Below are positions 1-28,049 of a stretch of DNA of 28,049 bases, in pieces. A program made the translations under genes and the position numbers. Source of the stretch: a virus (taxonomy: Duplodnaviria > Heunggongvirae > Uroviricota > Caudoviricetes); the IMG/VR virus record IMGVR_UViG_3300050821_002507; one strand, given 5' to 3'. The notes beneath the pieces were generated by a model. That model ran no database searches and was not told the DNA's origin. It saw only the letters and a program-made list of their open reading frames with translations. The first letter of the stretch is position 1. The number at the start of each line of letters is the position of its first letter.

Positions 1-259
1 TCTCGGACAGAATCTGCGTTCCGCTTGAGTTTCCGGGCAGACTCGTCCAGCCAGAGCCAGACCTGTAGATTATCGTTCCAGAATTTGTCCCATACAGGAA
101 ATCGAACAGCTTACTTACCGTTGACCCGGTTGGGACATTTGTAGAGCCGGTCGGATTCGCGCAAATCTGTCCTGTCGTGAATTGTCCCGTGCAGGCAGCA
201 AATGCCGAGGCCGGGGCAAGTGACAGAATTGCGGCAAAGACAAGAGACCCGATCTTCAT
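1..259 (-). CDS. 5' part of a signal-peptide-bearing, Ser/Thr/Gly-rich phage protein (runs off the left edge; not in the ORF track)
   Basis: ATG at 259-257 overlaps the TAA of 259..738 (TAATG). Manual translation MKIGSLVFAAILSLAPASAFA-ACTGQFTTGQICANPTGSTNVP... stays open to position 2. Confidence 0.8.
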   Translation of the reverse strand, partial: MKIGSLVFAAILSLAPASAFAACTGQFTTGQICANPTGSTNVPTGSTVSKLFDFLYGTNSGTIIYRSGSGWTSLPGNSSGTQILSE

Positions 260-738
260 TATGTTTGGTACCAACTCGCTCCAGTTACAGGGAATGGATT
301 TATCGTCACCCAGCCATATGCGTTGTCTATAACGATGCTTGATTGGCCATCCACAAGTTGACCGCCCGTGAATGTGATCGTTATTTGATTCGTCCCATTA
401 CCAGCATCACCTTTGCCGTCTTTAATGATCACTGGGAACGGGTACGCCATCGCACTCGCAAGAGGAACCACTATCGAAGTCGGAGAACCTATCGTCTTGT
501 CTACGATGATCCTCGTGTCGGTCGATAGCATGTTATATGTCGAACCAGAAGTGATAAGCGTAGTCTCAAGAAACGGGAATGCGGCAAAGAACGATGCAAG
601 AACAGCCGTAGAAACCTGATATGTATTCCCGAGCGCAGCGGTACCAGGAGACACAATCTCCATAACCTCGCCGCCATTTAAGGCTATATTCAGAATATTC
701 TGACTAGTAATTCGTCCATCCAGAGGGATTGCTGCCAT
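259..738 (-). CDS. Phage virion-associated beta-rich protein (tail/fibre-associated)
   Basis: 159 aa. Motif IIKDGKGDAG..QITITFTGGQLVDGQSSIVI recalled from phage structural proteins. Coupled within the late operon. Confidence 0.6.
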   Translation of the reverse strand: MAAIPLDGRITSQNILNIALNGGEVMEIVSPGTAALGNTYQVSTAVLASFFAAFPFLETTLITSGSTYNMLSTDTRIIVDKTIGSPTSIVVPLASAMAYPFPVIIKDGKGDAGNGTNQITITFTGGQLVDGQSSIVIDNAYGWVTINPFPVTGASWYQT

Positions 739-1128
739 TCACGAACTCGTTTCGTATTGTAGAGCGCGAGCAGTCTCGCCGTCCTGCGTGCACCGGATCA
801 TCTGAGGTCCAGCCGCCCATGGCGGTCCTTTTGGATCGGCAAATTGTGTAATCCTAATGGTTTGCTCCTCGTATGCAAAGTTAGGTGTCCTAGCATTAAG
901 GACTGGCATGGGATCTGGTGGCAGGATAATGGTGCGAAATTGCTCATTCGGCACATCTAGACAATTAACCCCCGTGCAAACCAAAAGACCTGTATTGTAT
1001 AATTTTGTACCGGCCCACTCCATCTGCCATTGCAAATCTTGTAACTGGAACCAAAATCCGCAGCGCGAGCACTCACCAAATGCACGAGGATCGTTAGGAT
1101 CAACTTTCGCTCTGCCGTGAGGTCTCAT
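739..1128 (-). CDS. Conserved Cys-rich (CxxC..CxxxxC) phage neck/tail-region protein
   Basis: Start moved to ATG 1128, giving an ATGA overlap with the upstream stop. MRPHGRAKVDPNDPRAFGECSRCGF...LLVCTGVNCLDVP. Confidence 0.7.
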   Translation of the reverse strand: MRPHGRAKVDPNDPRAFGECSRCGFWFQLQDLQWQMEWAGTKLYNTGLLVCTGVNCLDVPNEQFRTIILPPDPMPVLNARTPNFAYEEQTIRITQFADPKGPPWAAGPQMIRCTQDGETARALQYETSS

Positions 1129-2150
1129 TTGGAAATTCTTTGAAACGTGAGCCCGGCACACCTATGCCCGCGATCAATAGCAGCAAAGAGCGAACCCATT
1201 GGTAAATCATAGGCTCTCGCGGCGTTACTTATACTGTCGAACTGATGCCCAGTATCTAAACACACAATAGGCTTCTTAATTTTCTTTTGTCCGCGAGAAA
1301 GGGCCGCCAAAACTTCTCTTTTCTGACTGGCGATCTCATCCTCAGTCCATACCTTCTTTTTAACCGCCTCACGATCTGCGTAACGAAAAGACAGTCCGCT
1401 GTTGGTTTCTCCTCCTCTTTGGCATATTTGAATAACACGCATTTTCTCTATCTCATACGCCGATGCCGCAAGCGTAACGCTTGAATATTCCTTGCTGTCA
1501 GTAATGCACACTACTGGCCGACACTTGTCCTTATTTCTCCTTGCCTCCCAGCCGGCGCGTCTATCGTTCAACGCACTAAGTTGACGGTCAATTTCATCTT
1601 TTGATAGAACCAAATCAGAATATGCAAATGATTTCCCCCCGCACTGAATTTGCCTTCCGTGTAGCATCTCTCCAATGCCTCTTTTACTAATACCGTAGTT
1701 GTCGGCAGCGCTTTTAATGCTCTTAAAAAGAAGACCGTCATTTAGACATACGATAGACCTGAATTTGTGTTCATGGTTGTTGGCTGCATAACATTGCGGA
1801 CTGGGTTTACGCCCCTTAAGCGCCCTGGACGTTTTCTCAAGCCATTCCTTGGTCCGCACAAGACCCACCATACCCTGACCGCCTCTGGTTATGTTATATT
1901 CAGGCCTCAGGAGAGCTATCAGTCTAATTTCCTCTTTCATGAGATCGGTGTAATTCTCTGCGGTTGATATAATCGTCCATTCAAATGCGTCCTCGCCGTA
2001 TTTCCTTATCGCGGCATTAAATACGTGGCATCCCCTGCGCTTACCCTTAGCGTCAGAATAATGCTTAGACCGCCTGACCTTCAGAGCGCGCTTTGTTGCG
2101 CCAATGTAGCGTTTTCCGTTTTTTATATTTGTTGCCATGTAAATAATCAT
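1125..2150 (-). CDS. Free-standing GIY-YIG homing endonuclease with NUMOD3-like and three NUMOD1/IENR1-like DNA-binding repeats
   Basis: N-terminal IIY...RYIG, R, E and N(ITRGG) motifs. Three repeats: SIVCLNDGLLFKSIKSAA, PVVCITDSKEYSSVTLAA, PIVCLDTGHQFDSISNAA. GGAGG RBS 7 nt before ATG 2150. Confidence 0.9.
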   Translation of the reverse strand: MIIYMATNIKNGKRYIGATKRALKVRRSKHYSDAKGKRRGCHVFNAAIRKYGEDAFEWTIISTAENYTDLMKEEIRLIALLRPEYNITRGGQGMVGLVRTKEWLEKTSRALKGRKPSPQCYAANNHEHKFRSIVCLNDGLLFKSIKSAADNYGISKRGIGEMLHGRQIQCGGKSFAYSDLVLSKDEIDRQLSALNDRRAGWEARRNKDKCRPVVCITDSKEYSSVTLAASAYEIEKMRVIQICQRGGETNSGLSFRYADREAVKKKVWTEDEIASQKREVLAALSRGQKKIKKPIVCLDTGHQFDSISNAARAYDLPMGSLFAAIDRGHRCAGLTFQRISK

Positions 2151-2154
2151 TTTG

Positions 2155-2175
2155 TGCCTCCGAATCATTGAGGCA
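2155..2175 (-). promoter_or_regulatory. Hairpin occluding the RBS of the GIY-YIG endonuclease
   Basis: Minus strand TGCCTC-aatgattcg-GAGGCA-caaa-ATG; the 3' arm contains most of the GGAGG SD. Confidence 0.5.
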
Positions 2176-2182
2176 GATACTA

Positions 2183-2863
2183 TTATCTAAAAAATGATGC
2201 GAGTCCAGGGGTAATATACAAACCCACATTCTCTGTATCTTGCTTCATAGCCAACCCAAATGCAATGTCGTAATCTGCCTTGCGCTGCTGTTCCAAGGCA
2301 GGCGCATAGTGCCTTGAAAGTCGATGTGCTAGTCCAGCCGTATATGCATCAAGGAACCTGTACTGAAGATCAGCATTACCTCCCTGACCGGGAACGGCGT
2401 CCTGTATTTGACGGTATCTCCAATATGTAACAACGTATGTATTCGCGCTGTCTGGCGTCGGCCAAAATGTAATTGTCGGGTTCACCGTCCTCAGAAAGAA
2501 GAACGATGTCGGGAACCCTTGCTGTAGAGGAGTCGCTAGTGAGGCATAATCAGTCCGAGAGAACGGCAGAAGTAGCCTATTGCTTCCTCCGGTCGGAGTC
2601 ACATACAGGTCGAGTATCATTATCGTATTTGCCGGAACGTTGTATGTCGCCGTTCCCGATATGAGATTTATGGTCTGCGTATCCTCAAGCCATAATTCCA
2701 ACCCCGAGTTAACCCACTCAGCCTGAAGAAGATTTGCCTCAAGCCTAGCATCAAACATATGCTGGGCCACTATTGATGGCGGCTTAACCTGGATACGAGA
2801 GAACGCATTAAGAAACAGACTACCGAGTTCTGGACCGAAATTATATGTGCCGCTAGTAGTCAT
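2183..2863 (-). CDS. Head-tail adaptor/neck protein (P22 gp4 / T7 gp11-like role inferred)
   Basis: MTTSGTYNF...ARLEANLLQAEWVNSGLELW...GTATYNVP...QQGFPTSFFF...WPTPD pattern recalled from podovirus adaptors. ATGA overlap with the upstream gene. Confidence 0.65.
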   Translation of the reverse strand: MTTSGTYNFGPELGSLFLNAFSRIQVKPPSIVAQHMFDARLEANLLQAEWVNSGLELWLEDTQTINLISGTATYNVPANTIMILDLYVTPTGGSNRLLLPFSRTDYASLATPLQQGFPTSFFFLRTVNPTITFWPTPDSANTYVVTYWRYRQIQDAVPGQGGNADLQYRFLDAYTAGLAHRLSRHYAPALEQQRKADYDIAFGLAMKQDTENVGLYITPGLASFFR

Positions 2864-5037
2864 TGGCAGGTAGTTCCATATCCGGACGGAATCGCATCAG
2901 GTGAAGCAACTTTAGCAGCCAAACTTGAAGTACTGTATGTCATATTGGCGTATCTCACTGCTTCATATTCAGGAGACTGTCCGCGATAAGTGCCGAATTT
3001 CCAATAGTATTGCTGCGTTCCACTGGTCGGTGTCTCTCCTGTAACCCCATTGAAGTTTACCACCTGTATCCCGTTCTGCCATACATGAATCTTTCCCTGC
3101 GCTCCCGTGGGGTCGAAATTAAGTTGTAGAACGTAGTTATACCATACACCCCTCAACTGTTTCCATTCATACGCAACGGTGACTGCTTGATTTGCATCAG
3201 AAACGTATTCAACTCTTCCAATATCTCCTATCTTCGTATTCATATCAAAAGGAGGTGACCCACCACCGGCGGGGTTTATAGTCTGGTGAACCTGTCCATT
3301 AAAGAACCAGTTAGAGGTAAGGGCTGCCCCCGGCTCTATGCACACTGAATAAGACATCCACGCATCTGTTGCGGTAGCGAATTGAGCATTACCGGTAGCC
3401 CCAGTCGATCCATCAAGCTCTACGCGCTCTGAACCTCCAAATGTCCCGATAGTACAATCGTCGTCCACACCACAATTATTGGCATACATATTAAACCGGA
3501 TCATGTTTCCAACACTACCGAATTGAATTGGTCCGGTCACACCACTTGAATTGAGACCGCTTTCAAATCCATAAAGATTCTGTGTCGGCCCTCCAGAAAA
3601 TGCTGGTAGAGTTCCGCCAACCTGAGCAGAGAATCCAGCAGCCTGCGTAAAATTACTCCATCCTGAATCTGGGATCTGATCTGTAATAGACGCATTATTT
3701 GTTTTTTGCGTGGATGACTGGAAAAAATCACTCCCGAGTTTTGAATTGTATAGTTTAATCTCTGTTGTGTATGTGGTTGGTCCCGCTGTAGAGCTACCTA
3801 TATACCACGTCTGAGGAGAAGGCGCAGTACCTCCGCTATATTGCAATGCGCCACCATCGCACACGACAGAAACAGTACCATTTCCCCAAGAAATGCCAAA
3901 TATAGCCGGCAGCGCCATGCTCTGATTCGCAGAAACTAGAGCAACATTACCGCAAATAGAGTATGGCGGAGCGCCGCTACCCTCTCCTCCGTCGTTGAAA
4001 AACATGGCCATCGCAGCATACTGCCAAAGATACCCATTCGATGGAGACCCGGCGAAATACGGGCTCGAAATCTGATGACGGAAATTACCCGCCGCCGCCC
4101 CAGAAGTCGCAAAAACCGCAGTGGCCGCAGAGGCATTCAAAAGCGTAGCGGCCCCATTAGTGAAGCTAACCGCATCTGATTGTCTTGTCGCTATAGTCCC
4201 GCTTGTAAGGATCGGAGACGTGACCCACACCCTTGGTTCTATCTGTCCAAAATCAGCCGCTACAACATCTCCATTTGTCACAATTCGTATGCACAAAGTC
4301 GGATTTATCGTAGTAGCGTCGTAGGTAATAACGAATCTCTGCCAAGAGGCTGAAAGAGAGCCGCTACCTTTTGTAACCGGAGACCAGACTGTCCCAGAGT
4401 GTCCAGGAACAGTCCCCTCCATGGAGATGTCAACTTCTCCGGAGCCGGACACTCGCTTAAGGAACACACTCCCAGTGAACTCAGCGAATGGCGGGTTAGA
4501 CGACGTTACCGATTGACATACCGTTCCGTTACTGGATGTCGCAGTAAGGGTGCTGGCTGCATTAGGAGTATTATCAATTCCAACTGCCGTCTTCGCCACA
4601 GTGACGTTGCTCTTTGTCCACGCAGACTGGGACATATCCCTGGACCACAGGATCGGATTTGTTGTCGCCGCAGTCTCATATAGTAGACCTAAATCTGTAA
4701 CCCTAGCAGTATTGTTTGGAAAGCTAGACCAGTGACCATCACTCCATTGGGCGTATCCACCGTTATTTGTAGCAGAAAGGCAGGCTGTAAGTGTTGTGCA
4801 GTTCTGACCAAGATAAACACCGGAAACAAAATTGAGATCAATGGTCGGAAGAGTCAGGCCGAATAGTTGAGCCACTTGACCCAGGGTGGCCTTGAAATCA
4901 CCACCATTATGCCCAACGGCGACAGAATCCTCAGACGATAAATTTGGCACAGTAGGAAGGCCCGGAATCCCACCAGACTGCCCAAATGCAGGCACAGTCA
5001 ATAGTCCAAGCATTACTAGAAATCTAATTAAGGCCAC
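2860..5037 (-). CDS. Signal-peptide-bearing fibre/receptor-binding protein: phage fibre beta-sandwich domain plus C-terminal polysaccharide-lyase-like jelly-roll domain
   Basis: N-terminus MALIRFLVMLGLLTVPAFG-Q. GLLYE..TN...QIE...TSPILT..TR..D fibre motif. C-terminal ERVEL, NGQVH, GGGSPPF and YWKFGTYR resemble the PF14099-type lyase fold. Confidence 0.65.
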   Translation of the reverse strand: MALIRFLVMLGLLTVPAFGQSGGIPGLPTVPNLSSEDSVAVGHNGGDFKATLGQVAQLFGLTLPTIDLNFVSGVYLGQNCTTLTACLSATNNGGYAQWSDGHWSSFPNNTARVTDLGLLYETAATTNPILWSRDMSQSAWTKSNVTVAKTAVGIDNTPNAASTLTATSSNGTVCQSVTSSNPPFAEFTGSVFLKRVSGSGEVDISMEGTVPGHSGTVWSPVTKGSGSLSASWQRFVITYDATTINPTLCIRIVTNGDVVAADFGQIEPRVWVTSPILTSGTIATRQSDAVSFTNGAATLLNASAATAVFATSGAAAGNFRHQISSPYFAGSPSNGYLWQYAAMAMFFNDGGEGSGAPPYSICGNVALVSANQSMALPAIFGISWGNGTVSVVCDGGALQYSGGTAPSPQTWYIGSSTAGPTTYTTEIKLYNSKLGSDFFQSSTQKTNNASITDQIPDSGWSNFTQAAGFSAQVGGTLPAFSGGPTQNLYGFESGLNSSGVTGPIQFGSVGNMIRFNMYANNCGVDDDCTIGTFGGSERVELDGSTGATGNAQFATATDAWMSYSVCIEPGAALTSNWFFNGQVHQTINPAGGGSPPFDMNTKIGDIGRVEYVSDANQAVTVAYEWKQLRGVWYNYVLQLNFDPTGAQGKIHVWQNGIQVVNFNGVTGETPTSGTQQYYWKFGTYRGQSPEYEAVRYANMTYSTSSLAAKVASPDAIPSGYGTTCQ

Positions 5038-5363
5038 TGTACAACACCAAGATTTACAAAGCCAGAAGTCCAGGCAGTAACAACCAACCTTAAGGCTGAA
5101 ATAGGATACACAATGTTGCTGTATGCGCTTTGCGTAAGGCCATTAAGAACAGAGTGATTGACCCAGTTAGTTATCGCAGCCTGCGGATAATCTCCTGTGA
5201 CTTGTACCGAATATGTTAGAGCCCCAGATACCGTACATATAAGCCCTAGAGACCCTATGGGCTGTTCCGCTAATTGTCCTATCAAAAACGACTGAGAGGT
5301 ATATGGAACTATTGGAGAAGACGACCCGACTCCTCCAAGGGTTGCTCCTATATAAACCTTCAT
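5028..5363 (-). CDS. Small beta-sandwich virion protein, paralogue of the C-terminal domain of 10728..11390
   Basis: Shared GSSS, VSGA.(F/Y)(T/S)VQ.T.D.P, NH and PIS..RL motifs. No signal peptide. Confidence 0.65.
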   Translation of the reverse strand: MKVYIGATLGGVGSSSPIVPYTSQSFLIGQLAEQPIGSLGLICTVSGALTYSVQVTGDYPQAAITNWVNHSVLNGLTQSAYSNIVYPISALRLVVTAWTSGFVNLGVVQWP

Positions 5364-7411
5364 CAGTTGTGCGCCGGATCAGCTAGTGGCGTCGTTTCTA
5401 GCGCAGACAAGTCACTCACCCCGTACTTGGCCGTGCAGTCAGAGCCCTGGGAGCACACCTGCATGTTCCCATAGCGCACGCCAAAGGTCGGGAGGTTGTT
5501 CCCCGTCTCGCGATATATTCCGTACTTCCAGTAGGCCGCGTTGTTCGTCCCGTTGCCGCCGAACAGCGAGGCGCCGGAGTGACTCGCGATCTGCACCATC
5601 GTCCCTTCGGTGACGGTGTCGAGCCACACATTGAACGTGTCATTCGTGCCGCTCGTAGATGTTCCTACCTGATAGACGAAGTGATACCAGCGCCCCCTCG
5701 TGATCGCCACGCCGGTCGTGGCGCTGCTCTGGGTCGCGGTGGTCGCGTTGTTGGTGTAGACGAACCACGTGTCCGACACGCTGTTCGAGTTGGACATCGT
5801 GTTGAAGATGCAGCAGATCCCGCCCGCCACCGTGTGCATCTGGCCGTTGATGTTCCACGACGACGTGTACGCGGTCCCAGGCTCGATGTAGACCGCGTAG
5901 GCGATCCAGAATGTCGTGCCGATCGAGAACTGAGCTGAGCCGCCGGCACCGTCCACCTCGGAGCGATTGGTACCGTCCCATGCATCGGCGAGACCGTTGA
6001 TCTGGAACCGCCAGTTGTCCCCAAGCCGGCCGGCCGCTGTGGAGCCGTTAGTTGCCTGCCACTGCGTATAACTGTTCCACGACGCCTCGGAGTTGTAGGC
6101 GTTGCCGTTGACCGTGATGGCACCGACGCCGGGTGGGTTCGGAGCGAAGCCGCCGAGCTGTATCTGGTTCCAGTTCCATCCGTCTCCGAGTGGGTTCGTG
6201 AGCGCGACCGACGCGGCGGCTCCGGTCGTGATTCCCCAGTAAGATACCTGATTGGCCGAGATGGAATTTCGCGATGTCTGGGTACCCGAGGCAACGAGCG
6301 CCTCCACAAACGTGCCGGGCGTCCCGTTGCCGGCGGCGTCACCCATGACGTACAGGCCGACCGCGTTCGGATAGGTCGGAGTGCCCGACCCGGTGCTCAT
6401 AAACTGCGTGCCGCCGTTCCACCGTAAGATTCCACCGGTCGAGTAATCGAATTGCGTCAGATTTTGCCCGCGCCAGACGCCTCCGAACCCCTCTGCGTTA
6501 CCATTGTTGCTGCCGTTTATGTTGTTTGCGAGAACGTCCGGCGCCGCGTTGTTTGACAGACCCCACCGGGAATCACTGGCCGCGCTCGATGTCGTGGTCG
6601 GGTAGACGACGCTGGCGTAGTTGAAATTTGCTGTCGTAATGTCCTCTCCGAAGGACATCACCATGAACGTTTCAACCGTCGCCGTCTTGTAGGAGGCGCT
6701 GTCGGCGGCCTTGAGGTTGCAGGCAGATAGACACCCGAACAGGCATGGCAGTGACGACCCCTGGCACGTCGGGTAATACCCGAGTTGATCGGCCAATGTA
6801 GCCTGCGATGCGTCGTTGGCCCCGGCTTGATCATACAGCTTCGACGCGCCGCAGTTCGTCAGGAACAAGGTCGCGGCGCCGGCATTGCCGTCGATGCCGA
6901 ATCCGGAGCCGGTAAGCGCGGCGAGATTCGTATTGGCACCAACCGTGATATTGACGCCCTCGCGAAACATAAGCTCGCTGCTCGCGGTCGTCGCCGTAAC
7001 TGAGCTGTTGCCGGCCGCATAGAACACCGGGCTGGGGCCGGCGTTGAACACGTGGATCACGGAACCTGATGGGAAGGCGACCCTGGTTGACGCGGTGACG
7101 ACGCTGAGCGTCGCGGTGCCGCAGAGGCTGGATGAGGCCGTGACATCCGGGTCGCACCCGACGAAGCCAATGTCCAGCGTCGTGCTGTCGGAAGATCGCG
7201 TGAGTTGCACCGCCTTGCCGGCGTAGGCAGCACGGACCTTGCGCAGCGAGTAGGCCACGGTCCACGCGCCGGGCGATGCCGCGAAGGTGTCGAGGACGCC
7301 TGTAGAGCATGATGGAGCCGCACCGCTTGCAGCGCCAGAGAATGGTACAATCTGGGCTCCAGCATTGGGCGGCAGAAATAGAACTGAGAGAGCGATCAAA
7401 AGGCGTAGCAT
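5363..7411 (-). CDS. Signal-peptide-bearing fibre/receptor-binding protein: AbfB-like concanavalin-type domain plus polysaccharide-lyase-like domain
   Basis: MLRLLIALSVLFLPPNAGA-Q. AYSLRKVRAAYAGKAVQLTRSSD..DIGF motif. C-terminal NRSEV, IEPG, NGQMH, RGRWYHF and YWKYGIYR are paralogous to 2860..5037. Confidence 0.65.
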   Translation of the reverse strand: MLRLLIALSVLFLPPNAGAQIVPFSGAASGAAPSCSTGVLDTFAASPGAWTVAYSLRKVRAAYAGKAVQLTRSSDSTTLDIGFVGCDPDVTASSSLCGTATLSVVTASTRVAFPSGSVIHVFNAGPSPVFYAAGNSSVTATTASSELMFREGVNITVGANTNLAALTGSGFGIDGNAGAATLFLTNCGASKLYDQAGANDASQATLADQLGYYPTCQGSSLPCLFGCLSACNLKAADSASYKTATVETFMVMSFGEDITTANFNYASVVYPTTTSSAASDSRWGLSNNAAPDVLANNINGSNNGNAEGFGGVWRGQNLTQFDYSTGGILRWNGGTQFMSTGSGTPTYPNAVGLYVMGDAAGNGTPGTFVEALVASGTQTSRNSISANQVSYWGITTGAAASVALTNPLGDGWNWNQIQLGGFAPNPPGVGAITVNGNAYNSEASWNSYTQWQATNGSTAAGRLGDNWRFQINGLADAWDGTNRSEVDGAGGSAQFSIGTTFWIAYAVYIEPGTAYTSSWNINGQMHTVAGGICCIFNTMSNSNSVSDTWFVYTNNATTATQSSATTGVAITRGRWYHFVYQVGTSTSGTNDTFNVWLDTVTEGTMVQIASHSGASLFGGNGTNNAAYWKYGIYRETGNNLPTFGVRYGNMQVCSQGSDCTAKYGVSDLSALETTPLADPAHN

Positions 7412-8310
7412 CAGCAGTTACCCGTGGTGCACGCGACGATCACGATACCGGAACCACCAGCGCCACCTGTCTGCCCGTTCGATGCGCCGCCGCCGCCGCC
7501 GCCCGTATTAGCGGTTCCTGCGGTTCCCGGTGCCAATCCAGAACCCACGCCAGCGCCGCCGCCGCCCGCACCTCCCGCGCCCCCCGTGCCAGAGCCGTTG
7601 AATGTAGCACCACCGCCGCCCCCAGCGTAAGTGACGGATGAGCCCGTGATTGTATTAGCGGTTCCCGCACCTCCCGCGCCACCGGTCGAGTTGGCCGCAG
7701 CGCCGCCGGCTGAGGTTGCACCACCTCCGCCGCCGCACGGAAATAGCGTCCCGCCTCCCAAGCCAGCGCTACCGTTGCTTCCTTGATTTCCTGTTCCGCC
7801 GGCTTGAGAGCCTCCCGCACTTGCTCCGCCACCACCACCAGAGCCACCGGTCGCCCCGGCGGTATTCAATCCGCCGCCGCCGCCGCCGCCATTGCCCGTG
7901 ATCGAACCAAATACCGAGTTGGACCCGGCAGTACCCGTCCCTGAATTAGTGCTAACCGCTCCCGCGCCGCCGCCACCAACGGTTACTGTGGTGTTTCCGG
8001 ATGACACCGAAAAACTGGCGTTGGTTTGATATCCGCCGGCTCCACCGCCACCGCAGGCCGCACCGGCGCCGCCGCCCACTACCAGCACGTTCGCGGTGAA
8101 TGGGGATGGACAATTGAGCGTTCCGCTCGCCGTGAATGTGATGATCGTGTTGCCGCCCGAGGTCGTGCGCGTCCCGCCCGTGCAAGTTCCACCCCCACTC
8201 ACGGCAGGAGTGCCAAGACCGCCATGCGTTGACGGCACTTGCGCGAGGCATTGGAGCCCCGCAAGCAACAGGCCGCAAGATAACAAGTATCTGATTGCCG
8301 AATATCGCAT
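7411..8310 (-). CDS. Signal-peptide-bearing glycine-rich virion-type protein
   Basis: Start ATG 8310, just after the upstream stop. MRYSAIRYLLSCGLLLAGLQCLA-Q. HTF-like IITFTASGTL, VLVVGGG.G..GGGGAGG and terminal GGSGIVIV match the phage glycine-rich domain pattern. Confidence 0.7.
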   Translation of the reverse strand: MRYSAIRYLLSCGLLLAGLQCLAQVPSTHGGLGTPAVSGGGTCTGGTRTTSGGNTIITFTASGTLNCPSPFTANVLVVGGGAGAACGGGGAGGYQTNASFSVSSGNTTVTVGGGGAGAVSTNSGTGTAGSNSVFGSITGNGGGGGGGLNTAGATGGSGGGGGASAGGSQAGGTGNQGSNGSAGLGGGTLFPCGGGGGATSAGGAAANSTGGAGGAGTANTITGSSVTYAGGGGGATFNGSGTGGAGGAGGGGAGVGSGLAPGTAGTANTGGGGGGASNGQTGGAGGSGIVIVACTTGNC

Positions 8311-8312
8311 GA

Positions 8313-9926
8313 TCAAAGCTGCGCATACCAGATGTCGATATCCACACCACCGGTTCCGGTGCTGTTGATGCACAATCCATTAGCCGATGTGTTCTTGAGC
8401 CCACTCCAGAAGTTTCCGCCCCAAGTCTCACCCGTATTAGCAGCCTCGGTTGCAACACCTGTGATCTGGGTATTTGCCGAGGAACAGTTTGCGTTCGTCG
8501 ATGCCGTGTTCTCCAGAAACCACGTCGCGACCCCAGCAGCGCGCGAACGCCACGAGCAAACATAGATGGTCTGCGATGCCACGCCCTGCACGGCAAGCGT
8601 ATCGGTCGCAGTCGTGATGTGCTTAAAGACGTGGCTGTCGCACGAGATGAGACCGGCGATGTGCCCACCCGTGGCACCAGAAGCGTTAGCTCCGAGATAG
8701 ACAGCATTCGCGGGCGGCGCGGCGGCCGTCGCAACCGCGCCGACAGCCGCGAGAGCCGTGGTCGGAGACGAGCCCGCGATGGTGGCAGTATCGGTGCCGA
8801 CTGCAACACGTTGAGCGCCGGTCCCGACAGCACCGGTCCCCGTAAGGATCGCCACACTGTTGACCGAGGCGATGTCCTGCCGCAGCGCGCCGGTCGTCGT
8901 CAGAGACAGCGGATCGGTCTGCGCCGTGGTGTAGGACGGTGCGGCCGTGGTCACGGCGCCCATCACAAGCGAGCCGGTCTGCCCGCTCGTGGTCGAGGCT
9001 TGAGCAAGCCCAACGACTGGAGCGTTTACCTTCACGAGAAGATTCCCGGCGTTGTCCATCTGGCATGGCGAGCCGTTGCCCGGCGTGATAGTCGTGGGCG
9101 TGGTCTGAAACTGACAGCCAGCCTGTAGCCAGTTCGCAGGCGCCGCAACGTTCTGCCCGATCGCATCAAGCACGCCGCCGACATTGCCGGTGACGCGGAT
9201 CGTCCCGATGTTCTTAGTGGTCTCGGCCGATAGCGTGGCGTTAACAGAAAATGCCGTGTTGTCTGACGCGATCGTGACGCGCGGCGATCCGGTGCCAGTA
9301 GTCCCGTTGCCCATCAGGGGTGTGACGCCGTTGATCTGCGAAACGTTGACGGACTGGTTCGCAGGCAGCGCCACACTATCGGGCGTGACCAGAAGTTTGG
9401 TCATTGAGGCAATGCCCTGAACGGTTATAACCCCAGAAGCTGCCGTTCCTGCTGTGCCGCTGCCAGTAACCAGCCATGGAGTTGTATTAGCAGTATTTCC
9501 TGGCTGTACCGTCCATGTTCCTGATTGGGCGGCCTGGACAGCAAAAGTCCCCGTCCCAACAACGGTCGCATTGAGATTCGCGGCGGTGCTCTGCGTGACA
9601 GTATCAGTCCAAGACCCCGATTGCGTGGCGGCGACTGTACCTGTTATGGTCGTTGAGGCAAGAGAAACAGGAATAGCCGTTCCACTCGCAATGCCCTGCA
9701 CTGTGATAACATTGGCGTTTGCAGTCCCGGCCGTCCCATAGATCGCCGTTCCAGTAGTACTCCCTAGGACAACCATAGACGATTCAACGCCACTTCCAAC
9801 GTCAACAGACCGCATCGTTACTCCAGATCCAGGAGTCAAGATGACAGTATTATCAGCCGCATAAGACGGCATTGTGCCCACAATGAGCAAAAATGCTGCA
9901 AAGATACGGCTAAGACGCTGGATCAT
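8313..9926 (-). CDS. Signal-peptide-bearing Thr/Ala/Gly-rich repetitive fibre-like protein with a C-terminal beta-sandwich domain
   Basis: MIQRLSRIFAAFLLIVGTMPSYA-A. Internal repeats GTAGTA...VITVQGIAS (x2), QSG.WT (x2), GTG..RV (x2). C-terminal domain is paralogous to 10333..10728. Confidence 0.7.
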   Translation of the reverse strand: MIQRLSRIFAAFLLIVGTMPSYAADNTVILTPGSGVTMRSVDVGSGVESSMVVLGSTTGTAIYGTAGTANANVITVQGIASGTAIPVSLASTTITGTVAATQSGSWTDTVTQSTAANLNATVVGTGTFAVQAAQSGTWTVQPGNTANTTPWLVTGSGTAGTAASGVITVQGIASMTKLLVTPDSVALPANQSVNVSQINGVTPLMGNGTTGTGSPRVTIASDNTAFSVNATLSAETTKNIGTIRVTGNVGGVLDAIGQNVAAPANWLQAGCQFQTTPTTITPGNGSPCQMDNAGNLLVKVNAPVVGLAQASTTSGQTGSLVMGAVTTAAPSYTTAQTDPLSLTTTGALRQDIASVNSVAILTGTGAVGTGAQRVAVGTDTATIAGSSPTTALAAVGAVATAAAPPANAVYLGANASGATGGHIAGLISCDSHVFKHITTATDTLAVQGVASQTIYVCSWRSRAAGVATWFLENTASTNANCSSANTQITGVATEAANTGETWGGNFWSGLKNTSANGLCINSTGTGGVDIDIWYAQL

Positions 9927-9930
9927 AGAC

Positions 9931-10146
9931 TTAGTCCTTCGGAGGTGGTGGCTTGTTCTGTTCGTTGAGTTGAGAAATCAGCTTTTGCAGGAGAGGATTC
10001 GCATCCTTCCATGGCATTTCGGCCAACTTGTTGAGGATGACGTTCGCCTCCTCAGTGGTCACGCTGAGCGTGTGATTCTTTGGAGTCTCTTGGGCTTGCG
10101 CAGAGGAGATGAATGCAAGAGCGATCAAGGCATATACATGCTTCAT
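9931..10146 (-). CDS. Small signal-peptide-bearing helical protein (fibre-associated chaperone-like)
   Basis: MKHVYALIALAFISSAQA-Q followed by LSVTTEEANVILNKLAEMPWKDANPLLQKLISQL. Confidence 0.65.
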   Translation of the reverse strand: MKHVYALIALAFISSAQAQETPKNHTLSVTTEEANVILNKLAEMPWKDANPLLQKLISQLNEQNKPPPPKD

Positions 10147-10157
10147 GTCTTATCCTT

Positions 10158-10346
10158 TCAGAAGATGACTGCTATGTATTGACTGTTGCAGGCTTGGGTG
10201 AAGTCAAGACTATTTGAACATACTGGAGGAGGACCGCTGCCGCCAGCAATCTGCCCAGCGCCTGTTTGTGTCAGTTGAGCGCTGGATTGAAGCGTGGCCA
10301 TAGAAATTATCAAAGCAGCGATAGCCAGAGACTTAAAACTGAGCAT
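10158..10346 (-). CDS. Secreted micro-protein (about 39 aa mature, one Cys pair)
   Basis: MLSFKSLAIAALIISMATLQSSA-QLTQTGAG...CSNSLDFTQACNSQYIAVIF; overlaps the upstream gene. Confidence 0.6.
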   Translation of the reverse strand: MLSFKSLAIAALIISMATLQSSAQLTQTGAGQIAGGSGPPPVCSNSLDFTQACNSQYIAVIF

Positions 10347-10728
10347 ACGACAGGCTGCCTGGATAACCTACGTTCGCTGAAGTGACGGCACAAAGAGAAT
10401 TACCAGGAGGAATAATCCACACAGGACCAACCCCCGTTCCTTTTGTGAATCCAACCTGAGCAATAAGGGCATAGTTACCAGTCACATTTTGCTGCCCCGT
10501 ACCACACGTAGCACCAGTGCCATAAACGAATTGAATGCTCCCAGTCCCCGCCGCTATAACATCAACAGCAGTAACATAGATTCTCTGACCGGAAACCCCT
10601 AGAATCAGCCTAGTTGTTGTAGCTGTTGATATCGTAATTGGAATCGAAACAGTTGCAGTCGGCTTAATCGTCGTCTGCGCAAAAGATGGGGTCGATAGAA
10701 TGAGAAGTGGCGCTACAATCTTCCACAT
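10333..10728 (-). CDS. Signal-peptide-bearing beta-sandwich protein, paralogue of the C-terminal domain of 8313..9926
   Basis: MWKIVAPLLILSTPSFA-Q. Shares TAT.T...GV..Q.IYV, C......TG, N.LC and terminal YAQ(F/L). Confidence 0.7.
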   Translation of the reverse strand: MWKIVAPLLILSTPSFAQTTIKPTATVSIPITISTATTTRLILGVSGQRIYVTAVDVIAAGTGSIQFVYGTGATCGTGQQNVTGNYALIAQVGFTKGTGVGPVWIIPPGNSLCAVTSANVGYPGSLSYAQF

Positions 10729-11390
10729 TAGCCGATCCCCGATTGCAACATACGGAACCTAACCTGACCGGTCCCGGAGTTAATCAAGAGACGGATCATG
10801 GAGATTGGCTCCATATAGGAACCGTCAATATTCGCAGACTGAGCGACCACTAGAGGATGATTGAACGCCAGCGGTGAAGTCACCCCAGCCAGAAGTTGAT
10901 TCGGATCGTCGTAGGTATGCTGAACGGTGAAATTCGCCGCCCCAGAGACTAACTCAACCGCAAATCCTATATTGATATCCTGAACGTGCCAGTTCACCTG
11001 TTGCCACGAAGATGACCCAAATCCGTTAGTCCCCGCAATAACCGTCGAGGCGACTGATGCGCTTGGGGTGATACTTGTTACCGTGACGAAGTCCAAATTT
11101 GACTGCGCGGCACCACCATTCGACCCGACAAACGTGTCAGTAATCACGCTACCAGTAGAGTTGGTCCCGACCACGACCCAATTGATGCCGCTGTCATCCC
11201 CGCCAGATGTAAGAATTACCCTTCGGCCTACAGCAGTGTTGGTCGATGACTTGGTATCTATCGTAGCAACACCAGACGTAACGGCAGACCCATTAAGAGT
11301 CAGTTTCGCCGTAGCCGGGCTCTGACTCAAAGCAATGTTGTTCGAGCTAGAGGCCGCCATCGTCTTGTTGAAAACAATCGGGATACCCAT
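10728..11390 (-). CDS. Two-domain beta-rich virion structural protein
   Basis: 220 aa, Ser/Thr/Gly-rich. RRVILTSGGDDSGI...VVVGT...ITDTFVG N-domain; C-domain is paralogous to 5028..5363. No signal peptide. Confidence 0.65.
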   Translation of the reverse strand: MGIPIVFNKTMAASSSNNIALSQSPATAKLTLNGSAVTSGVATIDTKSSTNTAVGRRVILTSGGDDSGINWVVVGTNSTGSVITDTFVGSNGGAAQSNLDFVTVTSITPSASVASTVIAGTNGFGSSSWQQVNWHVQDINIGFAVELVSGAANFTVQHTYDDPNQLLAGVTSPLAFNHPLVVAQSANIDGSYMEPISMIRLLINSGTGQVRFRMLQSGIG

Positions 11391-11626
11391 TACTTCCTCG
11401 CCTTGCGGTCAGATCGTGGCTTTGATCGATCGCCTTCGATCGAAATAGACGGGTACTTACGGTGCACTTTGGCGGCGATCTTTGCTTTCAACTCAGGATG
11501 AAACTGAGAAGCCCGAGCCAACGCATTACGCGAATGACTCGGGTCATTTATGGGAAAACTGCGATAGGGTCCTGCGAACGCGCTATCCGGCAGCGCATTC
11601 CGCTGTGCCGCCGTTAGCCGCGCCAT
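11390..11626 (-). CDS. Small basic phage protein (DUF6582-like)
   Basis: LTAAQRNALPDSAFAGP.RSFPINDPSH.RNALARA motif, recalled from phage head-region proteins. Confidence 0.6.
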   Translation of the reverse strand: MARLTAAQRNALPDSAFAGPYRSFPINDPSHSRNALARASQFHPELKAKIAAKVHRKYPSISIEGDRSKPRSDRKARK

Positions 11627-11635
11627 GGACGATCC

Positions 11636-11911
11636 TTAGTCGGACGGAATTCCCTTTTCCGGAGTCTCGCCTTTTGTGACCTGGGAAACTTTTGCAGCGG
11701 TTGAGAGCGGCATGAGGTTAGCCCCAATTCTGCCACCACGTGCACGGCCCTTCTTGCCGAAGTGCGCCTTGGGCTTCTCGCCCTCGCCTTTGACGGCACC
11801 ACCGCGCTTCTTTTCTTTCGCCCGCTCCATCGCAGGAGACCCGACAGCATTGTACTCGTGCTCAGTAACGCTCCCGCCATCCTTGCGGGCCATGTGTCTT
11901 GCTCTTGACAT
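11636..11911 (-). CDS. Small basic low-complexity protein with xxxGG(A/S/R)(V/I) motifs
   Basis: RKDGGSV, KKRGGAVK, RARGGRIG. AAGGGA RBS upstream. Confidence 0.7.
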   Translation of the reverse strand: MSRARHMARKDGGSVTEHEYNAVGSPAMERAKEKKRGGAVKGEGEKPKAHFGKKGRARGGRIGANLMPLSTAAKVSQVTKGETPEKGIPSD

Positions 11912-11960
11912 ATCAGTTCCCTTTCACCCGGATCCGTGGGCTCGGCGCAGACTACTGCGA

Positions 11961-13262
11961 TTAGGTTACGGTGACGCCAGCGGCAAGCGGAACGTAGCGA
12001 ATGAAGTGCTGCCACGTTCCAGTTGTAGAACCAACTGCAACGGTTATTGTGATCGTCCCCACTGGAACGAGAACAGACGATGGAATTCCGAAGAACCCAG
12101 GTCCGTTGGCATTATAAACAGCCGCCTGAGCAACGCCGGCCGCGCTGCTTCCAACTGCGGTAATAGTGGCACCAGCCGCCGCGTTAGCGATGGAAGCCGA
12201 CGCAGTCGCGATAGCAGTGGATGTTCCGATCGTCGGAACTGAGTTGTATGCTACCGTCGAAGCAGTCGCGCCGTTTGCCGTGATACAGAGCGAGAAAAGA
12301 CTCTCAACCCGAATCGGTCCGCCGGCAACCGTGAACAGAGTGTTTCCAGACACCATAACAGCAGCGGTCTTAACCGGACCAAAGGCCGGAAGGGCAGCAC
12401 TCGCCGCTGGCGTAAACCCAGGGCCTACGGCTACCGCACTACCACCGCTGATCTGAGAACCAGCGGAGCCGTCAAAAACATCAAGAGACCACGTCGATCC
12501 GCCGACCGTATCAACAACGTCCTTGGAGCCGTTCGTGACTCCAGAAACGTATGTATATCCGGTAACGTTGACATCCGTGCTTGCCGTGGTGACAAACTCA
12601 ACCACAGCCGTAGTAAGAATACCGTAGTACAGAATATTGATCTGTCCGTTGTCACACCCGACAAGTCGGATAGCATTGACACCGTGAGACCCAGCCGTGA
12701 ACCCAAAGTATACGAGATTCACGTTCAGTCGATCCGCTGCGGCAGTTGTCAAAACGGCACGGAGAGCTTCCTTGTTAGAAGCTCCGTCGTGCCACTCAAC
12801 CGGAAGACCTGGGAGACCGAAGGTGCAATCCGCCGCAGAAATCACAAACGGCGACACGATCTGGTCGATGTTGCAAACACCGACGATATTTGCCAGAGTT
12901 ACGCCAGCAGAAGCGATAGCGAACGTGGCAGCAGTAGAGGTCGAAAACGTAAATGTCGGGCGAGTAGAACCTTCGCCCTGGCCGATAATATAGAGCCCCG
13001 GCTTTCCGGTCGTCGTGATTCCAGCCGCCGCAGAAACCGTCTCCGCATGGCCCGGCATGACCACGATGACATCGCCAGACGCAGAGGCTGTGATGGCCGT
13101 CTGGAGTCCAGCAAACGGCAGCGAGGCATCATTGCCAGGGTTGCCGTTCGATCCCGTGACAGAACTGACAAACCAGTAGGTCCCAGACGTGATCGGAAGC
13201 CCGTTGCCGATCTGCGGAACACCGAAGCTCGTTACCCCAGAGGGGAAATTGGTGTAGACCAC
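11961..13262 (-). CDS. Head fibre/spike-like protein with a right-handed beta-helix (pectin-lyase-like) region
   Basis: GTG start with AGGAG RBS. N-terminal M..TNFP.G..SFG.P; GSNGNPG.....PFA.LQTAI.....GDVIVVMPG is a typical beta-helix N-cap. First structural gene downstream of the capsid gene. Confidence 0.65.
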   Translation of the reverse strand: MVYTNFPSGVTSFGVPQIGNGLPITSGTYWFVSSVTGSNGNPGNDASLPFAGLQTAITASASGDVIVVMPGHAETVSAAAGITTTGKPGLYIIGQGEGSTRPTFTFSTSTAATFAIASAGVTLANIVGVCNIDQIVSPFVISAADCTFGLPGLPVEWHDGASNKEALRAVLTTAAADRLNVNLVYFGFTAGSHGVNAIRLVGCDNGQINILYYGILTTAVVEFVTTASTDVNVTGYTYVSGVTNGSKDVVDTVGGSTWSLDVFDGSAGSQISGGSAVAVGPGFTPAASAALPAFGPVKTAAVMVSGNTLFTVAGGPIRVESLFSLCITANGATASTVAYNSVPTIGTSTAIATASASIANAAAGATITAVGSSAAGVAQAAVYNANGPGFFGIPSSVLVPVGTITITVAVGSTTGTWQHFIRYVPLAAGVTVT

Positions 13263-13273
13263 TTTTTAGCTCC

Positions 13274-14272
13274 TCATGTCGCCGTCGCCGGCTCCGTTGT
13301 GGCCATAGACGCCACATATTGCGTAATCAGACTGACATTCCACAGAGTATGCGGTATGTCATTTTCGTCTATCAGAAGAATGCACTTGTCACAATCTTGG
13401 ATATTTACTGTCCTGCCGTTAATGGCCGGTATTTTCGTATCTAATTCCTCATTGTACGAGGTCAGTTTTCCGAAGTTCTTTAACTCGCTAAGCAGCCTTG
13501 CAACCCTAGCCTCTGCTATCGTACTATACTGACCGAGATCGATAGTCTCTTTTTCTATGTGTATTCTTGCTCGGAACCATCCACCGTGTGGATATACGCC
13601 TTGATATCCGGTCCTACTTCTTCTGGTGGCGCTCCTAGAATTGTGGCTATTCTCACTCTTTGTGGCGTCTCGTAGATTCAGCCACCTATTGTCATTTCTA
13701 ACCCTATTGATGTGATCTATCTCAAATTCAGGCCAATCTCCCGTCATATAAAACCAAGCCAGGATATGCTCTAGGTACTTTTTGTAGTCGATCCCTATGC
13801 TGCGATAGCCCTTGCCGTGAGTGGTGCCGGCTCTATCGCCTATATTAGCCACCGAAGAGGCCACCCTCCACGTAAACCAACCCGTGTCAGGCTCGTAGTA
13901 AAGAAGCTCCTTCAGCCGACCCAGCGTCAGGGCCGTGGACTTGATATCTTCTGGATCCTTATCATGAACCAGAATATTGGAGACCCTATTATCGGTCTTA
14001 TTCCCATTCAGGTACTTTATGCGTCCTTTGGGCCACTCGCCATTGACATAAAGCAGCGCCAGTAGACCAGAGTTGTAATTGACCGCGTCTACCGAGATCA
14101 TGACGTAGCCAAGTGAACTTATCCTGCCGGCACCAACCTTACCGTGCTTACGATCTTCCGAGGTCCACGTTCTGGCCTGCTGGCGTCTCGTAAAGATGCC
14201 GAGTTCGGCATCGTAGTGAAACAGTTCCTTCAACCTATCTTGTGTCGGCCTTGGCTTCGTATTCGTATCCAT
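13274..14272 (-). CDS. Free-standing HNH homing endonuclease with a duplicated (first copy degenerate) HNH module and an AP2 domain
   Basis: Two copies of RLKEL.HY...G.FT...G...I......L.....GEWP. The second has EIDHINRVRNDNRWLNL, the first has RIKYLNGNKTDNRVSNI. AP2-like SRTGYQGVY...FRARI...IDLGQY follows. Confidence 0.9.
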   Translation of the reverse strand: MDTNTKPRPTQDRLKELFHYDAELGIFTRRQQARTWTSEDRKHGKVGAGRISSLGYVMISVDAVNYNSGLLALLYVNGEWPKGRIKYLNGNKTDNRVSNILVHDKDPEDIKSTALTLGRLKELLYYEPDTGWFTWRVASSVANIGDRAGTTHGKGYRSIGIDYKKYLEHILAWFYMTGDWPEFEIDHINRVRNDNRWLNLRDATKSENSHNSRSATRRSRTGYQGVYPHGGWFRARIHIEKETIDLGQYSTIAEARVARLLSELKNFGKLTSYNEELDTKIPAINGRTVNIQDCDKCILLIDENDIPHTLWNVSLITQYVASMATTEPATAT

Positions 14273-14277
14273 CTTGG

Positions 14278-14330
14278 TTCTCCACTGTTTGCCTATTCTG
14301 GCAATATACAGTGGAGAAAGATTTTGTCAA
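14278..14330 (-). promoter_or_regulatory. Sigma70-like promoter (TTGACA-N16-TATATT) embedded in a hairpin that sequesters the HNH gene RBS
   Basis: Inverted repeat TTCTCCACTGT (14278-88) / ACAGTGGAGAA (14308-18) plus TTGCC/GGCAA. The GGAGA SD lies in the stem. -35 at 14325-30, -10 at 14303-08. Confidence 0.65.
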
Positions 14331-14337
14331 GTGACCT

Positions 14338-15264
14338 TTAGCTGGTCGGTGCGGAGCCCCAGATGCTACGGGGATCGTTGTAATTAAAGCTATATCTCTC
14401 CCATCCCTTCACCATGAGATTGTCCGTGGTAAAATCGACCTGCATGTCGATCTCGAACGGCTCGCGCTCCAGGTAGAGGAGGCCCGGCTGGTCGGTCTTG
14501 AGGTACCACGGAAATGCGGAGGTGAAGAACACGTCCTTCACGTACTCGCTGATGCCGCCGGCAACAGTTGGGAGGACGTTGATGTCGTTGTTCGCCGTAC
14601 CTGGGCGAAGCTCTGTCCTGAGAAGGCGGAGGGCGGTCGGCTCGTTGTTCGGGTGAATAACGAGCGTCTTTCCCGTGGCCATCATGCGGAGGCCGGCGTT
14701 GTCGTAGAAGCCGGTCTGGATCGAGATCATCCCGTTCAGCAGGGATGCTTCGTTCAGGTCTACGTCTGTCGTAGGACGGTTTGCCCACGTAGTCGGACCG
14801 GATCCGCCAGGAGGCAGTGGGTGGGCAGTGCTCAGGAGAGCAACGCCGTCGCCGCCGACTGTCGTGTCGTAGGTCGTGCTGTTGTTGAACACGGCCGCAG
14901 CGTAGATTTCCTTGGTCTGGGCGAAAGAACGCTGGAGACCAAGGTTTGACGGGCGGAACTGCGCCTTGTAGAGGTTGTCCGCGATCGTGTTGCGGGTGAT
15001 AGCGTAACCCAAACCGATTCCAGTGTGAAGCTGGTTGTAGACCCACGCCTCACCGGAGGAGTTGTCGAAGATCGTCTGACCACCGTCCGACTTAAGCTGG
15101 GCGAGTGGCAGGAACCGCATGGAAGCAGTACGCTCCTGCGCCATCTCGGACTTGCCTTGGTCGAACAGCTTTGGCCAGATCGACGGCCACTGCTTGTATT
15201 CACCTGTGACACCACGGAGACCCGGCAGCAGGAGGTCCCGAATGGCTGCGACGTTAATTGCCAT
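14338..15264 (-). CDS. Major capsid protein (HK97-fold, Mu gpT-like)
   Basis: 308 aa. LLLPGL, W..LF, YAITRNTIADNLY, LLST.HP, L.E.SL, LVIHP.N, W(F/Y).KTD..GL and RYSF...DPR..WGS motifs. Located downstream of the scaffold and GroES genes. Confidence 0.88.
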   Translation of the reverse strand: MAINVAAIRDLLLPGLRGVTGEYKQWPSIWPKLFDQGKSEMAQERTASMRFLPLAQLKSDGGQTIFDNSSGEAWVYNQLHTGIGLGYAITRNTIADNLYKAQFRPSNLGLQRSFAQTKEIYAAAVFNNSTTYDTTVGGDGVALLSTAHPLPPGGSGPTTWANRPTTDVDLNEASLLNGMISIQTGFYDNAGLRMMATGKTLVIHPNNEPTALRLLRTELRPGTANNDINVLPTVAGGISEYVKDVFFTSAFPWYLKTDQPGLLYLEREPFEIDMQVDFTTDNLMVKGWERYSFNYNDPRSIWGSAPTS

Positions 15265-15267
15265 GGC

Positions 15268-15900
15268 TTAGACCCCCGTCTGCGTCTTGTAGATTTGGTT
15301 GTTGAACGACACGATCACGTTGTTCGACGCCGTCGTGACATCCGTTCCGTTCACCCCAGGAGGGGATGTAACGAGGTTTACGACCTTGAATGGCAGAGTC
15401 GCCGCCGAGGCCGCAGAAGGCGTTGCCAGCGACATTCCAGAGAATCCAGTGGTCGTGCTTCCCACCGGGGTTGCCGTAATGTCGGCGCCAAATCCAAGGT
15501 AGGTCGCGTCGATTGGACCTGTGGTGGCTTGGACCATCCACAGAGAGTTAGGGTCATCGACGACATAGCACTCTACGTCGCCAGTGGCGTCTGAGCCCGG
15601 CCAGTAGTTGCTGTAAATCGTCTTTTTCTGACTGGTGGAGAAGTACGTGCACCCCGTAAAGATGCCGGCAAGCTGCTTCGTGGCGCTTCCGTCACCGTTG
15701 GCCCATTGAAGAACGTACCCCAAGGCGCTCAGGCCAGTATCACCACTGATCCAGAAGCGCACAGCATCACCGAAGTAGACTGCCGTGGTGTACGTGGACT
15801 TGATCTTGTACGGGGTTGGGCTGCCTGCGCGCGCAAAGTTGACCGGCCCAGAAGCCGTCCCCATCTGCACGAACCCGAAGGCTCCTGCTGTGTTCGCCAT
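15268..15900 (-). CDS. Head decoration/cement-like protein preceding the capsid gene
   Basis: GAGGAG RBS before ATG 15900. MAN..GAFGF...Y.IKS.Y.TAVYFGD.V...AGIF.GC.Y...VVDDP pattern. Confidence 0.65.
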   Translation of the reverse strand: MANTAGAFGFVQMGTASGPVNFARAGSPTPYKIKSTYTTAVYFGDAVRFWISGDTGLSALGYVLQWANGDGSATKQLAGIFTGCTYFSTSQKKTIYSNYWPGSDATGDVECYVVDDPNSLWMVQATTGPIDATYLGFGADITATPVGSTTTGFSGMSLATPSAASAATLPFKVVNLVTSPPGVNGTDVTTASNNVIVSFNNQIYKTQTGV

Positions 15901-16129
15901 GTCGCTCCTCACGTCACCGCACGCAGCGGATCGGCCTGAAATCGGTACTGCCGAAGCAGCTATGTTTTCTGGGTGGCAAGTGTCGCGGCGCGCGACTTGC
16001 GGTCCATCCGGCTAAGCCGGGGAATCCGACCATAGTTCTCTCAGCGCGAGAGCCCTTGCGGTCCTTCAACATCGCGGCTTGCGACATTGGCTATTGTCGA
16101 ATGTTAACTTTCTAATTACCCCCAAGCAA
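15901..16129 (-). promoter_or_regulatory. Promoter TTGCTT-N17-TAACAT plus an approximately 190-nt structured 5' leader of the capsid operon
   Basis: -35 at 16124-29, -10 at 16101-06. The leader has a cUUCGg hairpin (15948-59), a GCAAGT/ACTTGC stem, CCGGC/GCCGG, CTCTC/GAGAG, and a 10-nt repeat GGACCGCAAG (15996-16005, 16055-64). Confidence 0.5.
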
Positions 16130-16543
16130 CAGTTATTTTTAATACGGTATACCAGATAGTTATCGCGAGACCATAGTTCCCCCCTTTCTGCCTTCAGTCT
16201 GGACTTAACCTAGACTGAAGCCCCTAGTGAGGGGGAGACGGGAGACAACTTTCCCATCCGCATACTTGGTGCCCTTCGCCGGTAAACCGGACAAGTGCCA
16301 GTAGGATTTTTTCGGCTCCTACCCATGGCATCCCTCATCTAGCGGGACACCATGCTTCAACCGTTCCAGGGGGTTGCCCTGTCTGAAGGCCCAGGTCGCA
16401 AGGGGAGAGCGTTGCCTGGAATTGTTTTGGTTCGGGCAAATTGCCAGCGGCCCGCAACACCGTATGCACCTATTGACCTATAGGCACGGGCGGTGGGGCA
16501 TAACCGGCTCAGTCGGACGGGTGTCCGGGCTAGGGGACTTTTA

Positions 16544-16576
16544 GGGAACTATGCACTTGACATAGTTATAAATCGG
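16544..16576 (+). repeat. IRL of the outer element; contains the -35 box of the transposase promoter
   Basis: GGGAACTATGCACTTGACATAGTTATAAATCGG is the exact reverse complement of 22401-22433. TTGACA (16557-62)-N17-CATATT. Confidence 0.95.
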
Positions 16577-16610
16577 GTGCATATTGGCGGCCATAGAGAG
16601 GTTGCCCGCC

Positions 16611-17516
16611 ATGAATGTAGATCTGACAGACCCGATTTTTCACGATGAAAACAAGGCTCGCGAGCACCTTGAGGCGCAGCGCTGGCCCGATGGCCCGTTC
16701 TGCCCGCATTGCGGCGAGGTCGATAACATTTGCCGATTACATGGCAAGTCCCACCGCCCCGGCCTGTTCCAGTGCAACTCATGCCTTCAGGCATTTACGG
16801 TTATGGTCGGCTCGGTTTTCGAGTCGTCGCATATCCCGCTGACCAAGTGGGTACTGGCCTTTCACCTGATGGCCGCGAGCAAGAAGGGTATGAGTGCCCT
16901 ACAGCTACAGCGGATGCTCGGCCTTGGCTCCTACCGGTCGGCTTGGTTCATGTGCCACCGTATCCGTGAGGCCATGAAGCCGGCCAAGCCAAGCCCGTTG
17001 GGTGGCCCTAAGAAGGTTGTCGAGGCAGACGAGACCTTCATCGGCGGCAAAGCCAAGAACCGCGCCTACGCCAAGAAGCCCCCAAAGAAAGAGGCGGTCT
17101 TTGCGTTGGTCGAGCGGGACGGCGAAAGCCGCTCATTCCATGTCGCCAACGTGAAGGCAAAGACCTTGCGCGAAGCCATCGTCAAGACGGCAGACCGTAA
17201 GTCATTCCTGATGACCGACGAATCGCCGTCCTACGAAACGGTTGGCGCAGAGTTTGCCCTTCACGCCACGGTCAACCATTCGCAGAATGAATACGTGCGC
17301 GCCGACTGGCACACGAACACGGTGGAAAGCCGTTTCGCTCTGATGAAGCGCGCCGTCTATGGGACGCACCATTCAGTCAGTCAGGCCCATCTGCACCGCT
17401 ATTTAGTCGAATGGGACTACAAGTGGAACACCCGCAAGATGAAGGATGGGGAACGTGCCGCGCTTGCCGTCTATGGTGCCGGTGGCAAGCGTCTCACGTA
17501 CCGCAATCCTAACTGA
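16611..17516 (+). CDS. IS1595-family (ISXO2-like) DDE transposase
   Basis: Zn ribbon CPHCG..CNSC, HTH region, VEADET, MTDE, NTVESRF and HLHRYL.E motifs. AGAGG RBS before ATG 16611. Confidence 0.97.
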   Translation: MNVDLTDPIFHDENKAREHLEAQRWPDGPFCPHCGEVDNICRLHGKSHRPGLFQCNSCLQAFTVMVGSVFESSHIPLTKWVLAFHLMAASKKGMSALQLQRMLGLGSYRSAWFMCHRIREAMKPAKPSPLGGPKKVVEADETFIGGKAKNRAYAKKPPKKEAVFALVERDGESRSFHVANVKAKTLREAIVKTADRKSFLMTDESPSYETVGAEFALHATVNHSQNEYVRADWHTNTVESRFALMKRAVYGTHHSVSQAHLHRYLVEWDYKWNTRKMKDGERAALAVYGAGGKRLTYRNPN

Positions 17517-17597
17517 GCCCAAGACAAATCAAGCAGAAGGCAAAGCGCTTTCTGCGGTGGAGAAAACGCAAGGGTCGGGCATGACGCTCGGCCCTTG
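17513..17597 (+). other. Basic mini-ORF (CTG start, LSPRQIKQKAKRFLRWRKRKGRA) whose stop lies in the loop of a hairpin (17569-17597)
   Basis: CTGA overlaps the transposase stop. The peptide and hairpin are conserved after the second transposase. Confidence 0.45.
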
Positions 17598-17642
17598 TTT
17601 CGTTATGCTAAGTCTATAAGTTGGCTTCGGAGTTGCATAAAA

Positions 17643-17957
17643 ATGACGATCAAGACTTATGTAGCGCTCGATGATGGGACGACAGTTTTGGTCGAAACCA
17701 TCGAGCACGAAGGAGACCTCTGGCTTGTGCCAAAATGGATCGCCACGTCATTCCCAAACATGCACAAGCCAGCCCGAATGATTCGGATGCCGAAAGATCG
17801 GCTCCAGGACCTCGGCCATGATTTTCTCGCAAGCGGGATTCATGCACATAAACTAGACGGTCAAGTGTCCAAAGTTTTGTTGGACGTGGCCAACCCGTTG
17901 CAATCAGACCAGCCGTTCGACGTTCTAGAGGCTCCGGAGTTATTGATTCGTCGATGA
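17643..17957 (+). CDS. Passenger hypothetical protein (TIEHEGDLWLVP motif)
   Basis: GGAG upstream of ATG 17643; 104 aa; first gene after the hairpin. Confidence 0.65.
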   Translation: MTIKTYVALDDGTTVLVETIEHEGDLWLVPKWIATSFPNMHKPARMIRMPKDRLQDLGHDFLASGIHAHKLDGQVSKVLLDVANPLQSDQPFDVLEAPELLIRR

Positions 17958-17999
17958 ATTGTTGATTTCGAATCACTCTGTGTACCATTTCTTCCTTCC

Positions 18000-18231
18000 T
18001 CAATTCCGAAAACCTCTAATTGCCCATCCCAAAGCCGAACCGAACGCCAGCACAAGCACGGGAGGGATCAGGGCAATTTTGATGGCTGTTTGAATGGCGA
18101 TCTTTCTAGAGCCGAGAAGTTCAAGTTGTAAGTCAGATATAATCGTGCCCTGCGGCGGGTCAGGGGGCGGTAGGCTTAAAACCGCTACCGTACCAACCGC
18201 ACCAATCCAAAGTACGGAGAGGACAATCCAC
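18000..18231 (-). pseudogene. 3' part of a two-TM membrane protein gene interrupted by the inner IS (5' part at 21326-21362)
   Basis: Removing the inner element and one TSD restores an 86-aa ORF MRFARGFLRLWIVLSVLWIGAV...GSALGWAIRGFRN, paralogous to 20038..20340. Confidence 0.9.
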
Positions 18232-18273
18232 CCCAATTATATCGTTGACATCACAAGCTCTATATGCTGTATT
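18232..18273 (+). promoter_or_regulatory. IRL of the inner element with transposase promoter TTGACA-N17-TGTATT
   Basis: -35 at 18245-50 inside the IR; -10 at 18268-73. Confidence 0.7.
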
Positions 18274-18300
18274 GAGGCCATCACACAGGGATCGATGGTC

Positions 18301-19248
18301 ATGGACACGTTTTCAGCCCCGCATTTCCACAATGACGAAGCTGCCAGAGCCTATCTGGAAGCCCTGCGTTGGCCCGATGGTCCGGTCTGCCCGCATTGTG
18401 GCTCGGTCAATCACGCCTATGTGATTAATCCTGCCGGCACCTATCGCTGCGCAGAAAAGGAATGCCGGGGGAACTTCTCGGTCACAATGAATTCTCCCAT
18501 GGAGCGCAGCCATATCGCTCTGCACAAGTGGGTCCAAGCATTCCATCTAATGGCGTCCAGCAAGAAAGGCGTCTCAGCCCACCAATTGCACCGGACTCTG
18601 GAAATCACGTATCGCTCGGCATGGTTCATGGCGCACCGCATTCGCGAGTGTATGCGATCGGGCGGTCTCGCCCCGATGGGTGGCGATGGCCAGATCGTTG
18701 AGGCCGATGAAACATATTATGGCCCGGTCGATAACCCGCGTACCGAAACGACCATCGGTCGGCCGTTCACGAAGCGTGGCAAAACCGGTCCAGCCAATAA
18801 GCGCCCGATCCTCGCGCTGGTCGAGCGCGGCGGCAAGGTTCGCACGTTCCATGTGCCGGTTGCCGATCAGAAAACGGTCGAGAAGATCGTCACGGAAAAC
18901 ATCGCTCGCGAGTCACGGCTGCACACCGATGAAAGCCGCCTCTATTTCAACGCGGCCGATCATTTTGCCGCGCACAAGACCGTGAAGCACACCGCGAAGG
19001 AATACGCGCGGCGCGAAGACGGAGAAAACATCCACTGCAATTCTGCGGAAGGTTACTTCTCGATTTTCAAGCGCGGCATGAAGGGCATCTATCAGCACTG
19101 CGACGAAAAGCATTTACACAGATATTTGTCGGAATTCGATTTCCGCTACAATCACCGAGTCCGGCTCGGATACGACGATGGGGAACGTGCAGCCATGGCG
19201 GTCAAGAACGCGACCGGCAAGCGGCTGACGTACCGGCTCACTGACTAA
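18301..19248 (+). CDS. IS1595-family (ISXO2-like) DDE transposase
   Basis: CPHCG Zn ribbon, VEADETY, LHTDE, NSAEGYF and HLHRYLSEFDFRYN. Start at 18301 or 18295; the ORF-track start 18094 lies outside the IR. Confidence 0.97.
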   Translation: MDTFSAPHFHNDEAARAYLEALRWPDGPVCPHCGSVNHAYVINPAGTYRCAEKECRGNFSVTMNSPMERSHIALHKWVQAFHLMASSKKGVSAHQLHRTLEITYRSAWFMAHRIRECMRSGGLAPMGGDGQIVEADETYYGPVDNPRTETTIGRPFTKRGKTGPANKRPILALVERGGKVRTFHVPVADQKTVEKIVTENIARESRLHTDESRLYFNAADHFAAHKTVKHTAKEYARREDGENIHCNSAEGYFSIFKRGMKGIYQHCDEKHLHRYLSEFDFRYNHRVRLGYDDGERAAMAVKNATGKRLTYRLTD

Positions 19249-19344
19249 GCCTGTTTTCAGGCATAAGGCCGCGCGGTTTCTGCGCTGGCGCAAGAAACTC
19301 CCCAAGAAGAAACGCAAGGGCCGAGCATGACGCTCGGCCCTTGC
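19241..19344 (+). other. Basic mini-ORF (CTG start, LTKPVFRHKAARFLRWRKKLPKKKRKGRA) ending in a 13-bp hairpin (19314-19344)
   Basis: Perfect stem GCAAGGGCCGAGC-atgac-GCTCGGCCCTTGC; homologous to 17513-17597. Confidence 0.45.
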
Positions 19345-19383
19345 TTCGCTATCCTGGCGGTGCCAACCAACTAGGAGCGAGTC

Positions 19384-19590
19384 ATGGCTAAACAGATTGC
19401 GCCCGCCTACGCCCTTTCTCTCTGCGTCGTTCTCGCTCTTCATAAAACTGATCCCAAATTTCTTGCACTCTTACGGTCCACCGTGGCGGATTTCCAGAAG
19501 ACTCAGCCCAAGGACGGGATAACATGGGAGACTCTTGAGCTTTTTTTGCGCGCCCTATACGACTCTGAGATTTTTGTAAAATCGTCTTAG
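19384..19590 (+). CDS. Passenger hypothetical protein, 68 aa
   Basis: AGGAG RBS 7 nt upstream; same slot as 17643..17957 in the outer element. Confidence 0.6.
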   Translation: MAKQIAPAYALSLCVVLALHKTDPKFLALLRSTVADFQKTQPKDGITWETLELFLRALYDSEIFVKSS

Positions 19591-19618
19591 TTTCTTTTGT
19601 TGCCATTGGTTTTCCCCG

Positions 19619-20041
19619 TTAATCCGCTACCTTGGTCCACCGAACTTCAATAGACTTGATTTTTAAATCGTCGGCCGGATTGAGCAGAGTCAGGCCGGTA
19701 GTGTCGAACTCTTTTTGCTCTTTTTGCCAAGCAATTGCGGGAACGATGTACCTCGCTGCGTTATATGCGATCACGGTTGCCTGAAAGTGGCACCCTTTGT
19801 CGCCAAGTGGTGCATGTCCCCAATCACAGTCTTTCGGTTTGATACCAATGTTAACTTGGTCGAGGCTGACTTTGTATTTCGCGGAATACCAGATGGAATC
19901 CATCCATGTGTCGCCGGGGCCTAGCCAAACAGTAGCCACTAAGACCGCGACAAAAATCCAGCCCCCGTACAAGCCGAGCGTACCAATAAATGCAAAAAAC
20001 GCCCTCACGTTGGCTCCAAACTCATCCAGTCGTGCATTCAC
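19619..20041 (-). CDS. Passenger membrane-anchored protein with a periplasmic Cys pair (KPKDCDWGHAPLGDKGCH)
   Basis: N-terminal hydrophobic segment; GTGA coupling to 20038..20340. Confidence 0.7.
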   Translation of the reverse strand: MNARLDEFGANVRAFFAFIGTLGLYGGWIFVAVLVATVWLGPGDTWMDSIWYSAKYKVSLDQVNIGIKPKDCDWGHAPLGDKGCHFQATVIAYNAARYIVPAIAWQKEQKEFDTTGLTLLNPADDLKIKSIEVRWTKVAD

Positions 20042-20340
20042 CGAAAACCTCTAAGCGCCCACCCCAATGCCGATCCTATCATCAACAATAGGACAGGGGG
20101 GATAAGAGCAATCTCGGTAGCGGTTTGAATGGCTCGCTGTCGATTAGCGGCGGCTTCTATGACCCATGGTGCGTCTGGTAACGAATCAGACTGCTGTTGA
20201 GCGCTTGGTTGCGGATTAAATTTCGCCCAAGGGTCAGCCGCCGGAAAATTCAATGTTGCCACGGCAATCACCGCACCGATCCATAACACAGAAAGGACAA
20301 GCCACAGTCGGAGAAATCCGCGTGCGATTCGCAATGCCAT
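20038..20340 (-). CDS. Passenger two-TM membrane protein (intact paralogue of the gene the element interrupts)
   Basis: RGFLRLWLVLSVLWIGAV...AIQTA..IALIPPVL.L..GSALGWA.RGFR. Confidence 0.8.
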   Translation of the reverse strand: MALRIARGFLRLWLVLSVLWIGAVIAVATLNFPAADPWAKFNPQPSAQQQSDSLPDAPWVIEAAANRQRAIQTATEIALIPPVLLLMIGSALGWALRGFR

Positions 20341-20349
20341 CGCTGGTCC

Positions 20350-20511
20350 CTATCCCTTTTTACTCTTGGGACTCTTGACCGGCTTTCCTCTAGGCTTGCC
20401 GAGCTTCATTTCGGCCTGCGGCTTGGGCGGCATCTTGAACGCCGCTCGCAATGCCGCAGCCGCGCGCCGTTCGGTTTCTTCTCTTGTGAATTGGTCGAGG
20501 GGCTTGGCCAT
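20350..20511 (-). CDS. Unannotated 53-aa basic micro-protein, EETxRR family (copy A)
   Basis: Manual translation MAKPLDQFTREETERRAAAALRAAFKMPPKPQAEMKLGKPRGKPVKSPKSKKG; paralogous to 21359..21514. Confidence 0.75.
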   Translation of the reverse strand: MAKPLDQFTREETERRAAAALRAAFKMPPKPQAEMKLGKPRGKPVKSPKSKKG

Positions 20512-21124
20512 GGCTGCACCACTAAGCGAGGAGGATGAATACGATCAACAGTTCAGAAACATTTGCTTCAATATGGGAATTGCTCTTGTAGAATGGCAGC
20601 GTCTTGAAGACCAGCATTACGGGCTTTTCCGACATTTGACTGGCATCCAGCGACAAGACCTTGCTTCAATTGTGTACCATAGCACGGAGAGCTTTGACGC
20701 GCGACGTGTAATGGTGGGTCACCTAGCGCGAGCTTTCATCGACCAATTGAACGACAAACAGCAGGCGAAAGCTCGTAGGCAAATAGCTGCTATTGATAAG
20801 GGGCTGGCAGATGCAAGCAAAAATCGCAATAAAATAGCCCACCATGCAATGGAATATAAAATCTCTTCCATGAAAGAGAACGATGACGGCAGCATTACAA
20901 TCGAATACGGGCCTCCTAGGCTGCAGCAATCATCATCCAATATATTGAGCCGGATAGAGGGGCGCGGTCCGGACCAGAAGGGGCACGACCTGGGGGTAAC
21001 CGAACTACAGACATACAGAGATGAATTTAAAAAGGTGCAGGCGCAAATTATCGCCTTCAATCACTGGCTGGCTTTAGTGACGCCTCCGCAGCCGCTGCAA
21101 TCAGGCGCTCCACAATCGACATAG
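20510..21124 (+). CDS. Passenger helical protein with HEPN-type Rx4H motif (RNKIAH)
   Basis: GAGGGG RBS 7 nt before ATG 20510. MGIAL.EWQ.LE helix and RNKIAH motif; 204 aa. Confidence 0.65.
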   Translation: MAAPLSEEDEYDQQFRNICFNMGIALVEWQRLEDQHYGLFRHLTGIQRQDLASIVYHSTESFDARRVMVGHLARAFIDQLNDKQQAKARRQIAAIDKGLADASKNRNKIAHHAMEYKISSMKENDDGSITIEYGPPRLQQSSSNILSRIEGRGPDQKGHDLGVTELQTYRDEFKKVQAQIIAFNHWLALVTPPQPLQSGAPQST

Positions 21125-21284
21125 CCCCCCATGGGCCGCCAATCCAAACGCGGCCATAGAAATCCGCCTCGTCCATCAACCTCTGAACCATCCTGCCAAT
21201 AGCAGCGTCGTCGGCCAGCAGATCGGCCCATTTCTGGTCAGGCTGGACTACTCCTGAATTCTGTAGCGTCGGCCTGTCGGTCAC
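21057..21284 (-). CDS. Small passenger protein adjacent to IRR (MTDRP...)
   Basis: AGGAG RBS before GTG 21284; convergent overlap with the HEPN gene; same slot as 22101..22292. Confidence 0.55.
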   Translation of the reverse strand: MTDRPTLQNSGVVQPDQKWADLLADDAAIGRMVQRLMDEADFYGRVWIGGPWGAMSIVERLIAAAAEASLKPASD

Positions 21285-21294
21285 ATACTACTCC

Positions 21295-21325
21295 TAGAGC
21301 TTGTGATGTCAACGATATAATTGGG
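21295..21325 (-). repeat. IRR of the inner element
   Basis: Exact reverse complement of 18232-18262. Confidence 0.95.
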
Positions 21326-21362
21326 CAATCCACAATCTGAGAAATCCGCGAGCGAACCTCAC
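21326..21362 (-). pseudogene. 5' part of the interrupted membrane protein gene
   Basis: GTG 21362 overlaps the TGA of 21359..21514 (GTGA). Reads MRFARGFLRLWI, then enters IRR and stops. Confidence 0.85.
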
Positions 21363-21514
21363 GGGTTGGCCTTGCGTGGCTCGGGACTCTTCTTCTTTTT
21401 CCCGGTAGGCTTATGCGGCTTTGGCGGCGTGTTCAGCGCAACGCGCAAGGCGGCGTTGGCGCGGCGTTTGGTCTCTTCGGTGCTGTAGAAGTCGGTCGGT
21501 TTGTTTTTGCTCAT
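21359..21514 (-). CDS. Unannotated 51-aa basic micro-protein, EETxRR family (copy B)
   Basis: Manual translation MSKNKPTDFYSTEETKRRANAALRVALNTPPKPHKPTGKKKKSPEPRKANP. Extended -10 (TGcTATCAT) 7 nt before the ATG suggests a leaderless mRNA. Confidence 0.75.
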   Translation of the reverse strand: MSKNKPTDFYSTEETKRRANAALRVALNTPPKPHKPTGKKKKSPEPRKANP

Positions 21515-21529
21515 GCAGCGGATGATAGC

Positions 21530-22147
21530 ATGACGGTGGTATCAAAAAAAGCGCGAAAGGAAGCTCTGGCTCGCGCCAAGGAGCGCCTAAATGCCCGGAG
21601 CTTCGGGAATGATTCGTGGCAGGTGATACTGCAATACACCGGAGATTCCTCGAATCTTCAAACATCTGATAGAGCAACCGCGCTTGTACTGGGTGCCATC
21701 TTAGAGCAAGGGCTTGAACTTGCGATTCTTTCGCATTGCGTTCTCGGGTGGAACACGCCGGAATCGGAGTCGGAACAGAGAAAGCTATTTGGTGGAGGTG
21801 AAGACGCCCCTATAAATTTCGCCGTAAAAATTAGGCTTGCCTATGCGCTCGGCGTATATGGGCCCAACACTAGAGATGATTTGGACCTGATGAGGCATAT
21901 CCGCAACCTTTTTGCCCACGATAGGGGCCACCTGACTTTCAATGATGAAATAGCATCAAAACTTTGTGTCCAAATAAAATGGATCGATGCGTTTCCGTGG
22001 GGAGGCGTTACTGGAAATGCGCCAGCGTCTCCCCGAGATCAGTACGTAGAAACAGTCAAGCACTTTTTCCCATTTCTAACGGTGGGAGTTGGCAGGCCAA
22101 TCAAATACCTGGATTCTCCTTTTGCTCTTTCTGTAATGTATGCCTAG
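21530..22147 (+). CDS. Passenger MtlR-like HEPN-superfamily protein (RNLFAH)
   Basis: SDRATALVLGAILE..LE, FAVKIRLAYALG and DLDLMRHIRNLFAH match the MtlR/HEPN pattern. Confidence 0.75.
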   Translation: MTVVSKKARKEALARAKERLNARSFGNDSWQVILQYTGDSSNLQTSDRATALVLGAILEQGLELAILSHCVLGWNTPESESEQRKLFGGGEDAPINFAVKIRLAYALGVYGPNTRDDLDLMRHIRNLFAHDRGHLTFNDEIASKLCVQIKWIDAFPWGGVTGNAPASPRDQYVETVKHFFPFLTVGVGRPIKYLDSPFALSVMYA

Positions 22148-22292
22148 CCCTCCACATCGCTTCAAAAGCAACCAACGCGCACACTCCTGGGTCGTCGGTA
22201 CATCCGATTGCAAGGAGAGCCCGTTCGCCGGCCTCAATCATTTCGTCCGTGACTTCGATTTCAGCAGAACGTGTGTCGGGTGCTTGTTCCAT
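22101..22292 (-). CDS. Small passenger protein adjacent to IRR (EIEVTDEMIEAG motif)
   Basis: 63 aa. Candidate promoter TTGCTT (22321-26)-N17-TATAGG (22298-303) just upstream. Convergent overlap with the HEPN gene. Confidence 0.6.
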   Translation of the reverse strand: MEQAPDTRSAEIEVTDEMIEAGERALLAIGCTDDPGVCALVAFEAMWRARHTLQKEQKENPGI

Positions 22293-22400
22293 CGCTCCCT
22301 ATAACACAAGTTATTCTACAAAGCAAATTCTCGCGAGTAATTAAGCTCCCGTATGGACCGGGAGTTAGGCCGATGGCAAGCCAACAACTTGCAATCTAGG

Positions 22401-22433
22401 CCGATTTATAACTATGTCAAGTGCATAGTTCCC
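22401..22433 (-). repeat. IRR of the outer element
   Basis: Exact reverse complement of 16544-16576; followed by the TSD GACTTTTA. Confidence 0.95.
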
Positions 22434-22443
22434 GACTTTTACG

Positions 22444-22555
22444 TTGACGGAAACACAGAAATAAGGTATATGCCCATCAACGGTCCACACGTCCCCGATC
22501 AAGGTTTATGTGGATCAGCCCGGCAAGACACCACATCTTGGCCGGGCACCTTTTT
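22444..22555 (+). ncRNA. Candidate small RNA (about 75-80 nt) with its own promoter and intrinsic terminator
   Basis: TTGACG (22444-49)-N17-TATATG (22467-72). GC-rich hairpin GCCCGGCAAGA..TCTTGGCCGGGC (22518-47) followed by accTTTTT. No convincing ORF inside. Confidence 0.5.
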
Positions 22556-22556
22556 G

Positions 22557-22585
22557 ACTATACGAACGAATCGAGAACATCAAGG
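22557..22585 (-). promoter_or_regulatory. Alphaproteobacterial LexA box (GTTC-N7-GTTC) abutting a TATAGT -10 box
   Basis: Plus strand GAAC-gaatcga-GAAC at 22564-78; minus strand reads TTGATGTTCtcgattcGTTCgTATAGT. Confidence 0.6.
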
Positions 22586-22606
22586 CATTAATTCTATTAG
22601 GGATAC

Positions 22607-22795
22607 CTAATCGCACATAACGGATTGTGATGGCGTTTTTGTCTCGTTTCTAGCGTCTATCACAATCGCCCTGATGTATGCCGAAACGGTTACCTTGTTT
22701 TCCTCGGCAGTGCGCTGTAGCCACTCAAACGTCATCGTATCTAGCCTTGATTGGATCAATCTTCTGTTGGACTTAGGGCTAGCCTTGAGTGGCAA
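22607..22795 (-). CDS. Small ribbon-helix-helix-like DNA-binding protein
   Basis: TTG start 9 nt after GAGGAG. RLIQSRL (beta strand) - FEWLQRTAEE - VSAYIRAIV pattern. Confidence 0.55.
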   Translation of the reverse strand: MPLKASPKSNRRLIQSRLDTMTFEWLQRTAEENKVTVSAYIRAIVIDARNETKTPSQSVMCD

Positions 22796-22801
22796 CTACC
22801 G

Positions 22802-23344
22802 TCACTCCTCGATCGGAATGCTTCGACCCCACTCAGTGTGCACACGCGGCTTCACGGCTGGATGATCCCGCGTCAAGGTCCCGTCAGGGGTCGCCCCGAG
22901 GCGCTGTTCGGCCTCCTTGACCTGTTTCCGCGCCAGAGTCCGCATTTCAGTGCGGGCCTCCTGGGTCAACTCGATTGGCCGCTCCATGAGGATAAGTCCG
23001 TCACGGATGATATGCGGCTCCTTGTAGTCCGCCGGTAAGTACCCGACATGGCGTTTCGGATCCACAGGTTCCCAGCCCTGTTCGCGCATTGCGGCGATAT
23101 AGAACGGGTCTTCCTGGCCCATTGTGGAATAGCGCTTCCACTCGTAGCTTGAGCCTTCCGGAATCTGCTCTACTGGGAAGTAGAACCGATCCTCGCTGAT
23201 TGCTGCGGCACGGCGGCGGCGGCGCTTTTCCGGGGCCGCCTCTGGTCTCACGGCTTCGTGTACGGGCTCGTGGACCGGATCGCGGTCGATTGGAGCGCGC
23301 TTTGGGCGCGTGATCTGGGGTTCGCCTTGAGCGGTGTCTGACAT
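22802..23344 (-). CDS. Conserved phage head-region protein between scaffold and decoration/capsid genes
   Basis: IPEG.SYEWKR....GQED.......QGWEPV...GLILMERP pattern. Confidence 0.7.
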   Translation of the reverse strand: MSDTAQGEPQITRPKRAPIDRDPVHEPVHEAVRPEAAPEKRRRRRAAAISEDRFYFPVEQIPEGSSYEWKRYSTMGQEDPFYIAAMREQGWEPVDPKRHVGYLPADYKEPHIIRDGLILMERPIELTQEARTEMRTLARKQVKEAEQRLGATPDGTLTRDHPAVKPRVHTEWGRSIPIEE

Positions 23345-23601
23345 TACATAGACTCCTTGTCAGTCTCGATTAGATCAACAAAATAGAACTGCCCCGGCAA
23401 AACCCTGCCAAATGCACCCGGATTGGTGACATACATGGTCAGGCTGGCGCTTGGCGTCCACTTCGACCACTGAGAGTTAGCGGAACCTTCAGGCCCATAG
23501 ACCGCCTGGAGGTCGATTGCCTCATTGACCTTTGCTCCGCTCTGGTCACAACCGGACTTAACGGAGGCTATGAACATCTTTAGGCGTAACGTTGCAGTCA
23601 T
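23344..23601 (-). CDS. Small conserved phage hypothetical protein
   Basis: LRLKM.I...LQAVY...N.QWSKWTPSASL.M.VTNP.A....PGQFYFVD pattern, recalled as widespread in phages; coupled to neighbours. Confidence 0.7.
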   Translation of the reverse strand: MTATLRLKMFIASVKSGCDQSGAKVNEAIDLQAVYGPEGSANSQWSKWTPSASLTMYVTNPGAFGRVLPGQFYFVDLIETDKESM

Positions 23602-23602
23602 C

Positions 23603-24049
23603 TCATCTCCTGTTTACTCGATGAATCCATCGGATTCTGATTTTCTGAACACGCTGGTATAAGTCTATCAGTATGGTTTTCACATTGCGTGACGTAACCT
23701 GATAGTTAAGGACATAACTGGCGTAGATACTCTTGGCTTTCAGAACGAATTGCTCTTGAACGCCAAGTTCCTTTCGCGCAATGTGGCCTTCTCTCTCCAG
23801 TTGAACCAAGTTCTTGGCATACATTTTGTATGCGTCTTCTGCCGAAAGATATGGCCAGCAAAATCTCGCCACCTCCTGCTCATCCTTAGTAAGCACAACG
23901 CTCTTGGTAAATTCCATTAATGACAGAGATAATAGAATTATTCCCAAGAGCACTAATCCGATACCGAATCCAAAGGCATAGAACGCACCAAAGATTAGGC
24001 ATATGCCGCCAGCCAACGCGATTGGCGCATCCACATATACTCGATCCAT
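23603..24049 (-). CDS. Accessory membrane protein (N-terminal hydrophobic hairpin)
   Basis: Long hydrophobic stretch at residues about 10-45; AT-richer than the flanks; starts directly after the scaffold stop. Confidence 0.65.
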   Translation of the reverse strand: MDRVYVDAPIALAGGICLIFGAFYAFGFGIGLVLLGIILLSLSLMEFTKSVVLTKDEQEVARFCWPYLSAEDAYKMYAKNLVQLEREGHIARKELGVQEQFVLKAKSIYASYVLNYQVTSRNVKTILIDLYQRVQKIRIRWIHRVNRR

Positions 24050-25084
24050 TTAGTGCGTCACGCGGCCGATTTTCCCCTCAGACTCAAGATCCAAGAGGTT
24101 GCGGGCGTAGATTCCAAAGGCTTCCTTCTCAGGAAGGTGCGGGAATGAGAGTTTCGCCGCCTCACGCTGGTCTTTATTGAGTGTCACGGAGCGGGTTGTA
24201 CGGGCTCCGGAGGCCGCTGGAACGTCCCGGTTGACAGGGGCAGATGGCTGCACCTTCGCCGCCTTTGACTTCGGAGTGGCTTCCTCTGCCGGCGTAACAA
24301 CGGCAGCGGCTGACACTGGCTCCCTGAGGCCAACCTTTTCTTCGATGGTCCGGAAGTAGTCGTCACTTTCAAGAGGGATACCGCTATCGCCGGCCGTCTC
24401 ATGGCCAAGCATCATTGCGGCGTGCTTAACCCTATTGCCACCGAGAGCGGGAGGCAGACAATCCATATGCGACCTAAGCCATGATTGGCTCTTGGGAGAG
24501 AATCCAGCCAGATACTTCTCGACTGGACTCCCCGCTGGCGCCTCGACACGGCCCTCCGTAACCGGACGCTTCGGTGCCGACTCAAGCCGTATCTTGTCGG
24601 CCTCAAGGCGGTCGATCTGCGCTGCGGCCCTCGATAGGGCGACCTGTGCCGCAGAGGCCTTGGGAAACTCCCCCGCCTCCATTGCGCGCTCGAATTCGCG
24701 CTGTGCGGCCTCCTGAGCCTGTTTGGCGGCCTCGATTCCAGAGGTTACCGCCGTAAGCTCGCTGTTGCCGGCCCGTTCACGGAGTGATTCGTTCTCCTCC
24801 TCATGGACTCTGCGGGCTTCCTCGGCGGCGAGTCTCGCCTGCCGCTCACTGTTGGCGGTCTGCTCTGCGGCGAGACGGGCTGCGCGCTCGGTTTCGGCTG
24901 TTTTCGTTGCTGCCGTGAGCGCTGCGGCGGCTTCGTCTACCGCTGGGGTCTTTGGCTTTGGAGCGGTGACTACCGGCTTCGGTTCCGGCTCAACCGGATC
25001 AACGGCAAGATCGGGATGGTCCGTGACATCAACGGTGACCGTGCCCTCATCTTCGATCTCTATTACTGCGTCTTTCTCAGCCAT
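24050..25084 (-). CDS. Capsid scaffolding protein
   Basis: Acidic N-terminus, long Ala/Glu/Arg coiled coil, and C-terminal V.LNKDQREAAK...YARN; lies between GroES and the capsid genes. Confidence 0.75.
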   Translation of the reverse strand: MAEKDAVIEIEDEGTVTVDVTDHPDLAVDPVEPEPKPVVTAPKPKTPAVDEAAAALTAATKTAETERAARLAAEQTANSERQARLAAEEARRVHEEENESLRERAGNSELTAVTSGIEAAKQAQEAAQREFERAMEAGEFPKASAAQVALSRAAAQIDRLEADKIRLESAPKRPVTEGRVEAPAGSPVEKYLAGFSPKSQSWLRSHMDCLPPALGGNRVKHAAMMLGHETAGDSGIPLESDDYFRTIEEKVGLREPVSAAAVVTPAEEATPKSKAAKVQPSAPVNRDVPAASGARTTRSVTLNKDQREAAKLSFPHLPEKEAFGIYARNLLDLESEGKIGRVTH

Positions 25085-25097
25085 GTTCTTTCCTCAG

Positions 25098-25511
25098 TTA
25101 CCAAACCACGTCTGGGCTTGCAATTCGCATCCTGATATGCATGTCTTCTACCATGCGGCAGAGAACCCCACGAATCTTGAGTTTCCGACCATCGGTGACA
25201 AACATTGCGCACCAATCGCCAACGTTTACGTCCAATCCCTTGAAATCGTAATTGGAGTCGGAGACAAAGGCGTGCGGGCCTTTCTTTAGGACCAGACCAG
25301 CCTTGCCTTGATGCTCGGATTCTTTTCTCGTAGAATCTGGTACATAGAGGCCCGAAGCCATCTGCTCTGGCTGCTCGTAAACCCCAAGAAGCACCCAGTT
25401 TCCGAACAACTCGATGTCGTCCAGATTTCCAACGGCATCCATGATCTGCTTCTTTGGGTCCACCGTGTGCTTCATGAGCATGGTCGGTCTCTTATTCACT
25501 GCCATAGCCAT
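25098..25511 (-). CDS. Phage GroES-like (Cpn10) co-chaperonin
   Basis: LFGNWVLL...E.MASGLYVPD......G.VLKKGP.AF...VNVGDW......G......R...D motifs. Confidence 0.85.
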   Translation of the reverse strand: MAMAVNKRPTMLMKHTVDPKKQIMDAVGNLDDIELFGNWVLLGVYEQPEQMASGLYVPDSTRKESEHQGKAGLVLKKGPHAFVSDSNYDFKGLDVNVGDWCAMFVTDGRKLKIRGVLCRMVEDMHIRMRIASPDVVW

Positions 25512-25512
25512 A

Positions 25513-25899
25513 TTAGACTTCCTTCTTCTGTTGGATTTGAATCACCTTAATTCCAGCATCAATCGCCCGCCGCACACAATCGGCAGTGCCCGTCCCGCCC
25601 GGAAATGCGATTACCATGTCAGGGGTATATCTCTCGATCATCAGAGCGTTGCGAATTGGTCCAGCCGCCCTTCCATGCTCGCCCCACTTCGCTGACTCAG
25701 TGACCACGGTAACGCCCTTGGTCATGTGTCCCCAGCGTCCAGCCAGACGATCTGCGCTGACCCAACCACTTGCCTCCGCCCCCGGACAATCTCCGTGGAT
25801 TAGGCAGTCAATCGGCGTCACTTTGTTGATTTCGTTCAAAGCGCCAAATACGGCATTGCGGTCGTTATATTCTCGACCGCCACATACAAGAACTCTCAT
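25513..25899 (-). CDS. SLOG-superfamily protein (DUF2493 / cpYpsA-like)
   Basis: MRVLVCGGREY, LIHGD..GAD-like, W..HGRAAGPIRNALM and AFPGGTGTADCV motifs. Confidence 0.9.
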   Translation of the reverse strand: MRVLVCGGREYNDRNAVFGALNEINKVTPIDCLIHGDCPGAEASGWVSADRLAGRWGHMTKGVTVVTESAKWGEHGRAAGPIRNALMIERYTPDMVIAFPGGTGTADCVRRAIDAGIKVIQIQQKKEV

Positions 25900-26123
25900 T
25901 CTGGTACGGCTTCCTTCTCAGGTTCGCCGTAGCGGGCCTTCTCGATCTCCTCGCAGTATCCCAGCACATCGTTTAGTGCTTCAAGATATCCGACCTGTTG
26001 CCGATAATCGTCGTGCGATGATGCGCTGCCTTTAGCAAGGAGCACCATGCGGGCGTCTATTTTCTCGGTCAGGACTCGGTATAGAGCGCGATGAAATGCG
26101 TCATTTATGTCAGGCATTATCAA
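25896..26123 (-). CDS. Conserved small phage protein between portal and GroES
   Basis: L.KGSA...DDYRQQVGYLEAL..VL...EEI pattern. Confidence 0.7.
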   Translation of the reverse strand: MIMPDINDAFHRALYRVLTEKIDARMVLLAKGSASSHDDYRQQVGYLEALNDVLGYCEEIEKARYGEPEKEAVPE

Positions 26124-26461
26124 TCCTTTGGATGCGGATAATCAGGGTCTGGATTCCGAGAGGATGACGATGTGAACCGTGACTTACCGGATGGGTTGCT
26201 GCCCTCTTTCACAATATCATCTATTGACCGGTGATAGTCTGGCATGGGATTGCCACCGTCAACATATGGCTCGGCGGCCGGATCGGTGGCAGTAATACCG
26301 CCATCTGCAAACTTCTGCGGCGATGGGTACGTGTCGCCCTTCACCGCTAGTCTATCTGCCTTCTCGCTCGGCAGTTCATGGTGGGCTTCACCCTTCCCAA
26401 CCATGGAGTTAAGCTTGGCCTCGCGAGAAGCCTTCATTTCTGCAAAGGCTGGGTGTGTCAT
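26120..26461 (-). CDS. Low-complexity protein with MxHP...S...KL N-terminus and FADGG motif
   Basis: N-terminus aligns without gaps to 26802..27518; ATGA coupling at both ends. Confidence 0.7.
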   Translation of the reverse strand: MTHPAFAEMKASREAKLNSMVGKGEAHHELPSEKADRLAVKGDTYPSPQKFADGGITATDPAAEPYVDGGNPMPDYHRSIDDIVKEGSNPSGKSRFTSSSSRNPDPDYPHPKD

Positions 26462-26802
26462 GATTCTGCCTCAGTCAAATATTGCGTCCATAGCGAAATC
26501 ATGTACTTAGCCAACTCTACGCGCTCTTGCTTAGTCCACTCACGATCAGACACGCCGCCGTCCGCGCCATATCCTATGTTCATGGTCGGGCTAATGCCAA
26601 ATGTTCTACCATGGCAATAGACACGCCTTCCGGTTGAAAACTCAAACTCGTCGTCCAGAGGGAACCTATCGTCACCAATTTGCGGCTCTCTTGCTACCTC
26701 TGGAAATATTTGGTTATCAAAGTAGATCTGCCCATCCTCGGACTTTACCTGAGCTAGAGGCAGGAACCGCATGACTGTATCCTCCCTGGTAACAACTGCC
26801 AT
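26458..26802 (-). CDS. Small protein with an N-terminal capsid-derived segment fused to an FSTGR..GISP..GYG.DG..ERVELAKYMI.LW domain
   Basis: Residues 11-30 MRFLPLAQVKSEDGQIYFDN match capsid MRFLPLAQLKSDGGQTIFDN (15 of 20 identical). Confidence 0.75.
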   Translation of the reverse strand: MAVVTREDTVMRFLPLAQVKSEDGQIYFDNQIFPEVAREPQIGDDRFPLDDEFEFSTGRRVYCHGRTFGISPTMNIGYGADGGVSDREWTKQERVELAKYMISLWTQYLTEAES

Positions 26803-27518
26803 CAGACCGCCTGCGGCTTCTCGTGGGCGCGCTTGCCGTAGTTCTCGATCTTCTCCAAACGCCCCTCACCCGACCCAGCGCCAGCCTCATACTTGCCAAC
26901 CCGTCCGCCCTTGGCTCTAGCCTCCGTAAGTCCCTCTTCTTTGCGTTCCTCGGCTGCTACAGCGCCGCCCTTTGCATAAGTGCGACCACCGCCGGCCCTT
27001 AACCCAGGCATCCCACCGCCCGGCGGCATTGGTCCAGGCGGCGGCCCACCCCCCGGAAGTCCAGGAGGCCCGCCCATGCCAGGAGGGGGCATCATTGGAG
27101 GCTTCGGCGGCATCGCCATCGGCGGAGGCGGAACGGCCGGATTTCCACCCGGAGGCAGGATCGGACCACCCGGTGCGGCCCCGCCGCCCTGAGGAGCAAC
27201 AACGATATTCACATGAGTCGATGGCTTGTGCTTCGTGCGGCCACCGGAGGCACGCTTCACGGCACCGCCAGTCGCGTAAGTAGCGAGTGGGTTCGCGATG
27301 ATAGGAGTCTTGGGCTTCCTTGAAGAACGGTCGGCCCTTGCACGAGGTGCGTTGCTCTCGGCGCCGAACTCAACCGGATCCTCTTCGCCCTCTTGCTTTG
27401 CGCGGTTCGTCGGTCCAGAAATGTTTGCCGCAGGATCGGCGGAGCCATAGTCGCGCGTTAAGCGGTGAAGCTTCTCGCTTTTGCTTTTGTCGGCAGAATT
27501 TGCCATCGGGTGCGCCAT
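26802..27518 (-). CDS. Pro/Gly-rich disordered protein with multiple xAxGG motifs
   Basis: YATGGAVK, RASGGRT, RAGGGRT, YAKGGAV, RAKGGRVGK and a polyproline core. Confidence 0.75.
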   Translation of the reverse strand: MAHPMANSADKSKSEKLHRLTRDYGSADPAANISGPTNRAKQEGEEDPVEFGAESNAPRARADRSSRKPKTPIIANPLATYATGGAVKRASGGRTKHKPSTHVNIVVAPQGGGAAPGGPILPPGGNPAVPPPPMAMPPKPPMMPPPGMGGPPGLPGGGPPPGPMPPGGGMPGLRAGGGRTYAKGGAVAAEERKEEGLTEARAKGGRVGKYEAGAGSGEGRLEKIENYGKRAHEKPQAV

Positions 27519-27522
27519 GTAC

Positions 27523-28049
27523 TTACCTCTTTGAAACTCCAGCGGAAGGCTTGGGCTTTGCCTTCTCCAGCGCTATAGCGTGTGTGCGATCCAATTCGCC
27601 CTGATTAGCCTCGTGAGCGTGTCCAAGGGCGGTCGTCAATAGCTCATGGCGCCGATCATGTGCTTGCTGATTGGCGTCATGGGTGTGTCCCAGCCCCATT
27701 TTGATTGCATCGTGACGATTAGACAAGGCCTTCATCCGGAACTGGTGTACCCGATCGGCCTGCCGGTTCTGTTGATCTGCTTGGAGTGCTTGGCCTTTCT
27801 TCTGGGAATCAGAATTGTGAATGACCATTTCTCTCGCCAGACCAAGGTGTGCAACCTGCTCCTCGGACTGAAGTTTCTGCCTCTGGTAATCGAGAGTCTG
27901 TCCAGCCAATGCTGTCTTGGCTTGTGCTTCGGTGGATTTGGTCTGACTATCAGCAAGTCTTGCCTGCGCAGTAAGAAGATCGGCCTGTGCGCTCATCGCC
28001 TCTGGGTTAGGTGGCATGGACCCAGGAGGTGGCGGCGGCTTGAAGTATG
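27523..28049 (-). CDS. C-terminal part of a probable portal protein (open to the right edge)
   Basis: The frame stays open upstream of ATG 28017 (..YFKPPPPPGSMPPNP). Gln/Ala coiled-coil tail; position upstream of GroES, scaffold and capsid. The portal assignment is by synteny only. Confidence 0.5.
   Translation of the reverse strand, partial: YFKPPPPPGSMPPNPEAMSAQADLLTAQARLADSQTKSTEAQAKTALAGQTLDYQRQKLQSEEQVAHLGLAREMVIHNSDSQKKGQALQADQQNRQADRVHQFRMKALSNRHDAIKMGLGHTHDANQQAHDRRHELLTTALGHAHEANQGELDRTHAIALEKAKPKPSAGVSKR

Follow-up and report, generated by a model that had tools for sequence, protein, structure and literature searches.

Leader-bearing genes lie within a tightly coupled virion operon

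The window analyzed here is the whole 28,049-nt stretch of IMG/VR record IMGVR_UViG_3300050821_002507, which comes from an uncultured tailed phage of soil or freshwater. Megablast found no match to the window among phage records, and no cultured relatives were found among 50,697 phage records. All eight ORFs originally predicted to carry Sec-type leaders were confirmed at their coordinates, on the minus strand (Table 1). The junctions between genes from 11390 down to 2183 measure -14 to +11 nt, which bears out the translational coupling claimed in the original prediction; the adaptor, 111-aa and 220-aa genes are signal-less controls as it described. Shine-Dalgarno motifs are present but weak ahead of several starts. 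Promoter- and terminator-like sites did not exceed the shuffled expectation and none flanked the block, which by its sequence does not fit a moron, an autonomous accessory gene of a phage late region with its own promoter and terminator or separate transcription.

Table 1. Genes of the leader-bearing block and its surroundings, with predicted leader, first residue after the predicted cleavage site (+1) and number of cysteines (in the mature protein where a leader is predicted)
Feature	Coordinates	Strand	Leader; +1	Cys	Observations
Long fiber, first 86 aa (758 aa on full contig)	2..259	-	MKIGSLVFAAILSLAPASAFA; A	2	Leader, then Cys loop CTGQFTTGQIC
159-aa short protein, directly before long fiber	259..738	-	signal-less	0	Weak match to phrog_20556 'baseplate protein'
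SU10-type head-tail adaptor	2183..2863	-	signal-less		PF24175, 50.1 bits (cut-off 27); right border of variable slot
725-aa exported protein: CBM-like beta-sandwich, C-terminal lyase domain (predicted)	2860..5037	-	MALIRFLVMLGLLTVPAFG; Q	10	PF14099, 43.2 bits; Foldseek
111-aa small protein	5028..5363	-	signal-less		Paralog of C-terminal half of 220-aa protein
682-aa exported protein: C-terminal lyase domain (predicted)	5363..7411	-	MLRLLIALSVLFLPPNAGA; Q	12	PF14099, 43.3 bits; domain paralogous to that of 725-aa protein
299-aa exported glycine-rich protein (Gly_rich_2)	7411..8310	-	MRYSAIRYLLSCGLLLAGLQCLA; Q	6	PF21722, 50.3 bits; phrog_2295, 4e-42; C-terminal CTTGNC
537-aa exported fiber-repeat protein (QSGTWTVQPGNTANT repeats), jelly-roll tip at end	8313..9926	-	MIQRLSRIFAAFLLIVGTMPSYA; A	6	269 related IMG/VR stretches
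71-aa exported small protein	9931..10146	-	MKHVYALIALAFISSAQA; Q	0	Leader-bearing homolog in L082
62-aa exported small protein	10158..10346	-	MLSFKSLAIAALIISMATLQSSA; Q	2	C-terminal CSNSLDFTQACNSQY motif; homolog in L082
131-aa exported protein, stand-alone copy of tip domain of 537-aa protein	10333..10728	-	MWKIVAPLLILSTPSFA; Q	2	2 invariant Cys
220-aa protein	10728..11390	-	signal-less	0	Left border of variable slot

Both lyases exceed the PF14099 cut-off of 29.9 bits, and the 299-aa protein exceeds that of PF21722 (24.3 bits). The adaptor is kept in relatives. The 111-aa protein is also paralogous to a 103-aa protein of phage MW202675, and its gene adjoins the lyase gene in the related contig L129 too (78% identity).

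Conserved leaders and paired cysteines

Leaders were recognized with a crude n/h/c-region score of our own and by eye, as a basic n-region, an uncharged hydrophobic h-region ~8-15 residues long, and positions -3 and -1 occupied by small residues. These elements are present in all eight ORFs, which scored 31.5-44.6, while every other module gene scored at most 20.3 or not at all. The score flagged ~10 of 134 other six-frame ORFs (~7%), mostly small TM-like ones at 18-24 kb; against this background, leaders on seven of eight consecutive genes are far beyond chance (~6e-8 by our own binomial arithmetic). By eye, residue +1 is Gln (six of eight, as previously claimed) or Ala, with no lipobox Cys at +1 and no RR motif in any of the eight, so the leaders are of neither lipoprotein nor Tat type. 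Stop/start overlaps fix the starts of the leader genes. The GTG start of the 725-aa protein at 5037 lies eight codons upstream of that in the public gene call and is backed by a MAL(K/I)(K/R) start kept in a 76% identical homolog.

A search for signal-less versions among homologs, suggested in the original prediction, found leaders mostly kept. They are present in 11 of 12 close homologs of the 725-aa lyase family (48-77% identity). Of the 150 best representatives of the tip-domain family, to which the 131- and 537-aa proteins belong, 138 (92%) have one. Versions without a leader included lyase homolog P0011 and long repeat fibers. Homologs of the 682-aa protein bear leaders in L129 (71% identity) and L082 (42%), as do those of the 537-, 62- and 71-aa proteins in L082. 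The leader LLAGLxCLAQ of the 299-aa protein is kept in L006, L008 and L013, and leader-bearing relatives of the 537-aa protein occur in L003-L008, L012-L014 and L041. Leaders of the AxA type persist in homologs less than 50% identical while the sequence drifts. The prediction that all eight are true substrates of Sec and signal peptidase I is therefore well supported.

Gln at +1 averages 71% of SPI substrates in Bacteroidetes (the Q-rule, PMC5837995). It was also found in 67 of the 138 leader-bearing tip-domain family members, from many sources, and in six of nine chromosomal leaders of a Bryobacterales MAG. A Bacteroidota host, considered on the basis of Gln +1, was downgraded in view of these counts and of the Shine-Dalgarno motifs.

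The paired-Cys motifs quoted in the original prediction are present, and the number of cysteines is even in all eight mature proteins. Cys content is 1.65% in the leader proteins vs 0.38% in signal-less virion proteins, a 4.3-fold enrichment. Among relatives, the number of Cys in leader-bearing ORFs was even in 18, odd in 7 and zero in 1, vs 178, 327 and 200, respectively, in ORFs without a leader. In the lyase family C80, C86, C174 and C249 are invariant and six further Cys nearly so. The leaders, their conservation and the Cys pattern are established at the level of sequence. Because they combine leaders with paired Cys, folding of these proteins almost certainly takes place outside the cytoplasm, and the prediction of export and oxidative folding has good support.

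Predicted lyases, fiber repeats and tip domains

In Foldseek searches the model of the 725-aa protein matched the PL7 alginate lyase 1vav and the PL20 glucuronan lyase 2zzj (E ~1e-7; TM by target 0.56 and 0.63), with further matches to heparinase I (3ilr) and a CBM+lyase (5zu5). The lyase domain was modeled at pLDDT ~70-90, and single-domain structural alignments gave 13-18% identity. The C-termini of the 682- and 725-aa proteins are 29% identical. R538, E540, Q582, K680, G682 and Y684 are invariant in the family. Candidate catalytic motifs, spotted by eye, are SERVEL, QVH and YYWKFGTYRGQ in the 725-aa protein and RSEVD, QMH and YWKYGIYR in the 682-aa protein; RxEL, QxH and YxKxGxY represent the PL7 catalytic Arg/Gln/His/Tyr signature. 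The model shows a lyase fold, and both proteins are predicted to be CBM-bearing, PL7/PL20-like polysaccharide lyases. The arrangement is that of an enzyme (CBM plus lyase), with no fiber shaft.

No solved relative of the lyase family turned up when its profile was run against PDB sequences, and the only cultured-phage homologs among the 50,697 phage records were weak BcepSauron/Saruman matches to the lyase domain. The family is absent from 185,579 representative bacterial and archaeal genomes, which argues against a recent host gene. The signal-less N-terminus of P0011 carries short repeats, presumably of the kind associated with phage fibers. The CSNSLDFTQACNSQY motif of the 62-aa protein also occurs at the end of another lyase homolog, P0007.

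The repeat of the 537-aa protein also occurs in signal-less fibers of 858-2393 aa, and in L022 a signal-less 485-aa fiber with this repeat occupies the same slot. Beyond a 38-residue repeat match, the 537-aa protein had no cultured-phage homolog among the 50,697 phage records. The tip domain, all-beta in the AF2 model of the 131-aa protein (pLDDT 95.6), belongs to a family of 1519 clusters located in fiber regions of podo-, sipho- and myovirus contigs; in the sipho- and myovirus contigs it is always terminal in long proteins of tail-fiber regions. Searches by Pfam, PHROG and fold matches detected no known virion-anchor domain in the exported proteins.

The eighth leader gene encodes the long fiber, in its canonical position downstream of the adaptor. 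Its leader region is kept in all four relatives that have the gene, and in L129, L136 and L163 the leader is kept together with the C-x-G-Q-F/Y...C loop. A 1379-aa gene call in L129 was rejected: it is overlong through an artifact, caused by a mobile-element ORF that lies antisense, upstream of the fiber gene. The 159-aa protein, 85% identical in L129, is possibly a virion-bound stub; hhalign gave no support (probability 0.3) for a likeness between its N-terminus and that of the mature lyase-family proteins.

Seven of the leader genes form a mobile module in a variable slot

The other seven leader genes fill a hypervariable slot between the 220-aa gene and the SU10-type adaptor. Most relatives whose capsids are 77-92% identical leave the slot vacant; the adaptor directly follows the 220-aa gene in L143, L150, L155, L162, L163, L184 and others. 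The closest GenBank phage, MW202675, lacks the cassette, and none of the 36 annotated genes in its 28-kb virion-side half encodes a leader. Other relatives have in this slot either exported Cys-rich proteins of another kind, one of them a BNR/sortilin-type repeat protein, or glycosyltransferase- and methyltransferase-like genes, as in L129. Six of the seven slot genes, in the same order and all with leaders, recur in an unrelated Phage_portal_3 backbone, between portal-side and NUDIX/capsid genes. Gene content across these genomes shows that the slot is dispensable and the module mobile.

Possible roles of the exported proteins

Our preferred reading, held tentatively, is that an exported late accessory module acts on polysaccharide of the host envelope. 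The eight proteins would be made late, alongside virion proteins, then pass the inner membrane and acquire disulfide bonds as they fold. Of the eight, seven (two lyases, the fiber-repeat protein, the tip copy, the glycine-rich protein and two small partners) form a mobile, hypervariable accessory module, with the tip of the fiber-repeat protein a jelly-roll of sugar-binding type. The module's place of action would be the infected cell's envelope, where, from the periplasm or from outside, it would attach to and cleave the uronic-acid polysaccharide on the host's own surface (capsule, EPS or receptor glycan). Receptors and matrix would be stripped before lysis, so that progeny escape rather than being lost on debris. 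Late co-transcription, actual export, the substrate and the benefit are what we infer here. In keeping with this reading, signal peptides are borne by 5% of prophage CAZymes (PMC13507307). Against this reading, several members resemble fibers rather than enzymes, and a leader on the long fiber in all relatives having the gene is unexplained by a module acting purely on the host surface.

Both points bear on a second explanation, which we consider unlikely but the strongest competitor: exported, disulfide-folded fiber, tip and lyase proteins dock at lysis on particles built in the cytoplasm, at stubs that lack a leader, for example the 159-aa protein or the 111/220-aa family. In T4, fiber attachment is known as a last, self-assembling step. 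Translational coupling of the leader genes within the virion operon is consistent with such docking, as are the repeat shared with signal-less fibers (one in the same slot of a relative), the long fiber, which follows the signal-less 159-aa protein and whose leader region persists in L129, L136 and L163 as well as in the window, the largely leader-bearing tip-domain family in fiber regions of podo-, sipho- and myoviruses, and the signal-less repeat N-terminus of P0011. However, no exported protein is a core virion part or matches a known virion anchor, the cassette is dispensable in the lineage and lies at another location in another backbone, and the modeled lyase is of enzyme type without a fiber shaft. 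Dilution at lysis would also disfavor efficient assembly, and our literature searches found no experiment on such assembly for any tailed phage. Of the model first proposed for this locus, export and oxidative folding stand on the leaders and cysteines, but docking at lysis is weakened by the accessory slot, the enzyme-type proteins and the mobile block. It is similarly doubtful that outer host-recognition parts (the long fiber, the fiber-repeat and tip proteins and the lyases) are Sec-exported, SPI-cut, disulfide-bonded and added at lysis, here and in many uncultured phages with the tip domain. On that route, which is not known for tailed phages, the SPI cut would often leave a Gln able to cyclize.

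The original prediction had also offered prophage-secreted decoys or surface modifiers as an alternative. Surface modification is at least as likely as docking on virions, but its prophage-secreted version is weaker because the genes lie inside a tightly coupled late virion operon. A related proposal, that these are secreted auxiliary metabolic enzymes or lysogenic-conversion proteins that feed or re-coat the host and serve its fitness rather than the lytic cycle, appears improbable. Such prophage CAZymes with signal peptides have been put forward as enzymes that may be secreted and take part in carbon cycling (PMC13507307), genes of Porphyromonas phages whose leaders follow the Q-rule are read as envelope modifiers (PMC10367356), and the slot of L129 holds glycosyltransferase- and methyltransferase-like genes. 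Against this, the genes overlap virion genes without a promoter or terminator of their own, and the lyase family is missing from the representative bacterial and archaeal genomes. Least probable is that the hydrophobic N-termini are start-codon artifacts or uncleaved membrane anchors: our heuristic has ~7% false positives on random ORFs, the public 725-aa call begins later and several Shine-Dalgarno motifs are weak, but AxA-type leaders survive sequence drift, overlaps pin the starts and even Cys counts distinguish the leader proteins from their neighbors.

Relation to known systems

Bacterial modular lyases of the PL7 type carry an N-terminal Sec leader, as do the window's lyases. In the secreted PL7+CBM lyases (5zu5, 7w12), PA1167 (1vav), 2zzj and 3ilr, a beta-sandwich is followed by a beta-jelly-roll lyase domain, the order also seen in the window. 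Unlike the secreted PL7+CBM enzymes, the window's lyases are phage-encoded within a virion operon, and their activity is predicted.

P22 gp9, K5 lyase and HylP are virion-borne depolymerase tailspikes. They share with the window's putative lyases the role of polysaccharide-cutting phage proteins in hypervariable, horizontally exchanged modules. However, the tailspikes are signal-less trimeric beta-helices with an N-terminal virion anchor and are assembled in the cytoplasm, whereas the window's lyases have leaders and a PL7-like jelly-roll, and an anchor was not detected.

Lambda Lom and Bor, T5 Llp and Cor are exported phage proteins encoded beside virion genes. These and Porphyromonas phage genes, for which Gln +1 was noted (PMC10367356), resemble the window's genes in their leaders, use of host Sec and action on the envelope. 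Such genes are small and stand alone, often under a promoter of their own, whereas the window has a block of up to seven large, fiber- or enzyme-like, disulfide-rich proteins translationally coupled to virion genes. The MAT (mosaic adhesive trimer) fibers of Bdellovibrio bacteriovorus, described by Caulton et al. (2024, PMC10769870), are phage-fiber-like, displayed outside the cytoplasm and diverse in their adhesive tips, like the window's proteins. They differ in coming from a predatory bacterium and not being encoded among virion genes, and the likeness drawn here is one of description. Our literature searches turned up no account of exported tail fibers or exported virion proteins in tailed phages; a phiCbK paper was set aside as irrelevant.

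Tailed-phage assembly is taught as wholly cytoplasmic, and depolymerases are thought to be virion-borne or freed only by lysis. Judged from sequence, a large, conserved and mobile set of late phage proteins appears instead to be routed via Sec and suited to an oxidizing compartment; the tip domain alone spans ~1500 protein clusters, and more than 90% of the top-scoring clusters have a leader. There are two possibilities: phages commonly rework the surface polysaccharide of the infected cell from inside, ahead of lysis, or some of the virion is produced beyond the cytoplasm. In either case, the annotation of fibers and depolymerases in viromes would change, as would the prediction of host range from them and the way such proteins are expressed for use, namely with export and disulfide formation.

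Organization of the late operon

Every gene at 1-15.9 kb is carried on the minus strand, and together these genes form a podovirus-type late operon (table below). The capsid protein shares 61% identity with that of the uncultured phage MW202675 and 30-36% identity with the capsids of Pelagibacter, Roseobacter and Caulobacter podophages. Seven leader-bearing genes lie between the 220-aa gene and the SU10-type adaptor; the eighth encodes the long fibre, which has the usual post-adaptor position directly after a signal-less, Cys-free 159-aa protein. A public contig with the 725-aa gene (79 or 110 kb, depending on the look-up) extends the order to the complete 758-aa fibre, a second SU10-adaptor paralogue, a Collar-domain protein and a 683-aa protein. 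Because the intergenic junctions from 11390 to 2183 measure only -14 to +11 nt and promoter- or terminator-like sites were not overrepresented, we infer, as the simplest reading, that the block is co-transcribed with the virion genes.

Features of the window, listed in the direction of late transcription
Feature	Coordinates	Strand	Position or match
Cpn10/GroES-like ORF	25098-25511	-	upstream of head genes
Small paralogous protein	20038-20340	-
IS1595-family transposase	18094-19248	+	just upstream of head genes
Small paralogous protein	18000-18236	-
IS1595-family transposase	16584-17516	+	just upstream of head genes
Scaffold-like protein	15268-15912	-	first in gene order
Major capsid protein	14338-15264	-	after scaffold-like gene
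Sigma-70-like site (11/12)	14330-14303	-	in 65-nt gap ahead of HNH gene
HNH homing endonuclease	13274-14272	-	after capsid gene
433-aa, then 91- and 78-aa proteins		-	between HNH gene and studied block
220-aa protein	10728-11390	-	after 78-aa gene, before studied block
62-aa protein	10158-10346	-	studied block
299-aa Gly_rich_2 protein	7411-8310	-	studied block
111-aa protein	5028-5363	-	signal-less
SU10-type adaptor	2183-2863	-	PF24175; directly after studied block
GIY-YIG homing endonuclease	1125-2168	-	after adaptor
140-aa zinc-ribbon protein, then 159-aa protein		-	after GIY-YIG gene
Last gene		-	after 159-aa gene; runs past window edge

The virion operon is interrupted by two homing endonucleases, and the sole strong sigma-70-like site precedes the first of them. 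On the opposite strand to the head genes are two transposases (DDE_Tnp_IS1595 plus zinc ribbon). Two small paralogous proteins have the hydrophobic N-terminal motif VLSVLWIGAV in common and are probably membrane proteins within or beside the IS elements. The Cpn10/GroES-like match is weak (E 0.005, below cut-off); MW202675 has an annotated co-chaperonin gene likewise placed upstream of, and on the same strand as, its head genes.

Predicted export and oxidative folding

The eight ORFs and their N-termini were exactly as described in the original prediction. On a score of n-, h- and c-regions they reached 31.5-44.6 vs at most 20.3 for every other gene of the module; this simple heuristic has limited specificity, since it also accepts approximately 7% of the remaining six-frame ORFs, chiefly small, membrane-like ones at 18-24 kb. 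Even so, chance cannot account for leaders on seven genes out of eight in a row. Of 12 close homologues sharing 48-77% identity with the 725-aa protein, 11 kept the leader despite drift in its sequence, seven of them with Gln at +1. Homologues of the 537-aa protein have leaders in ten viral contigs; fibres of 858-2393 aa that have only the repeat in common with it are without one. Among the best 150 representatives of the 1519 tip-domain clusters, 138 have a leader, followed in 67 by Gln at +1; the others mostly appear truncated.

Cysteine counts in the mature proteins are all even (2, 10, 12, 6, 6, 0, 2 and 2), and Cys content is 1.65% vs 0.38% in signal-less virion proteins. The cysteines of the 725-aa lyase family are invariant or nearly so, and the even-Cys bias is also seen across relatives. 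Leader conservation in three families and the Cys pattern thus support the proposal of export and oxidative folding well, and we predict both with high confidence. In the Gly_rich_2 proteins of four phage contigs (the window; L006 10430-; L008 10022-; L013 11133-) the leader sequence LLAGLxCLAQ is itself shared, which is unusual for signal peptides.

Putative lyases, fibre repeat and small proteins

PF14099 was found above cut-off in both the 725- and 682-aa proteins. The former was modelled with AF2 (overall pLDDT 65; 70-95 in its two beta domains), and the structural matches of the model are PL7 alginate lyases, PL20 glucuronan lyase, heparinase I and a CBM plus alginate lyase over its full length. 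Its family has invariant motifs that, on inspection, resemble the PL7 signature. A profile search against PDB sequences matched no solved chain to the lyase family.

The C-terminal tip domain of the 537-aa protein also exists as a stand-alone copy, the 131-aa protein. In the exhaustive search that gave the 1519 clusters, this domain almost always formed the very C-terminal end of proteins 130-1400 aa long. Its model is a ten-strand beta-sandwich (pLDDT 95.6) with weak likeness to solved jelly-rolls (TNF-like lectins, the Sf6 needle knob, Ena pilins); it is closer to uncharacterised proteins, some of them 'tail proteins' that end in the domain. Family members also lie in the tail-fibre regions of one siphovirus-like and one myovirus-like contig. 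The 537-type fibre repeat occurs mainly in MAGs from soil, peat and groundwater, many of them Acidobacteriota. The 299-aa protein matches phrog_2295.

The exported 62-aa protein ends in CSNSLDFTQACNSQYIAVIF. In L082, a contig with an unrelated backbone, lyase P0007 carries a near-identical motif, CSNSLDFSQSCNSQYGGLF, as a C-terminal fusion, and a 153-aa protein there (4431-4550) also ends in it; the motif is predicted to be a small disulfide-loop module. A family of small signal-less beta-proteins comprises the 111-aa protein, the C-terminal half of the 220-aa protein and a 103-aa protein in MW202675; loci in relatives are L001 21718-22029, L002 7818-8587 and L022 7544-8529. Each relative examined has one or two copies in this stretch of the operon, preceding any fibre or lyase genes, and they may serve as head or neck decoration or as docking proteins.

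The slot across relatives

Related capsids are encoded by 181 IMG/VR stretches. In most relatives showing both genes, the adaptor directly follows the 220-aa gene (L143, L150, L155, L162, L163, L184, L192, L200-L206), and MW202675 likewise has no cassette; none of the 36 genes annotated in the 28-kb virion-side half of that phage has a leader. Elsewhere the slot holds different exported proteins with even Cys counts, among them one with BNR/sortilin-type repeats (L136, L138, L141, L153, L159, L167), large signal-less proteins (L133, L129) or a signal-less fibre with the 537-type repeat (L022). Glycosyltransferase- and methyltransferase-like genes lie between the two conserved lyases in L129. 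The more distant L002 carries a pair of paralogues with leaders a short way upstream of the adaptor, one small gene lying between. Six of the seven slot genes (62-, 71-, 537-, 299-, 682- and 725-like) recur in identical order, all with leaders, in the 66-kb phage contig L082, between portal-side genes and NUDIX/capsid genes. Because the slot is empty or variable in relatives and most of the block recurs in an unrelated backbone, the block is dispensable and moves horizontally as a module, and its slot is an insertion hot spot.

In the long fibre, both the leader region and the Cys loop are conserved among the window, L129, L136 and L163. A mobile element is inserted upstream of this gene in L129 (13875-14850), where no in-frame ATG, GTG or TTG precedes the leader; an antisense ORF of the element inflated the public gene call to 1379 aa.

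Host and published parallels

Gln at +1 (six of the eight window leaders) recalls the Bacteroidetes Q-rule, with a mean of 71% (PMC5837995). It is not diagnostic of such a host here, because it is also seen in half of the tip-domain family and in six of nine predicted leaders on a Bryobacterales chromosome stretch, because Shine-Dalgarno motifs precede several window genes, and because the capsid relatives infect Alphaproteobacteria. The nine Bryobacterales leaders (L099 3471-8973, a MAG) are on apparently ordinary chromosomal genes, and high Q-values may also occur outside Bacteroidota, for example in Acidobacteriota. Our literature search found no paper on leader-bearing fibre/lyase blocks in tailed-phage virion operons. 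The closest published parallels are Q-rule leaders, with Gln at +1, on Porphyromonas phage genes (PMC10367356), signal peptides on 5% of prophage CAZymes (PMC13507307) and the MAT fibres of Bdellovibrio (PMC10769870).

Proposed function of the exported proteins

We favour an envelope-acting, non-virion module because the cassette is dispensable, its lyases have an enzyme-type architecture, glycan-modifying genes are its neighbours, it lies at different positions in different phage backbones, and no virion anchor was detected in the exported proteins. The original prediction was that the proteins mature in the periplasm and then dock on virions at lysis. The fibre-like repeats and the constant association of the tip-domain family with fibre loci speak for docking, and it stays alive, if rather unlikely, because the leader is conserved on the canonical long fibre and tip-domain proteins occur in siphovirus- and myovirus-like fibre regions. 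Secretion for host benefit, or of AMG type, is improbable, and that the proteins are not exported at all is hardly credible.

The comparative anatomy of the slot influenced our interpretation most strongly. Tentatively, and at somewhat less than even confidence, we propose that the exported late module would bind and cut host surface polysaccharide, and that this cutting would remove receptors or matrix before lysis.

Follow-up and report, generated by a model that had tools for sequence, protein, structure and literature searches.

Two distinct transporter insertion sequences (tIS) of one IS1595 clade lie nested in the window (the whole stretch of Caudoviricetes DNA that was analysed, IMG/VR record IMGVR_UViG_3300050821_002507, 28,049 nt), the inner element having transposed into the cargo of the outer one. 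Both carry, besides the transposase gene, a gene for a basic micro-protein, a divergent gene for a HEPN-motif protein and a small acidic ORF near the right inverted repeat (IRR). This module recurs in related elements from other genomes, and may encode a toxin- or defence-type RNase. The features of the two elements are as follows.

16536..16543, no strand: left target-site duplication (TSD) of the outer element (GACTTTTA), repeated without mismatch at 22434-22441
16544..16576, plus: outer left inverted repeat (IRL), 33 nt; its TTGACA (positions 14-19 of the repeat) forms the -35 of a promoter-like site that points inward
16584..17516, plus: outer transposase, IS1595 family (Zn ribbon and DDE), from Pfam
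17517..17598, plus: outer basic peptide KQKAKRFLRWRK in another frame, without a start codon, followed by a 13-bp hairpin (17568-17598)
17643..17957, plus: outer free-cargo gene, 104 aa, no known family
18000..18231, minus: outer two-TM gene, C-terminal part; its N-terminal ~8 codons are at 21334-21355
18232..21325, plus: inner element, 3094 bp, 31-nt perfect IRs, TSD CAATCCAC
18295..19248, plus: inner transposase, IS1595 family, from Pfam and identity to the outer one
19249..19344, plus: inner frame-shifted basic peptide (…ARFLRWRKK…) and hairpin (19314-19344)
19384..19590, plus: inner free-cargo ORF, 68 aa, no family
19619..20041, minus: inner 140-aa protein, TM helix at its N-terminus; gene start overlapping the stop of the TM gene
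20038..20340, minus: inner two-TM protein, 100 aa; 10 nt separate it from the micro-protein gene upstream
20350..20511, minus: inner micro-protein, 53 aa, pI 10.8, TPPKPH family
20510..21124, plus: inner HEPN-motif protein, 204 aa, RNKIAH; overlapping start codons with the micro-protein gene, CATG (20509-20512)
21057..21284, minus: inner small acidic ORF, 75 aa, pI 4.5; runs towards the HEPN gene from a start just inside the IRR promoter-like site
21359..21514, minus: outer micro-protein, 51 aa, pI 10.6
21530..22147, plus: outer HEPN-type protein, 205 aa, RNLFAH, model MtlR/YggD-like
22101..22292, minus: outer small acidic protein, 63 aa, pI 4.4, 'EMIEAG' family
22401..22433, minus: outer IRR; inward promoter-like site TTGACA-16-TAGATT
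22434..22441, no strand: right TSD of the outer element

The outer element (16544-22433) is bounded by 33-nt IR arms (16544-16576 and 22401-22433) and the inner element by 31-nt arms (18232-18262 and 21295-21325), each pair being 100% complementary. Each is flanked by an 8-bp TSD, with copies of the inner one at 18224-18231 and 21326-21333. A preliminary description of this DNA, made from the sequence alone, had proposed nested IS1595 elements with differing but perfect IRs and TSDs, and these boundaries bear it out. The inner element splits the outer two-TM gene at about codon 10, and excision of 18232-21333 in silico yields a single open frame for that gene. The pair had also been placed in a phage head operon; the head-gene region holds, the insertion site of the outer element being an intergenic stretch there. 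A whole-element megablast search against phages and plasmids returned no match. The sequencing runs listed as containing this DNA include no RNA run; the contigs from four DNA runs were short and of low depth, and none spans an unoccupied target site or an outer element that lacks the inner insertion.

Both transposases match Pfam DDE_Tnp_IS1595 (PF12762; E 1.1e-33 and 1.6e-32, above the cut-off) and, at the N-terminus, Zn_ribbon_IS1595 (PF12760; E 3.5e-11 and 2.1e-15). They share 44% identity, in agreement with the proposal of paralogous IS1595 transposases. A viral contig (L091) encodes the transposase closest to the outer one (88% aa), with different cargo beside it. The element ends are GGGAACTAT… and CCCAATTAT…, and the clade consensus is GGsrAtTATATACTTGAC. 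The ISNwi1 group of IS1595, an ISfinder subgroup, comprises passenger-carrying elements of 1.75-4.75 kb with an 8-bp DR and ends of the form ggnnatTAT. By this end criterion both elements have ISNwi1-like ends, the transposases themselves being placed by Pfam.

An N-terminal zinc ribbon is present in all IS1595 groups except IS1016 (PMC8101967), and the DDE domain, zinc ribbon, IRs and 8-bp TSD were all found in both elements. A tIS is an IS-like element with passenger genes within its IRs, and passenger-carrying IS1595 elements of this kind are a known class (10.1101/2021.05.26.445724). Both elements hold their passengers inside the IRs, and resemble tIS further in the Zn-ribbon and DDE transposase, 8-bp TSD, ends and sizes (2.8 kb for the outer element and 3.1 kb for the inner one). 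They differ in that passengers are unspecified cargo in the accessible part of the tIS literature, whereas the rule in this clade is a constant micro-protein/HEPN/acidic-ORF module whose cassette turns over.

Related elements from other genomes were delimited by their IRs and a perfect 8-bp TSD, which gave 44 elements of 1.86-3.5 kb. Together with the outer and inner elements they make up a comparison set of 46; 80 related loci were also compared, and 141 loci for the hairpin. The constant parts among the 46 delimited elements are the IRs, the transposase and the micro-protein, with a free cargo slot of 0-1.2 kb between the last two. The order micro-protein, HEPN, acidic ORF is repeated in most of the 44 independent elements and in viral contigs. 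The preliminary description had suggested a wider family with structured cargo, to be checked by delimiting IS1595 elements by IR and TSD and tabulating their slots. This survey supports it: the passengers of homologous elements are not in random order, and the two nested elements are not recent copies of one another without a wider family. For the module, the recurrence contradicts the alternative that the parallel order of the nested pair reflects chance, or a recent exchange between co-residents whose passengers are unstructured elsewhere, and as a general account we regard this alternative as very improbable. It stands for the TM and hairpin slots, because the TM gene and the hairpin sequence are common to these two elements alone, which fits local exchange.

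Within the pair, the slots described as constant are indeed paralogous: besides the transposases, the micro-proteins share 60% identity over 30 aa, the two-TM proteins 53%, and the hairpins (13-bp stems, z -4.5 and -5.0) sit in a 46-nt stretch of 89% identity. The six-slot order proposed from the pair holds across the family for the micro-protein, the divergent HEPN-motif gene and the acidic ORF near the IRR, and fails for three further slots: the two-TM protein, the hairpin sequence and the variable gene that follows it. The two-TM protein had no match in the 80 related loci, its homologues residing in other mobile elements without IS1595. The hairpin sequence occurred in none of the 141 loci; hairpins 3' of the transposase stop are common in relatives, and their sequence is not conserved. 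Nor is the gene order identical in the two elements, as had been claimed, because the inner one has an additional 140-aa minus-strand gene (19619-20041), overlooked earlier, which contacts the TM gene in an operon-like manner. Searches of Pfam, PADLOC, NCBIfam and the ESM Atlas gave no family for the micro-proteins, acidic ORFs, TM protein, 140-aa protein or first-slot genes. An inward promoter-like site was found at the IRL in 25 of the 46 elements vs 7 of 46 at the IRR, and was rejected as a general feature of the IRR.

The basic 'TPPKPH' micro-protein, of ~50 aa, is present in 43/46 elements and 67/80 loci. Its codon-position entropy (1.48, 1.34 and 1.75 at positions 1, 2 and 3) is highest at the third position, most strongly in the TPPKPH core, which is a coding signature. 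The possibility that this region is the N-terminus of a plus-strand gene was rejected, because the frames are discontinuous in the outer element and many relatives, and because of the codon-position pattern. Only 8 called homologues were found among 5.8 billion proteins, and the two that were checked are again flanked by an IS1595 transposase on one side and a divergent ORF of 200-255 aa on the other. Gene callers mostly miss the micro-protein, and the module is therefore under-reported by annotation pipelines.

The micro-protein was seen only alongside IS1595 transposases, and was absent beside HEPN homologues outside IS elements. The association with IS1595 transposases alone would suit an accessory role of the micro-protein and HEPN protein in transposition or its control, in which, for example, the micro-protein binds the ends and the HEPN protein cleaves or binds transposase mRNA. 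The same role would explain why minimal elements, too, have the module although hardly anything separates their micro-protein and transposase genes (gap 0 in L016, L018, L029 and L044; 27 nt in L067), why no bare IS of ~1.1 kb was among the 44 elements, and why micro-protein identity rises among close transposases (0.43 vs 0.27). Co-evolution of micro-protein and transposase was weak (Mantel rho 0.09, p 0.076). The micro-protein is missing, however, from more distant IS1595 members (35-38% identity), and the HEPN partner is swapped between sister elements, its families also living outside IS without the micro-protein. Since such turnover is typical of conflict genes rather than of a mechanistic core, we consider an accessory role unlikely.

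The HEPN slot holds a gene for 170-270 aa, divergent from the micro-protein gene, whose products have R-[NHD]-x3-H as their sole common feature (RNLFAH in the outer and RNKIAH in the inner protein). Both of these fit the R-x4-6-H pattern that marks the HEPN superfamily. The motif was found in 29 of 43 divergent ORFs. Across 34 slot proteins, which are only 12% identical on average, its R and H hardly vary, and they are invariant within each of two families, which hhalign aligned over the motif alone. BLASTP found no similarity between the outer and inner proteins, as expected from the earlier view of these genes (MtlR-like vs RNKIAH) as unrelated in sequence. The effector slots had been described as exchangeable; the occupant is no arbitrary gene, being nearly always one for a HEPN-type R-[NHD]-x3-H protein. 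The HEPN genes start at 21530 (outer) and 20510 (inner) rather than at the far upstream beginnings of their long ORFs.

In a Foldseek search, the model of the outer protein (pLDDT 84.5) matched MtlR/YggD best (prob 1.0, TM score 0.54 by query and 0.66 by target), followed by HepS, HepT toxins and Csm6, with E values of 2e-3 or weaker. The outer protein scored 20.8 bits against Pfam MtlR (PF05068), below the gathering threshold of 25.2, and 19.4 against NCBIfam MltR (cut-off 149), and is filed here as MtlR-like in predicted fold only. For the inner protein (model pLDDT 94), Foldseek and VIA-align gave only generic helical bundles, with HEPN entries among them that do not stand out (HepS Z 7.7, 2hsb Z 7.6). 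The PADLOC check that had been proposed for the slot genes, like Pfam, returned only weak HEPN-type matches: in PADLOC-DB 2.0 these were to the HEPN parts of CARF_HEPN/Csx1 (E 0.0017-0.025, the inner protein among them), while no module gene matched a system model significantly and the small proteins had no hit at all. The likeness to MtlR/YggD (6kcr, 3brj, 3c8g), HepS of prophage Gifsy-1 (9oij), HepT (5yep, 6m6w) and Csm6/Csx1 consists of the R-x4-H motif and the Foldseek matches of the helical, predicted HEPN-type outer model, at 12-20% identity; neither an MNT partner nor a CARF domain is present here.

These matches raise the alternative that the HEPN-motif proteins are non-catalytic, MtlR-like regulators or adaptors and thus ordinary cargo. 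The best structural matches of the outer protein, the weak Pfam and NCBIfam scores and the annotation of some homologues as MltR all favour it, and to our knowledge MtlR and YggD are regulators and no known toxins. Such a role is nevertheless hard to square with the extreme diversification and cassette turnover of the slot, if it is a housekeeping one; conservation across the 34 otherwise unrelated proteins of this slot is confined to R and H, the residues of the RNase-type motif, and plasmid-borne, more distant relatives have PIN/VapC-type genes at the same position. We judge this alternative to be quite improbable.

In about 11 of 28 elements the divergent micro-protein and HEPN genes have overlapping start codons, as CATG. 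In six elements (L001, L003, L004, L012, L064 and L071) the micro-protein is on the opposite strand, and in four of these the module is visibly inverted as a unit: L001, L004 and L012 have the HEPN-slot gene turned round together with the micro-protein gene, and L001 and L003 the EMIEAG ORF. The last-slot ORF is convergent with the HEPN gene and adjoins the IRR, and its products are acidic (median pI 5.2 vs 10.0 for controls, p = 6e-10). An EMIEAG-family ORF is found in 17/46 elements, among them the outer element. Its ORF (22101-22292) is not homologous to the terminal small ORF of the inner element, which falls outside this family. Complex prediction for the outer HEPN and acidic proteins gave a score of 0.02 in a run without controls, which counts neither for nor against an interaction.

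Exchange of the gene beside the micro-protein, another proposal of the preliminary description, is supported. HEPN clusters are scattered on the transposase tree, requiring 15 changes, and transposase and HEPN identities are not correlated. Sister elements align only over the IRL and transposase, ~80-120 nt of the micro-protein gene, where nucleotide similarity ends, and the IRR; the cassettes have therefore been replaced. Integron-like logic and the defence hotspots of P2/P4-type prophages are comparable platforms, in which conserved anchors likewise surround hypervariable conflict-type genes and whole cassettes are replaced between sisters. Here, in contrast, there is no integrase or attC-type site, exchange would proceed via homologous recombination between related IS copies, and the platform is itself a 2-3 kb transposon.

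A published precedent comes from the Tn3 family, whose transposition modules can contain toxin–antitoxin (TA) pairs as integral parts, one of them of the HEPN-MNT type (TnSod9) (Lima-Mendez et al. 2020, PMC7157771). The IS1595 elements resemble these in that genes for RNase-type toxins, here putative ones, lie beside the transposition genes and apart from ordinary passengers, and in several independent acquisitions of different families. The Tn3-family pairs are co-transcribed type II systems with known antitoxin folds, whereas here the genes are divergent or convergent, MNT or a DNA-binding antitoxin is absent, and the role of constant partner falls to a basic protein of 50 aa without a known family. 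The divergent micro-protein gene, the convergent acidic ORF and the small proteins without a family match depart from the type II TA layout, and this counts against a toxin or defence module, as do the regulator role of MtlR/YggD, the absence of a known antitoxin fold or family for the micro-protein or acidic protein, the likeness of the inner model to generic helical bundles, the motif-only alignment of the two HEPN families, the rarity of an IRR promoter-like site, and the roughly one third of elements without the exact motif or a clear slot gene in this ORF calling.

Weighing these points, we lean slightly towards reading the module carried by this tIS pair as a putative toxin- or defence-type RNase module. 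The module of the clade consists of (a) an IS-specific basic micro-protein of ~50 aa, (b) a back-to-back HEPN-motif protein, a putative RNase-type toxin or abortive-infection effector, and (c) a small acidic protein near the IRR. One or both small proteins, head-to-head and convergent transcription, or both, may restrain the HEPN protein, and the module would stabilise the element (addiction) or help its carrier in defence or competition. Homology anchors would be provided by the conserved transposase end, the micro-protein gene and the IRR, and between these the HEPN and acidic-ORF cassette and the free cargo are swapped by recombination. More speculatively, and with a good deal of doubt, the clade may represent a minimal self-mobile cassette platform, spread also by phages and with a new regulatory architecture for addiction or abortive-infection modules on transposons, in which a 50-aa basic protein is CATG-fused with an interchangeable HEPN RNase gene with its acidic partner, and the micro-protein or overlapping transcription gates whichever toxin is swapped in.

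Insertion sequences are usually viewed as transposase only, and IS1595 passengers as incidental. In this widespread alphaproteobacterial IS1595 clade they form a structured module that combines a hypervariable HEPN-motif gene with genes for an IS-specific micro-protein and a small acidic protein, and the overlapping CATG starts provide a testable regulatory layout. Should the HEPN proteins prove to be active RNases, few self-mobile vehicles for toxin or defence genes would be smaller than these 2-3 kb elements, which would also be a source of HEPN diversity and a route for its acquisition by phages.

Two IS1595 elements, one inside the other, were delimited in the window. A repeat search of the window returned perfect IRs of 33 nt for the outer element (16544-16576 paired with 22401-22433) and of 31 nt for the inner element (18232-18262 paired with 21295-21325). 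Reading of the flanks revealed an 8-bp direct repeat as the TSD of each, GACTTTTA at 16536-16543 and 22434-22441 for the outer element, and CAATCCAC at 18224-18231 and 21326-21333 for the inner element. The first gene of both encodes a protein in which the zinc ribbon and the DDE domain of IS1595 score well over the Pfam thresholds. These transposases are only 44% identical, and the elements are therefore two different ones and not copies of each other, which bears out the preliminary description. The inner element is inserted within the two-TM gene of the outer element; removal of 18232-21333 regains a single open frame, and the rejoined product has an N-terminus (…RFARGFLRLW…) resembling the one found in the inner TM protein. 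The outer element, once restored, measures 2788 bp, and the inner element 3094 bp. Both are intact transporter IS, one nested in the other.

The flanking sequence resembles that of a phage: a major head protein family is matched by the 308-aa product of 14338-15264, further matches to PHROG families lie on both sides of the outer element, and the element itself is intergenic, within a minus-strand region of virion genes. Immediately downstream of this head protein gene is one for an HNH endonuclease (13274-14272, minus strand; phrog_99, E 3.5e-73). At 16156-16181, 362 bp upstream of the outer element, a sequence resembles the outer IRR end (…CATAGTTCCC) and is 73% complementary to IRL, possibly a target-like site or the remnant of a solo IR. 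TTGACA within the IRs forms part of inward promoter-like sites at 16557-16585 (plus strand), 22420-22393 (minus) and 21312-21285 (minus), of which the IRL site faces the outer transposase gene and both IRR sites face the acidic small ORFs. Across the family, an inward promoter-like site is present at IRL in 25 of 46 elements, and at IRR in just 7 of 46.

Gene content of the outer and inner elements (coordinates, strand where applicable, feature).
16584-17516, plus: transposase, outer
17568-17598: hairpin, outer
17643-17957, plus: free cargo, 104-aa ORF, outer
18000-18231 plus 21334-21355, minus: two-TM protein, split gene, outer
18295-19248, plus: transposase, inner
19314-19344: hairpin, inner
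19384-19590, plus: free cargo, 68-aa ORF, inner
19619-20041, minus: free cargo, 140-aa membrane-anchored protein, inner
20038-20340, minus: two-TM protein, inner
20350-20511, minus: micro-protein, inner
20510-21124, plus: HEPN-motif protein, inner
21057-21284, minus: acidic small ORF, inner
21359-21514, minus: micro-protein, outer
21530-22147, plus: HEPN-motif protein, outer
22101-22292, minus: acidic small ORF, outer

The preliminary description had these genes right, except that it left out the 140-aa gene of the inner element (19619-20041). Its division into paralogous and unrelated slots agrees with our comparison of the two elements. Like the transposases, the TM proteins (53% identity), the micro-proteins (60% across 30 aa) and the hairpin stretch (89% across 46 nt; 13-bp stems, z about -4.5 to -5) are paralogous. 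No similarity between the two HEPN-motif proteins was found by BLASTP, and the first-slot ORFs and the terminal small ORFs are likewise different. Copies about 97-99% identical to 17557-18081 are present in metagenome contigs from another study (runs X3 and X4), so the combination of the outer first cargo gene with the TM gene occurs elsewhere; none of the contigs extends as far as the inner insertion site.

Immediately after the stop codon of the transposase, at 17513-17567 and 19246-19313, an open frame with no start codon reads as a basic peptide (…LTKPK..KQKAKRFLRWRKRK…), and the same is seen in 10 of 44 related elements. Of these 12 elements, 10 have the peptide in the +1 frame, the inner element among them; the outer element has it in the other shifted frame, and the related locus L038 in frame. 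A decayed in-frame tail could explain it, as could a C-terminal extension of the transposase produced by recoding.

Relatives were collected by a transposase-alignment scan using one genome per species, which found at least 479, and 80 loci were kept. From the conserved core of the IRs (TTGAC at position 14), and with a perfect 8-bp TSD required, 44 elements of 1857-3513 bp were delimited, and the wider family supposed in the preliminary description thus exists. No bare IS of about 1.1 kb was found among these 44. All-against-all ORF clustering, followed by HMMs built from the clusters, showed a three-gene module throughout the clade, consisting of the micro-protein gene, the HEPN-motif gene and a small acidic ORF. 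That the parallel arrangement in the two nested elements came about by chance is hardly credible, and for the module is already contradicted.

The micro-protein, with a …L(N)TPPKPH… core, a Lys/Arg-rich tail and a median pI of 10.5, was found in 43 of 46 elements. In 67 of 80 loci it is encoded no more than 3 kb downstream of the transposase, and at least 4 of the remaining 13 are cut by contig ends. An accessory role of the module in transposition would be another explanation, which we regard as unlikely. Judged by its codon pattern, the micro-protein ORF is coding: across 40 members aligned by codon, the entropies at positions 1, 2 and 3 are 1.48, 1.34 and 1.75, and the third position varies far more than the first two within the TPPKPH core. 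Gene callers seldom report it, with 8 homologues among 5.8 billion proteins; of these 8, the two whose contexts were examined are again flanked by an IS1595 transposase and, on the opposite side, by a divergent ORF of 200-255 aa.

The HEPN-motif gene (170-270 aa) is divergent from the micro-protein gene. The mean identity among 34 proteins of this slot is 12%, with an R and an H five residues later nearly invariant, and R[NHDQ]xxxH, mostly RNxxxH, is present in 29 of 43 divergent ORFs. Convergent with it and adjoining IRR is the small acidic ORF of 50-95 aa; last-slot ORFs have a median pI of 5.2, versus 10.0 for other minus-strand ORFs of the same size (p = 6e-10). The EMIEAG family, (I/V)T-x-EM(I/V)EAG … (I/V)(F/Y)xxM, accounts for 17 of 46 elements, including the outer element; the inner acidic ORF lies outside it. 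Between transposase and micro-protein, 0-1.2 kb of free cargo contains unrelated genes, the gap being zero in four loci (L016, L018, L029, L044) and 27 nt in L067.

Several related loci showed further features. Beside a complete element, L039:9667-12615 contains a second IR copy (12596-12615) and a second micro-protein homologue (11038-11199, plus), which may be a transposase-less derivative placed tail-to-tail. Elements in two metagenome contigs (L088:2889-4144, L090:1677-2693) adjoin the same 64-aa tautomerase gene, either because related genomes share one insertion or because the site is preferred. Free- or last-slot ORFs at L035:1926-2198, L076:9257-9541 and L026:8096-8575 seem to resemble other small mobile-element proteins; among these ORFs are ones starting MAVFVLSYDL… and MPLFLISYDV…, and one of 160 aa.

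The module behaves as a unit. The micro-protein is on the plus strand in six elements (L001, L003, L004, L012, L064, L071); the HEPN-slot gene is inverted together with it in L001, L004 and L012, and the EMIEAG ORF in L001 and L003. Of 28 elements with both starts placeable, about 11 have the ATGs of the micro-protein and HEPN genes overlapping as CATG, one on each strand, and most other pairs are at most 20 nt apart. The inner pair overlaps at 20509-20512, its HEPN start backed by an almost invariant M1 and end-to-end alignments of homologues; the outer starts are 15 nt apart (21514 and 21530), the HEPN start backed by about 50 relatives of 205 aa. As there is no intergenic space, the promoter and leader of each gene would lie within the other gene, or the mRNAs would be leaderless; from this layout, the two genes would be regulated together either way.

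Sister elements were compared by blastn in fifteen pairs with transposase DNA 66-82% identical. They align over IRL plus the transposase, over about 70-120 nt of the micro-protein gene in 6 of 15 pairs, and over 23-67 nt at IRR (or opposite-strand IR arms) in about half of the pairs; the free slot, HEPN gene and acidic ORF do not align. Seven HEPN sequence clusters need 15 changes on the transposase tree (27 labelled rows), the sister pairs L042/L044, L067/L078 and L012/L004 carry different clusters, and transposase and HEPN identity are not correlated (rho -0.03). The closest relative of the outer transposase (88% aa identity), L091 from a viral contig, is a minimal element composed of transposase, micro-protein, HEPN gene and EMIEAG ORF; beyond position 998 it is no longer similar to the outer element. 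Cassettes are thus replaced between conserved anchors. HEPN families also occur outside IS elements without the micro-protein, the outer family in Bradyrhizobium loci and the inner family in integrase-linked islands, so that the cassettes come from a general pool. In this sense the conserved scaffold with exchangeable slots of the preliminary description is correct. Its inclusion of the TM protein and hairpin as general slots does not hold: the TM protein had no match in 80 related loci, its 57 homologues (58 matches with the window's own protein) being in other mobile elements, and the hairpin sequence was absent from all 141 loci searched. These slots are private to the two nested elements, which points to a local source common to both or to exchange between copies residing together.

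An AlphaFold model of the outer HEPN-motif protein (36 sequences, pLDDT 84.5) gave MtlR (6kcr, 3brj) and YggD (3c8g) as best Foldseek matches (probability 1.0, TM 0.54/0.66), followed by the Gifsy-1 defence protein HepS, HepT toxins and Csm6. Its Pfam MtlR score is under threshold (20.8 versus 25.2 bits), and we call it MtlR-like in predicted fold, and no member of the MtlR family. That the HEPN-motif proteins are non-catalytic MtlR-like regulators appears quite improbable. The inner model (pLDDT 94) is a helical bundle with a beta-hairpin, whose matches include the HEPN entries HepS (Z 7.7), AF0298 (Z 7.6) and sacsin HEPN (Z 6.8), no higher than generic bundles. PADLOC matched the inner protein weakly to the HEPN portion of CARF_HEPN/Csx1 models (E 0.0017), and its putative HEPN assignment depends chiefly on the invariant RN-x3-H. 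Nothing further in the cargo was recognised by known defence models, Pfam or NCBIfam. Distant relatives on Methylobacterium oryzae and Roseomonas marmotae plasmids (L142:757-3310, L143:3492-5971), have IS1595 transposases 44% identical to the outer one. After the transposase gene, and in its direction, come genes for a hypothetical protein of 266-288 aa, for a protein of PIN/VapC type and for a small one of 61-62 aa, whose helix and KPK-rich basic tail recall the micro-protein, although the micro-protein HMM does not detect it. The PIN/VapC-type gene in cargo position makes RNase-toxin folds a recurring theme.

Passenger-carrying IS1595 elements are a known class (10.1101/2021.05.26.445724), and among published concepts the nearest is the TA pair built into Tn3 transposition modules (PMC7157771). 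No fixed micro-protein/HEPN/acidic-ORF module with starts overlapping as CATG and cassette turnover was found in the literature searched, the founding paper and ISfinder lying outside that search. We lean towards a reading in which the HEPN protein would be an RNase-type toxin or abortive-infection effector, held back by the small proteins, by head-to-head and convergent transcription, or by both. The module would then provide addiction-like stability of the element, or a competitive trait for its carrier, here a phage or prophage.
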